Below, one piece after another: positions 1 through 64,000 of a DNA stretch of 64,000 nucleotides. The DNA is from Desulfobacteraceae bacterium UBA2174 (GTDB taxonomy: Bacteria > Desulfobacterota > Desulfobacteria > Desulfobacterales > UBA2174), in contig DCWA01000006.1 in NCBI GenBank assembly GCA_002327445.1, positions 29,662 through 93,661 of the forward strand, in the 5' to 3' direction. Each line of letters opens with the position of its first letter. Position 1 is the stretch's first letter. Both the position numbers and the translations under genes were made by a program. Under the pieces are notes generated by a model. It searched no databases and was not told the origin of the DNA. It saw nothing but the letters and a program-made list of their open reading frames with translations.

Positions 1-1
1 C

Positions 2-415
2 TTGACCATGACGGCGATGCTGGCGGCGGCGGTGGCAATTTTCGGGGTGCGGATCCATGGGAGTCTCCTCCTGCTCTACGTGCTCACCGGGATCTACCTC
101 GTCGGCAACCTGGGGCTCGCCCTGTGGATCAGCGCCGGGGCCCGCACCCAGCAGCAGGCCCTGCTCACCGCCTTTCTCCTCATCATGCCCTGCGTGATGC
201 TCTCCGGGTTCATGTTTCCCATTCACAACATGCCCCTGATGGTCCAGGCGGCCACCTGGCTCAACCCCATGCGCTGGTATCTGACCATTCTGCGCGGGGT
301 GGTGACCAAGGGCGTCGGGCTGGCCACCCTCTGGCCGGCCGTGGCGGCTCAGAGCGCCTTGGCGGTGGGGTTTGTCCTTCTCGCCTCCCGGCGATTCCGC
401 AAGACCCTGCGGTAG
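2..415 (+). CDS. ABC-2 type transporter permease, C-terminal part (5' end outside window)
   Basis: Hydrophobic helices; motifs SGFMFPIHNMP and NPMRWYLTILRG typical of YbhR/YbhS-like permeases. Confidence 0.85.
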   Translation: MTMTAMLAAAVAIFGVRIHGSLLLLYVLTGIYLVGNLGLALWISAGARTQQQALLTAFLLIMPCVMLSGFMFPIHNMPLMVQAATWLNPMRWYLTILRGVVTKGVGLATLWPAVAAQSALAVGFVLLASRRFRKTLR

Positions 416-487
416 GGACGGATGCGAGGCGCGAATCTCGCGAACGAAAATTTGTCCGGGGGATGTTCGGTTCGGGTCTTCATTGCG

Positions 488-504
488 TTGGCACCCCGGG
501 TGCG
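488..504 (+). promoter_or_regulatory. Putative sigma54 -24/-12 promoter
   Basis: TGGCAC-N5-GTGC, one mismatch to TGGCAC-N5-TTGC, about 50 nt before ATG 552. Confidence 0.45.
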
Positions 505-551
505 TTATGAGCAGGCAGGATTTTCCATTCAACCCAAACGGAGAAGCCGGC

Positions 552-1334
552 ATGAAAACACGAATGCGCATCTGGAAAGGCGGCTTGATCTTGGCGCTGG
601 GGATGGCGTTGTGGATCGGTTTGGGGGAGGCCGAGGCCGGAAGCGACTGGCTCAAGACCGGCGGGGATCTGCTCAAGCAGGCTACCGGTTCGCCGGCCGC
701 CGGGGGGAAAAGCAGTGAAGGCGCCCTGGCGCCCGCGGAGATCGGCGAAGGGCTCAAGGAGGCGCTGCGCGTCGGCACGGACCGGGTGGTGGGCCGGCTG
801 GGCGCGGCGGATGGTTTCAACGCCGACCCCAAGGTGCACATTCCTCTGCCCAAGAGCCTGCAGACGGTTCACCAGGCCCTCTCGCGCGTCGGCATGGGGG
901 GGATGACCCAGGATCTCGAGCTGCGCCTCAATCGCGCCGCCGAGGCCGCGACCCCCAAAGCCAGGGACCTGTTTCTGGACGCGATTTCCCGGATGACCAT
1001 CGCGGACGCCCAAAAGATCTGGAAAGGGCCCTCTGACGCGGCCACCCGATACTTCGAAGGCAAGATGAGCGCGCCGCTGGCCGCGGTAATGCGGCCGGTG
1101 GTGGAAGAAAGTCTGACGGCGGCCGGGGCGGTCCAGGCCTATGACCAGGTCATGGGCCGATACCGGAGCCTTCCCCTCGTGCCCGACCTGAAGGCGGACC
1201 TGACCGGGCACGTCGTCGATGGCGCCCTCGGCGGTATTTTCAGCTACCTGGCCGAGGAGGAGGCCGCCATTCGTGCCAACCCGGCCCGTCGCACCACCGA
1301 ATTGCTCAAGAAGGTGTTCGGTTCAACCAACTGA
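552..1334 (+). CDS. DUF4197 family exported protein
   Basis: Signal peptide (AEA); GLKEALRVG, LNRAAEAA, EEAAIRANPARRTTELLKKVFG motifs; GGAG upstream of ATG 552. Confidence 0.85.
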   Translation: MKTRMRIWKGGLILALGMALWIGLGEAEAGSDWLKTGGDLLKQATGSPAAGGKSSEGALAPAEIGEGLKEALRVGTDRVVGRLGAADGFNADPKVHIPLPKSLQTVHQALSRVGMGGMTQDLELRLNRAAEAATPKARDLFLDAISRMTIADAQKIWKGPSDAATRYFEGKMSAPLAAVMRPVVEESLTAAGAVQAYDQVMGRYRSLPLVPDLKADLTGHVVDGALGGIFSYLAEEEAAIRANPARRTTELLKKVFGSTN

Positions 1335-1340
1335 TTCCCC

Positions 1341-2567
1341 ATGCGCCTGCTGCCCATTCTCATTTTCGTGCTGACGTACCTCGGGGTGGCGCTGGGACAT
1401 GTGCCGTGGCTGACCCTGGACCGTACCGGAATCGCCCTGCTGGGGGCCATCGCCATGGTGGCTTCCGGCGCCTTGCCGCTGGATTTTGCGCTCGGCGCCA
1501 TCGACCACGGGACGATCCTGCTGCTCTTCGCCCTGATGATCGTATCGGCCCAGCTCCGGCTGGGCGGATTCTACACCCGCGTGGCCCTCCACAGCGCCGG
1601 GCTGCTCGACCGCCCCTACCTGTTCCTCTTCGCCGGCATGCTGCTGAGCGCCGTGCTTAGCGCCGTACTGGCCAACGATATCGTCTGCCTGGCCTTCGCC
1701 CCGGCCATCGCCGTCAGCGTGCGCCGTGCCCGCCTCAACCCGGCCCCGTTTCTGCTCGGCCTGGCGCTGGCGAGCAACATCGGATCAGCGGCCACCCTCA
1801 TCGGCAACCCTCAGAACATGCTCATCGGCCAGGTGGGGCGCATGGCCTTTGGCCCGTTTCTCGCCTGGTGCCTGCCACCGACCCTCGTCAGCCTGCTCAT
1901 CGCCTTCGTTTTCTTGTGCGGCCTTTATCGTGGGCGGCTGACCGATCCCGGCCTCCGGACCCTCCCGCCCGACGACTGCCGTCTCCAGCCTTTCAACCGG
2001 TGGCAGAGCACCAAGGGGATCACGGCCACCACGGTGCTCATCGTCCTGTTTTTCACCGGGATTCCGCGCGAGTTGTCCGCCCTGGCCATGGCGGGGCTGC
2101 TCCTGTGCAGCCGACGCATGAAGTCCCGCGAGATCCTCGCCCTGGTCGACTGGCACCTGATCACCCTGTTTTGCGCGCTGTTCATCGTCATCGAGGGGAT
2201 CAGCCTCCAGGGGGGGCCGGAATGGATGCTGGACAGGCTGGCCGCCCGGGGAATTTCGCTTCGCGATCTGCCCGTGCTCGCCGGAGTCGCCGCCCTTTTG
2301 AGCAATCTGGTGAGCAACGTGCCGGCCGTGATGCTGCTGGTGCGCTTCCTGGATGCGGGGGCACCGGCGCAGTGGTACACCTTGGCGGTGGCCAGCACCT
2401 TCGCCGGCAACCTGATTCTCATCGGCTCCATCGCCAACCTTATCGTGGTGGAGCAGGCGCGCAACTGCGGGGTAGAGATCGGTTTCGTCGAGCACGCCCG
2501 GGTGGGGATCCCCACAACCCTGGCGAGCCTGGCGGTGCTTTGGGGATGGATCCATTTGGCCGGATGA
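1341..2567 (+). CDS. ArsB/NhaD (CitMHS-like) anion transporter
   Basis: Multi-TM; SAVLANDIVCL, SNIGSAATLIGNPQN, SNLVSNVPA, GSIANLIV motifs. Confidence 0.85.
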   Translation: MRLLPILIFVLTYLGVALGHVPWLTLDRTGIALLGAIAMVASGALPLDFALGAIDHGTILLLFALMIVSAQLRLGGFYTRVALHSAGLLDRPYLFLFAGMLLSAVLSAVLANDIVCLAFAPAIAVSVRRARLNPAPFLLGLALASNIGSAATLIGNPQNMLIGQVGRMAFGPFLAWCLPPTLVSLLIAFVFLCGLYRGRLTDPGLRTLPPDDCRLQPFNRWQSTKGITATTVLIVLFFTGIPRELSALAMAGLLLCSRRMKSREILALVDWHLITLFCALFIVIEGISLQGGPEWMLDRLAARGISLRDLPVLAGVAALLSNLVSNVPAVMLLVRFLDAGAPAQWYTLAVASTFAGNLILIGSIANLIVVEQARNCGVEIGFVEHARVGIPTTLASLAVLWGWIHLAG

Positions 2568-2863
2568 GCGGCTCGGAAAAGGTTGCAGGTTTCGGGTTTC
2601 AGGCTTGGGAATGGGGAAAGGGCCGGCTGGTGGTGGAGGAAGGGGAAGGTCCGAAATTCACCTCCCGAAATCGGACCTTTCGGCAACCGCCAAAAGGGTC
2701 AAAAAATGCTGTCCTTAGCATCCGATTTCGGTTAATAGAGCCCACACGGAGCGAGGTGGAACCGACCTGGACCAACGGGTTCCACCTGCCGCGCCGCCCC
2801 CGTCACCGATGGGAGCGGCGGCCGCCGCTTTTCCGTTGGCAGACCAGATTCTTAGGATTGCGC

Positions 2864-4273
2864 ATGAGCAGCGCACCAAAACGCATCCTCGTCATCTCCG
2901 CCGATCCGTCCCATTGCAACGCCATCGAGGCGGCTCTCAAGGACCGTTACCGGGTCCAGGGGGCAAGTGCCCTCGCGCGCGGGTTCGAGCTGTTCCAGGC
3001 CCAGCGCTATGAGGTCACCTTCATCGACTTGGCCGCCTTGGCCGAGGGCGAGCGCCCCGTGGATTACAAGCAGGCGCTCAATCGGTTTTTTCAGGTCTAC
3101 CCCACCGCCGGCGTCGTGGTGATGTGCACCCCGGCGACCCTGCGCGAGGCGGTGGCCGCCGTCAAGGCCGGGGCCAACGATTATTTGATCTGCCCGGTGG
3201 AATCCGACGAGGTCAAGCTGATCATCGATCATTTCTTCGATGCGCGGATCCGAGAGAGCGAACTGGACTACCTCTGGGATCAGTTCTGGGAAAAAGACGC
3301 CCTGGACCTGGTGCGCACCCGCAGCCCCTTGATGCGCGGCGTTTTCCAGAAGCTGCGCTCGGTGGCCCCCACCAAGACCACGGTCCTGCTCACCGGCGAG
3401 ACCGGCACCGGCAAGGGGGTCATGGCCCAGTTGATTCACAAGCACAGCAACCGGCGGGACCGGCAATTCATAAGCGTCCACTGTGGCGCCATTCCCGATA
3501 CCCTGCTGGAGAGCGAACTGTTCGGGCATGAAAAGGGCGCCTTCACCGGCGCCACCCGGCGCAAGCTCGGCAAGTTCGAAATCGCCAGGGACGGCACGAT
3601 TTTCCTGGACGAGGTGGCCTCCATCAGCGCCGCGGCCCAGGTCAAACTGCTCAAGGTGCTTCAGGAGCGGACTTATGAGCGGGTCGGTGGGGAGCAGACC
3701 CTCGAGGCCCAGGCGCGCATCATCGCCGCCACCAATATGGATCTGAAGGAGATGACCGAGGCCGGAACCTTTCGCAAGGACCTGTTCTACCGGCTCAACG
3801 TCTTTCCTATCGAAATCCCGCCCCTGCGTGAACGCAAGGAGGACCTTTCGCTGCTGGCCGAGTTGTTCGTTCAGCGGCTCAATCAGTTCTACAACAAGGA
3901 AATTGCCGGGGTTCACCCGGCGGTGCTCGGCGCTTTCGATGCCTACGACTGGCCCGGAAACATCCGGGAACTGGAGAATCTCATCGAGCGGGCCTACATC
4001 CTGGAAACGAGCAAGCTGCTAACGCCGGAGAGCTTCCCTGGCGAGTTGTTCAGCACCGCGCCCGTCGCCCAGGTCCCCATGGACGCTTCTCACACCCTGG
4101 CCGAGGTCCGGCGCCGCGGCATCGAACACATCGAGCGGCAGTATCTCAAGGAGTTGCTCACCGCCCAGCACGGCCGGATCAAAAACTCCGCCGAACAGGC
4201 CGGCATTACCACCCGCCAACTTCACAAGTTGCTCACCCGTTATCATATCCACAAGGAAGACTACAAAAACTGA
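2864..4273 (+). CDS. NtrC-family sigma54-dependent activator (receiver-AAA+-HTH)
   Basis: GETGTGK, ESELFGHEKGAFTGA, FLDEV, DLFYRLNV, WPGNIRELEN; start set to ATG 2864 because the ORF-track extension overlaps the transporter. Confidence 0.93.
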   Translation: MSSAPKRILVISADPSHCNAIEAALKDRYRVQGASALARGFELFQAQRYEVTFIDLAALAEGERPVDYKQALNRFFQVYPTAGVVVMCTPATLREAVAAVKAGANDYLICPVESDEVKLIIDHFFDARIRESELDYLWDQFWEKDALDLVRTRSPLMRGVFQKLRSVAPTKTTVLLTGETGTGKGVMAQLIHKHSNRRDRQFISVHCGAIPDTLLESELFGHEKGAFTGATRRKLGKFEIARDGTIFLDEVASISAAAQVKLLKVLQERTYERVGGEQTLEAQARIIAATNMDLKEMTEAGTFRKDLFYRLNVFPIEIPPLRERKEDLSLLAELFVQRLNQFYNKEIAGVHPAVLGAFDAYDWPGNIRELENLIERAYILETSKLLTPESFPGELFSTAPVAQVPMDASHTLAEVRRRGIEHIERQYLKELLTAQHGRIKNSAEQAGITTRQLHKLLTRYHIHKEDYKN

Positions 4274-4446
4274 AAAAAGGAACACCGGATTCTTCCCGTC
4301 GACGAAGTGGAACGTCCGGTTCCGACGCCCGACGGGTTGACGGGCCGGATGGACGATGCCGCGGCAGGGTGCGATGCCATGGGAAAGCTTGCCCGTGGCC
4401 GACGCGCGGGGCGTGATGGCTGCCGGCAATCGATTCACGCCGACTG

Positions 4447-4463
4447 TTGGCACGTCTGTTGCT
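4447..4463 (+). promoter_or_regulatory. Sigma54 -24/-12 promoter
   Basis: TTGGCACGTCTGTTGCT, perfect TGGCAC-N5-TTGC, about 60 nt upstream of ATG 4524. Confidence 0.8.
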
Positions 4464-4523
4464 CTGCTGGGGTAAGTTTGAAAGCAGGCGGACAGGTCCG
4501 TCCAGGGACAAGAAGGAGGAGAG

Positions 4524-4817
4524 ATGCGTCGGATGGGGAGTTGGACCCCGGTGTTTGCCGTGGCGGTGGTGGCGGCGCTGGTGACCCTGGCGGGGGCCGG
4601 CGAGGTGCCCACGGTGGAGCTGACCGGGGAAATCAACGAGATCTACCAGTTGGTCACCGAAGGCGGAGAAGTCTACGAGATCGGCATCAACGATGTGGGC
4701 AACGACCTGGTGGACAGCCACATCAACGAGAAGGTGCGCGTCCGCGGGACGATCAGCACGGCGGAAGACGGCGCCCGGGTCATCATGGTGACGTCTTTTG
4801 AAGTGATCTCCGAATAG
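4524..4817 (+). CDS. Small exported beta-rich (OB-fold-like) hypothetical protein
   Basis: Strong RBS AGGAGG; signal-peptide-like N-terminus; acidic beta-strand pattern (KVRVRGTI..DG.RVIMV). Confidence 0.7.
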   Translation: MRRMGSWTPVFAVAVVAALVTLAGAGEVPTVELTGEINEIYQLVTEGGEVYEIGINDVGNDLVDSHINEKVRVRGTISTAEDGARVIMVTSFEVISE

Positions 4818-4843
4818 CGGCCCGCCTTCGCGAGGCGCCTTGC

Positions 4844-5152
4844 ATGAAAAAAAGAAAAGACTTCCGCGACCAGGAAACTCGAGAAACCATTGCTGGCGTC
4901 GTGACGCCTTGCGGATGGGACGAGAACGGCCGGATCACCGCGGTGATGCTTTCGGCCCTGGACGATGAAGAGTATCTGATCGAGAACGGTGAAAAATTCA
5001 TCGACCTCGTCCATCACAACGTCCGGGCCAGCGGTGTCGTGAAGCGCGATCCCAAGCGTTTTCGCACCATCACCATCAAGAAGATCGTTTTGACCGAGCC
5101 CCCCGCCCCGGAAGAAACCGAGGACGGTTGGATCATCGAATCCCGAGGCTGA
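4844..5152 (+). CDS. Small cytoplasmic OB-fold-like hypothetical protein
   Basis: GAGG RBS; similar strand pattern to the upstream gene (EEYLI..NVRASGVV..RTITI). Confidence 0.65.
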   Translation: MKKRKDFRDQETRETIAGVVTPCGWDENGRITAVMLSALDDEEYLIENGEKFIDLVHHNVRASGVVKRDPKRFRTITIKKIVLTEPPAPEETEDGWIIESRG

Positions 5153-5295
5153 CGCGCTTCTCCCGGTGTGCGCGGAAAAAATGCCACCCCCAAAAGGGCG
5201 GCGGACGGCCCGAATGGGGGCGCTGACCGCCGACGCCGGCGGGATTCACTTTTAGGCCGCCCCGACGGGCGGTCCCCGAAAGGAGCATACAACGC

Positions 5296-5568
5296 ATGAA
5301 CAAACAGGAACTGATTGTCGAAGTCGAAAAGGCGATAGCCGACCGCAAAGCGGCCCGTACCGCGGTGGAAAGTCTGTTACAGCGCATCGAACAGGCGCTG
5401 CAGAAAGGGGATGCGGTCACGTTGACCGGTTTCGGCGCCTTCAAGGTGATCGAGCGCCGGGCCCGCACCGGCAGAAACCCGAAAACCGGTGCGCCTCTGC
5501 CCATCCCGGCCCGCCGCTCGGTGACTTTCACGCCGGGAAAAACTCTGCGCGAGGCCGTTGTCGACTGA
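5296..5568 (+). CDS. hup: HU family DNA-binding protein
   Basis: MNKQELI, GFGAF, ARTGRNPKTG, FTPGKTLRE; AGGAG RBS. Confidence 0.93.
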   Translation: MNKQELIVEVEKAIADRKAARTAVESLLQRIEQALQKGDAVTLTGFGAFKVIERRARTGRNPKTGAPLPIPARRSVTFTPGKTLREAVVD

Positions 5569-5871
5569 GACTTTCCCGCCATTGTTCTTCATGTCATCAA
5601 GGGGTGGGGATTGGGATCTGCAAGCGTCTGGGAAAAAACACCCGGGGAGCGGTTTCCCGCCGCGAACGACCGGGACCGGTTACGACGGTTGGTCAGGCGG
5701 AAAGCTGTTCTGCCGGAAGGTCCGCGCATGCCAGGCGTTTTTCACCGGGGAGTCGGGTTTGACAGGCGTCCGGCGCCGATGTACATGAAAAACGACACCG
5801 CATCCAATGCCTGATCCGCTTGCGAAAACCGGCTGGACGCCAGACCGGGTTTGGCCTCAAGGAGGACAGCA

Positions 5872-6144
5872 ATGCACGACTCCCACGACTACTTGCATGG
5901 GCACGATCACCACCATCACGATGCGCCGACGGACTTGCCCTTCGCCGCCAAACTGACCAAACGGCTCGAAAACTGGCATCGGCACAACGAAGACCATCTC
6001 GGCGACTATGTGCAATGGGTGGAAGAGGCCGCCGATCAAGGGTATCCGCAGGTGGCGGCCCATCTTCGGGAAGTGGTCGAGATGACCCGGCAGATCAGCG
6101 ATCGGATTGCCAAGGCCCTCGCGGCGGCCCAGGCGAAAAAGTAA
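5872..6144 (+). CDS. His-rich small helical protein, putative metal (Ni) binding
   Basis: AAGGAGG RBS; N-terminal HDSHDYLHGHDHHHH; WHRHNEDH motif; lies upstream of the hydrogenase operon. Confidence 0.75.
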   Translation: MHDSHDYLHGHDHHHHDAPTDLPFAAKLTKRLENWHRHNEDHLGDYVQWVEEAADQGYPQVAAHLREVVEMTRQISDRIAKALAAAQAKK

Positions 6145-6679
6145 AGCGATCGCAGCCCTGATGAATTTTCCGCGATAGGCGATTTCCGCGACCCACACCA
6201 GCGTGGCCCCCTCCTTTTGCACAATGAACCGGATGTGGCGGGACGACGGCATCGGCGTCTCCCGGACCCCGGTTTCCATCAAGGTGATCCCCCGGCGAGT
6301 TTTTCCATGGTCAACCGCCTCCGCCGGGGAAGCCCCCTCCTCATATCGGTGATTTCCGGTTCGCACCTATCTGAGGATTTCAACCCGGCCGCGATGTCCA
6401 GGATCCGGTGGCCGGTCATTGTTGCTCCTTCGGCCGCCCGCGACCCGTGGGCAGTTTCCCTGACATCCGCCGCCCGCGGCAGTAGTCATCCGCCCAAGCG
6501 TAAAATTTCCCCATTCGCCGCCAAAGGGGAGGGCGGATTGCCGGCGCAGTCCACTGGCAACCCGGTGGCCGCCGAAAATGGTGGGTCGGGCGATTCCAAG
6601 AGAAAGTGGAACGGATGAGCCAAAATTTCTGTTGCCATCGATGGGGAAATTAGTTATGCAGAAATAAAAGTTTGCAATA

Positions 6680-6722
6680 TTGGCATAAGGGTTGATGCAA
6701 ATATTGCACAAGATTGCACAAA
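6680..6722 (+). promoter_or_regulatory. Putative sigma54-like promoter plus direct-repeat operator of the hydrogenase operon
   Basis: TGGCAT-N5-TTGA (6681-6695, GA instead of GC) followed by ATGCAAA/TTGCACA/TTGCACA at 9-10 bp spacing in an AT-rich patch. Confidence 0.45.
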
Positions 6723-6760
6723 TTTTTTCCATCACAACCCAAGATCGTGGGGTGCGGATC

Positions 6761-7549
6761 ATGCTCAAACGCATTTACGAAAAGCCCCGGTTGGTGTTTG
6801 GCTGCGGCAACCCCTTGTTCGGAGACGATGGATTCGGCGCCGAGGTGATCCGGCTGCTCGAAACCGAGTACCACCTCCCGAACGACGTGGCCTGCCTGGA
6901 TGTGGGCACTGCGGTGCGCGACATCCTTTTCGACATGCTCCTGTCGGGCAAGTATCCCCGACAAATCATCATTGTCGATGCCATGGCCTTCAAGGAGGCG
7001 GCGCCTGGCGAAATTTGCGAGATCGGCCTCGACGACATTCAGCCGGCCAAGATCGTCGACTATTCGCTGCACCAGTTTCCCACCACCAACATGCTCAAGG
7101 AGCTGCGGCAACACACCGATATCGACGTCCGCATCCTGGTGGTCAACCCCGCGGTGATTCTTCCCGAGGTGCATCCCGGCCTTTCGGAGCCGGTGCAGGC
7201 CGCGGTGCGGCCCATGTGCGAGCGGATACTGGGTCTGCTGGCGCCGGTTTCCCAGGGCAGCCCGGGAGGCGATGCCGGAGGCCGCAGCCTCGTTTTCCGG
7301 GTCGGTGCCCTCGCCGCCCACCTCGGGGTGCACCGCAACACCGTGACCAACTGGATCAAGACCGGCAAGCTGAACGCCCGGCCCACCATCGGCAAGAAAT
7401 ACCTTGTCGAGGAAACGGAGCTTGAGCGGTTTGCCCGGGACGCGGGCATCGAACAAGCCGCCTGGCGGACCGCGATGGATGCCGGGACCCGTCATTCGCT
7501 GGTTCCCGGCGCTTTCCTTTCCACTCCTTCTGACCAGAAAGAGGTTCCC
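6761..7549 (+). CDS. Hydrogenase maturation protease (FrhD/HycI-like) fused to excisionase/MerR-like HTH; no stop before hdrA (frame continues)
   Basis: GCGNPLFGDDGFG, IIIVDA, SLHQFP, GLSEPVQAAV; then LAAHLGVHRNTVTNWIKTGKLNA..KYLV; same frame as ATG 7550. Confidence 0.85.
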
Positions 7550-10500
7550 ATGTCCCAATCCTCCATCGGAGCGGTAATGGTCGTCGGCGGCGGCATCGCC
7601 GGCATCCAGGCGACCCTCGACCTGGCCGAGTCCGGCTTCTTCGTCCACATGGTGGAAAAGAGCGCCGGCATCGGCGGGGTCATGGCGCAGTTGGACAAGA
7701 CCTACCCCACCAACGACTGCGCCATGTGAATCATCTCCCCGAAACTGGTCGAGGTCGGCCGGCATCTCAACGTGAACCTGCTCACCCTTTCCGAAGTCGT
7801 CGGTGTTTCGGGCCGGGAGGGCAACTTCACCGTCACCGTCAAGCAGCATCCCCGTTACATCGACATGGACAAGTGCATCGCCTGCGGGCTGTGCGCGGAA
7901 AAATGCCCCAAGAAGGTCGAAGACGAATTCAACATGGGGCTCAACAAGCGCAAGGCGGTCTACATCAAGTACGGCCAGTCCGTGCCGCTCAAATACGCCA
8001 TCGATCCGGCCCACTGCATCTACTTGACCCGGGGCAAGTGCCGGGCCTGCGAGAAGTTCTGCCCCACCGGGGCCATCAACTTCGACGATAAGGAAAAGAT
8101 CGTCACCCTCCAGGTGGGGGCGGTGATCCTGGCCCCCGGCTACAAGCCCTTCGATCCGTCGCCCTACGATTTCTACGGGTACAAAAAGATCGGCGATGTT
8201 GTCACCAGCCTGGAGTACGAGCGGCTGCTGTCGGCCAGCGGGCCGTGCATGGGACATCTCAAGCGCCCCTCGGACAACCGCGAGCCGCGCCGCATCGCCT
8301 GGATCCAGTGCGTCGGCTCCCGCAGTACCAACCGCTGCACCAACGCCTACTGCTCCAGCGTTTGCTGCATGTACGCCATCAAGCAGGCGCTGGTGACCGC
8401 CGAACACCTCACCGGCGACGGGTTGCAGCAGAGCATCTTCTACATGGACATCCGCAGCCCGGGAAAGGAGTTCGAACGCTTCTACGAGGACGCCCGGGCC
8501 AAGGGGGTCAACTTCGTGCGCGCCAGGCCGCATTCCATCGATCCGGGGCCTGACGGCCACGGCGTGCGCCTGCGCTACACCACCGAAGCCGGCGAGACGC
8601 TGGTGGAAGACTTCGACATGACGGTTCTGTCTGTCGGGCTGGAGGCCCCGGCCGACGCGCGCCAGATCGCCGACACCTTCGGCATCACCCTCGATGAATT
8701 CGGATTTGCCAGGACCGAGGCCTTTGCGCCGGTGAGCAGCACCCGGCCGGGGGTCTTTGTCACCGGCGCCTTCCAGGGCCCCAAGGCGATTCCGCGATCG
8801 GTGGCCGAGGCCTCCACGGCGGCGGCCGAGGCGGCCCACCTGCTCATCGACGCCCGCGGCACCCTCACCCATGAAAAAACCTATCCGGCCGAAAGGGACG
8901 TCTCCGGCGAAGCGGCGCGCATCGGCGTTTTCGTCTGCTCCTGCGGCATCAACATCGCCGGGGTGGTGGATGTGAAGGCGGTGGCCGCCTATGCGGCCAC
9001 CTTGCCCAACGTGGTCTTCGTGGACAACAATCTGTTTACCTGCTCGGCCGACACCCAGGTTCTGATCGCCAAGAAGATCGCCGAGCATGGGCTCAACCGC
9101 ATCGTAGTGGCCGCCTGCACCCCGCGGACCCACGAGCCGCTGTTTCAGGAAACGCTCAAGGAGACCGGCCTCAACGCCTATCTGATCGAGATGGCCAACA
9201 TCCGCAACCAGAACGCCTGGGTTCATCAGAAGATGCCCGAGCGGGCCACGGAAAAGGCCAAGGACCAGGTGCGCATGGCCGTGGCCAAGGCCTCGCGCAT
9301 GGCCCCGCTGGACCGCCTGCGGGTCGCCGTCAACCAGAAGGCCCTGGTGATCGGCGGCGGCGTGGCCGGCATGACCGCGGCCCTGACCCTGGCCGATCAG
9401 AAGATCCCCGTCGTGCTGCTGGAAAGCTCCGGTCGTCTCGGCGGCAACGCCTGGCGCCTGACGGATACCGACACCGGCGTGCCGATCCGTCCGATGCTCG
9501 AAGATCTGATCGGCCAGGTGGAAGGCCATCCGGAGATCCGGGTGATGAAAAACGCCCGGCTCAAGACGGCGGTGGGCTCGGTGGGCAACTTCGTCAGCCA
9601 GATCGAGGTAGACGGGCAGACCCTGGCCGTCACCTACGGGGCCGCCGTGGTGGCCGTCGGGGCCCGGGAGGCGGTGCCGGAGGAATACAGCTACGGCGAA
9701 AGCGACCGGGTCATGACCCACCTGGAGTTTGACGCCTTCGCCGATGGCCACGGCGTGGAAATCAAACAGGCTTCCAGCGTGGTCTTCATCCAGTGCGTCG
9801 GCTCCCGGGAGCCCAAGCGGCCCTATTGCAGCCGGGTCTGCTGCACCCACACGATGAAAAGCGCCATCCGCCTCAAGACCCTCAATCCGGACGTGCAGAT
9901 TTATGTTCTATACCGCGACATCCGCACCTACGGCAAACGCGAGGTCCTCTATCAGAAGGCCCGCGAGCTGGGGGTGATCTTCATCCGCTACGAGGTGGAA
10001 AGCAAACCGTCCGTCCGGCCGGAAGCCTCGGGACTGACGGTGTCCGTCTTCGATCCGATTTTGCAGCGCCCCCTGGAACTGTCCGCCGACTACCTGGTGC
10101 TGGCGGCGGCGGTGGAGCCCAATGACGACCGTCAGTTGGTGGAGCTGTATAAGTGCGGCCAGAACGAGGACGGTTTTCTCAACGAGGCCCATCCCAAGCT
10201 GCGCCCGGTGGACATGTCGGTGGACGGGCTCTTTGTGGCCGGCCTGTGCAACTACCCCAAGCCGGTGGATGAAAGCATCGCCCAGGCCAAGGCGGCCGCG
10301 GCTCGCGCCGCGGTGCTGCTGGCCCGCCATGAGATGCATCTGGATGCCATCAAGAGTTTTGTCACGGCAGATTGCGACGGGTGCGCCCTGTGCGTGGATG
10401 TCTGCCCGTACCGGGCGATTTCCCTGGAAGAGTTCCAGGACGCCGATGGCCATCCGCGCAAGCGCATCAAAACAGATCCGGCCCTGTGCAAGGGGTGCGG

Positions 10501-10609
10501 GCTGTGCATGGCCACCTGCCCCAAGGGGGGTGTCCTGGTGCACGGATTCACGCTGGAGCAGATCGGCGCCCAGGTGGAAGCGGCGTTGAAAGTGCCTAAA
10601 GTGAGCTAA
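7550..10609 (+). CDS. hdrA: Heterodisulfide reductase subunit A-like flavo-FeS selenoprotein with two HdrA modules (1019 aa; Sec60 at TGA 7727-7729)
   Basis: GAGGT RBS at 7541; GGGIAG, LDKTYPTNDCAM-TGA-IISPKL matches the HdrA DCxxC motif; ORFs ending 7729 and starting 7772 share a frame; two CVGSR..CS.VCC motifs and ferredoxin motifs. Confidence 0.92.
7745..7762 (+). other. SECIS hairpin of hdrA
   Basis: CTGGTCG-AGGT-CGGCCGG (7 pairs incl. G-U); loop begins 22 nt after the TGA. Confidence 0.75.
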
Positions 10610-10736
10610 AGTGAGCTAAAGTTAAGGAATTCTGGCAGTTTTATAAAAACCACCGGAGCGCAGCGACACCACAACTTTAGGCACTTTAGGCACTCGTCAC
10701 TTTAGGCACTTTAGGCACTTATAACTTTAGTCACTT
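10589..10736 (+). repeat. Intergenic palindromic tandem-repeat element, copy 1
   Basis: Left arm of AAAGTG(CCT/AGCT) units, about 50-bp core, right arm of ACTTTAGGC units; second copy at 42.6 kb. Confidence 0.85.
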
Positions 10737-10772
10737 AAGATATTTTTCCCATATTCAGAAAGGAGTCGGATC

Positions 10773-11213
10773 ATGGCCGACAACTTCGAACCTGCGATCA
10801 TCGGTTTTCTGTGCAACTGGTGCGCCTATGCCGGCGGCGACTTGGCCGGCGTCTCCCGGTTGCAGTACCCGCCCAACATGCGCGCCGTCCGGGTGATGTG
10901 CTCGGGGATGGTCCATCCGGACCTGGTGGTGGGTGCCTTGCGCAAGGGGGCCGACGGCGTCATCGTCATGGGCTGACACCTCGGTGAATGCCATTACCTG
11001 GACGGTAATGTCAAAGCTCTGGGCCGCGCCGCAGCCATCCGCATCGTTCTGGAGGATCTGGGGATCGATCCGGAGCGTTTCGCCATCGAGTGGGTCTCGT
11101 CCGCCGAAGCCCCGCGGTTTGCCGAGGTGGTGACGCGCTTCACCGAAAAGATCCGGTCTCTGGGCCCCAACCGCGCCGCGGCGCCGGAAGCGGCGGCCGA
11201 AGCCGCCGCCTGA
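10773..11213 (+). CDS. mvhD: MvhD/FlpD hydrogenase FeS subunit, selenoprotein (146 aa; Sec68 at TGA 10974-10976)
   Basis: FLCNWCAY, VRVMCSG, GADGVIVMG-TGA-HLGECHYLDGN equals the GC..G.CHY motif; continues with ERFAIEWVSSAEAPRF to TGA 11211. Confidence 0.93.
10992..11010 (+). other. SECIS hairpin of mvhD
   Basis: CATTACC-TGGAC-GGTAATG perfect 7-bp stem; loop begins 22 nt after the TGA. Confidence 0.85.
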
Positions 11214-11235
11214 CCGGTGTGAAAAGGAGAAGATC

Positions 11236-12354
11236 ATGAAAACCTTTTTCGACCTGATCCAGGAAGTCCAGAAACCCGGCCTCTGCCATCGCTGCGGCGG
11301 TTGCGTGACCTTCTGCACGGCCGTCAACTACGGCGCCCTGGAACTCGACGACGACGGAAAGCCGCGCTACGGTGACATCGAAAAATGCATCGAATGCGGC
11401 CTGTGCTACGCCATCTGCCCGGAGATCGACGAACTGGAGGAGGAAACGCGCCGGCGGGCCGCCTGGAGCGCGCCCATGGGCCGGATCATCGAGACCAGCG
11501 TGGCCCGGGCCAGCGATGCCGCGGTGCGGCAGCACGCCACCGACGGCGGGGTCGTCACCGCCATCCTTTTGCACCTCTTCGACCGGGGGCGCATCGACGG
11601 GGCCATCGTGGCCAAGCAGGTGGGCCCGTTTCAACGTCGCCCGTTTCTGGCCACCACCCGCGACGAGATTCTCGAATCGGCCGGCTTTTTCTTCGATACC
11701 TCCCACGGGATGAAAAGCTTCAGCGACCAGTACATGACCTATTCCTCCATCGAAGAGTTCGATCCCATGGTCAAAAAGGGATTGCATCGCGTGGCGCTGG
11801 TGGGCACACCCTGCCAGATCAAGTCGGTGCGGCGTATGCAGACCATGGGGCTGGTGCCCTCGGATGCGATCCATTTCTGTTTCGGCCTGTTTTGCTCGGG
11901 CAACTTCGTTTTCGGGGAAAAGGAGCGGGCCGATCTGGCCGCGGCCCACGGGTTCGACTGGAACCAGGTGCGCAAGATCAACATCAAGGAAGCGTTGATG
12001 CTGCACATGAAGACTGGAGAAGTGAAGACGATTCCGCTGGAAGATCTGGCATCGATTCGCCGATATGCCTGCCGTTTCTGCCCGGACTACGCGGCCGAAT
12101 TCGCCGACATCTCCTTCGGCGGCATCGGGGCCAAGGAGGGATGGACCACGGCCATCACCCGCACGCCCGTCGGCCGGGCGGTGTTTTCCGACGCCCGCAC
12201 GGCAGGGGCGCTGGAGTGTTTCCGCTACCAGGACGATCCCCGCTACGCCAGCACCGCCCTGGAAAAGGTGCAGGAATGGTCCCGGCGCAAGAAGGAAAGC
12301 GCCGCGGAATTTCGCAAGGAGCTGGGCGCCCGATCCGTTCGGGTCAAGGCGTAA
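11236..12354 (+). CDS. F420 hydrogenase/dehydrogenase beta subunit (FrhB/FdhB-like) with N-terminal 2x[4Fe-4S]
   Basis: CHRCGGCVTFC, CIECGLCYAICP, TDGGVVTAIL, VGTPCQ, GLFCSGNF, CRFCPDYAAEFADISFG. Confidence 0.88.
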   Translation: MKTFFDLIQEVQKPGLCHRCGGCVTFCTAVNYGALELDDDGKPRYGDIEKCIECGLCYAICPEIDELEEETRRRAAWSAPMGRIIETSVARASDAAVRQHATDGGVVTAILLHLFDRGRIDGAIVAKQVGPFQRRPFLATTRDEILESAGFFFDTSHGMKSFSDQYMTYSSIEEFDPMVKKGLHRVALVGTPCQIKSVRRMQTMGLVPSDAIHFCFGLFCSGNFVFGEKERADLAAAHGFDWNQVRKINIKEALMLHMKTGEVKTIPLEDLASIRRYACRFCPDYAAEFADISFGGIGAKEGWTTAITRTPVGRAVFSDARTAGALECFRYQDDPRYASTALEKVQEWSRRKKESAAEFRKELGARSVRVKA

Positions 12355-12419
12355 GGCCCGGTCTGCAACCGGATCGGCGGGCCGGCGCCTCGGCCCCCGA
12401 TCGTCAGGAGGGATGGAAG

Positions 12420-13361
12420 ATGACGGTAAAAGTGGCAAGCGAATGGCTCAACTCCTGTTCGGGATGCGAGATCGCCATCATAGACCTGGGAGAACGCTTG
12501 CTGGACGTGCTCAAGGTGGCCGATTTCGTCCATCTGCCGGCGCTGATGGACCACAAGTACTTCGGCCAGCTCGGCGACGGCCGCCATATGGAAATCCCCG
12601 AGGCCGACGTGGGGCTGATCAGCGGGGCGATCCGCAACACCGAACACCTGGAAGTCGCCCTGGAGATGCGCCGGCGCTGCAAGACGATCATCGCCCTGGG
12701 CACCTGCGCCACCCATGGCGGGATCCCGGCCCTGTCCAACTCTTATACGCCGGAAGAGATTCTCCACCGGTACTACACCACCGAAAGCACCGACGCGCCG
12801 GAGCGCCGCCCCGACCCGACCATCGTGCCGCCGCTGCTCGACCGCTGCTACGCCCTGGACGAGAAGATCGCGGTGGACATCTACCTGCCCGGCTGCCCCC
12901 CGCATCCGGACCACATCTTCGGGGCCCTGACGGCCCTGGTGGAAGGCCGGCCGCCGGTGCTGCCGGGAAAAAGCGTCTGTGACGTTTGCCCGACGCGGCG
13001 CGAGGGCAAGGGGCAGCTCCAGAAGCTGCGGCGGTTTCTCGAAGCGCCGGTGTACGCCGAGCCCGGCGCGCCGTTGGACGAAATGCGCTGTCTGCTCGAA
13101 CAGGGATTTCTCTGCATGGGACCGGTCACCCGCGCCGGTTGCGGCGGGCTCGACGGTCCGCCGCGGTGCATCGCGGCCCGGGTCCCCTGCCGGGGCTGCT
13201 ACGGGCCGGTGCGCCAGGACGGCAACCCGCGTCTGGACATGCTCAACGCCCTGGCTTCCAACGGAATCGACATCCAAAGCCTGCCCGAGAGCATTTCGAT
13301 GCTGCGTTTTGCCGGAGCGCACGGGCTGCTGCGTCCGGCAGGAAAAAGAAAGGAGTCGTAA
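12420..13361 (+). CDS. mvhG: Group 3c-type hydrogenase small subunit
   Basis: AGGAGG RBS; WLNSCSGC, GTCATHGGIP, LPGCPP, VCDVC, CLLEQGFLCMGPVTRAGC, PCRGCYGP. Confidence 0.9.
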   Translation: MTVKVASEWLNSCSGCEIAIIDLGERLLDVLKVADFVHLPALMDHKYFGQLGDGRHMEIPEADVGLISGAIRNTEHLEVALEMRRRCKTIIALGTCATHGGIPALSNSYTPEEILHRYYTTESTDAPERRPDPTIVPPLLDRCYALDEKIAVDIYLPGCPPHPDHIFGALTALVEGRPPVLPGKSVCDVCPTRREGKGQLQKLRRFLEAPVYAEPGAPLDEMRCLLEQGFLCMGPVTRAGCGGLDGPPRCIAARVPCRGCYGPVRQDGNPRLDMLNALASNGIDIQSLPESISMLRFAGAHGLLRPAGKRKES

Positions 13362-13364
13362 ACC

Positions 13365-14828
13365 ATGTCCCGGGTCATCAACATTCAGCCCATCACCCGC
13401 ATCGAGGGGCATGCCTCCATCGGCATCGAACTCGACGACGCGGGCAACGTGAACCAGGCGCGGGTCAACATCCTGTCCATGCGCGGGTTCGAGAAGTTCG
13501 TGGAGGGCAAGCCCGCCGAGGAGCTGCCGCGGATCGTCAGCCGCATCTGCGGCATTTGCCCATGGATGCACCACCTGGCGTCCAACAAGGCGGTGGATGG
13601 CTGCTTCGGCGTCACCCCGACACCGGCCGGCGGCAAGCTGCGCGAGCTGATGCAGGCCATTTCCCACGCCGAAGACAAGCTGCTGCACTTTTTCTTTCTG
13701 GCCGCCGCCGATTTCGTCATCGGGCCGGATACCGACTATGCCGTGCGCAACGTGATCGGCATCGTCAAGAGCAACCCGGACCTGGCCCAGCGGGTCGTCA
13801 AGATGCGCCAATTGGCCAAGATGACCCTGGACCAGTTTTCCAACAAGGCGATTCATCCCATCGCCGGGGTGCCGGGCGGCTTTTCCAAGCCCTTACGGGA
13901 GGAAGACCGCATCGAGATCCTCAGCCGGATGCGCCAGCTTCTCGATTTCGCCCTCTTCACCATGGACCTGGCCAAGAAGGACATCTTCCCCAAGTACATG
14001 GAGGCGATTCAGACCATCGGCGTCATCCGGACCGGCTTCATCGGCACGGTGGACGACGACGGGGCCCTGAACCTCTACAACGGCAAGCTGCGCTTGATGC
14101 GGCCCGACGGCAGCATCACCGCGTTTGCCTACGAGGATTACACCGATTACATCGGCGAGCAGGTGCTCCCCTTTTCCTACGGCAAGTTTCCCTATGCGCG
14201 CTGCTGGAACGAGGGCTTCTCCCTGGATCTGGACGAGCCCCGGGGGGTCTACCGGTCCAACACCCTGGCCCGCATCAACGTGGCCGACAAGATTGCCACG
14301 CCCCGGGCCCAGGCCGAACTGGAGGAGTTTCGCCAGCACTTCGGCCGGCCGGCCCAGGCTACCCTGCTGTACCACTGGGCCCGGCTCATCGAGGAGGTGT
14401 ACGCCTGCGAACGGGCCATCGAGATCCTGGAGGATCCGGAAATCACCGATCCGAACGTACGGGCAGCCGTGGCGCCCAAGGCCGGCCGTGGCGTGGGCTG
14501 CGTGGAAGCGCCTCGCGGCACTCTCATCCACGACTACACCACGGATGAGAACGGCCTGATTCTGCACGCCAACATGATCGTGGGCACCACCCACAACCTC
14601 GGGCCCATCAACATGAGCGTCGATCAGGCGGCCCGGGAACTGATCCACGACGGGGTGGTCAACGAGGGAATCCTCAACCGGATCGAGATGGCGGTGCGCG
14701 CCTACGACCCGTGAATTTCCTGCGCGACGCATCGCCTGGACGGCGATCACGGCATCACCATCACCATCAGCGACGCTTCCCATAACGTCGTCCGGCGCTG
14801 GCCCGAGAGGGAGGGGCGCCTCCTGTAG
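13365..14828 (+). CDS. mvhA: [NiFeSe] group 3c-type hydrogenase large subunit (487 aa; Sec450 at TGA 14712-14714)
   Basis: TRIEGH, RICGIC (L1), EAPRGTLIH, RAYDP-TGA-ISCATH (L2 DPCxxC) plus a 31-aa tail to TAG 14826-14828. Confidence 0.93.
14731..14747 (+). other. SECIS hairpin of mvhA
   Basis: ATCGCC-TGGAC-GGCGAT; same loop as the mvhD hairpin; loop begins 22 nt after the TGA. Confidence 0.85.
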
Positions 14829-15118
14829 CCATCCATCACGGACAATGGACAAAACCCTGCCGTCCAGCGGCAGGCGATCCAAGGCCGGGGGCAGCCATGC
14901 TCCCGGCCGATTCTTTTGGAGTTCGACAGGTGGCCGTTCCCGGGGGCTTGACAACGCGATAGCGATGCCTGATGAATACTTTGGCATGCGCTGATCCATT
15001 TCGAAATTGCGATCCGGGGAAGCTTCATCCCGCAACGACCAAACGCTCCATTCATTCCGCCGGAAGGATGAAGCAGTCTCGATGAGAGGCTTCTTCCGAG
15101 GGCATTTAGGAGGATCCG

Positions 15119-15511
15119 ATGAAAATACTCGTGGCCTATGACGGTTCGGCGGCCAGTAACAGAGCGCTGAACCTGGCAATTGACAAGGCAAAGGCCAACG
15201 GTGCGCGGGTCTATGTCGTCACCTCGATGAGCAAGGGCACCCAGAGCCAGTTGCACGACATTCAGGAAACAGAGAAGAAACTGGATGAAATCAAGAAGAT
15301 GCTCCAGGACCAAAACATTTCCGCCGATACCGCGCTATTGATCCGAGGGGTGGAGCCTGGGGAGGATGTGGTCGAATTCGCGAAGGAAAACGAAATCGAT
15401 GAGATTTTTGTGGCGATCAGAAAACGCTCCAGGGTGGAAAAGATGATTCTCGGATCGACGGCGCAATACGTGATTCTGAACGCCCATTGCCCGGTGATCA
15501 CGGTGAAATGA
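15119..15511 (+). CDS. Universal stress protein
   Basis: MKILVAYDGS, ILGSTAQYVILNAHCPVITVK; AGGAGG RBS. Confidence 0.92.
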   Translation: MKILVAYDGSAASNRALNLAIDKAKANGARVYVVTSMSKGTQSQLHDIQETEKKLDEIKKMLQDQNISADTALLIRGVEPGEDVVEFAKENEIDEIFVAIRKRSRVEKMILGSTAQYVILNAHCPVITVK

Positions 15512-16025
15512 GCCGTTTCCCGAACGTTGTGAAAATCCTTTCTTATGAATGATTCCGCCGGCGCGCGGCCTGCCTTGACACGCCATCCCAACGGGTTCGG
15601 GTTTTGCGCCGCTCGCGCCATTGCGCGACGGCGCGGGGAACTGGCCCCCCCGGGAGCATGGTGGAGCGCGCGGCGGCACCCGTCCCTCATTCGACGCCTG
15701 TGTCCCGTCCAACGTCGCTCCTCGCGAGGGGCGCCGGCTGCAGCATGCCATTGAAGGCCCGAAATTTGGGACCAGCGTGAGAGAGCCCCCGCCCCCCATC
15801 CCACCCTGTCCCCATCCTTCCGGCACCGGTGGCGGCGGCAGGGCGCACCGTTTCAAGGGGATCCCCTTCCGTGTTCGGACCGTGTTGCATTTATCGGCTC
15901 AAGATGGTATGAAACTCTGTGTTTCAATGTAATATTAATATATTAGAAGGTAATTCCCCCATGAGCGGTCCGATCTTCGCGTCGTTGCACGGTATCCATG
16001 CCAGGGTTGTTTCCGGAAGGTTTTG

Positions 16026-16445
16026 ATGGCGTCTGTGTCTCCCGAGATTGATGGCAAGCTGCGTATTGCAAGCGCCAGCGATATCGTTGCGGTACGCAAA
16101 AGCGTGCGCGAAGTGGCGGCGGTGATGGGGTTCGATGTTGTCCGCAGCACCCGCATCGTTACCGCCGCCGCCGAGCTGGCGCGGAACATCATTCATTATG
16201 CCGGTTCCGGGGAACTGACCTGGAAATCGGTGGCACACGAAGGACGCAAGGGGCTTCGTCTCGAATTTCTCGACCATGGCCCGGGCATCGCCGACATTTC
16301 CCAGGCCATGGCTCCGGGCTACAGCAGCTCCGGAGGGCTCGGCATGGGGTTGCCTGGCGCCAAGCGGTTGGCCGATGAGATGATCGTGCAGTCGGAGGCC
16401 GGCAAGGGGACGAACGTGGTGATCCTCCAGTGGCTGCCGTTGTGA
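16026..16445 (+). CDS. rsbT: RsbT-like anti-sigma regulatory Ser/Thr kinase
   Basis: TAAAELARNIIHYAGSG, DHGPGIADI..AM..GYSS..GLGMGLPGAKRLADE. Confidence 0.88.
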   Translation: MASVSPEIDGKLRIASASDIVAVRKSVREVAAVMGFDVVRSTRIVTAAAELARNIIHYAGSGELTWKSVAHEGRKGLRLEFLDHGPGIADISQAMAPGYSSSGGLGMGLPGAKRLADEMIVQSEAGKGTNVVILQWLPL

Positions 16446-16504
16446 GTCCCCACTGCCGGAAAGGCGGCACGTTCGATTGACAGAATTTGTGGAGAAGGAC
16501 GCAG

Positions 16505-17533
16505 ATGGCCAATCTTCTGATCGTGGACGATGAAGCCCAGATACGCCTGATGCTCAGCCAGATGCTCACCGCCAAAGGGCATCAATGCACGTGCGCCGCC
16601 GATCCGGACGAGGCCCGAAGCCTGTTGAAAGGCGCTTCCTTTGACTTGATTCTATGCGACATCAACATGCCCGGGGAAAACGGGATGAGCCTGATGCGCG
16701 ACATCCTGCCCCGTTACCCGGATACCGCCGCCATCATGGTCACTGGCATCGACGATCATGTCGTTGCCGAGCAATTCTTCGACCTGGGGGTTTACGGCTA
16801 CCTCACCAAACCTATCGACCGTACCCGGGTCTTGATCGCCGTGGCCAATGCCCTGCGGCGTCATGAGCTGGAACGCATCAACCGCGAGTACCAGGCAGGA
16901 CTGGAATCGCTGGTGGCCCAGCGCACCGAAGCCCTCAGGGAAATGGTGCAGACCAAGCACCGGACTCTTGTCGGCATGGTGCATGCCATCGCTGCCATCG
17001 TGGAAAACCGGGATCCCTACACCGCCGGCCACCAGCGCCGTGTCGCGGAACTGGGCCGGGCCATGGCCGTCAAGCTGAAAATGACCGCCATCGAAATCGA
17101 AGGGATCTTCATGGGGGGATTGATCCACGACGTTGGCAAGATCGCCATTCCCTCGGAAATTCTGTCCAAGCCCGGCCGGTTGGATCCCATCGAGTTCGAG
17201 TTGATCAAGCGGCACACTACCGCCGGTTACGAGATTGTCAAAGACACCGCCTTCGATTGGCCCATCGCCGATATCGTGCACCAGCACCACGAAAAAATGG
17301 ACGGCAGCGGTTATCCCCGGCAACTGGTCGGGGCAGACCTTTCGCCGGCGGTTCGGATCATTTGCGTCGCCGATGTCGTCGAAGCCATGGCCTCCCATCG
17401 GCCTTACCGCCCGGCGCTGGGTATCGCGTCGGCCCTGGCGGAAATCGATACCCATAGCGGCACCAAGTATGATCCGGACAGCGTGCAGGCCTGCCTGGCG
17501 CTTTTCAAGAAAGATGGATACCGGCTTGAATAA
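16505..17533 (+). CDS. Response regulator with HD-GYP phosphodiesterase domain
   Basis: LLIVDDE, CDINMPG; RDPYTAGHQRRV, HDVGK, HHEKMDGSGYP. Confidence 0.92.
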   Translation: MANLLIVDDEAQIRLMLSQMLTAKGHQCTCAADPDEARSLLKGASFDLILCDINMPGENGMSLMRDILPRYPDTAAIMVTGIDDHVVAEQFFDLGVYGYLTKPIDRTRVLIAVANALRRHELERINREYQAGLESLVAQRTEALREMVQTKHRTLVGMVHAIAAIVENRDPYTAGHQRRVAELGRAMAVKLKMTAIEIEGIFMGGLIHDVGKIAIPSEILSKPGRLDPIEFELIKRHTTAGYEIVKDTAFDWPIADIVHQHHEKMDGSGYPRQLVGADLSPAVRIICVADVVEAMASHRPYRPALGIASALAEIDTHSGTKYDPDSVQACLALFKKDGYRLE

Positions 17534-19088
17534 GGGTTTGAATAAGATTTTTTTTTGGCGCCGCGACGGCCGACAGGCCGCTTTCGGAAGAATCGAGGGC
17601 GCATCGCCGCCCCTGAACGCCAGCGAGGCATCCATCGCGCGGATCGAGAAGCGGATCTGGCAGCTGGTGCTGCTGGCGGTGGTGGTGATTCTCTATTTGA
17701 CTCTTTCCCTGGTTGGCATCCAGGTGTTGGGCTACTTGAACCCGCCTTCCAACAGCGTCCCCCGGGCGGAGCACACGGTCGACCCGATGCTATTCCCCTT
17801 GTCGCTCGGGGTTCTCGTGCTCCTGTTCAGCGCCTATCTGATCATCCAGCAGCGGGAACTGCTCAAAACCACCCGCCAGCTGTTTTCGGAGCGCCAGACC
17901 GCCAGCGAACTCAACCGCAGCGTGGACATTCTCAGCGCCCTGCTTGAAGTGAGCTCCAGCATCAATGCCCAGAAGCGGATCATGGCGATCCTGACGACCA
18001 TCAGCCGGGCGGTGCGCCAATCTTTTCAGGCGGACCGGGTGTCGGTGATGCTGGTGGACAGCAATGGCAAGAACCTCAAGACCATGGCGGCACTGGGAAG
18101 GGGAGAGGACAAATTGCGGGACGTTTTCGTGCCGCTGGGCACGGGGGTGGCCGGCTGGGTGGTGCGGCATGGCCAGCCGCTCCTGCTCCAGGGGAAGGTG
18201 GACCCGACCGCCTTCCCCGGCGCGTCTGCCAAATCGGGCGAAATCAGCTCGGCGATGTGCGTGCCGCTCAAGATCGGCCGGCGCTGTATCGGCGTGCTCA
18301 ATGTGAATCGGATGGACCGGCATTCCGAATTTACCGCCAACGATCTGAGGCTGTTGTCGGTTTTCGGCAACACGGCCGCCACGGCGATCAACAACGCGTT
18401 GTTGCATCATCGCCGCAAGGAACAGATCCGGCTCAAGACGGTGGTGGAACAGTTGCATTCCCCGCGGGTGGTGCATGAGCTGATCGACAAGGCCGAACAG
18501 CTCGTGGCGCCCGGAGGGCTCCGGGAACGGCGCACCATCAGCACCCTGTTCGCCGATATCCGCGGATTTTCCGAAATGTCCGCCTCCATCGATCCCGAGA
18601 CGATGATGGCCTTTCTCGATGCGTTCTATGCCCGCATGGCCCAGGCGGTGGCGGACAATGAAGGGACGCTGGACAAGTTCATCGGAGATGAGGTGATGGC
18701 CTTTTTCGGCGCTCCCGAGCCGCTGGAAAACGTATCTCTCAACGCGCTGCAGACCGCCATCGAAATGATGATCTTCTTCGGGTGGCTCCGCGAAAGTTTC
18801 AGCCTCCGCCAGCCGCAGTTCGGCCGGGTCGGTCTGGGAATCGGCATCAATACCGGCCCGGTGGTGGTCGGCAGTGTCGGGTCGCGCCAGCGCTCCGAGT
18901 ACACCGTGATTGGAGATGCGGTCAATCTGGCCCGCCGGTTCTGCGGTCATGCCCGTTCCGGGGAGATCCTGGTGGGGGAGATGACGCGCCAGCAGGTTTC
19001 AGAAGAAGTGAGCTGTCATTTCGCAGGCGAGTTCGAGTTCAAAGGTTTTGCCGGTGTCAAACCGGTATATCGAATCGAATGGAAATGA
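17514..19088 (+). CDS. Membrane-anchored GAF + class III adenylate cyclase (start uncertain: ATG 17514 or TTG 17538)
   Basis: Two TM helices; GAF (AMCVPL..IGVLNV); LFADIRGFS, DKFIGDEVMA, YTVIGDAVNLARR. Confidence 0.88.
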   Translation: MDTGLNKGLNKIFFWRRDGRQAAFGRIEGASPPLNASEASIARIEKRIWQLVLLAVVVILYLTLSLVGIQVLGYLNPPSNSVPRAEHTVDPMLFPLSLGVLVLLFSAYLIIQQRELLKTTRQLFSERQTASELNRSVDILSALLEVSSSINAQKRIMAILTTISRAVRQSFQADRVSVMLVDSNGKNLKTMAALGRGEDKLRDVFVPLGTGVAGWVVRHGQPLLLQGKVDPTAFPGASAKSGEISSAMCVPLKIGRRCIGVLNVNRMDRHSEFTANDLRLLSVFGNTAATAINNALLHHRRKEQIRLKTVVEQLHSPRVVHELIDKAEQLVAPGGLRERRTISTLFADIRGFSEMSASIDPETMMAFLDAFYARMAQAVADNEGTLDKFIGDEVMAFFGAPEPLENVSLNALQTAIEMMIFFGWLRESFSLRQPQFGRVGLGIGINTGPVVVGSVGSRQRSEYTVIGDAVNLARRFCGHARSGEILVGEMTRQQVSEEVSCHFAGEFEFKGFAGVKPVYRIEWK

Positions 19089-19161
19089 TGAAAACCGTTT
19101 CGGCCGGCCCCCCCATTCGCCGGGAGCCGGCTTCAATCGCCGCGGCGCGAGCTGTACCCTT

Positions 19162-19536
19162 TCACTTGCCGGCGCTTTTCTTGCGCAGTTTGGTCACCGG
19201 CTTGGGAGCGGCGGGTTTGACGGCCAGACCGGACTTGCTCCTCTCAACCTCGAAGGTTTGCCCCTCTTTCAATCCGTAATGATCCACCAGATTTTTGGGG
19301 ATGATGAGACTGCCGCGCTTGTTGACGATGATGGTGGTCTTGGGGGTTTTGGGGCCGCTGGGACGGCCACTCTTGATCTCCGGCACGCGCCCCGCACTCA
19401 TCAACGCATTGGTATATGCGACCTTGAGCTGGGTGGAGGTCTTGAAACCGAAATGATCCATGATTTCCTTTTGCGGAACTTCATCCAGAACCATTTTCAA
19501 CAGCGCTTCCTCATCGAACTTTTTTTTCGGCGGCAT
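19162..19536 (-). CDS. Small basic protein with C-terminal AbrB/MazE/SpoVT-like DNA-binding domain
   Basis: AAGGAG RBS; VNKRGSLIIPKNLVDHYGLKEGQTFEV resembles the swapped-hairpin motif. Confidence 0.75.
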   Translation of the reverse strand: MPPKKKFDEEALLKMVLDEVPQKEIMDHFGFKTSTQLKVAYTNALMSAGRVPEIKSGRPSGPKTPKTTIIVNKRGSLIIPKNLVDHYGLKEGQTFEVERSKSGLAVKPAAPKPVTKLRKKSAGK

Positions 19537-19879
19537 ATTCGTAATCTCCTTTCGAGGATGATGATGGATAGACACCAGAGCGATAACATAAAATTTTGTC
19601 TGTGGCCAGGCTTTATTCGATTTTATTCGTTTTTCGATCTTCTTTCCCTAACGTGAATCGAGCCATTCAAAAAAACAGGCCAAACGTACGATACGAAGTT
19701 CGGAGTGAACCAATCAGGATGCGCCCGCAATATCCATTTCCGCCGGCCGCAAAGGCTCAAGGGATGCATGGAGAGGGGATAGAGGCAATTCCTGGTGTGG
19801 TAAAAATAAAAATTTGCTGTTATGCTGGCGGCGCCTGGATGATGAGAAGGGGGTTCACAAGGCGCCGGTCGGCGGGGAG

Positions 19880-21502
19880 ATGAAGATGCGAATTTTGATG
19901 TGGTGGATGGCGGGGATGTGGGCCCTGACGGGATCGGCAACCGCCGCGGTGGTGCCGTCGAAAATTCGTGAAGTGACGGTTTTTACCGATCATGCGCGGG
20001 TCGTGCGAACCGCTGAAATCGAACTCGACACCGGAATGAACCGCATTCAATTGGAGGTGACCGCGTTTCAAGTGGATCCGGATACGGTCACCGCACGGGT
20101 TTTCGGGGCGGGCGAACTTTACGGGGTCCAGTATCGACAGGTGCCAGTGGAAACGGCGCCGACCGAGAAAATCAGGATCCTCGAAGAGCGGCTGCGGGAA
20201 ATGCAGCGCCAGTTGCGGGGATTGACGGACCGTCGGGCCGCGGTGGACAAGCAGAAAACCTTCCTGGACAGTTTCATCGATTTCGCCGAAGTCCAGGTGC
20301 CACGGGAGATGCAGACCCGTTTGCCCGATGTGGCGGCGCTGGAGTCCACGCTCTCCTTTCTCGATCGCGGCTACTCCCAGGCCGATGAGCGGCTTCAGGC
20401 CCTGGACGCGGATATCGAAGCCCTGAAACGGGAAATCGAGCGGCTGGAGCGGGAACTGGCCGCCCTCCAGGGACGCGGCGCTCCCAGTCTCAAAGTCCTG
20501 GAAATCCTTTTCGATTCCCATCGTCGCCAGAAAGTTCGCGTCGAAGCGGCCTATCAGGTGGCCGGAGCCCGATGGCAGCCATTGTACAGAGCGGCGGTCC
20601 CCGAAAGCGCCGCCACGGTGGCCTTGACCCTGATGGCCGATATCCATCAGAAAAGCGACGAGGATTGGGAAAATGTCTCCCTGACGGTGTCCAATGCCCC
20701 GCCGGCGACCGGAGGGCGGCTTCCCGATCTCGATCCCTGGATCGTGGATGTGCCCCGTCCGCCGGAGCCCTTGGCCGGGCGGCCCCTGGCCGTCGCCAAG
20801 CAAACCGATGCGCAGATGGCCGCGGTGCCGACGGAAGCCGCCGCGCCAATGGCCGGGGCCGAGGCCCATCGGTCGCTGCTGGCGGTGCATTACACGCTGG
20901 CGCAGGCGGTGACGGTGCCGTCGCGGGACCAGGAGACCCTGGTGCCGGTGTTCACCCGGTCGCTCGCGGGGGATTTTCGCCATTTGACGGTGCCCAAACG
21001 GGACCCGCGGGCCCACTTCATCTGCCGCACCCGGGCGGACACCGAGTTGCTGCCCGGGCCGCTGCACGTGTATTTCGACGGTCGATTCCTCGGCAAGCAC
21101 CGGATCGAGCCGATGCGCGCCGGCAGAGTCTTTGACCTCAACCTCGGGGTGAACCGGGGAGTGTTGGTCCGACGCGAAAAAATCGTCGACCGGATCCGGG
21201 AAACATTTTTCGGCCGCATCGAGCGCGATATGGTGGTGCGTGAGATCGCGTACCGGATGGTGCTGGAAAACACCACCGACCGCCCGGTGGTGGTGGATGT
21301 GCTCGATCATGTGCCCGTCTCCCGGACGGACCGGATCCGGATCGAGGACGTGAAATACGCGCCGGAACCGACGGTTCGCGACGATCAGGGACGGGAGGGT
21401 GTCCTGCGCTGGGAGCGCTCCCTTGTCCCCGGCGGAAAAGACCAGATCGAGGTCCGGTTCACCGTGGCGCACACCAAGGATGTCAATTTGCCCGATTTTT
21501 GA
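19880..21502 (+). CDS. DUF4139/DUF4140 (MuiA family) exported protein
   Basis: Signal peptide; IREVTVFTDHARVVR, coiled coil, YQVAGARWQPLY, QKSDEDWENVSLTVS. Confidence 0.85.
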   Translation: MKMRILMWWMAGMWALTGSATAAVVPSKIREVTVFTDHARVVRTAEIELDTGMNRIQLEVTAFQVDPDTVTARVFGAGELYGVQYRQVPVETAPTEKIRILEERLREMQRQLRGLTDRRAAVDKQKTFLDSFIDFAEVQVPREMQTRLPDVAALESTLSFLDRGYSQADERLQALDADIEALKREIERLERELAALQGRGAPSLKVLEILFDSHRRQKVRVEAAYQVAGARWQPLYRAAVPESAATVALTLMADIHQKSDEDWENVSLTVSNAPPATGGRLPDLDPWIVDVPRPPEPLAGRPLAVAKQTDAQMAAVPTEAAAPMAGAEAHRSLLAVHYTLAQAVTVPSRDQETLVPVFTRSLAGDFRHLTVPKRDPRAHFICRTRADTELLPGPLHVYFDGRFLGKHRIEPMRAGRVFDLNLGVNRGVLVRREKIVDRIRETFFGRIERDMVVREIAYRMVLENTTDRPVVVDVLDHVPVSRTDRIRIEDVKYAPEPTVRDDQGREGVLRWERSLVPGGKDQIEVRFTVAHTKDVNLPDF

Positions 21503-21530
21503 AGAAACAGGAGGCTTTACAGGAGGCGTT

Positions 21531-24284
<2,754 letters not shown>

Positions 24285-24354
24285 CGCCGCTGTCGTCGGG
24301 CCGGGCGCCGAGCCGGGGGGTGGCTTGAATCGGGAGGATTCCCAAGAGTGCGAT

Positions 24355-24497
24355 AAAATTCAAATTCTGAATTCGAAGCACGAAATTCGAGACAAATTCA
24401 AATTTTCAAAATTCGAATGTTCAAAATCACAGCAGGATTGCCCTGGTTTTAGATTATGATCATTCGAAGTTGACGACTTGCTTCGGATTTCGTGCTT
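24355..24497. repeat. AT-rich inverted-repeat element with degenerate ~7-bp units
   Basis: AAGCACGAAATTCGA (24376-90) pairs with TCGGATTTCGTGCTT (24483-97); inner TTCGAATG/CATTCGAA. Confidence 0.7.
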
Positions 24498-24510
24498 TTT
24501 TATTGGCTTT

Positions 24511-25039
24511 TCAGGCGTTTCCGACGCGATCGGCGATCTTGGCCACATAGGCATCGATATCGCACTTGCGGCGCAACCCGGAAGCCGTCATGGTCCGCAC
24601 TTTGCCGAAAATCGGCCGCTCGGGCCAAGGGCGGTCGTGGAGGCCGAAGATCCAGCCCACACCGGCGTAGCTGTTGGGCTCGCGGCCGTCGAGAAAATAC
24701 CGGTTGTTGAGCCGGATCAACGTCTCGTAGGCTTCCTCGGGATCCGTTGACCAGGCAAGCACCTGCTTGCCCCAGTACATGCGCATGTGGTTGTGCATGA
24801 AACCGGTGGTCCGCATCTCGGCCATGGCGGCGTTCCAGTAGGGATCGCGGGTTGGCTTCAGGATAGCGATCGGTAAGCCCGAAGCAAACTTCCAGCGGCA
24901 AGCCGAGCCGGTTGGCTTCGCCGATGGCGTGTGCCAAGGCCGGGTTGTCCTCGGCGCGCTGGGCCTGTTGCATCCAGTACAGGACGCAGGCGCCGCTGCG
25001 GTGGGTGCGCTCGTTGAGGAAGCCGACAGACGCTTCCAT
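24511..25039 (-). pseudogene. phr: Class II CPD photolyase, internally deleted and frameshifted
   Basis: N-terminal VLYWMQQAQRAEDNPAL..YPEAN joins, in another frame near 24848, to C-terminal DPYWNAA..GFMHNHMRMYWGK..LDGREPNSY..HDRPWPERPIFGKVRTM. Confidence 0.88.
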
Positions 25040-25040
25040 C

Positions 25041-25436
25041 TCAGATTGCCGGGGAAAGGCCCAGGACCCGGGCGATGCGCGACTTGAGATCGGCGAAGGT
25101 GTAGGGCTTCTGAATGTAGCCCACGCAGCCCTGGTTAAGCAGATCGCGCACTTCGCTGTCCACCCCGTGGCCGGTGGCCAGCAGGATCTTGAGCTCCGGC
25201 GCGACGGTTCGCAGCCGGCGAAAGGTCTCGGCGCCGCTGAGGCCCGGCATGATGAGATCCAAAAGCACCAGGCGAACGTGCTGCTTTTCGGCGGCGAGGA
25301 CTTCCTCGGCCCGCTCACCACTTTCGGCCAAAAGGACGTTGTAGCCGAGCATGGTGAGCAATTCCTCGCCGATTTCCCGGATGAACGCTTCGTCATCCAC
25401 CAGAAGGATCGTCTGCATCTCGGCGGTTTCGGTCAT
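25041..25436 (-). CDS. Single-domain response regulator
   Basis: TILLVDDE, LLDLIMPG, ATG, IQKPY; GGAG RBS. Confidence 0.88.
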   Translation of the reverse strand: MTETAEMQTILLVDDEAFIREIGEELLTMLGYNVLLAESGERAEEVLAAEKQHVRLVLLDLIMPGLSGAETFRRLRTVAPELKILLATGHGVDSEVRDLLNQGCVGYIQKPYTFADLKSRIARVLGLSPAI

Positions 25437-25643
25437 TGGGAGGTCTCCGTGAACATCGTGGGCCAGAGGTGGGCGAAGGGGCGCGCGCGGCCGGTCAGGA
25501 TCCGCCACCCACGGCATGTCGCACATGCCGCAACAGGGCTTGCGCCGCATCCGTCGACCTTGTACCATAACACCCCTCGAAAGGACAGAGACAATTGAGA
25601 CAATGCCGGCGCCCCGCCCGGGGAGCGGCATTCATGGGAGCCG

Positions 25644-26570
25644 ATGATGGGAAATCAACTCCGCACGACATTTCTTTTGGCTGCCTTGACGGTCCTGGTG
25701 GTGCTCATCGGCCAGTGGGTCGGCGGTCGTCAAGGGATGGCGCTGGCCCTGGTGCTGGCCGCCGTCATGAACTTCGGCAGCTACTGGTTCTCGGACAAGA
25801 TCGTGCTGGCGATGTACCGGGCCCGTCCGGTCACCGCCGGCCAGGCTCCGGAGCTATACGCCTTGACCGAACAGTTGGTGCGGCGTGCCGGGCTGCCCAT
25901 GCCGCGGATCTACCTGATCCCGCAGCCGGCGCCCAACGCCTTTGCCACCGGGCGCAATCCGGAGCATGCCGTCGTCGCGGTCACCGAGGGATTGGTTCGG
26001 CTGATGGATCGCGAAGAGATCGCCGGTGTGATTGCGCATGAATTGGGCCATGTGAAAAACCGCGATATTCTGATCGGCTCCATCGCCGCTACCATGGCCG
26101 GTGCCGCCATGATGCTGGCCGACATGGCGCGTTGGGCCGCCATTTTCGGCGGCGGACGGCGCGACGGCGAAAACGGGGGCGGTGGGGGGACCCTTGGGCT
26201 CATCGCCATGTCCATTGTGGCGCCCTTGGCCGCCATGCTGATCCAGATGGCCATTTCCCGGTCGCGCGAATACCTGGCCGACCGCACCGGTGCCCGGATC
26301 GCCGGCGGGGGCGAAGGACTGGCCCGGGCGCTGGAAAAGCTCGGCGCCTACGCGAGCGGGACCCGTCCGATGGAGGCGTCACCCGCCACCGCCCACATGT
26401 TCACGGTCAATCCCCTATCCGGTGGCGGTTTGATGCGCCTGTTCTCCACCCATCCTCCCCTGGCCGATCGCATTGCCCGCCTCCGGGGACGCGGGGGATC
26501 CGGCATGCCGCCGCCTGCCGAACGGGAAGGGGCCGCGGGGAGAGATTTCTGGGACCGGCTTTCGGGTTGA
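25644..26570 (+). CDS. htpX: Zinc metalloprotease HtpX
   Basis: [37 protein letters not shown]. Confidence 0.95.
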
Positions 26571-26672
26571 TCGGAACGGGTGCCTCGGACTGATCCGACG
26601 GATCCGACCCATCGGTCCGAGGCACCATTTTTTTACCACTGTGCCATTTTTCAAACTCAAGGAACCAAGCCG

Positions 26673-27317
26673 ATGGGAATCCAGGAACGGAAGGAAAGAG
26701 AGCGCGAGCGGCGGCGCCAGGACATCATGGTCGCCGCGCGGAGGGTCTTCAGCGCTCGGGGCTATGAAAATGCGACCATGGAGGACATCGCCCGGGAGGT
26801 GGAGCTGAGCCCCGGCACCTTGTATCTCTACTTCAAGAACAAGGACGATCTTTACGCGTCCCTCAACGTCCGGGTGTTGCAATTCATGAACGTCAAGCTC
26901 GACCATGCCCTTTCCGACAGCCGGCTGGACTTCGACGCCAAGCTCGACCGGATCTTGGAGGCGATGCTGGAGGTGTACGCCTACGATCCGCTGATTCTCA
27001 ACAATGTTTTTCACTTGCAGTCCAGCGAGACCCTGAAGAGCGTATCCGGGGAACTGCTCGAGGAAATCAATGCCTTGAGCCGTCGCGCCCTCAGGACCCT
27101 GACCAAGATGTTCGCCGAGGAGATCGAAAAGGGCGCCATCGTGGCGCACAATCCCACCGCCTTGGCCGACATGCTCTGGGGGCTGTTTTCCGGCACGGTT
27201 CTCTGGGAGGAGACCAAGCGGATGATCAACGCGGAGCGCTATCAGCTCGAAGAGAACATCCGCATCGGGTTCGATCTGCTGCGGCGCGGTCTGCGGGTGA
27301 ACCGAGATTTCGATTGA
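26673..27317 (+). CDS. TetR/AcrR family regulator
   Basis: MGIQERKERE, TMEDIAREVELSPGTLYLYFKNKDDL. Confidence 0.92.
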   Translation: MGIQERKERERERRRQDIMVAARRVFSARGYENATMEDIAREVELSPGTLYLYFKNKDDLYASLNVRVLQFMNVKLDHALSDSRLDFDAKLDRILEAMLEVYAYDPLILNNVFHLQSSETLKSVSGELLEEINALSRRALRTLTKMFAEEIEKGAIVAHNPTALADMLWGLFSGTVLWEETKRMINAERYQLEENIRIGFDLLRRGLRVNRDFD

Positions 27318-27343
27318 CAGGCGGCCGGGCCGCCTCCTAAGCT
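27314..27343 (+). promoter_or_regulatory. Putative sigma70 promoter of dodecin gene
   Basis: TTGACA-18 nt-TAAGCT. Confidence 0.45.
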
Positions 27344-27383
27344 GAAACCAACTTTGTCAACCCCAGCGAGAGGAGGTCCGGAG

Positions 27384-27596
27384 ATGAGCAGCAGCGTCTA
27401 CAAGATCATCGAACTGGTGGGCACGAGTGACAAGACCTGGGAAGAGGCGGCCGCCGCGGCGGTGGCCAAGGCCGGCAAGAGCCTGCGCGACCTGCGGGTG
27501 GCCGAGGTGACCAAGCTCGACATGGTCATCGAAAACGGCCAGGTGGTCCGCTATCGGGCCCGGGTGGCGCTTTCCTTCAAGTACGAGGACAGTTGA
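27384..27596 (+). CDS. Dodecin family flavin-binding protein
   Basis: SVYKIIELVGTS..WEEAA..A.KSLRDLR..YR.RV.LSFK; AGGAGG RBS. Confidence 0.9.
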   Translation: MSSSVYKIIELVGTSDKTWEEAAAAAVAKAGKSLRDLRVAEVTKLDMVIENGQVVRYRARVALSFKYEDS

Positions 27597-27660
27597 TCCG
27601 AGGGCCGGGGCCGCCCTCCCGCGCCGGCCCCGGGCGCCGTTTGACCGGCTTCCTTTCGAG

Positions 27661-27705
27661 AAAGAGAAAAAAAGGGGGGATGCAGTCGATGCTGCATCCC
27701 CCCTT
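27661..27705 (-). terminator. Intrinsic terminator after tRNA-Val
   Basis: AAGGGGGGATGCAG / CTGCATCCCCCCTT stem followed by a T-run on the minus strand. Confidence 0.85.
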
Positions 27706-27713
27706 GGCGTTGC

Positions 27714-27788
27714 TGGTGGGCGGTACAGGATTTGAACCTGTGACTTCCACCGTGTGAAGGTGGCACTCTCCCACTGAGTTAACCGCCC
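27714..27788 (-). tRNA. tRNA-Val(CAC)
   Basis: GGGCGGT/ACCGCCC acceptor stem, anticodon arm CCACC-TTCACAC-GGTGG, GGTTCAAATCC T-loop, encoded CCA. Confidence 0.96.
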
Positions 27789-27796
27789 GGGAAAGC

Positions 27797-28075
27797 CTAT
27801 TTGCCGTCGACCTTGTCCTTGAGTTCCTTGCCGACCTTGAAGAAAGGCAGTTTCTTGGACGGAACGTTGATCTGGGCGCCCGTCTTGGGATTGCGGCCGG
27901 TGTAGGCCTTGTAGTGCTTGACGGAGAAGCTGCCGAAGCCGCGGATTTCGACCCGGTTGTTGGCCGCCATGGTTTCAGTGATGGTGCCGAACAACGTGTC
28001 GACCACGGTTTCGGCTTCCTTGCGGCTCAGGCCGGCCCGGTCTTTGAGGGCGTTGATCAAATCGGACTTGTTCAT
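27797..28075 (-). CDS. ihfB: Integration host factor beta subunit
   Basis: MNKSDLI, RVEIRGFGSFSV, GRNPKTG, PFFKVGKELK. Confidence 0.9.
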   Translation of the reverse strand: MNKSDLINALKDRAGLSRKEAETVVDTLFGTITETMAANNRVEIRGFGSFSVKHYKAYTGRNPKTGAQINVPSKKLPFFKVGKELKDKVDGK

Positions 28076-28159
28076 GCGGTTTCCCCCGGCGTTGTTCCCG
28101 TAAGTATCTCAATGTGCCGGTTTAATTTTGGCTCACTATGGGCGTTGCAGCCGGCAAAG

Positions 28160-28738
28160 TCAAGGGTTTTTTCCGTCCTGCGGCGCCTTTGGCGGCCTGT
28201 CGGTTCCCGGCGTCTCCGGCGCCAACTCCAGAATTTCCCTCAGGGTGGGCAAATCCTTCAGATCGCGCAGTTCGAAGGCCTCCAAAAACTGCCGGGTCGT
28301 CCCGTAGATCAGGGGACGGCCGGGGATTTCCTTGCGGCCCATCACCCGGATGAGCCGGCGTTCGAGGAGCAGGCGCAGGACCCCGCCGCAGTCCACCCCG
28401 CGCAGCGTTTCGATTTCGACCCGCATGATCGGCTGACGGTAGGCGACGATGGCCAGGGTCTCCAGGGCGGCGCGGCTCAAACGCTCGCTGCCGCCGCCTT
28501 TGAGGCGCCGGATCCAGGGATGGAAGCAGGGGCGGGTGCGCAACTGGTAGCCGCCGGCGACCTCCTGGAGATAAAAGCCGCCCCCGCGGGCTTCGTACTC
28601 GGCAGCCAAAGATTCCAAGGCTTCCCGAATGGCTGCCGGTTCCACTGCATCAAGCACGCCGCGCAGGGTTTCCAGGCGCAACGGCTCCTCGGCGGCGAAG
28701 AGAAGGCTTTCGATGAGGGCGGGCAGGTCCGGGGTCAT
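28160..28738 (-). CDS. scpB: SMC-Scp complex subunit ScpB
   Basis: IESLLFAAEEP, LSRAALETLAIVAYRQP, GRPLIYGTT..FL. Confidence 0.95.
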   Translation of the reverse strand: MTPDLPALIESLLFAAEEPLRLETLRGVLDAVEPAAIREALESLAAEYEARGGGFYLQEVAGGYQLRTRPCFHPWIRRLKGGGSERLSRAALETLAIVAYRQPIMRVEIETLRGVDCGGVLRLLLERRLIRVMGRKEIPGRPLIYGTTRQFLEAFELRDLKDLPTLREILELAPETPGTDRPPKAPQDGKNP

Positions 28739-29451
28739 CGGTAGAAAATCCGAATGATGCCGGTTTGGACCTGCTGGACGATCTCGATGAGTTCCAGGCG
28801 GGCCATTTCCAGGATGGCGAGAAAGGTGACGATCACGTCCGAACGGGCCACCTGACCGTCGAACAGCTCGTCGAAGGCCAGCGATGGATTCTGCTCGAGC
28901 CGGTCGACGAGTTGGGCGATGCGGTCCTTGATCGAGATGGCATCGGCGTTGAGATCCACCTGGTGGACGGGACCGATGCGGTCCAGGATTTTGCGGAAGG
29001 CGTCGATGAGTTCGAAGAGCCCGATGTGCACCACCGACGTCTCCGGCGCTTCGGTCCGGGGAAGTTCTTCCGGCTGGCGCAGGAAGGTGTGCTCACCGAG
29101 AAGGTTGCGCCGGGAGAGGGCCTCGGCCGCCTCCTTGAGGCGGAGATATTCGGTGAGCGGCCGGACGAGATCCAGGCGCGGATCCTCTTCCGGTTCTTCG
29201 TCATCGGAATGCACCGGCAGCAGCATTCGCGATTTGATTTGCGCCAGGGTGGCCGCCATGAGGATGAAGTCCCCGGCCAGGTCGATGTTCAGGGTCTGCA
29301 TCCATTCGAGGTACTGGAGATATTGCTCAGTGATCAGGGCGATGGGGATGTCATAGATGTCCACCTCGTTTTTGCGGATCAGGTGGATCAACAGGTCCAT
29401 CGGTCCTTCGAAGATGTGCTCCACCCGCACGGCATAGTCGGTGCTCTGCAT
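28735..29451 (-). CDS. scpA: Segregation/condensation protein A
   Basis: FEGPMDLLIHLI, IKSRMLLP, VTFLAILEM. Confidence 0.95.
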   Translation of the reverse strand: MQSTDYAVRVEHIFEGPMDLLIHLIRKNEVDIYDIPIALITEQYLQYLEWMQTLNIDLAGDFILMAATLAQIKSRMLLPVHSDDEEPEEDPRLDLVRPLTEYLRLKEAAEALSRRNLLGEHTFLRQPEELPRTEAPETSVVHIGLFELIDAFRKILDRIGPVHQVDLNADAISIKDRIAQLVDRLEQNPSLAFDELFDGQVARSDVIVTFLAILEMARLELIEIVQQVQTGIIRIFYR

Positions 29452-29472
29452 GGCGGATCGCTCCGGGGGCGC

Positions 29473-30486
29473 TCAATCCCCCACCGCACGGATGCCCACC
29501 GCCCGGCGCACCGCCTCGAGCATGGGGCGGCTGTGGGCGCGTGCCTTTTCCGCGCCCCGGGCCAGCAGCCGCTCCACATGCCCCGGGTCGGTCATCAGGG
29601 CCTCGTAGCGCCGCCGCGGTTCGGCCAAAAGGGCGTTGAGGTACTCGAAGAGCGTCTGCTTCATTTCGCCCCAGCCGATGCCGGAAGCGTAACACCGACG
29701 CAAATCGGCGGTTTCCGCGGGGGTGGCGAAAGCCTGGTAGATCTGAAACAGGGTGCAGGTTTCCGGGTCCTTGGGCGCCTCGGGGGGCAGGCTGTTGGTG
29801 GTGATTTTCATGATGAGCTGGCGCAGCTTTTTTTCCGGGGCGAAGAGGGGAATGGTGTTGTTGTAACTCTTGCTCATCTTGCGGCCGTCCAGCCCGGACA
29901 GGACGGCGGCCCGTTCGTTGATCTCGGCTTCGGGGAGCACGAAGAGCGGCCCGTAGAGGTGGTTGAATCGGGCCGCGATGTCCCGGGCCATCTCCAGATG
30001 CTGGATCTGATCCTTGCCCACCGGCACGCGATTGGCCCGGAACATCAGGATGTCGGCGGCCATGAGGATCGGGTAGCAGAACAGCCCCATGGTGATGCCC
30101 TTGTCCGGGTCCTTGCTGCCGCCGGCTTCGTTTTCCGCCACGGCGGCCTTGTAGGCGTGGGCCCGGTTCATCAGGCCCTTGGCGGTGACGCAGGAGAGGA
30201 TCCAGGTCAGTTCGAGGATTTCCGGAATGTCCGACTGGCGGTAAAAAATACTGCGCTCGGTGTCCAGCCCCAGCGCGATCCAGGTGGCGGCCACCTCCAG
30301 GCTCGAACGGTTGACGCGTTCGGGGTCCTGGCACTTGATGATCGAATGGTAGTCGGCCAGAAAATAGAAGGAAGCCACTTCCGGGTTGGCGCTGGCTGCA
30401 ATGGCCGGACGGATGGCACCGACGTAGTTTCCCAGGTGGGGGGTGCCGGTGGTGGTGATGCCGGTGAGAACGATCTGCTGGGTCAT
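29473..30486 (-). CDS. trpS: Tryptophan--tRNA ligase
   Basis: [33 protein letters not shown]. Confidence 0.96.
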
Positions 30487-33239
30487 GGAATGGGTTCGAT
30501 CTCCTTGGGCCGGAAGGCGGATGGCGTTCCGGTGATGTCGGCACGTCGGCCTTCGGGGTCGCCGGCGGCCGCCTCAAGCCCCAGTTCGGCAGCCAGGGCC
30601 AGTTCGTCTTCGCGGCTGGCGAGCTGCCCGTTGCGCTTGGCGTCGCGCACCGCGTCCAGGATTTTGCCATACAGGGGACCCGGCGGAATGCCGAGCCGCT
30701 TGAGATCCGCGCCGCCGATAGCCGGTCGGACGAAACGCAGTTTGGTCACGTACAGGGAAATGGCCCGCTTGACTTCGGTTCGTCCCGCGAGCGCCATCAT
30801 GAACAGGATCTGCTCGGTGTCCAGCCCCTCCAGGGCCTGGCAGAGGGCCGCCGGCGTCTCCGGCAAATGGCGTTCGAGGCGGTGGAGCAGCCGTTGGGCC
30901 ACAAACCGCTCCGGGCCGAAGAGCCGCTGCAACCGCGGCGGCAGGTCGAATCGTCGGCAGATCGTTCCGGTGGTCTCACTGTCGAAGGGGCAAACCAGGG
31001 CCATGAAGTAAACGGCCCACTTCATATAAGATTCATCCAAAAATAGCAAATCGTGCCACGTTTCCACCTGCTTGACGTTTTCAAAGGCCGATTCCAGTTC
31101 GGCAGTGAGGGACAACTGGGGGTGAATGACCTTGAGCAGCTCGAAGTCGTTGAGCCGCCTGATCAGAGCCAGGGGGTTCTCTTCCGCCAGCAGGAGACGC
31201 AGTTCCGTGAAGACCCGCCGTCCGTCGAGGCGTTTGACGAAATCCATCCGGGCGGCATTTTCGATCAGGCCGGCGGTGAGCCGGCCGATGGTGAAGCCGA
31301 ATCGCTGCTCGAAGCGGATGGCGCGGAAGACCCGGGTCGGGTCTTCCACGAAGCTGAGATTGTGCAGCACCCGGATCGTTTTTTCCTTGATGTCTTTCAT
31401 CGCCGAGAAGAAGTCGACCAGTGTGCCGAAACGGGCCATGTTGAGCTGGATGGCCAGGGTGTTGATGGTGAAATCCCGGCGGAACAGATCCATTTTGATG
31501 CTGCTCATCTCCACTGTTGGCAGCGCCGCGGGGAATTTATAGTACTCCATGCGCGCCGAGGCTACGTCCAGTTTGAAACCGTCGGGCAGAACCACCACCG
31601 CGGTGCCGAATTTCTCGTGGCTATGAAGGCGGCCGCCCATGATCTGCGCCAGGCGGCGGGCGAATGCGATCCCGTCCCCCTCGATGACGATGTCCACGTC
31701 CTCGTTGGGGCGGTGGAGGACCAGGTCCCGGACGAAGCCGCCCACCACGCAGGCGCTGCAGTCGATTTCATCCGCTACCGTTCCAACGGTCTGGAGAATG
31801 CGCATCAACCGGTCCGGCAGGCGTTCGCGCATGAACTTGGCGATGTTGCGGGTGCGCGCGCCAAAGGCGCCGTCCAGCCCGCCCCCGTCCTCGGCAGTTT
31901 CGACGCCGGGCGCGCGGACCAGGAGGTTGAGCAGATCGGTGCGCGTCACCACGCCCACCACCTGCCGGTCGTCGCAGACCGGCAGGATGCGCTGCTTGTG
32001 CCCGATGATCTTGTCCTGGATCTCCTTCATGTCAGCCGAAGGACCGACGGAGACGACATCCCGGCTCATGTATTCGCGCACCGCCACGCTTTCCAGGCCG
32101 TGGTAAAGGGCCTTTTCCACCACCTGGCGCGTGATGAAGCCCACCAATGGGGAGTCGGCGGCCCCGCTTTCCGTCACGGCCAAGGCGTTGATGTTATAGC
32201 GCCGCAGCAGGGTCTGGGCGTCGGCACAGGTGGCGTCGGCGGCCACGATGATCGGCGGGCTGGACATCAGGTCTCGCGCCAGGCGGTTGGACCGGATGAC
32301 GCTGGCGAGCCTCTGGCGCAAGTGCTGTTCCACCTGGGTGAGGGTCAGCCCCCGGATGGTGGCCGAAGCGGCCGAAGGGTGGCCGCCACCGCCCAATTCG
32401 TCCAGGATGGCGTCCACGTCCACCTCCGGCACCCGGCTGCGGCCGATGACATACACCTTGTTTTCCATCTGGGCGACGGTGAACAGCGCGTCGAGGTTTT
32501 CCATGCGCGCCAGTTTGTGTACCAGCAGGGCGAGGTCGGGGACGTATTTGTCCGTGGCGATGATCGTCAGGGCCACCTCGATGCCATTGATCCGGGAGCG
32601 CTGAAGGGACTGGATCATGTCGTTGAGCAGCCCCACCTGCTCCGGGCTGATTTCCCGCGAGATCAGTTGGGCCACGGTATTGAGGTTGGCGCCCTGGCTC
32701 AGCAAGTAGGCGGCGGCGTGGAAGTCTTCCTCGGTGGTGGAAGTGAAGGTGAAGGCTCCGGTGTCCTCGTAGATGCCCAGGCACATCACGGTGGCCTCGT
32801 CCGGCGTGATGGCGATGTTTCGGCGGCGCAGGATGGCGGTGAGCAGGGTCGCCGTGGAGCCCACCAGCCGGCACTCGCCACCCTGGCTGGTCACGTCGTC
32901 GGGCCGGGGGGGATGATGGTCGTAGACATGCACCTCGATGCCCGGCTTGTCCAGCAGGGCCGCCAGCTTGCCGATGCGTCCGGCCTGGCGGGTGTCCACG
33001 AGCACCAGGCGTTTGACCGCCGCAAAATCCAGGTCCCGGATGTCCACCATGTTGAACAGGTAGACCATGGCGCTGACGAAGAAGTTGCGCAGGGTCTTTT
33101 CCCGGGACCCCGGATAGACCACCAGGGCGCCGGGGTAGAGCTTCTGGGCCGCCAGCATCGAAGCCATGGCATCGAAATCGGCGTTGACGTGGCTGGTGAT
33201 CACCGTCAGTCCATCGGCGGTGGTCGGGGTGGCGTCCAT
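30483..33239 (-). CDS. DHH-CBS-tRNA nucleotidyltransferase (A-adding type)
   Basis: [25 protein letters not shown] pair, [29 protein letters not shown]. Confidence 0.9.
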
Positions 33240-33358
33240 GTGCACGGCAGGTGGATCCTTTCGCTTGCGGGGCGGTTTCCGGAGTTGTCGATAGATAGGC
33301 ACAAGTGCGCCGCCGGATCAAGCGCCAGGCTCGACGGATTCCTCGTCCCCGCGCCCGG

Positions 33359-33490
33359 GATTGGAGATTTGAAATTTATTTTTGCAGGGTCCTTCGGGTC
33401 CCTTTTGTCCCTTGGGTTCTTTCCCATCTCCAATCTGGAATCTGAAATCTCGAACCTTGAATCTCGAATCTTGAACCTCGAACTTCGAAC
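33359..33490. repeat. Heptamer/nonamer tandem-repeat palindromic element
   Basis: GATTGGAGAT...ATCTCCAATC inverted repeat; about nine TYGAAYC-like heptamers; GGGTCC(T/C)TT nonamers between. Confidence 0.7.
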
Positions 33491-33588
33491 GGCGCCGCAG
33501 GCCTCCCGAACGCCCATTGCCTGGACAAGCGCTCGAAAAGATTGTAGTCTGCCCCCACTGCGCTGCTCAACGGGGAGGTCGATGGATC

Positions 33589-34800
33589 ATGCCGGTTTTT
33601 ATCTGGGAAGGCAAAAACCGCAAGAACGAGACGCTCAAGGGAGAGTTGGAAGCCGCCGGCGAAGATGCGGTGCGGGCCCATCTGGCGCGGATGAAGCTCG
33701 TACCGGTCAAGATCAAGAAAAAGCCGAAAGACCTGCTCGAAAACGTCTCCTGGGCCCAACCCGGGGTGAAGCAGGCGGATATCATTCTCTTCTGTCGGCA
33801 ATTTTCCACCATGCTCGACGCCGGTCTGCCCATCATCCAGTGCCTCGACATCCTGCAGCAGCAGCAGGAAAACAAGCGGTTCAAGAAGATCCTGAAGGAC
33901 GTGAAGGATTCGGTCGAAGGGGGGCAAACCTTCGCCGAAGCATTGAAAAAATACCCTGAACAATTCGACGATCTCTTTGTCAATATGGTGGCCGCCGGCG
34001 AGGCCAGCGGGGTCCTGGATACCATCCTGAAGCGGCTGTCGAGCTACCTGGAAAAATCGGCCAAGCTCCGGAAGCGCATCAAGGGGGCCATGGTTTATCC
34101 GGCGATTACCCTTGTGGTGGCCGTCATCGTCGTGGCGGTGATCCTGGTCTTCGTGATTCCGGTCTTCGAGCAGATGTTTTCGGATTTCGGCGGACAGTTG
34201 CCCGCCCCCACCCAGATCGTGGTGGATCTGAGCCGGATGGTCCGGGCCAAGATCCTTTATATCATCGGCGCGGTCGCCATCGCCGTCTACGCCCTGCGGC
34301 GGGTGCGCAAGACGGAAAAGGGCCGGGCCGTCATTGACCGGTACCTGCTGACCCTTCCCGTGTTCGGCCCCCTCCTGCGGCGGGTGGCGGTGGCCAAATT
34401 TTCCCGCACCATGGGGACGATGCTCACCTCGGGGGTATCCATCCTCGACGCCCTGGATATCGTGGCCAAGACCAGCGGCAACAAGACGGTGGAGGCGGCG
34501 ATCTACCGGGTGCGCCAGGGGATCGCCGAAGGGCGCACCATGAGCGAGCCGCTGGTGGAAAGCGGTGTCTTCCCGGCCATGGTCTGCCAGATGATCGCCG
34601 TGGGCGAATCCACCGGCGCCCTCGACGCGATGCTGATCCGGATCGCCGATTTTTACGACGAGGAAGTCGACCAGGCCGTGGAAAACCTTACCGCCGCCAT
34701 CGAGCCGGTGATGATGGTTTTCATGGGAGTGGTCATCGGCGGCCTGGTGGTCTCGATGTACCTGCCGATTTTCAAGATGGCCGGCGCCATTACCGGCTGA
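33589..34800 (+). CDS. pilC: Type IV pilus platform protein PilC
   Basis: RQFSTMLDAGLP, AGEASGVLD, GAMVYP, GESTGALD, MYLPIF. Confidence 0.95.
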   Translation: MPVFIWEGKNRKNETLKGELEAAGEDAVRAHLARMKLVPVKIKKKPKDLLENVSWAQPGVKQADIILFCRQFSTMLDAGLPIIQCLDILQQQQENKRFKKILKDVKDSVEGGQTFAEALKKYPEQFDDLFVNMVAAGEASGVLDTILKRLSSYLEKSAKLRKRIKGAMVYPAITLVVAVIVVAVILVFVIPVFEQMFSDFGGQLPAPTQIVVDLSRMVRAKILYIIGAVAIAVYALRRVRKTEKGRAVIDRYLLTLPVFGPLLRRVAVAKFSRTMGTMLTSGVSILDALDIVAKTSGNKTVEAAIYRVRQGIAEGRTMSEPLVESGVFPAMVCQMIAVGESTGALDAMLIRIADFYDEEVDQAVENLTAAIEPVMMVFMGVVIGGLVVSMYLPIFKMAGAITG

Positions 34801-34828
34801 AGCCGCTGTCCAAACGCTGGACCCATCC

Positions 34829-36148
34829 ATGCCATCGCACTTTTCGGACTCCCACGAGGAAATACGCAAACGCCTGAGACTGCTGATGTTGTTCCGGGCC
34901 CTGTTTGCCACCATCCTGCTCGGCGCGGCCACCGTCCTTCACTCCGGCGAGGGTGTCGCCGCCCCGGCCGCCGTCCCCGCTCCCGCCTCGGTCATCTACG
35001 GATTGATTGCGTTGATTTTCCTCCTCACCGGAGCCTATGCCGTCGCCATGCCCCGGATCGGCGCCCTGCAGCGGTTCGCCGCCGTGCAGATCGGCATCGA
35101 CACCCTGGTCGTCACGTCGGTGATTCTGGTGACGGGAAGCGCGGTGAGCGTCTTCTCCTTCTTGTATCTGCTGGTGATCATCTGCTCGAGCACCTTTCTG
35201 GAGCGCGGCGGCAGCATGGTCATTGCCGGGGTGTGCAGCCTGGAGTACGCCGTGCTGCTGCACCTGGAGTACTACGGGCTGCTGCCGGCATGGATGGCCG
35301 AATCCGGGGTCGGCGGTTTGGTTCACCCGTGGCGTGAAGTCCTTTTCAAGGCCCTCACCACGGCGGTGGGATGTTTCGCGGTAGCCTTTCTCAGCGACAT
35401 GCTCGCCGAACAGGTGAGGAAGGGCCGCCGCACGATCAAGGCGATGGAGGATCGGGTGCGGCGGGTGGAGAAGCTCGCCTCCATGGGAGAAATGGCCGCC
35501 GGCATGGCCCATGAGTTGAAGAATCCGCTGGCGGCCTTGGCCGGTTCGATCCAAATGCTCGCCGAGGAGCGCAACGGCACTCCGGCCTACGACCGCCTCC
35601 TGCAGATCGCTCTGCGCGAGACGGGCCGGCTCAACGACTTGCTGACCAATTTTCTCATGTTCGCCCGGCCTCCCACCGGCAAGCGGCAGCCGATGCGGCT
35701 CGACCGGGCCGTCGGGGAGATCGTGTCGCTCTTCGAACGCGACAGCGCCCGGGCCGGCCATATCCGCCTTGTGCGCCGGATGGCGCCCGATGTCTGGGTG
35801 GCCATGGATGCGGTGCATTTGAAGCAGGTCCTGTGGAACCTGCTGCTCAACGCCGCCCAGGCCATCGAGGGGCCGGGAGAGATCGGGGTGGAGGTGTCTT
35901 CCAATCGCAACGGCACCGCCCAGATCCGGGTTCGCGATACCGGATGCGGGATTTCCGAAGAGTTGAAGGCCAGTATCTTCGACCCCTTCTTCACCACCAA
36001 GGCCGACGGCACCGGCCTGGGGTTGTCCCTGGTGCATCGCATCCTGGAGTCCTGCGACGGTTGGCTCACCGTGGACAGCGTGCCTGGCCGCGGTTCGGTG
36101 TTCACCGTCTCCCTCAAACAGATCCAGGCGCCCGGGAGCCAGACTTGA
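34829..36148 (+). CDS. pilS: PilS-like membrane sensor histidine kinase
   Basis: About 6 TM N-terminus; AHELKNPL, NLLLNA, DTGCG, FFTTK..GTGLGL; follows pilC. Confidence 0.75.
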   Translation: MPSHFSDSHEEIRKRLRLLMLFRALFATILLGAATVLHSGEGVAAPAAVPAPASVIYGLIALIFLLTGAYAVAMPRIGALQRFAAVQIGIDTLVVTSVILVTGSAVSVFSFLYLLVIICSSTFLERGGSMVIAGVCSLEYAVLLHLEYYGLLPAWMAESGVGGLVHPWREVLFKALTTAVGCFAVAFLSDMLAEQVRKGRRTIKAMEDRVRRVEKLASMGEMAAGMAHELKNPLAALAGSIQMLAEERNGTPAYDRLLQIALRETGRLNDLLTNFLMFARPPTGKRQPMRLDRAVGEIVSLFERDSARAGHIRLVRRMAPDVWVAMDAVHLKQVLWNLLLNAAQAIEGPGEIGVEVSSNRNGTAQIRVRDTGCGISEELKASIFDPFFTTKADGTGLGLSLVHRILESCDGWLTVDSVPGRGSVFTVSLKQIQAPGSQT

Positions 36149-36194
36149 GGTTGGGCCGTTGTCATTTGAAATTTCCCTTTTGGGGTCGGCCAAG

Positions 36195-36223
36195 TTGACA
36201 GTGGAGGCCAAATAGGATAGCAA
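36195..36223 (+). promoter_or_regulatory. Putative sigma70 promoter of lysS-envelope operon
   Basis: TTGACA-17 nt-TAGCAA in AT-rich spacer. Confidence 0.45.
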
Positions 36224-36279
36224 TCGGTGCCTGATGTTTGGTTGAAAGTTATATAACCAATTGGAAATATAGCGAATTT

Positions 36280-37764
36280 ATGATGTCCAAGCCCAACCTC
36301 GATTCATCGGATGTCCGCCGGAGCAAGGTGGAGAGCCTGCGTACAGCGGGGATCAATCCTTTTCCCAATGCGTTCAAGCCCACTCACGATGTCGCCGATC
36401 TGCGCGCTGCCATCGCCGCGGCCCCGGAGACCTTGGGCGAGGAGGAGCCGGTCTTCACCGTTGCCGGCCGCATCATGGCGATCAACCGCTTCGGCAAGGC
36501 CGCCTTCATCCGCTTGCGCGACCGCACCGGCCCGATCCAGGCTTACGTGCGCAAGGACCGCGTGGGCGAGGAAGCCTACGAGTTGTTCAAGCAGCTGGAC
36601 ATCGGCGACTTCGTCGGCATCTCCGGCGGGTTGTTCCAGACCCGCAGCGGCGAATGGACCGTCATGGCCCGCCGTTGCGAACTGGTGACCAAGACCATCC
36701 GGGCCCTGCCCGAAAAATTCCACGGGCTCAAGGACCCGGAGAAGCGCTACCGGCAGCGGTATCTGGACCTGATCATGAACGCCGAGGTGCGGGACCTGTT
36801 CCGGCGGCGGAGCATGATCATCCAGGAAATCCGGGATTTTCTGCTGCAGCGCGACTTCCTGGAAGTCGAAACCCCCATGATGCAACCCCTGCCGGGCGGA
36901 GCGGAGGCCACGCCCTTCGCCACTCATCACAACGCCCTGGACATGCCTTTATATCTGCGCATCGCTCCGGAACTCTACTTGAAGCGGCTGGTTGTGGGCG
37001 GATTCGAGCGGGTCTTCGAGATCAATCGCAATTTCCGCAACGAGGGAATTTCCACCCGGCACAACCCCGAATTCACGATGCTCGAGTTCTATCAGGCCTA
37101 TGCCAACTACCAGGACCTGATGACGCTCACCGAAACGATGTTCCGCCAGGTGGCCGAACGGGTGGTCGGCGCCGCCGCTTTCACCTATCAGGAGCAAACC
37201 ATCGACTTCACCGGGCCCTGGCGGCGCATCGGGCTTTACGACTCCCTGGAGGAAATCGCCGGCATCGACCACCGGGACCTGGAGGACCGGGACCGGCTCA
37301 TCGCCTTGGCGGACGAACGGGGCGTCAAGCTCACCCGCATCGGCCAGACGGCCAAGATCGTCACCAAGCTTTTCGACGCGCTGGTGGAACCCCATCTGAT
37401 CCAACCCACTTTCGTCACCGGATACCCGGTGGCGGTGTCCCCCCTGTCGCGGCGCAGCGACACCGCGCCGGAGTTGACCGAACGCTTTGAGCTGTTCATC
37501 GCCGGCTACGAGATCGCCAACGGCTTTTCGGAACTCAACGATCCGGAGGATCAGCAGCGGCGCTTTGCCCAACAGGTGGCGGAGCGGGAGGCCGGCGACG
37601 CCGAGGCCCACCCCATGGATCGGGACTACATCGAGGCGTTGGAATACGGGATGCCGCCCACGGCCGGCGAAGGGGTGGGCATCGATCGACTCGCCATGCT
37701 GCTCACCGATGCCGTCAGCATCCGCGAAGTGATCTTTTTTCCCCATCTCAAACCGCGGGAGTGA
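36280..37764 (+). CDS. lysS: Lysine--tRNA ligase (class II)
   Basis: RYRQRYLDL, LRIAPELYLKRL, FRNEG..HNPEF, YGMPPTAGEGVGIDRL. Confidence 0.97.
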   Translation: MMSKPNLDSSDVRRSKVESLRTAGINPFPNAFKPTHDVADLRAAIAAAPETLGEEEPVFTVAGRIMAINRFGKAAFIRLRDRTGPIQAYVRKDRVGEEAYELFKQLDIGDFVGISGGLFQTRSGEWTVMARRCELVTKTIRALPEKFHGLKDPEKRYRQRYLDLIMNAEVRDLFRRRSMIIQEIRDFLLQRDFLEVETPMMQPLPGGAEATPFATHHNALDMPLYLRIAPELYLKRLVVGGFERVFEINRNFRNEGISTRHNPEFTMLEFYQAYANYQDLMTLTETMFRQVAERVVGAAAFTYQEQTIDFTGPWRRIGLYDSLEEIAGIDHRDLEDRDRLIALADERGVKLTRIGQTAKIVTKLFDALVEPHLIQPTFVTGYPVAVSPLSRRSDTAPELTERFELFIAGYEIANGFSELNDPEDQQRRFAQQVAEREAGDAEAHPMDRDYIEALEYGMPPTAGEGVGIDRLAMLLTDAVSIREVIFFPHLKPRE

Positions 37765-37770
37765 CGGCGG

Positions 37771-39084
37771 ATGCCTGTCGACCCCTCGCCGTCCCGCTTG
37801 GCCGCGCCGTCGATGCAGGATGAGGGCCATGCCGGGTACCGTTTGCGGGTTGGTCCGCAGCGGGGCTTCGAGGGATTCGTCGCCCGGCGCCTGTTGCGGG
37901 TCGGCCGGCGGCAGGCGTTCATTTCCCTCATGAGCCTCCTCTCCATCACCGGGGTGGCGGTGGGCGTGATGGCTCTCGTGGTGGTAATCGCCGTCATGGC
38001 CGGATTCGAGGCGGATCTGAAGGAGCGGCTCCTCTCCCTCCAGGCTCATATCGACGTGGCACCTGAGGGGGCGGTCGCGGCCCCGCAAGAATTGCTGGCG
38101 CGCCTGGAGCTCGTCGAGGGGGTATCCGCCGCCGCGCCGGTCATCGAGAGCCAGGTGATGCTGCGCGGGGCCGGCGGCGCCGCCGGCGTGCTGCTGCGGG
38201 GCATCGATCCGCAGCGGACGGCCGCTGTGTTGGAAGGCCGGGTGGATTTCAGCGACCTGTCAGGGCCCTCGACCGGAGAGGGCGCATCCGGGGCGCCCCC
38301 GTTGCTGCTGGGGGCCGAGTTGGCCAGGCAGTTGGGAGTCCTGGTTGGAGACCGGGTCTATCTCGTTGCCCCGGGAGGCATGCTGTCGCCCATCGGTCAT
38401 GTCCCGGCGATGCGGCCTTTCCAGGTGGCGGGAATTTTCACCTCGGGCATGTACACCTACGACGGCGCCACGGCCTTCGCGACTCTGACCGACGCGCGCC
38501 AAGCCCTGCGCCTGGGGCGCCCGATCACGGGGATTCAGGTGCGGGTGGCGGACATCTACGCCGCCGACCGGGTGGCGGCGGCCATTACGGCTGCCTTGGG
38601 GCCCGGTTTCGTCGCGCGAAGCTGGATGACGGTCAATCGCAGTCTCTTTTCCGCCCTGCGGCTGGAACGGGTGGTGATGTTCCTCATCCTGGCGTTGATC
38701 GTCACGGTGGCGGCGATGAACATCGCCAGCGCACTGATCATGACGGTGGTGGAGAAAGCCAAGGACATCGCCATCCTCAAGGCCCTGGGGGCCACCGATC
38801 AGGCCATCGGCCGGATTTTCATCCGCAACGGACTGGCCATCGGCATCCTGGGCATTCTCATCGGTACCGGTGTCGGCCTGGGGCTCTGCTGGCTGCTGAG
38901 CCAGTACGATTGGATCCGGTTGCCCGGAGAGGTTTTTTACGTGACGCGCCTGCCGGTCCGGCTGGCCCCGGGCAACGTGGCGGCCATTGCCGCCGCTGCC
39001 CTGATCATCTGCCTGGGCGCCACGTTGTATCCGGCCCGCCAGGCCGCGCGGCTCAATCCCGTGGAGACGATCCGCCATGGCTGA
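37771..39084 (+). CDS. lolE: Lipoprotein-releasing ABC permease LolC/E (start approximate)
   Basis: FISLMSLLSITGVAVGVMALVVVIAVMAGFE, DIAILKALGA, YPARQAARLNPVE. Confidence 0.88.
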   Translation: MPVDPSPSRLAAPSMQDEGHAGYRLRVGPQRGFEGFVARRLLRVGRRQAFISLMSLLSITGVAVGVMALVVVIAVMAGFEADLKERLLSLQAHIDVAPEGAVAAPQELLARLELVEGVSAAAPVIESQVMLRGAGGAAGVLLRGIDPQRTAAVLEGRVDFSDLSGPSTGEGASGAPPLLLGAELARQLGVLVGDRVYLVAPGGMLSPIGHVPAMRPFQVAGIFTSGMYTYDGATAFATLTDARQALRLGRPITGIQVRVADIYAADRVAAAITAALGPGFVARSWMTVNRSLFSALRLERVVMFLILALIVTVAAMNIASALIMTVVEKAKDIAILKALGATDQAIGRIFIRNGLAIGILGILIGTGVGLGLCWLLSQYDWIRLPGEVFYVTRLPVRLAPGNVAAIAAAALIICLGATLYPARQAARLNPVETIRHG

Positions 39085-39781
39085 GACAGGGGCCACCGGG
39101 GGCGAGGCCCTCATCGAGGCTCGGGGGCTGGTCAAGCGATTCGTTACGGCCCGGTCCCGGATCACGATTCTCGACGGCGCCGACCTGTTCCTGGAGCCGG
39201 GGGAAACGTTGGCGGTGGTGGGCGCTTCGGGAATTGGCAAGTCCACCCTGTTGCATATCCTGGGGACCCTGGACCGCCCGGAGGACGGGCGCCTGCGCAT
39301 CGCCGGGCGGGCTGTGGAAGGGCTCAAGGCCGAAGCCTTGGCCCGTCTGCGCAACGAAAAGATCGGGTTCGTGTTCCAATTTCATCATTTGCTGCCGGAA
39401 TTCGACGCCCTGGAAAACGCGATGATGCCGTGCCTTATTTTCGGCATGCCGCGCCGGCAGGCCGAAACGGCGGCCGCGGACATCCTGGCCCGTGTCGGGC
39501 TGAGCCGGCGGCTGCGACACCGCGTGGTGGACCTTTCGGGGGGAGAACAACAGCGCGTGGCCCTGGCCAGAGCCCTGGTGATGCACCCGCCGCTGCTGTT
39601 GGCCGACGAACCCACCGGCAACCTTGACAAGCGAAACAGTCAACAGGTACATGAGCTGCTGGCCGAGCTGAACACCGACCTGGGAATGGCCATGGTGGTG
39701 GTGACTCACAATCCGGACCTGGCGGCCCTGATGGCCCGTCGTGCGACCCTGGTTGACGGCCGATTGGCGCCGGTGGAATGA
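39077..39781 (+). CDS. lolD: Lipoprotein-releasing ABC ATPase
   Basis: GASGIGKST, FVFQFHHLLPEF, LSGGEQQR, DEPTGNLD. Confidence 0.93.
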   Translation: MAETGATGGEALIEARGLVKRFVTARSRITILDGADLFLEPGETLAVVGASGIGKSTLLHILGTLDRPEDGRLRIAGRAVEGLKAEALARLRNEKIGFVFQFHHLLPEFDALENAMMPCLIFGMPRRQAETAAADILARVGLSRRLRHRVVDLSGGEQQRVALARALVMHPPLLLADEPTGNLDKRNSQQVHELLAELNTDLGMAMVVVTHNPDLAALMARRATLVDGRLAPVE

Positions 39782-42555
39782 GCCGCCGCTTGCCTCGGGC
39801 CGAACCCCGCGTTTGCGCTGGAGTGCTTATGGGCAACTTGCATCGATGTGTATTCGGAAGCCGACGGGATGGGGAATCGTCCCGGCAGGGCCGGCGCGCC
39901 CCCTTGGCGTGGGGTTTGTTGCTGTGGATCGGCTGCGCACTGCTGCCGGTGACACTGTGGGCCCAGACGGCGGCGGTCAAGGTGCTGATCCTGCCGCTGC
40001 GCGTCTATGCCGAAGCGCCCGATCCAGCCCTGGGCAGCCAGATGGTGGAAGTGCCCGCCAACCGGCTCACGGAGGCCGGCGCCACCGTGGAAAAGGCGGA
40101 CCTGACCCCCGAGGCTCTGGTGGCGTTGCTGGACAGCGGCCCGGGGGCCATCCTGGATTACGCCCGCCGCCAGGAGGCGGACTACGCGATCTGGGGCAGC
40201 GCCACCTGGATCGGCCAGCAGTTTTCCATTGACAGCCGCTTGGTGGAGACGCTCTCGGGGCAGACCGAGACCTTTTTTTACGAGGGCCGCAGAACCGAAG
40301 ACATGGGCGCCGTGCTCGCCAGCATGGCCCGCGACGTCGTTGACCGGATTTTCCGGCGCGAGAAGATCGCCTCCATCGAAATCGAGGGCAACCAGCGTAT
40401 CGAGGCCGATGCCATCCAACGGGTGATCCGCAGCGCGGCGGGCGACGCCTACGACCCCAAGGTGCTGGGGGAAGATTTGAAGGCCGTGTTCGGCATGGGC
40501 TATTTCGATGACATCCGCGTCGAATCCGAAACGGTGGCGGGGGGCAAGCAGGTTACCTTCGTCGTGAAGGAAAAACCCACCCTGCGCACGATTCGCATCA
40601 AGGGCAATCGCGCCCTTGACGACGAGAAGATCCGCGAGGTTATGACCCTGCGCACCGGCTCCATCGTCAACGTGAAGCATATCCGCAACAACATCGAGCG
40701 GATTGAAACCCTCTACAAAGACAAGAATTATCACAACGTCCAGGTGACCCATGCCGTCTTGCCCCTGGAAAACAACCAGGCCGACCTGGAACTGACCATC
40801 GCGGAAGGAGAAAAGGTCCGCATCGAGGAAATCGTCTTCGAAGGCAACGCCGTGGCCTCCGACAAGCAGCTCAAGAAGCTGATCAAAACCTCCGAGGCAT
40901 CGATGTTTTCCTGGATCACCTCCGCCGGCGAACTCAAGCAGGAGGTGCTCAACCAGGATGTGGGCCAAATCCTGGCCTATTACAACAACGACGGTTATAT
41001 CCAGGCCAAGGTGGCCGATCCGGTGGTCGAATACCTGCCGGAGGGCATCCGCGTGACTTTCAAGATCGACGAAGGGCCCCGGTACGGCGTCGGCGCCGTC
41101 ACGGTGAGTGGAGACCTGGTGCGGCCGGCGCCGGAGCTGATCGACAAGCTGCGGATCGTCAAAGAGCCGCATTTCAGCCGTGAGACGGTGCGCAACGACG
41201 TGCTGATGCTTACCGATCTCTACTCCGACGAAGGGTACGCTTACGCCGAGATCGTGCCCAAGGTGGAGCAGCATCCCGACACCCTCAAAGTGGACATCGA
41301 TTTCGCCGTCGCGAAGGGACCGCTGGTCTATTTCGAAAAAATCGTCATTGCCGGCAACACCAAGACCCGTGACAAGGTGATTCGACGGGAGCTGGAAGTC
41401 TACGAGCAGGAACTTTACAACGGGGCCAAACTGAAAAAGGGGGTGCGCAACCTTTTCCGACTCGACTACTTCGAGGACGTCAAGGTCGATACGACCAAGG
41501 GAACCAGTGACGACAGCATGGTGCTCAAGGTGGATGTGACCGAGAAACCCACCGGGGCCTTCACCTTCGGCGGCGGTTACAGCAGCGTCGAGGATGCCTT
41601 CACCATGTTCTCCATTTCCCAGCGCAACTTCCGGGGCCGTGGCCAGGTGCTGCAGGCCAGAGCCCAACTCGGCGGGGTGACGAACAAGTTCAGCCTGAGC
41701 TTCACCGAGCCCTGGCTCTTCGATATCCCCCTCTCGGCCACGGTGGAGGCATACAACTGGGAGGTGGACTACGACTACTACGACAAGGACAGCATCGGGG
41801 CCGGGCTGCGCCTGAGCTACCCGTTCTGGGAAAACGTGCGCCTCTACTGGGGCTATCGCATCGACCTGTCCGAGGTCACGGCGATCAGCACCAATGCCTC
41901 CGAGTCCATCTGGCAGATGGAAGGCGAGAATCTCACCAGCAGCACCGAGGTGGCCATCCGCTACGACTCGCGCAACCGGTTGTTCAATCCCACCGAAGGT
42001 TCGATGCACGGCATCAGCCTCGAGTACGCCGGGCTGGGGGGAGACGTGGGTTTTATCAAGACCGAGGCGGAAACCGGCAGGTACTTTCCTCTCTCCAAAA
42101 AGCTCACCGGCTTTCTGCGGGCCAAGGGGGGAATGATCGAGGACGTCTCCGGCAAGCTCCTGCCGGACTACGAAAAATTCTACCTCGGCGGCATCAACTC
42201 CCTGCGCGGATTCCGTTGGGAGGATCTCGCGCCAAAGGAGCCGAGCCGGCACCCGTATTATCCGGGAGAGTTGGTGGAAGTGGGCGGGGACAAGTACGTC
42301 CAGTTCAACGCCGAGCTCATCTTTCCCATCGACGAGAAAAGCGGAGTGATGGGGGTGGTCTTCTTCGATACCGGCGAAGTCTTCGGCAGCGATGAGAACG
42401 TGGATTTCGGCCAGTTGCGCGAGAGCATCGGCGCGGGCTTCCGGTGGTATTCGCCGGTCGGTCCCATCCGGGTCGAGTACGGGCACATCCTCGATCCCAA
42501 GGATGGCTTCGGCGAGGGGGGCCGCTGGGAATTCACCATGGGGACGGCATTTTAG
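39778..42555 (+). CDS. bamA: Outer membrane protein assembly factor BamA (start uncertain)
   Basis: POTRA repeats (GNTKTRDKVIRRE), LRGF motif, WYSPVGP, C-terminal F. Confidence 0.95.
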   Translation: MSRRLPRAEPRVCAGVLMGNLHRCVFGSRRDGESSRQGRRAPLAWGLLLWIGCALLPVTLWAQTAAVKVLILPLRVYAEAPDPALGSQMVEVPANRLTEAGATVEKADLTPEALVALLDSGPGAILDYARRQEADYAIWGSATWIGQQFSIDSRLVETLSGQTETFFYEGRRTEDMGAVLASMARDVVDRIFRREKIASIEIEGNQRIEADAIQRVIRSAAGDAYDPKVLGEDLKAVFGMGYFDDIRVESETVAGGKQVTFVVKEKPTLRTIRIKGNRALDDEKIREVMTLRTGSIVNVKHIRNNIERIETLYKDKNYHNVQVTHAVLPLENNQADLELTIAEGEKVRIEEIVFEGNAVASDKQLKKLIKTSEASMFSWITSAGELKQEVLNQDVGQILAYYNNDGYIQAKVADPVVEYLPEGIRVTFKIDEGPRYGVGAVTVSGDLVRPAPELIDKLRIVKEPHFSRETVRNDVLMLTDLYSDEGYAYAEIVPKVEQHPDTLKVDIDFAVAKGPLVYFEKIVIAGNTKTRDKVIRRELEVYEQELYNGAKLKKGVRNLFRLDYFEDVKVDTTKGTSDDSMVLKVDVTEKPTGAFTFGGGYSSVEDAFTMFSISQRNFRGRGQVLQARAQLGGVTNKFSLSFTEPWLFDIPLSATVEAYNWEVDYDYYDKDSIGAGLRLSYPFWENVRLYWGYRIDLSEVTAISTNASESIWQMEGENLTSSTEVAIRYDSRNRLFNPTEGSMHGISLEYAGLGGDVGFIKTEAETGRYFPLSKKLTGFLRAKGGMIEDVSGKLLPDYEKFYLGGINSLRGFRWEDLAPKEPSRHPYYPGELVEVGGDKYVQFNAELIFPIDEKSGVMGVVFFDTGEVFGSDENVDFGQLRESIGAGFRWYSPVGPIRVEYGHILDPKDGFGEGGRWEFTMGTAF

Positions 42556-42578
42556 GGAGCGAAAGGAAAATGTGGTTT

Positions 42579-42726
42579 GAAGTGTCAAGTAAATAAAGTG
42601 TCCAGTGAACTAAAGTGCCTAAAGTGATCTAAAGTGAAGGAATTCTGGCAGTTATAAAAAAACTGGAGCGCAGCGACACCACAACTTTAGGCACTTGTCA
42701 CTTTAGGCACTCGTTATTTTAGTCAT
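42579..42726 (+). repeat. Intergenic palindromic tandem-repeat element, copy 2
   Basis: Shares AAGGAATTCTGGCAGTT and the 32-bp GGAGCGCAGCGACACCACAACTTTAGGCACTT with 10589-10736. Confidence 0.85.
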
Positions 42727-42768
42727 TATATTTTCGGATTTTCATTCGGATAAGGAGTCAAGGGGATC

Positions 42769-43302
42769 ATGCGAAACAAGGTGCTGTGGACGGGATTGGT
42801 CCTGGCGGTGGTGATGGGATTGGCGTCCTTTGCCGGGGCCGCGGATATGCGTATCGCGATCATCGATTTCCAGCGCATTCTGGACGAGTCCCGGGCGGGC
42901 AAGTCCGCTCAGGAGACGATCAATCAGCAGGGCCGCGAGATGGAAACGGATTTGAAAACCAAGGGGGAGACCCTGGAGCAGATGAAGGCGCAGCTCCAGA
43001 AGGACGCCATGGTGATGAGCAAGGAGACGCGGGAGGAAAAAGAGCGAGAATTCCGCATTAAGGTCAACGACTTTCGCGAAGTGCAGCAGGAGTTCGCCAA
43101 AAAGGCCCGCGAAATGCAGATCCGGGCCATGGGAAAGATTCGCAACGAGATCGATGCGCTGGCCAAGGCGCTGGCCGAGGAACGGGGAGTCACCCTCATG
43201 ATCGAGAAGCAGGAGGCGGGGGTAATCTACGCGCCGGCCGATAGCGACCTCACCGGCGAGATCATCCGGCGCTACGACGCCCAGTTCGCCAAGGGCAACT
43301 GA
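42769..43302 (+). CDS. skp: OmpH/Skp periplasmic chaperone
   Basis: Signal peptide, IAIIDFQRIL, coiled coil, DLTGEII; follows bamA. Confidence 0.92.
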   Translation: MRNKVLWTGLVLAVVMGLASFAGAADMRIAIIDFQRILDESRAGKSAQETINQQGREMETDLKTKGETLEQMKAQLQKDAMVMSKETREEKEREFRIKVNDFREVQQEFAKKAREMQIRAMGKIRNEIDALAKALAEERGVTLMIEKQEAGVIYAPADSDLTGEIIRRYDAQFAKGN

Positions 43303-44396
43303 TGGCCATCACCCATCCCCCCCGGGCATGGACGCTGGCCCGGCTCGCCGGGATGCTGGGGGGAGAATGCCGCGGTGATGCCGGGCGTCGGATCTCCGGT
43401 GCCGCCCCTTTCGAAACGGCCGATCCGGACCAGATCAGCTTTGCCGTGGGGCCATTTCTCAAGCGCCTGGACGCTTCCCGCGCCGGGGCCTTCATCGTCC
43501 CCCGGGGCGCCGGTGTGCAGGGCCGCGACAGCATCGAAGCGGACTGGCCCCAGGCGGCTTTCGCCAATGCCTTGCGGCTGTTTTACCCGCGGCGGCGGCC
43601 GGAAGCGGGCATTGCGCCGACAGCCGTAATCGGTTCCGGTCTGGAATGCGGCGAGGCGGTATCCATCGGCGCCGGAACGGTGATCGGCGACGGTGTGACC
43701 CTGGGGCCGGGGGTGATTCTTCATCCCTGCGTCGTGCTGGGGGACGGGGTTTCGGTGGGCGCCGGCAGCGAAATTTTTTCGCACGTGACGATCCTCGCCG
43801 GCTGCCGCATCGGCGAGCGGGTGCGCATCCAGTCGGGCACCGTGATCGGGTCCGACGGTTTCGGCTATGCCCGGGAGGGGGATCGCTACATCAAGATCCC
43901 CCATCGCGGTATCGTTCAGGTCGATGACGACGTGGAGATCGGCGCCTGCAACACCATCGACCGGGCCACCTACGGTCGTACCTGGCTGCAGCGCGGTGTC
44001 AAGACCGACAACCTGGTTCATATCGCCCACAACGTCACCGTGGGGGAGAACACCGTCATCGTGGCCCAGGTGGGCATCTCCGGGAGCGTCACCATCGGCC
44101 GGCAGGTGATTCTGGCCGGACAGGCCGGAGTGGCCGGGCACCTGTCCATCGGTGACGGCGCAACCGTCGGCCCCCGGGCCGGGGTCGTCCGATCCGTGGC
44201 GCCGGGCGATGTAGTTTCCGGCACCCCCCAGATGCCCCATCGGCAGTGGCTCCGGGTGCAACGGGTCACGCCGCAACTGCCCGATCTGGCCAGGCGCCTG
44301 CGCGAACTGGAAAAGCGCCTGGAGGATTTGGAGGGGACGGCTCGGCCGAGAAACGGGGGCGAGATGCGATCCCGAGGTTCACAGGAGGCGCCATGA
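43302..44396 (+). CDS. lpxD: UDP-3-O-acylglucosamine N-acyltransferase
   Basis: Hexapeptide repeats, GSDGFGY, TIDRAT, DNLVHIAHN. Confidence 0.95.
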   Translation: MAITHPPRAWTLARLAGMLGGECRGDAGRRISGAAPFETADPDQISFAVGPFLKRLDASRAGAFIVPRGAGVQGRDSIEADWPQAAFANALRLFYPRRRPEAGIAPTAVIGSGLECGEAVSIGAGTVIGDGVTLGPGVILHPCVVLGDGVSVGAGSEIFSHVTILAGCRIGERVRIQSGTVIGSDGFGYAREGDRYIKIPHRGIVQVDDDVEIGACNTIDRATYGRTWLQRGVKTDNLVHIAHNVTVGENTVIVAQVGISGSVTIGRQVILAGQAGVAGHLSIGDGATVGPRAGVVRSVAPGDVVSGTPQMPHRQWLRVQRVTPQLPDLARRLRELEKRLEDLEGTARPRNGGEMRSRGSQEAP

Positions 44397-44839
44397 GCGA
44401 ACCCGTGTACGACATCCGCAGGATCATGTCGGTGCTACCCCACCGTTATCCGTTCATCCTCGTGGACCGGGTGCTGGAGATGGTGGTGGGCCAACGGATT
44501 CGCGCACTGAAGAACGTCACGATCAACGAACCGTTCTTCAACGGGCATTTTCCCGGTATGCCGGTGATGCCCGGGGTGATGATGCTCGAGGCCATGGGCC
44601 AGGCGGGGGGGTTACTGATCTTGGCCTCCCATGAGCCGGCGGAAAACGAGCTGCTCTACTTCACCGGCATGGACCGGGTCCGCTTCCGCCGGCCGGTGGT
44701 GCCGGGGGACCAGTTGATCCTGGAGGCGCATTTTCTGAACGTGCGCACCCGGGCCGGCAAGATCGCCGCCAGGGCCACGGTCGGCGAACAGTTGGCGGCC
44801 GAGGCCGAGTTGATGGCCACCTTTGGAGAAAAGCCATGA
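44393..44839 (+). CDS. fabZ: 3-hydroxyacyl-ACP dehydratase
   Basis: LPHRYPFILVD, KNVTINEPFFNGHFP, PGVMMLEAMGQ. Confidence 0.96.
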   Translation: MSEPVYDIRRIMSVLPHRYPFILVDRVLEMVVGQRIRALKNVTINEPFFNGHFPGMPVMPGVMMLEAMGQAGGLLILASHEPAENELLYFTGMDRVRFRRPVVPGDQLILEAHFLNVRTRAGKIAARATVGEQLAAEAELMATFGEKP

Positions 44840-45606
44840 TTCATCCGACGGCAATCGTTCATCCCGGCGCCGAGATCGGCGCCCGTGTCGCCATCGGCCC
44901 CTATGCCGTCATCGGTGACCACGTGCGCATCGGCGACGGTACCACGGTCGGCAGCCACGCCGTCATCGACCCGTATACCCAGATCGGTCGCGATTGCCGG
45001 ATTTTTCAATTTGCCGCTCTCGGCGGCGTCCCCCAGTCGGTCAAATTCCAGGGCGAGGAGACCGTGGTACGCATCGGCGACGGTTGCACGCTGCGGGAAT
45101 TCGTCACTATTCACCGCGGTACCGGCTTCGGCGGTGGCGTGACCGAGATAGGCGAAAGCTGTTTCCTGATGGCCTATACCCACGTGGCTCACGATTGCCG
45201 CATCGGCCGCCATGTGACCATGGCCAACAACACCACGTTGGCGGGACACATCGAGATCGGCGACCACGCCACCGTGGGCGGGCTGGTGGCCGTGCACCAA
45301 TTCGTGCGTATCGGCGATCACGCCTTCATCGGCGGCAAGTCGGCCGTGGTCAAGGATATCCCGCCCTTCGTGATCGCCGCCGGCGATCGCGCCACCCTCC
45401 ACGGGCTCAACCGGGTCGGACTCCAACGCCACGGCTTTCCCCCGGAGACCCTCGCGGCCCTGAAAAAGACCTATCGCATCGTGTTTCGCTTCGGTCTGAC
45501 GCTCAAGGAAGCCCTGGCCCGGGTCGAGGCCGAGGTGACGCCGATTCCCGAAGTGGTCCGGTTCATCGAGTTTCTCAAGTCCTCCCAGCGGGGAATTACC
45601 CGCTAG
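44836..45606 (+). CDS. lpxA: UDP-GlcNAc acyltransferase
   Basis: IHPTAIV, REFVTIHRGT, HVAHDC, HQF, GLNRVGL. Confidence 0.96.
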   Translation: MIHPTAIVHPGAEIGARVAIGPYAVIGDHVRIGDGTTVGSHAVIDPYTQIGRDCRIFQFAALGGVPQSVKFQGEETVVRIGDGCTLREFVTIHRGTGFGGGVTEIGESCFLMAYTHVAHDCRIGRHVTMANNTTLAGHIEIGDHATVGGLVAVHQFVRIGDHAFIGGKSAVVKDIPPFVIAAGDRATLHGLNRVGLQRHGFPPETLAALKKTYRIVFRFGLTLKEALARVEAEVTPIPEVVRFIEFLKSSQRGITR

Positions 45607-45648
45607 CCCGGCGGCGCGGTGTGGAGCCGCCGTCCTTCGGAGTGGTGC

Positions 45649-46467
45649 ATGCAACCGATCGGTTTGATCGCCGGCGGCGGCCAGTTCCCGTTGATTTTCG
45701 CCCGCCGGGCCAAAGCCCGGGGTTACCGCGTGATGGCCGCCGCCTTCCATGGGGAAACCGACGCCGCCCTGGCCGACGAAGTCGCGGCCATCGAGTGGTT
45801 TTACCTGGGGCAACTGGGACGGCTGATGCGGTTTTTCAAGTCCCACGGAATCGGTGAAGCGGTGATGATGGGCCGCATCACCAAAACGCGGATGTTTACC
45901 AACGTGCGGCCGGACGTCAAGGCCATCGGTTTGCTGGCGAAGATGCGCCACACCCACGACGACGGGTTGCTGCGGGCCGTGGCCGGCGCTCTGGAGGCCG
46001 AGGGAATCCAGGTGCGGGCCGCCACGTTTCTGCTGCCGGAAATGCTGGCGCCGGCCGGCTGCTGGACCCGTCGGCGCCCCGGCCGCGGCGAACTGGCCGA
46101 CATTCGTTTCGGCTGGGACATCGCCCGGGAGATCGGGCGCCTGGACATCGGCCAGTGCGTGGTGGTGGGCGGCGGCACCGTGCTGGCGGTGGAGGCCATC
46201 GACGGCACCGACGCCACTTTGCGCCGCGGGGGCGCTTTGGGCAAGGGGCAGGCCGTGGCGGTGAAAGTCTCCAAGCCGAACCAGGACCTGCGCTTTGACA
46301 TGCCGGCGGTGGGGGTGGAAACGGTGGCCAGCATGTACGAAGCCGGGATTCGCGCCCTGGCGGTGGAGGCGGGTCGGGCCGTGGTCTTCGACCGGGCGGA
46401 GATGATCGCCCTGGCGGATCGCCACGGCATCGCCATTCTTGGATGGCCGGAGGAGGGGAGGGGGTAA
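45649..46467 (+). CDS. lpxI: UDP-2,3-diacylglucosamine diphosphatase LpxI
   Basis: GLIAGGGQFP, DIGQ, AVEAIDGTD, KPNQDLRFDMP. Confidence 0.92.
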   Translation: MQPIGLIAGGGQFPLIFARRAKARGYRVMAAAFHGETDAALADEVAAIEWFYLGQLGRLMRFFKSHGIGEAVMMGRITKTRMFTNVRPDVKAIGLLAKMRHTHDDGLLRAVAGALEAEGIQVRAATFLLPEMLAPAGCWTRRRPGRGELADIRFGWDIAREIGRLDIGQCVVVGGGTVLAVEAIDGTDATLRRGGALGKGQAVAVKVSKPNQDLRFDMPAVGVETVASMYEAGIRALAVEAGRAVVFDRAEMIALADRHGIAILGWPEEGRG

Positions 46468-47430
46468 ATGAGTCGACTGCGGGTCGCGGTGGTGGGCGTC
46501 GGCTACCTGGGCCGTTTTCATGCCGTCAAGTACGCCGGTATCGAAGGGGTCGAACTGGTGGGGGTGGCCGACAGCGACATCGGCCGGGCCGAGCTGGTCG
46601 CCGCCGAGGTGGGCTGCCGGGCCTACGGCGACTACCGCCAGCTGCTGGGACAGGTGGATGCGGCCAGCATCGTGGTACCCACGCCGGCCCATTTCGACGT
46701 CGGGCGCGACTTTTTGTCCCACGGTGCCGACGTGCTCATCGAAAAGCCCATCACCGTCACCCTGGCCCAGGCCGACACCCTCATCGAACTGGCCGAAAGG
46801 CAGGGGCGTCTCATCCAGGTGGGGCACCTGGAGCGGTTCAATCCCGCCCTGGTGGCCGCGAGGGACCGAATCGGCGATCCTCGGTTCATCGAGGCCCGCC
46901 GGTTGAACACCTACACCCCCCGGGGGACGGACGTGCCGGTGGTCCTGGACCTGATGATCCATGACATCGAGATCGTCCTGCACCTGGTGCCGGCGCCCGT
47001 GCGCGAGATCCGGACATCGGGCCTGGCGGTGGTCTCGCCCCATGTCGATGTGGCCAGCGCGCGGCTGGAATTCTCCAACGGATGCGTGGCCAATCTCACC
47101 GCCAGTCGCCTGGCGGCCCAGAGCGAACGCCGGATGCACCTTTATCAGGCCGACGGATGCCTGGAGGTGGATTTCGGCCAGCGCCGTTTTGCTGCGATTC
47201 ACACCGATCCCGCCAGTCCGCCGCCCGGTATGCGTACCGATACGCGGCAACTGGAAGCCGGTGATGCCCTGGACGCTGAAATCCGCTCTTTTGTGGCCGC
47301 GGTGCGGGAGCGCCGGCCGCCTGAAGTGACGGGTCGGATGGGCCGGGCGGCCCTGGACGTGGCCTTGCGGGTCCTGGAGGGGATCGACGGATCCAACGGG
47401 GGAAGAATCGCGCAAAGGGAGGCGCCGTGA
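46468..47430 (+). CDS. Gfo/Idh/MocA oxidoreductase (GnnA-like)
   Basis: GVGYLG, EKP, VGHLERFNPA, DLMIHDI; lies between lpxI and lpxB. Confidence 0.85.
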   Translation: MSRLRVAVVGVGYLGRFHAVKYAGIEGVELVGVADSDIGRAELVAAEVGCRAYGDYRQLLGQVDAASIVVPTPAHFDVGRDFLSHGADVLIEKPITVTLAQADTLIELAERQGRLIQVGHLERFNPALVAARDRIGDPRFIEARRLNTYTPRGTDVPVVLDLMIHDIEIVLHLVPAPVREIRTSGLAVVSPHVDVASARLEFSNGCVANLTASRLAAQSERRMHLYQADGCLEVDFGQRRFAAIHTDPASPPPGMRTDTRQLEAGDALDAEIRSFVAAVRERRPPEVTGRMGRAALDVALRVLEGIDGSNGGRIAQREAP

Positions 47431-48560
47431 CATCCGGATCGGTGATGATCATCGCCGGCGAGGCATCGGCGGACGTCCATGGCGCCGGGGTGGTGCGGGC
47501 TCTGCACCGGCGCCTGCCGGATCTGGCCTGTTTCGGCGTCGGCGGATCGGCCCTGCGCGGTGCCGGAGTGGAGATTCTCGTGGATGCCGCCGACCTGGCG
47601 GTGGTGGGGATCACCGAGGTGGCGGCCAAGGCCCGATCCCTGGCCGATGCCCTGGGCCGGGTGCGCCGAGCCCTGGCACGGCGGCGCCCCGATCTGCTGG
47701 TGCTCATCGATCTGCCGGACTTCAATCTCATGGTGGCGGCCACGGCCCGGCGGCTCGGGATTCCGGTGCTTTACTACATCAGTCCCCAGATCTGGGCCTG
47801 GCGTTCCGGCCGGATCCGCAAGGTCGCCCGGCGGGTGGATCACATGGCGGTGATCCTGCCTTTCGAGGCGTCCCTCTACCGCCGCTACGGGGTGCCGGTG
47901 ACCTTTGTGGGCCATCCGCTGATGGACGCGGCGCCGCCGTTGAGTGACGAACCTGCGGGGCCGGCGCGGGTAGGGCTGCTTCCCGGAAGCCGGGACCGGG
48001 AAATCGAGCGCCACCTGCCGGTGATGCTGGACGCCGCTGCGCGGGTGGCCCGGCAGCGGCCGGACGTGCGCTGGACGGTGTCCATCGCCCCCGGCGTCGC
48101 CCCGGAATCCATCCATCGGATCATCGCGGAAGCCGGACGAGGGCTGACGGTGAACACCGTGGCGGGCGGGGTCCGGGGCATCCTGGCCGAGAGCACCCTG
48201 GTGGTGGCCGCCTCGGGTACCGTGACCCTGGAGGCGGCCATCGCCGGCACGCCGACGATCATCGTCTACAAGGTATCGGCGTTGAGCTACCTTCTGGGGA
48301 GGGCCTTGATCCGGGTGCCCTTCATCGGCCTGGCCAACCTCATCGCCGAGTCCCCCGTGGTTCCCGAATTGATCCAGGGGCAGGCCACAGGCGAGCAGAT
48401 CGGCAGCCACCTGATCGCGCTGCTCGAAAACCCGGAACGCCGCCGGCGGATGCGGAACGCCCTGGCAGCGGTTCGCCGGCGCCTTGGACCGCCGGGGGCC
48501 GCCGAGCGGGTCGCGGACATCGCTTGCCGCATGATCGCCGCCGGTCCTTCACACCGTTGA
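47427..48560 (+). CDS. lpxB: Lipid-A-disaccharide synthase
   Basis: AGEASAD, IDLPDFN, SPQIWAWR, FVGHPL, LLPGSR, SGTVTLE. Confidence 0.95.
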   Translation: MTSGSVMIIAGEASADVHGAGVVRALHRRLPDLACFGVGGSALRGAGVEILVDAADLAVVGITEVAAKARSLADALGRVRRALARRRPDLLVLIDLPDFNLMVAATARRLGIPVLYYISPQIWAWRSGRIRKVARRVDHMAVILPFEASLYRRYGVPVTFVGHPLMDAAPPLSDEPAGPARVGLLPGSRDREIERHLPVMLDAAARVARQRPDVRWTVSIAPGVAPESIHRIIAEAGRGLTVNTVAGGVRGILAESTLVVAASGTVTLEAAIAGTPTIIVYKVSALSYLLGRALIRVPFIGLANLIAESPVVPELIQGQATGEQIGSHLIALLENPERRRRMRNALAAVRRRLGPPGAAERVADIACRMIAAGPSHR

Positions 48561-48569
48561 GATGATGAC

Positions 48570-50333
48570 ATGGCCGCTTTCCCTTTCCTTTACATAAGTC
48601 ACCGGCACCGCCAATTGCTGGCCCTGATCCGGGTCCACTGGGGTCGGCTCGGCTTGTCGATGATCTGCATGCTCGTCATTGCCGGAGCCACCGCCGCCAG
48701 CGCCTACCTCGTCAAGCCGGTTCTCGACGATATCTTCTTCAATCGCAACCGGTCCATGCTGCGGCTGATCCCGCTGGTGATCGTCGGGATCTACCTGGCC
48801 CGGGGCGTGGGGATGTACGCCCAGAGTTACCTGATGAGCTACGTGGGCGAGCGGATCATCCTCGCCTTGCGGACTCGCCTCTACGACCGGATCCAGGACC
48901 TGCCCATCTCGTTTTTCCAACGGGAGAAGACCGGCGTCCTCATGAGCCGCATCACCAACGACGTCAACATCATCAAGGCGATGGTATCGGTGGCGGTCAC
49001 CAGCAGCCTACGGGACGCCTTCACCATCCTCGGGCTGATTTTCGTCATCTTTTACCGGGACTGGAAGATGGCCCTCTTTGCCCTGGTGATCCTGCCGGCG
49101 GCCTTCTTCCCGGTGGTGGAATTCGGCCGGCGGGTGCGCCGGGCCAGCACCGGCTGCCAGGAGGCGATGGCCGACATGAGCGTGTTTCTCCACGAGACCA
49201 TCGCCGGCAACAAGATCGTCAAGGCCTTCGGGATGGAGGCACAGGAGAAAAAGCGGTTTCGGGAAAAGTGCGAGCACCTGTTCCGGGTGGAGATCCGCGC
49301 CGTGGTGGCTCGCAGCCTCTCGTCGCCGGTGATGGAGTTTTTCGGCGGCCTGGGGATCGCCTTCATCATCTGGTACGGTGGCGCCAAGGTCATCGACGGC
49401 ACCTCCACCGCCGGCACCTTTTTTTCCTTCATGGCCGCCGTGCTGATGCTCTATGATCCGGTCAAGAAGCTTAGCGTCCTCAACAACACGGTGCAGCAGG
49501 GGTTGGCGGCGGTGGACCGGGTCTTCGACATCATCGAGATGCCCTCGGAGATCGGCGAGGCCCCCGATGCGCGGGTGATCGAGCGTCGACCCCACCGGGT
49601 GGCCTTCGAGGATGTGTGGTTTCGCTACGAGGCGTCCTGGGTCCTGCAAGGCATCGATCTGAGTGTCCGCGAGGGCGAGGTGCTGGCTCTGGTGGGCATG
49701 AGCGGCGGCGGCAAGACCACCCTGGTGAACCTGATCCCCCGCTTTTTCGATGTCACCCGCGGCCGGATCACCATCGACGCGTTGGACATTCGCAGGGCCA
49801 CCCTTGCCTCCCTGCGCGAGCAGGTCGCCCTGGTGACCCAGGAGCCGATCCTGTTCAATGACACGGTGCGCTACAATATCGCCTATGGCCGCCCGGCCGC
49901 CACCGAAGCGCAGATCGAGGCCGCTGCGGCCGCCGCCTACGCCGATCCGTTCATCCGCGCCTTGCCCCAAGGCTACGATACGACCATCGGCGAGCTGGGC
50001 GGACGCCTCTCGGGGGGGGAAAAGCAGCGCCTCTGCATCGCCCGGGCCCTGATCAAGGATGCCCCGATCCTGATATTGGATGAAGCGACTTCTTCCCTGG
50101 ACACCGAAGCGGAAATGCTGGTGCAAAAGGCGCTGGAAAACCTGATGCGCGGCCGCACTACCTTCGTCATCGCCCACCGACTATCCACCGTGGAGCGGGC
50201 CGACCGCATCGCCGTGGTGGTGGAAGGGCGGATCGTGGAGGAAGGCACCCACGGGCAACTGATCGCCTCGGGAGGAGAGTACTGCAAGCTCTACCGGATG
50301 CAGTTCGGCAATGGGCGGGAAGGGGAACGCTAG
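48570..50333 (+). CDS. msbA: Lipid A flippase ABC transporter
   Basis: TMD plus NBD (GMSGGGKT, LSGGEKQR, DEATSSLD); operon context. Confidence 0.9.
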   Translation: MAAFPFLYISHRHRQLLALIRVHWGRLGLSMICMLVIAGATAASAYLVKPVLDDIFFNRNRSMLRLIPLVIVGIYLARGVGMYAQSYLMSYVGERIILALRTRLYDRIQDLPISFFQREKTGVLMSRITNDVNIIKAMVSVAVTSSLRDAFTILGLIFVIFYRDWKMALFALVILPAAFFPVVEFGRRVRRASTGCQEAMADMSVFLHETIAGNKIVKAFGMEAQEKKRFREKCEHLFRVEIRAVVARSLSSPVMEFFGGLGIAFIIWYGGAKVIDGTSTAGTFFSFMAAVLMLYDPVKKLSVLNNTVQQGLAAVDRVFDIIEMPSEIGEAPDARVIERRPHRVAFEDVWFRYEASWVLQGIDLSVREGEVLALVGMSGGGKTTLVNLIPRFFDVTRGRITIDALDIRRATLASLREQVALVTQEPILFNDTVRYNIAYGRPAATEAQIEAAAAAAYADPFIRALPQGYDTTIGELGGRLSGGEKQRLCIARALIKDAPILILDEATSSLDTEAEMLVQKALENLMRGRTTFVIAHRLSTVERADRIAVVVEGRIVEEGTHGQLIASGGEYCKLYRMQFGNGREGER

Positions 50334-51472
50334 TGGGCACCCTCATCGACCGCTATCTGTTTCGCGAATTCCTGCCCCCCTTTATTCTCAACCTGTTGTT
50401 TTTTATATTCGTTTTTTTGATGACGCGCATCCTGGAGATCACCAACATGGTGGTCAACTACCGCATCGGCCTGGGCACCGTGATCTGGATGCTCCTCTAT
50501 GCCACGCCTCAATTTCTCGAATTCGTCGTGCCCATGTCGGTGATGATGGCGATCCTGCTCACCCTTTTGCGGCTTTCGGGGGACAACGAAATCGTGGCCT
50601 TGAAGGCCGGAGGAGTCAGTGTCTACCGGCTTCTGCCATCGGTGATGACCTTCGCCCTCATCGGCGGGCTGCTCACGGCCCTCGTCACCCTTTGGGCCGC
50701 CCCCCGCGGGCGGTTGGAACTGAAGGGAGTGGTGCAGCGGGCCACCCGGTCCACAGACCTGAGCCTCGTCCTGAAGGAACGCACCTTCAACGACGCTTTC
50801 GACGGGGTGATGCTGTTTGTCAGCCGCATCGATCCCGCAACCCGGGAACTGGTGGATGTGTTCATCGAGGATCAGCGTCACCGCCCCCTGAAAATCGCCA
50901 TTGTCGCTCCCCGGGGCCGTTTGGTGGCCGAGACCGGCAATGCCGGATACCGGCTTGAACTCCACAACGGGACGGTGCAGCGGGTCGATCTGGCCAACCG
51001 TACCGCCGACACCATCGGTTTCGACATCTATGAGGTGGCTCTGAAGGTCAAGGCGTCGAATGCGGCTCCGGTCTCCGTGATCCGCACCGAAAACGAGATG
51101 GGCCCGGGGGAACTGGGCCGCTGGATCGATTCCTTGAAGCCGAAGGATCCGCGTCGGGCTTCGGCTCTCCTTGCCTGGCACCAGCGGTTGGCCATTCCCG
51201 CCGCCTGCCTCTGTCTGGGTTTCATGGCCCTGCCTCTGGGGGTCCAGTCCCGCACGGCCAGGCGGTCCTTCGGTTTGGGTTTGGGACTGGCGAGCTTTCT
51301 CGCCTATTACCTGCTGTTGTCGGCCGGGAAAATTCTGGGGGAGGCCGGATACCTGGCTCCCGTGATCGGCATGTGGCTGCCCAATGCGGTCAGCGCGGGT
51401 TTCGGGGCGTGGCTCCTGGTGCGCTGCGCCGAGGAGCGGCCGGTGCAATGGCGGCTGTGGCCGCGGAGATGA
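50333..51472 (+). CDS. lptF: LPS export permease LptF
   Basis: IDRYLFRE, RLSGDNEIVALKAGGVS, MWLPN. Confidence 0.9.
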   Translation: MGTLIDRYLFREFLPPFILNLLFFIFVFLMTRILEITNMVVNYRIGLGTVIWMLLYATPQFLEFVVPMSVMMAILLTLLRLSGDNEIVALKAGGVSVYRLLPSVMTFALIGGLLTALVTLWAAPRGRLELKGVVQRATRSTDLSLVLKERTFNDAFDGVMLFVSRIDPATRELVDVFIEDQRHRPLKIAIVAPRGRLVAETGNAGYRLELHNGTVQRVDLANRTADTIGFDIYEVALKVKASNAAPVSVIRTENEMGPGELGRWIDSLKPKDPRRASALLAWHQRLAIPAACLCLGFMALPLGVQSRTARRSFGLGLGLASFLAYYLLLSAGKILGEAGYLAPVIGMWLPNAVSAGFGAWLLVRCAEERPVQWRLWPRR

Positions 51473-52554
51473 CCACCGTGCCTCTTTTCGATCGCTACCT
51501 GGTCCGGGAAATCCTCCGCATCTCGGCCATCGTCCTGGTGTTGGTGGTGGGCGTTTATCTGGCGGTGGATTTTTTCGAAAAGGTGGACAATTTTCTCGAA
51601 AAGGGCGTTCCCTTGGACCGCGCCCTGGCTTATTTTGCCTACAAGCTCCCCTTCATCGTAGCCCAGGTGATGCCCTTGTGCCTGCTACTGGCGGCGACGG
51701 TCACATTCGGTCTGATGAACAAGCACAACGAGGTCCTGGCCCTCCGGGCCGGGGGCATCGGAACCGGACGGTTGATGCGACCGATGCTAGCCCTGGGGGT
51801 GTTGTCCGCCATTTTTTTGTTTTTTCTCTCCGAGGCCGTCGTCCCGCCGACCATGGACCGGGCCAACCGGATCTGGCTAGGAGAAGTGCGCCAGAAGGCC
51901 ATGCTGGTGTCCCGGCAGCAGGACATCTGGATCAAGGGAGTGCGGTCGATCATCTTCATCCGCCACTACCACAGCCCCAGCCGGACCGCCTACGGCCTGA
52001 CGGTCAACCGCTTCGATGAGGACTTCCGCCTCATCGAGCGCCTCGATGCCGAAACGGGACATTACCGGGACGGGCAGTGGCGTCTGGCCGGAGTGATGGT
52101 TCAGCGCCGAGAGCCGGACGCCGTGGAGATGGCGGTCTCCTTTCAAGAGGAAATGGTCGTGCCGTTGGACATGGCTCCCGAGGATTTGAGCCCTGCGGCC
52201 CGCGAGGGAAGCGAAATGAGCTTTGCCGAGCTGCGGCGCCATGCCGAACGGGTGGCCGCCGAAGGGTATGACGCCGGCGCGTACCGGGTGGACCTGCAGG
52301 CCAAGCTGGCCTTTCCGGTCATTTGTCTGATCCTGGCGGTGATCGGGGCGGGGATCGGCCTGCACCGCCTGACCCACGGCGGCTTGGCTCTGGCGGTGGC
52401 CATCGGTTTGGGGCTGGCTTTTCTCTACTGGATCTTTTTCAGCTTCTGTCTCTCGCTGGGATACGGGGAGATGCTGCCGCCGGTGGTGGCCGCCTGGGCC
52501 GGCAACCTGCTGTTCGGGTGCATCGCCGGGGTGGTGATACTGGCGACGGATTGA
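51469..52554 (+). CDS. lptG: LPS export permease LptG
   Basis: DRYLVRE, HNEVLALRAGG, PPVVAAWAGN; follows lptF. Confidence 0.9.
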   Translation: MTTVPLFDRYLVREILRISAIVLVLVVGVYLAVDFFEKVDNFLEKGVPLDRALAYFAYKLPFIVAQVMPLCLLLAATVTFGLMNKHNEVLALRAGGIGTGRLMRPMLALGVLSAIFLFFLSEAVVPPTMDRANRIWLGEVRQKAMLVSRQQDIWIKGVRSIIFIRHYHSPSRTAYGLTVNRFDEDFRLIERLDAETGHYRDGQWRLAGVMVQRREPDAVEMAVSFQEEMVVPLDMAPEDLSPAAREGSEMSFAELRRHAERVAAEGYDAGAYRVDLQAKLAFPVICLILAVIGAGIGLHRLTHGGLALAVAIGLGLAFLYWIFFSFCLSLGYGEMLPPVVAAWAGNLLFGCIAGVVILATD

Positions 52555-52716
52555 AATGAGGATCTTCCTGGGCTGGCCGCATCCCGTCACTTCCGGCAGG
52601 TGCGCCCAAAGGCCCGAATCAACCCCAACGGCCTCGGAGATCACCGGAAAAAGCAGGAATTCGAAAATTGCTTTTTTCCAGTGCATCTTGAGGTGGCCTT
52701 CCGACCGATCCTGCCA

Positions 52717-54048
52717 ATGAACCGCGCGCTGCTGGCCTACAACATCCTGATCCATGCCGCCGTGGCCCTGGGCGGCCCCATCCTGCTGCCGCCGGTGCTG
52801 GCGCGACGCAAATGGCGGTCCCCGCTCGGGGATCGGCTGGGGCTCTCCGTTCCGCCTCGGGTCCAACGTCCGGAGCCGGCTCTGTGGCTTCATGCCCTGT
52901 CGGTGGGCGAGGTGTTGTCGGCCGTGCCGTTGGCCGCTGCCCTGCGCCGGCGCTGGCCCCGTCGACAGATTGTTTTTTCGGCGACCACCCTCACCGGCTG
53001 GCGTATCGCCCGGGAGCGCCTCACCGGGTTCGTCGACGGGATGTTTTTTTTCCCCTACGATCTGCCGGCGGTGGTGCATGCCCGGTTGCGCCAGGTCCGG
53101 CCGGCGGCCGTGGTGCTGGTGGAAACCGACCTCTGGCCCAACTTTCTTGCCCGGGCGGCAACGCTGCGCATTCCGGTGGTCCTGGCCAACGCTCGGATGA
53201 GCCGGGAGTCGTTCGTCGGCTATCGGCGCTTCCGGGCCCTGACGAGACCGATGTTCGGGAGCCTGGCGGCGGTGGCGGCCCAGACCGAGGGCGATGCCGG
53301 CCGGCTGCACGCCCTCGGCGTGGCCGCGGAACGTCTTGTCGTGGCGGGCAATCTCAAGTTCGATCAAGCCGATCCACGCGATCCGGTTGCCCTGGCGGCC
53401 ATGTTCCGAAGGCGGTTGCAGGCGGCGGAGAACGTGCCGATCCTGGTGGCGGGCAGCACCCACCACGGCGCGGAGGAGGAAGCCCTGGCGGCTGGCTTCC
53501 ACCGGTGGCGCGAGAGATTTCCCGACCTGTTGGCGGTGGTCGCGCCCCGGGATCCGCTGCGGGCGCCGGAAGTGGCGCGTCTGTTTCGGCGCCGCGGGAT
53601 CGCCTGCCGCCTCTGGAGCCGGCTGGATGGCTCCGCGCGGGATGAACCGGTGGTGGTAGTGGACCGCATGGGCATCCTGGGAAGCCTGTACGCCGTTTCC
53701 ACCGTGGCCTATGTCGGCGGCAGTCTCGCCGGTTGCGGCGGCCACAACCCGCTGGAGCCGGCGGCCATGGCCAAACCGGTGCTCTACGGTGCGGACATGA
53801 GCGATTTCGCTCAAGTGGCCGATGCCCTGGAGCAGGCCGGAGGGGCGGTGCGGGTGCCCGACGCCATGGCACTGGGCCGGCAAGGCGGACGCCTGTTGGG
53901 CGATCCGGAAGCCGCCCGTCGCATGGGGCGCGCGGCCCGGAGGGTGTTCAGGTCCCACCGGGGCGCGGTGGAACGCACCCTGACGGTGGTCGCCGGGGTA
54001 CTCGGGGAGACAGGGGACTGCCGGCCGAAAACGGGAGATGGATCATGA
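52717..54048 (+). CDS. waaA: Kdo transferase (start approximate)
   Basis: WLHALSVGE, PYD, ETDLWPN, NARMS, GNLKFD, GGHNPLEPA. Confidence 0.93.
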   Translation: MNRALLAYNILIHAAVALGGPILLPPVLARRKWRSPLGDRLGLSVPPRVQRPEPALWLHALSVGEVLSAVPLAAALRRRWPRRQIVFSATTLTGWRIARERLTGFVDGMFFFPYDLPAVVHARLRQVRPAAVVLVETDLWPNFLARAATLRIPVVLANARMSRESFVGYRRFRALTRPMFGSLAAVAAQTEGDAGRLHALGVAAERLVVAGNLKFDQADPRDPVALAAMFRRRLQAAENVPILVAGSTHHGAEEEALAAGFHRWRERFPDLLAVVAPRDPLRAPEVARLFRRRGIACRLWSRLDGSARDEPVVVVDRMGILGSLYAVSTVAYVGGSLAGCGGHNPLEPAAMAKPVLYGADMSDFAQVADALEQAGGAVRVPDAMALGRQGGRLLGDPEAARRMGRAARRVFRSHRGAVERTLTVVAGVLGETGDCRPKTGDGS

Positions 54049-55193
54049 AGCCCCTGCAGCCCTTGCAGGAGACGGTGGAGAAGTGGATGCGCGACCCCGG
54101 CCGGCCGCCGTTCTTTTCGATGCGGGCGGTTCTTGCCGGGATGGGCGAGGTCTACGGAGGGGCCATGGCGCTGCGCGCCGACCTGTACCGCCGGGGTTGG
54201 CTCTCCCGCCGCAGGCTGCCCTGCCTCGTGGTGTCGGTGGGGAACCTCACCCTGGGGGGCACTGGAAAGACCCCGTTGACCATGGATCTGGCCCGGCGCG
54301 TTCGGGCCATGGGCTGGCAGGTCGCCGTCGTCAGCCGGGGCTACCGGGGTCGGGCCGAAGACCGCGGCGCGGTGGTCAGCGACGGTCGGCGCCTGCTGCT
54401 CCCGGCGGCCGAGGCCGGGGATGAGCCGTTTCTCATCGCCCGGCGGCTCACCGGGGTGCCGGTGGTGGTGGGAAAGGACCGCTGGACCGCCGCGATGGTC
54501 GCCCTGGAGCGCTTTGCGCCCCAGGTGGTGATCCTGGACGACGGATTTCAGCACTTGCGGCTGGCAAGGGATCTGGATCTGCTCCTTTTCGACGCCCGGG
54601 AGCCGTTGGGAAACGGCCGGATTTTCCCCGGAGGCCGGCTCCGGGAGGCCCCCCGGGCCGCCCGGCGTTGCGATGCCGTGGTGCTGGTGAGCCGAGGGGG
54701 GGGTTCGGGAGGCGATGCCCCCCGGGGCCTGGACGGTGTTGCGGGCCGTCCCCGGTTCGCGGTGGCCTTGAAGCCGCGGCTGGTGGATGTGCAATTGGCC
54801 GCCGCCGGCGCACCGCCATTTCCGGCGGCGGGCGATCTGGCAGGCCGGCGCTGCGTCGCCTTCGCCGGCGTCGCCGACAACAGGCGTTTTTTTGAGGATG
54901 TCAAACGCCTCGGGGGCGACGTGGCCGCCTGCTTCGGGTTCCGGGACCATCATTTTTACCAGGCCCAAGAGATTGCCCAACTGATCGACGCGGCGCGGCA
55001 AACCGGCGCCAGTTGCCTGGTGACCACCGCCAAGGATGCGGTGCGCCTGGAAGCGTTCGGTCCTTTGGCGCTTCCCCTGGCGATCGTCGACCTGGCGGCG
55101 GCCTGGAGCGACGGGGGGGCGGCCATCGAGGCATTCCTGATGCAGCGCCTGGGGCGTCCGACCGCGCTGGACCGATCCTCCGATCTTCCCTGA
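54045..55193 (+). CDS. lpxK: Tetraacyldisaccharide 4'-kinase
   Basis: VGNLTLGGTGKTP, SRGY, GDEP, LDDGFQH, TTAKDAV. Confidence 0.95.
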   Translation: MKPLQPLQETVEKWMRDPGRPPFFSMRAVLAGMGEVYGGAMALRADLYRRGWLSRRRLPCLVVSVGNLTLGGTGKTPLTMDLARRVRAMGWQVAVVSRGYRGRAEDRGAVVSDGRRLLLPAAEAGDEPFLIARRLTGVPVVVGKDRWTAAMVALERFAPQVVILDDGFQHLRLARDLDLLLFDAREPLGNGRIFPGGRLREAPRAARRCDAVVLVSRGGGSGGDAPRGLDGVAGRPRFAVALKPRLVDVQLAAAGAPPFPAAGDLAGRRCVAFAGVADNRRFFEDVKRLGGDVAACFGFRDHHFYQAQEIAQLIDAARQTGASCLVTTAKDAVRLEAFGPLALPLAIVDLAAAWSDGGAAIEAFLMQRLGRPTALDRSSDLP

Positions 55194-55199
55194 GCGACG

Positions 55200-56771
55200 C
55201 TAAAAGCGGATTTCCACCTTTTCCCTCAGGTAGTCCTTGACTTCGGCGATGGTGACCTGACCGCGGTGGAAGATGCCGGCGGCCAAGGCCGCTTCGGCGC
55301 CGGTATGGGTGAAGACTTCGGCGAAATGCATCGCGGACCCGGCCCCCGAGGAGGCGATCACCGGAATGGTCACCGCCGACTTGACCGCCTGGATCAACTC
55401 CAGGTCGAACCCGTCGTGGGTGCCGTCGCGGTCGATGCAGTTGAGCAGGATTTCCCCGGCACCCAGGCGTTCGCAGACCCGGGCCAGCGTCACGGCGTCC
55501 ACCGGGCGTCCCTCGCGTCCCCCCTTGACGGTGCACTGGTACCAACACCAGCGTTCGCCCGCCGGGCCAGGCCGCGCGGTTTCGATCACGTGATGCGGCA
55601 CCGCGTCGGGCGAAGACGCGTAGACCCGCCGCGGATCGATGGAAATCACCACCGCCTGGTTGCCGTAGACCCGCGCGATCTCCTCGATGGCGCTTCGCCC
55701 GGAAGCTTTTCCCGTGCGCAGGAAATCCTCCACCACCGCCACGGCATCCGACCCGATGGACACCTTGTCCGCCCCGGAGCGAAAGTAGGCGCCGGCCACT
55801 TCCAGGGCCGGGTAATGCCGACCGTCCTTGTCGGTGAAGTCGCGAATCCCGCCGCCGATGGTCAAGGGGACGAAAACGTTGCGCGAAGTCTGCTCCAGGA
55901 CGGATAGCATCGGCATGTCTTGCAGGGGAAAATCACGGAACCCGGTGATGTTGAGAAAAGTGATTTCATCGGCCCCCTCCTCGTAGTAGTGACGGGCGAG
56001 ATCGATCGGTCGGCCCAGGTTGCGCACCGCCCCCTCCTGGCGGACGTCGTAGCGGTCGCCCTTGGTGACCACCAGTTCGCCCTTGTCGTCGGCGCGCACG
56101 TCCAGGCAGGCGATGATGCGCTTGGCCAGGACGGTCTGCTCCACTGTTAGGGGTGGCCGGCAGGAGCTGCGGTCGTCGGCCAGGAAGTTGGCCAGCAACC
56201 GGAGCCCGGCTGAGCCGCTTTTTTCAGGGTGAAACTGGGTGCCGAGGACGTGCCCGCGCTGGACGGCGCTGACGAAGGGGGCGCCGTAGTCCGACAGGGT
56301 TAGCGCCACCGCCGGGTCGTCGGCGCAGACATGGTACGAGTGGACGAAGTAGAATTTTTCGTCGCCATTCAATCCGGCGAACAGCGGTGACGCCTGGCGG
56401 GCCCGGATCCCGTTCCAGCCGATGTGGGGGACTGCCAGGCGGGTCCGGAAACGCCTCACGAAGCCGGGCAGAACGCCGAGGCCGGCAACTCCAGGGGCTT
56501 CCTCGCTGCCTCCGAACAGGGCCTGCATGCCGAGGCAGATCCCCAAAAAGGGGCGGTCTGCGGCCAGGTACTGCTTCAGGGGTTCGATGAATCCTTGCCG
56601 GTGCAGGATCTCCATCATGCTACCGAAGGCTCCGACCCCGGGGAAGACGAGTTTTTCAGCCTCGTGGATGTCCCGGGGCCGTTTGACGCGGCGCACCGTT
56701 TCACCGAGGCTTTCGATGGCGTTGACGACGCTGCGCACGTTGCCGGCGCCGTAGTCGAGCAGGGTGATCAT
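55200..56771 (-). CDS. hisHF: Fused imidazole glycerol phosphate synthase HisHF (glutaminase + cyclase)
   Basis: DYGAGN, GICLG, QFHPEKS, then RIIACLDV..VVTKGD.YDVR, IASSGAG, ALAAGIFH in one 523-aa ORF. Confidence 0.93.
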   Translation of the reverse strand: MITLLDYGAGNVRSVVNAIESLGETVRRVKRPRDIHEAEKLVFPGVGAFGSMMEILHRQGFIEPLKQYLAADRPFLGICLGMQALFGGSEEAPGVAGLGVLPGFVRRFRTRLAVPHIGWNGIRARQASPLFAGLNGDEKFYFVHSYHVCADDPAVALTLSDYGAPFVSAVQRGHVLGTQFHPEKSGSAGLRLLANFLADDRSSCRPPLTVEQTVLAKRIIACLDVRADDKGELVVTKGDRYDVRQEGAVRNLGRPIDLARHYYEEGADEITFLNITGFRDFPLQDMPMLSVLEQTSRNVFVPLTIGGGIRDFTDKDGRHYPALEVAGAYFRSGADKVSIGSDAVAVVEDFLRTGKASGRSAIEEIARVYGNQAVVISIDPRRVYASSPDAVPHHVIETARPGPAGERWCWYQCTVKGGREGRPVDAVTLARVCERLGAGEILLNCIDRDGTHDGFDLELIQAVKSAVTIPVIASSGAGSAMHFAEVFTHTGAEAALAAGIFHRGQVTIAEVKDYLREKVEIRF

Positions 56772-56855
56772 GGGCTTCCTTTCGAGCGCAAATGAAAAAA
56801 TTCCAAATACTCCAAGCCGAAGCGGAACTCAAGGATCGCTGGCCGGGGGAAAGGC

Positions 56856-56886
56856 CGGAAGTCGGAAATCGGAAATCGGAAATCGG
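56856..56886. repeat. Short heptamer tandem repeat
   Basis: CGGAAGT CGGAAAT CGGAAAT CGGAAAT CGG. Confidence 0.7.
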
Positions 56887-56914
56887 GGGTCGGCCGCCGG
56901 CGGCGGGCAGCGGG

Positions 56915-57457
56915 CTACCGCTTTTTGAACGTTGACAGCACCGTAAAACGGGGATCCCCTGGCGCGGCGGGGCAGGTGCAAAGGTCGGTGTTGAGATTCG
57001 CCCCGCAGCGGGAACAGAGCCCGCGGCAGTCCGGGCGGCAGAGGGCCCGGTAGGGGACCAGGGCCAGGACTTCCTCGCGTACCGCTTCGTCCGTTTCCAG
57101 CACCTGGCCCTCGAAGAAGAGAAGCCCGACGTCATCGGCGCTCAGCTCCAGGTCTCCCGGCGTCGGCTGGCGCCGCTCTTCCGGTTGGGGGGTGAACACG
57201 CAGAAAAAGTCCGCGACGGCATCCTGTTCGAACTCGGCCAGGCAACGGGCGCAGGTCAGTCGCAAGTGCGCCGACAGGTGCCCGTGGACCTCCACGGTGT
57301 CGGCCACGCGATCGAGATCCAGGCTCACGGCCACCGGGCCGAGGAAGACGGCTTCGCCGCTTTGTTCCACATCGGCCAGACCCTCGTCCCGGGCCGGATT
57401 GAATTCGTATGCCAAATGCAGCCCGGTATCCTTGATGGCGTCCAGATGAACCCGCAT
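56915..57457 (-). CDS. yceD: DUF177/YceD family protein
   Basis: CARCL, LCRPDCRGLCSRCGANLN..C.C, DPRF. Confidence 0.9.
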   Translation of the reverse strand: MRVHLDAIKDTGLHLAYEFNPARDEGLADVEQSGEAVFLGPVAVSLDLDRVADTVEVHGHLSAHLRLTCARCLAEFEQDAVADFFCVFTPQPEERRQPTPGDLELSADDVGLLFFEGQVLETDEAVREEVLALVPYRALCRPDCRGLCSRCGANLNTDLCTCPAAPGDPRFTVLSTFKKR

Positions 57458-57688
57458 GGGCAGCCTCCTTCCTCTCGCGCATCGATGGTACGGATGGTAG
57501 CGCCTGAACGTCCGGGAGGCAAGCCCGACTTGCCCCGGCGGGCAGATTGCGGTTGTCATTTGCCGGTCGGTGCCATAGCATGATTTTGTCGACGCCGGGC
57601 AGGATGCCATCGTGGAAATTCCCGAGTCGTCACCCGACAGGCGCGTTGATGAAAGCTTTCACCGGGCAACCACACCGGGAGGTACGCC

Positions 57689-58435
57689 ATGACCACCTAT
57701 CGCATCCATCCCATCGTCACCGGAACCAAGGTGTTCGACAAGGGGATGATGACCTACCAGCACGACTATGGCAAACCTTACACCATTCCCATCTACGTCT
57801 GGTACCTGGAGGGCGGCGACCGGACCATCCTCGTGGACACCGGAGAGATGAACCCCATCCGGAGCCCCGATCGGGAGCAAGCCATCGGCGGCCGTATCCA
57901 TACCTTCGAGGAAGGGTTGGCCCGCTGGGGTCTCAAGCCGGAGGATATCGACGTCGTGCTCCACACCCACCTGCACAACGATCACTGCGAAAACGATTAC
58001 AAGTGCGTCAATGCCCGGTTCTACGTTCATGAAAAGGAGCTGGCGCGGATTCATGACCCCCATCCCCTCGATTTCCGCTACCTGGCGGATTATATCGAGG
58101 ATGTGGAGGAAGACGGGCGGATCGAGACGCTCACGGACGATACCCAGATCGCCCCCGGCCTGCGCATGATCCACACCCCCGCCCACACCGAAGGGGGGAT
58201 GAGCGTGGCGGTGGCCACCGAGGCGGGATTGGCCGTGATCACCGGATTTTGCGTCATCGATGAAAACTTCAATCCTCCGCCGGCGATTCGCGGCATGGAG
58301 ATGGAGGTGATTCCCCCGGGTACGCTGGTCAACGCCTACGAGGCCTACGACATCGTGAAGCGGGTGCGGGACATGGCCGACGTGTTGATCCCGCTGCACG
58401 AGCCGCGTTTCGCCGCCATCGACACCATCGGATGA
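57689..58435 (+). CDS. N-acyl homoserine lactonase-like metallo-beta-lactamase fold hydrolase
   Basis: LVDTG, THLHNDH, HTPAHT, IPLHE; GGAGG RBS. Confidence 0.85.
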   Translation: MTTYRIHPIVTGTKVFDKGMMTYQHDYGKPYTIPIYVWYLEGGDRTILVDTGEMNPIRSPDREQAIGGRIHTFEEGLARWGLKPEDIDVVLHTHLHNDHCENDYKCVNARFYVHEKELARIHDPHPLDFRYLADYIEDVEEDGRIETLTDDTQIAPGLRMIHTPAHTEGGMSVAVATEAGLAVITGFCVIDENFNPPPAIRGMEMEVIPPGTLVNAYEAYDIVKRVRDMADVLIPLHEPRFAAIDTIG

Positions 58436-58495
58436 GGACCGTCGCCGCAAAATGCGATGCGGGTTCTCCTGGTGGCCGGCAAAATTGACTTCCGG

Positions 58496-58524
58496 TTGAC
58501 AGCCTCTGGCGCTTGGCGTATATA
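58496..58524 (+). promoter_or_regulatory. Sigma70 promoter upstream of hisB
   Basis: TTGACA-17 nt-TATATA. Confidence 0.6.
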
Positions 58525-58610
58525 AATTGATTACGCTGAATTTTGCACTATAAATGATTTCAATGGGTTATGACTTGTCACCCCATCCGGGGGGCCGTGA
58601 GGGGGAACCG

Positions 58611-59201
58611 ATGGCGGATCGCAAGGCCACCGTTCGACGAAAGACCCTGGAAACCGATATCCGCCTGGCGCTGAACCTCGACGGTACCGGCAAGGCAGCC
58701 GTGAGCACCCGGATCGGCTTTTTCGATCACATGCTGACCCTCTTCGCGGTGCACGGTTTTTTCGACCTGGATCTGGAAGCCCGCGGCGACCTGGAAGTGG
58801 ACGGCCATCACACGGTGGAAGATGTGGGCCTCTCCCTGGGCGATGCCGTGGCCGAGGCCTTGGCGGATCGCAAGGGGATTCGCCGGTACGGGCATGCGGT
58901 GACCCCCATGGACGACGCCCTGGCGGCAGTGACCATCGATTTGTCCAACCGGCCTTTCCTCGTGTGGCGGCTCCCGCCGGGCGACTTTGCCGCCGGTGGC
59001 TTCGATGCCCTGCTGGCCAAGGAGTTTTTCCGTTCCTTGAGCAATCGCGGGGGGATGAATCTTCATGTGGAGGTTCCCTACGGGGAAAACGGTCACCACG
59101 TGCTGGAAGCGATGTTCAAGTCCCTGGGACGCGCCCTGGATCAGGCCGCCGGGCAAGAACCGCGGGTGCGGTCGGTCAGGTCGAGCAAAGGGGTTCTGTA
59201 A
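58611..59201 (+). CDS. hisB: Imidazoleglycerol-phosphate dehydratase
   Basis: FFDHML, GDLEVDGHHTVED, NGHH..EA.FK, SSKGVL. Confidence 0.96.
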   Translation: MADRKATVRRKTLETDIRLALNLDGTGKAAVSTRIGFFDHMLTLFAVHGFFDLDLEARGDLEVDGHHTVEDVGLSLGDAVAEALADRKGIRRYGHAVTPMDDALAAVTIDLSNRPFLVWRLPPGDFAAGGFDALLAKEFFRSLSNRGGMNLHVEVPYGENGHHVLEAMFKSLGRALDQAAGQEPRVRSVRSSKGVL

Positions 59202-59216
59202 ATCGCCCGACCGTCG

Positions 59217-59984
59217 ATGCGGGCGGATGGGCAGCGGGGGGCATCAGAAATGGGAGCGCACAAAGCGGATCTGGAGGCAGGTCTGGCGGGTGCCCGGGGC
59301 CGGGTGGTCCTGGTGCTCATTTGGCTGGCGCTGACCGGCGGATGCACCACCGCCAAGGTGCCGGTCGCAGGGACGGAAGAGACGCCGATACCGGCGCGCA
59401 TCGCCTTGGCGCCCGTCATCGACATGGCGCGGGTTTACGGCGAAGGCCAGAGCGCCCGGCTGCCGCTGACCGGCAAGATGTTTGTGACCGGAGAGGTGGC
59501 TCCGGATGTCGCCGAGTTGCTGACCACCGAAACCGAGACGATCTTGCGGGACAGGGGTTTCCAAGTGGTCCCGCCGGAATCGGTGGGCAGCGTCATGGAA
59601 ACGCTCGGCGCCAGGTCGGAATTCAAGCCCGGGCAGCGGGAAGTGATCCTGGCCTCGGCCCGCCAAGTGGAGGCGGAAGCCATCCTGGTCGGGTACCTCT
59701 ACCGGATCCATGGAAGACAAGGGGGGCGCTTTGCCGTTCGTCAACCCGCATCGGTGGCCTATGGTCTTTACCTGGTGGCGGTCGACGGTGGAAGGATGCT
59801 CTGGTCCGGGGAGTTCGACGAGACGCAGCGCTCGCTGTTCGAAAATCTGTTCGGCCTCGGCGACTTTATCCGCCGGCGCGGGGAGTGGGTCAGCGCGACG
59901 CGCATGGCCACCGACAGCGTGCGGGAAATCCTGGGCGATTTTCCGGCTCCTCCAGGAGAGATCGGAAAGGCCGATTCGCCCTGA
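59217..59984 (+). CDS. Putative lipoprotein (start uncertain)
   Basis: Hydrophobic stretch ending LTGGC; alpha/beta fold reminiscent of CsgG/LpoB-like lipoproteins. Confidence 0.65.
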   Translation: MRADGQRGASEMGAHKADLEAGLAGARGRVVLVLIWLALTGGCTTAKVPVAGTEETPIPARIALAPVIDMARVYGEGQSARLPLTGKMFVTGEVAPDVAELLTTETETILRDRGFQVVPPESVGSVMETLGARSEFKPGQREVILASARQVEAEAILVGYLYRIHGRQGGRFAVRQPASVAYGLYLVAVDGGRMLWSGEFDETQRSLFENLFGLGDFIRRRGEWVSATRMATDSVREILGDFPAPPGEIGKADSP

Positions 59985-60278
59985 GGAAGATGCCGTAACC
60001 TGGATGAGGCTGTTGCGCCGCGGGAAAATCCACCGCCGGCGGGCGCGGATGAAAATCATCCGGCCGGCGGCCGGGAGAAATGCCTTTTCGTCCGCGGGCG
60101 GCAGTGCCGGCCTGTGGTTCGTGTCGCTGCACTGCCATCTACCAACATCCGGAAGACAGAGCGGGTTCAGCCGCCGGCGGTTCCCGGGCCAACCGCGAAA
60201 GACTTCGGTGGACCTGGCGCCGGAGGGCCGGCATTGCGGTCGACCTGTCTCCGGGGCGTCGCTGGCGGGAGGATCCGC

Positions 60279-62102
60279 TTGGCAGGTCTGATCCCCGAAT
60301 CCATCATCGAAGACGTCCGTCGCGCGGCCGATATCGTCGAGGTCATTTCGGAAGTGGTCGTTCTCAAGCCGGCCGGCCGAAACCTCGTGGGCCTCTGCCC
60401 TTTCCACAACGAAAAAACGCCATCGTTCACCGTCAGCCCGGAAAAGCAGATTTTCCACTGTTTCGGATGCGGCCAGGGCGGCAACGTATTCGCCTTCACG
60501 ATGCAGCACCAGGGAATCAGCTTCCCCGAAGCGGTCCGCGCGCTGGCCGAGCGCTACCACATCAGCATCCCGGATACCGCCAGAGACGGCGCATCCGCCA
60601 ATGGCGCCGATCAGCGTGCCCGGCTCCAGGCCGCCAATGCCCTGGCACTGGAATTCTACCGCAAGGCGCTGGCCCACCCGGTCCAGGGCCAACCGGCCCG
60701 CGATTACCTCTCCCGGCGCGGCCTCAGCGCCGCACTGATCCAGGCGTTTCAGCTCGGCTTCGCCCCACCGGGCTGGGATCACCTCGCGCGGTTTCTCAAG
60801 GGGCGGCGAGTTCCGGATGCGGTGGCCGAAAAAGCCGGGTTGATCGCCCCGCGCCAGAGTGGCAGCGGGTTTTACGACCGGTTCCGGGGGCGCATCATCT
60901 TCCCGATCATCGACCTGAGCGGCAAGGTGGCCGGTTTCGGCGGCCGGGTCCTGGACGACAGCCTGCCCAAATACCTCAACTCTCCGGAAACCCCCCTGTA
61001 CAACAAGCGGCGTTGCCTCTACGGCCTGTACCAGGCCCGGGACCATTGCCGGGCCAAAAAAGCGGTCTATATTGTCGAAGGGTATCTGGACCTGTTGGCC
61101 CTTCACCAGTACGGGATCGCCAATGCCGTGGCGACGCTGGGCACGGCCTTGACCGCGGAACAAGTGGCTCTGCTGAAACGGTTTGTCGGCAGCGGGGACA
61201 TCGTGCTGGTTTTCGACGGAGACGCGGCCGGTCAGAAGGCCGCCGAGCGCACCCGGCCGATTTTCGAGCAGTTGCACTCCCGTTTCCAGCCCGGCAGCTA
61301 CCAGCGTGAAAGCGGGGTCAACACCCGGGTGCTGGAACTGCCCGGAGGACACGATCCGGACACGTTTCTGCGGGAGAAGGGCGCGGAGGCCTTTACGGCC
61401 CTGGCCGCCAAGGCCAAGGGAATGGTCGCTTTTCTCATCGATGCGGCCCTGCGCCAGCATGGCGATACCATCGAGGGGCGGGCGCTGGCCGTCGGCGAGC
61501 TGGTCGGCCCGCTCCAGGCCGTGAGCGATCCGGTGACCCGCTCCCTGTACGTCAAACTGCTGGCCGAAAGGGTCGGGGTGGACGAGGCGGCGATTGCCCG
61601 GCGGCTCTCCCGGGGAGGGACCCATCGCCCGGCGCCGGTGTCCGGTGAACCCCGGGCCGGCGTCCCGGAACGGCTGCCGGCCATCGAGCGCCAGTTGACC
61701 GCCATGATGATCCAGTATCCGGAGGTTTTGCCGGACATCGACAAAAGAAATTTGACGTCTTATTTTAAAAATTTGCAATTGAAAGCCGTCGCCGAGGCCG
61801 TCCTGATCCACTATCGGGAATCCGGAACGGCGGACGGCGTCATCGAACGCCTGGCGGATCCACAGCTTCAGCGGTTGGCCGCCGCTTTGGCCATCCGGGA
61901 AGAACAGTGGACCGTTTCGGGATGTCGGCAGTTGATCGCGCAGTTCGTACGCGCGCGCAGCCGGCCGAGCCGGGAGATGCTCGATGCCATCGCCCAAGCT
62001 GAACAGGCCGCCGATGACGGGCGCTGGCAGCAACTGCTGCTGGAGCGGCAGAAAGCCGCGCGGCAGGGGGAGCGCACCAGACGGAAGCTGTTGAATCGCT
62101 AG
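60279..62102 (+). CDS. dnaG: DNA primase (TTG start after GGAGG)
   Basis: CPFHNEKTPSF..HCFGC, DRFRGRIIFPI, KYLNSPET, EGYLD, FDGDAAG. Confidence 0.96.
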   Translation: MAGLIPESIIEDVRRAADIVEVISEVVVLKPAGRNLVGLCPFHNEKTPSFTVSPEKQIFHCFGCGQGGNVFAFTMQHQGISFPEAVRALAERYHISIPDTARDGASANGADQRARLQAANALALEFYRKALAHPVQGQPARDYLSRRGLSAALIQAFQLGFAPPGWDHLARFLKGRRVPDAVAEKAGLIAPRQSGSGFYDRFRGRIIFPIIDLSGKVAGFGGRVLDDSLPKYLNSPETPLYNKRRCLYGLYQARDHCRAKKAVYIVEGYLDLLALHQYGIANAVATLGTALTAEQVALLKRFVGSGDIVLVFDGDAAGQKAAERTRPIFEQLHSRFQPGSYQRESGVNTRVLELPGGHDPDTFLREKGAEAFTALAAKAKGMVAFLIDAALRQHGDTIEGRALAVGELVGPLQAVSDPVTRSLYVKLLAERVGVDEAAIARRLSRGGTHRPAPVSGEPRAGVPERLPAIERQLTAMMIQYPEVLPDIDKRNLTSYFKNLQLKAVAEAVLIHYRESGTADGVIERLADPQLQRLAAALAIREEQWTVSGCRQLIAQFVRARSRPSREMLDAIAQAEQAADDGRWQQLLLERQKAARQGERTRRKLLNR

Positions 62103-62138
62103 CCACGATCAGCCCTGCATTCCAGGAGGATTCCATTC

Positions 62139-63980
<1,842 letters not shown>

Positions 63981-64000
63981 CAAAGATTCCGCCGGTCGAT

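Follow-up and report, generated by a model that had tools for sequence, protein, structure and literature searches.

A BldC-like DNA-binding domain fused to HdrA, and in one small clade to a maturation protease, is a candidate regulator of the Mvh-Hdr hydrogenase operon of sulfate reducers

Selenoprotein operons of the form glpC-hdrA-frhD-frhG-frhA are known from Deltaproteobacteria, as described in the available portions of PMC1794560 and PMC13188914, and a cluster of the form mvhA2DG-hdrA1 is described in the available portion of PMC2702500. The term 'helix-turn-helix' (HTH) does not occur in those portions of PMC1794560 and PMC13188914. Among DNA-binding proteins, BldC occupies direct repeats of 9 bp in a head-to-tail fashion, according to the available part of PMC5859096. 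Here we analyse a window of 64,000 nucleotides from Desulfobacteraceae bacterium UBA2174, numbered from its first letter. Its operon has in common with the selenoprotein operon, as far as the available portions of those reports describe it, a Sec-HdrA, a Sec-MvhD, MvhG and a Sec-MvhA in one operon, and differs from it in having an FrhB-like gene and no glpC in the operon. The features of the locus are as follows.

6672..6721, plus strand: candidate operator, with five GCA-centred half-sites at 6674, 6683, 6697, 6706 and 6716 (spacings 9, 14, 9 and 10)
6761..7240, plus strand: hydrogenase maturation protease domain, HycI/HybD-like, by profile match
7241..7285, plus strand: protease-HTH junction; here the protease stop of relatives overlaps the HTH start codon, an arrangement lost in this clade
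7286..7474, plus strand: BldC/Xis-like HTH_17 domain
7475..7540, plus strand: Pro/Ala/Ser-rich linker, unconserved, open in frame
7541..7552, plus strand: internal start for free HdrA, ATG 7550, preceded by a Shine-Dalgarno-like GAGGT
7550..10609, plus strand: HdrA-type flavo-iron-sulfur protein, 1019 aa with Sec
7727..7766, plus strand: Sec UGA at 7727-7729, followed at SECIS distance by a hairpin
10773..11213, plus strand: mvhD, with an in-frame UGA at 10974
11236..12354, plus strand: FrhB-like flavoprotein
12420..13361, plus strand: mvhG, small subunit
13365..14828, plus strand: mvhA, large subunit, which has an in-frame UGA at 14712 and, beyond it, a C-terminal extension

The earlier note had read this region as stop-free from ATG 6761 to the Sec TGA at 7727, with the start of HdrA nested in the same frame, and translation bears this out: codon 323, TGA 7727, is the sole internal stop of 6761-10609, read-through gives a product of 1282 aa, and ATG 7550 lies in frame behind GAGGT at 7541. 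The three products that it had proposed (322 aa, 1282 aa and a free HdrA of 1019 aa) can indeed be derived from the sequence, with the internal start under selection. A profile search places the domains in the order HycI (28-157), HTH_17 (181-226) and then HdrA. The protease domain scores 122.4 bits against TIGR00072 (cut-off 47.45) and aligns to 1cfz, and residues D22, D23, D73 and H104 are invariant in an alignment of 20 sequences; conserved acidic and His residues serve as ligands in this protease family. The likely substrate of the protease is MvhA with its C-terminal extension. At the ancestral start position of the HTH this genome has an AGC codon, so that the HTH would be made only from the protease start. 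Folding the 322-aa product as a single sequence gave an unusable model (pLDDT 35), and a terminator-like hairpin in the linker does not rise above chance.

The genome encodes selA, selB and tRNA-Sec. The selB match (G000:C3:100638-101651) covers profile positions 1-324 of 581 and stops at a contig end. The hairpin that follows UGA 7727 is not more stable than shuffled sequence (z -0.20), and an Rfam scan of positions 1-20000 returned zero matches for a SECIS hairpin; a common loop sequence is found in the hairpins that follow the UGAs of mvhD (10974-11040) and mvhA (14712-14775). The name mvhD for 10773..11213 is one that we presume from synteny and known motifs. Between hdrA and mvhD, an AT-rich gap (10596-10736) holds two short tandem arrays, with periods of 10 bp and 9/25 bp.

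A long frame of this kind could in principle be an artefact, and the earlier note had cautioned that one indel, by mutation or misassembly, might have created the fusion, pointing to an out-of-frame TGA at 7531. That TGA is present and does lie in another frame, but off-frame stops are usual in these linkers, the other two frames holding stops in 92 and 76 of 113 distinct linkers, and as a hint of an indel it is uninformative. Coverage was examined in contigs, rather than raw reads, from three studies that carry no flag as the source. A contig from X8 spans 7093-7605 gap-free with 3 letters different, one from X11 spans 7224-7548 gap-free with 0 letters different, and contigs from X10 span 6995-7450 and 7465-8036 gap-free, again with 0 letters different (X7 has no coverage at 7410-7517). 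Since gap-free contigs from three studies cover the region and show no indel, the frame is not an assembly error. Relatives also keep it, the same triple frame occurring in proteins P0003-P0005 at 80, 78 and 66% identity. We therefore regard an assembly error, or a single recent indel, as refuted as the origin of the fusion.

We classified 164 loci, leaving out 22 weaker ones, two of them duplicates; the loci are related, and the counts that follow are not independent. Both HTH and HdrA are held by 128/164 loci, with 10 lacking the HTH and 26 unclassifiable. The 128 comprise 119 in which the protease stops and an HTH-HdrA frame follows, 4 with the triple frame, 2 with protease-HTH and then a stop, and 3 that are broken, namely L034, with a frameshift in the linker, and L112 and L113, which are short of one base at the HTH start with the linker still open. 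Relatives do not all terminate after the HTH: the frame runs open into HdrA in 123/128 loci, compared with about 30% expected from shuffled linkers even with the frame fixed. This is the figure we use, the 0/113 linkers with an in-frame stop being true by class definition. Loci chosen by the HTH profile alone were fused to HdrA in 29/30 cases, and strong HTH matches occur in 33/401 genomes of the order. The linker itself is unconserved, being 57-192 nt long and 18% identical, versus 58% for the HTH and 84% for HdrA. The protease stop usually overlaps the HTH start, at an offset of -4 in 68/119 loci and of -8 in 22/119.

The internal start is kept as well. The ATG that starts HdrA is present in 93/108 distinct sequences, and the Glu codon upstream of it is GAG in 87 and GAA in 4, versus a background of 423:550; this bias points to a ribosome-binding site rather than a protein motif. 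We conclude from these comparisons that the open frame and the internal start are both selected, and that the conserved unit is HTH-HdrA, not protease-HTH. Some lineages have lost the internal start, and in these HdrA can be produced only with the HTH attached. Several individual loci depart from the general pattern. In L150 and L160 the HTH has been brought by a deletion straight up to the codons preceding the HdrA UGA, with further damage that gives the look of a decaying locus. The HTH-HdrA proteins P0148 and P0153, of about 1310 aa, hold a PF02662 domain, of the MvhD type, as well. Genome G404 carries a Sec-type HTH-HdrA alongside a Cys-type one (L219 and L221), and another (G462) has two Cys-type copies (L255 and L256) 12 kb apart around hysBA and hypFDE.

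The fusion claimed in the earlier note consequently stands, but the junction that marks the recent event is a different one: HTH-HdrA is common (119/164 loci), and the recent event is the joining of protease to HTH. A protein search found four triple-frame clusters, at 100, 80, 78 and 66% identity, and 16 protease-HTH proteins or clusters that end after the HTH; in L003 and L109 the protease-HTH stops ahead of an HdrA that still contains Sec. In a quick tree of 80 rows, which does not order the triple-fusion and protease-HTH-only forms, the protease-HTH forms make up one clade (SH-aLRT 96), and the triple fusions branch from within the short forms. Because the protease usually stops at the HTH start and HTH-HdrA is common, the protease-HTH junction is the derived form, confined to one small clade that includes this genome. 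A search of relatives of G007 found zero new protease-HTH loci. Across the phylum, 24/26 examined loci belong to this HTH family, the domain being carried by HdrA in 6 and by an HdrD/GlpC-type protein in 18. The HTH therefore has three partners: HdrA, across many Desulfobacterales; HdrD/GlpC, elsewhere in the Desulfobacterota; and, in a single clade, the protease. A related HTH_17 on a receiver domain (P0231, L379) is a separate family.

The domain itself matches HTH_17 of Pfam at 37.7 bits (cut-off 27) and falls slightly under the cut-off of TIGR01764 (28.5 bits versus 28.8). Its model (pLDDT 90.8) has a MerR-like wHTH fold without a coiled coil or effector domain, and BldC was the top match in both fold searches, albeit with modest scores (6amk, Z 5.6, rmsd 2.4, 52 residues aligned; Foldseek E 0.0055). 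The head-tail interface residues of BldC (Phe21, Val23, Trp31, Thr42, Leu43 and Gly44) correspond to L188, V190, W198, T209, I210 and G211 in an alignment that is weak (E 0.03). Other features of BldC are absent: the position of Arg30, which contacts a base, is taken by Asn197, invariant in alignment A2; the candidate unit is of the TTGCACA type rather than the AATT-N4-C site; and the domain is fused in all of the 128 loci except the frameshifted L034, with zero matches to a free HTH among proteins of 30-80 aa. As two features that mark the BldC family are missing, we have not filed the domain as BldC. By analogy, however, we infer that it binds 9-bp repeats head to tail as BldC does.

Promoters of relatives supply the candidate sites. 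The half-site spacings in these promoters peak at 9 (172 cases), 18 (43) and 27 (23), and a perfect 9-bp pair is present in 93/106 distinct promoters, versus 0.13 expected by shuffle. Promoters lacking the HTH have the perfect pair in 2/7 cases, at least one of them from a genome with an HTH at another locus. Outside the order, where the motif was applied but not trained, the pair lies directly upstream in 6/6 HTH-first and 15/18 protease-first operons, and the single frameshifted locus there is without it; since HTH-first operons are also preceded by the pair, it tracks the HTH and not the protease, also where the HTH is carried on HdrD/GlpC. Relative to TTGACA, the pairs sit over the -10 region or just downstream of the start, a position over the promoter that suggests repression. 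In L074, L076, L091 and similar loci with a TTGACA promoter the predicted start coincides with the protease ATG, which suggests that the mRNA is leaderless.

In the window, the candidate operator overlaps a sigma54-like element at 6681-6696, and a sigma70 scan of 6200-7800 found no plus-strand promoter. Compared with relatives the operator here is degenerate, with no perfect pair and a PWM score of 10.1 that, at rank 12, is unremarkable in the genome, and perfect pairs are present in 0/3 distinct triple-fusion promoters. At 6712, the candidate operator is longer by one 10-nt repeat unit in one X7 contig. A repeat period of 10 bp, guessed from the window, was rejected: it is found in only 4/106 relatives, and the period is 9. 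A broad regulon found no support, the distant matches being mostly background or a repeated element, with the motif ahead of hydrogenase small-subunit genes in only 4/29 cases in HTH-positive genomes versus 1/30. Strong motif arrays lie upstream of hydrogenase small-subunit genes at L294, L295, L302 and L304, in four HTH-positive genomes, and in G032 (L273-L276) an operator-like pattern lies within an intergenic element repeated several times in the genome. Genome-wide, the strict pattern occurs in 21/33 HTH-positive genomes versus 103/368 genomes of the order without a strong HTH match; its background in genomes is real.

Taken together, it is probable, on the comparative sequence evidence, that the BldC-like domain represses its own protease-hdrA-mvh operon through the 9-bp repeats while tethered to a protein of that operon. 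The domain would bind the direct repeats over the promoter, presumably head to tail, and the bound domain would repress the operon. The domain would ride on one of the operon's own products, and the internal start makes an HTH-free HdrA possible. Its signal could be the availability of the carrier: copies that are engaged with substrate, or have been built into the Mvh-Hdr complex, would be off the DNA, and surplus copies would shut the operon. We base this on the unconserved linker and the interchangeable carrier, and offer it tentatively, giving it a little less than an even chance. It is quite improbable that DNA binding is set allosterically by the fused HdrA or HdrD through its FAD or Fe-S state, as in a redox trigger enzyme. 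Two of the three HTH partners are redox proteins, other motif sites precede hydrogenase small-subunit genes (4/29 versus 1/30), and PutA provides a precedent for an enzyme-HTH fusion, as does RbkR in the available part of PMC5397151; the linker, however, is unconserved in both sequence and length, and the HTH is also found on the protease, which has no redox centre.

Another way to view the locus is through its UGA. The earlier note had proposed a selenium-sensing switch in which decoding of the UGA decides whether a DNA-binding protease is free or tethered to the complex. Worked out as a rival to the reading above, an undecoded UGA would free a short HTH product able to repress the three-selenoprotein operon, and read-through would tether the HTH to the complex. 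The UGA does lie downstream of the HTH in both the HdrA and the HdrD/GlpC fusions, the short product retains an intact HTH, the operon has three in-frame UGAs in a genome with the Sec machinery, and Desulfobacterales copies are mostly Sec-type. The Desulfobacteraceae-type Cys loci give a mixed result, which also counts against autorepression: a same-strand pair lies within 300 nt in 0/23, many of these loci being mid-operon; an opposite-strand pair is found in 7/23 and faces a divergent hysBA in the three inspected. The available part of PMC11097638 also describes selenium sensing for the control of Sec/Cys isogenes as unknown in M. maripaludis. Yet UGA-free Cys versions keep the HTH: 42 full-length HTH-HdrA proteins are stop-free, with Cys at the UGA position in 38 and 4 unmatched by the pattern. 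Outside the order the proximal operator is present in 6/7 Cys loci (7/8 with L362, at a contig end) versus 14/15 Sec loci, and selA is present in 10/10 Cys-type genomes tested. Moreover, protease-HTH forms that stop ahead of a Sec-HdrA uncouple the HTH from the UGA, with L109 keeping perfect repeats, and the short product would end inside the first nucleotide-binding fold of HdrA. The switch is thus not required, and we consider it unlikely. The broader idea, that the Sec UGA doubles as the stop of a repressor, with SelB-dependent read-through acting as a selenium sensor for transcription and here relocating the protease too, we hold equally doubtful. The UGA is dispensable for the HTH-operator system, in which it may serve as a secondary modulator. 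There is somewhat more to be said, though it too is rather unlikely, for the triple frame being a neutral relic in which the regulator is decaying and only the protease and HdrA functions matter. All 3 distinct promoters of triple fusions have a degenerate operator, the HTH no longer has its start codon, and the sister form L109 has acquired stops and a frameshift in its linker; on the other side, the recognition helix is intact, four sequences with identities as low as 66% keep the frame, and the promoter retains five half-sites. Under autorepression by the tethered domain, a one-off frameshift would here have joined protease to HTH, so that the predicted 322-aa and 1282-aa products both carry protease and HTH, and the triple fusion would be a tolerated step in passing the domain between neighbours, with the operator relaxed.

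The significance of these results is that they offer a concrete candidate regulator, a domain of 65 residues, together with a candidate operator, for the operon of the cytoplasmic Mvh-Hdr hydrogenase in sulfate reducers. Annotations conceal the regulator, since gene callers end it at the UGA. The locus is also a nested two-start gene, with a DNA-binding domain caught moving between adjacent genes, and if it were true that the UGA tunes repression it would be a recoding-based selenium sensor, of which we found none in the literature searched. Our literature search, with most subscription journals and supplements outside its scope, found no description of the fusion or of the repeat motif; the fusion is real and conserved, and apparently unreported in print.

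Enzyme-fused regulators, such as PutA and BirA, are already known, and HTH-HdrA adds a variant to them. It resembles RbkR, as described in the available part of PMC5397151, in carrying an enzyme and a DNA-binding domain on one polypeptide that is predicted to control its own genes. Unlike RbkR, the domain here moves among three partners, the enzyme can also be made without the domain from an internal start, and the domain is followed by a recoded stop. Like HrsM of Methanococcus (PMC11097638, in part), it would control the transcription of Hdr/hydrogenase operons that occur in Sec and Cys forms, but HrsM, a LysR repressor, is a separate protein and acts on Cys isogenes, and the available portion of that paper does not describe a link to UGA read-through. 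The closest likeness in the domain itself is to BldC of Streptomyces (6amk, 6ama; PMC5859096, in part) and the Xis-type HTH_17 (4j2n), with which it shares the fold, the head-tail interface residues and the 9-bp period of its candidate sites. However, BldC is a free global regulator of 68 residues with Arg30, whereas the HTH described here has Asn at that position, is almost always carried on a redox enzyme or a protease, and has candidate sites that are few and local.
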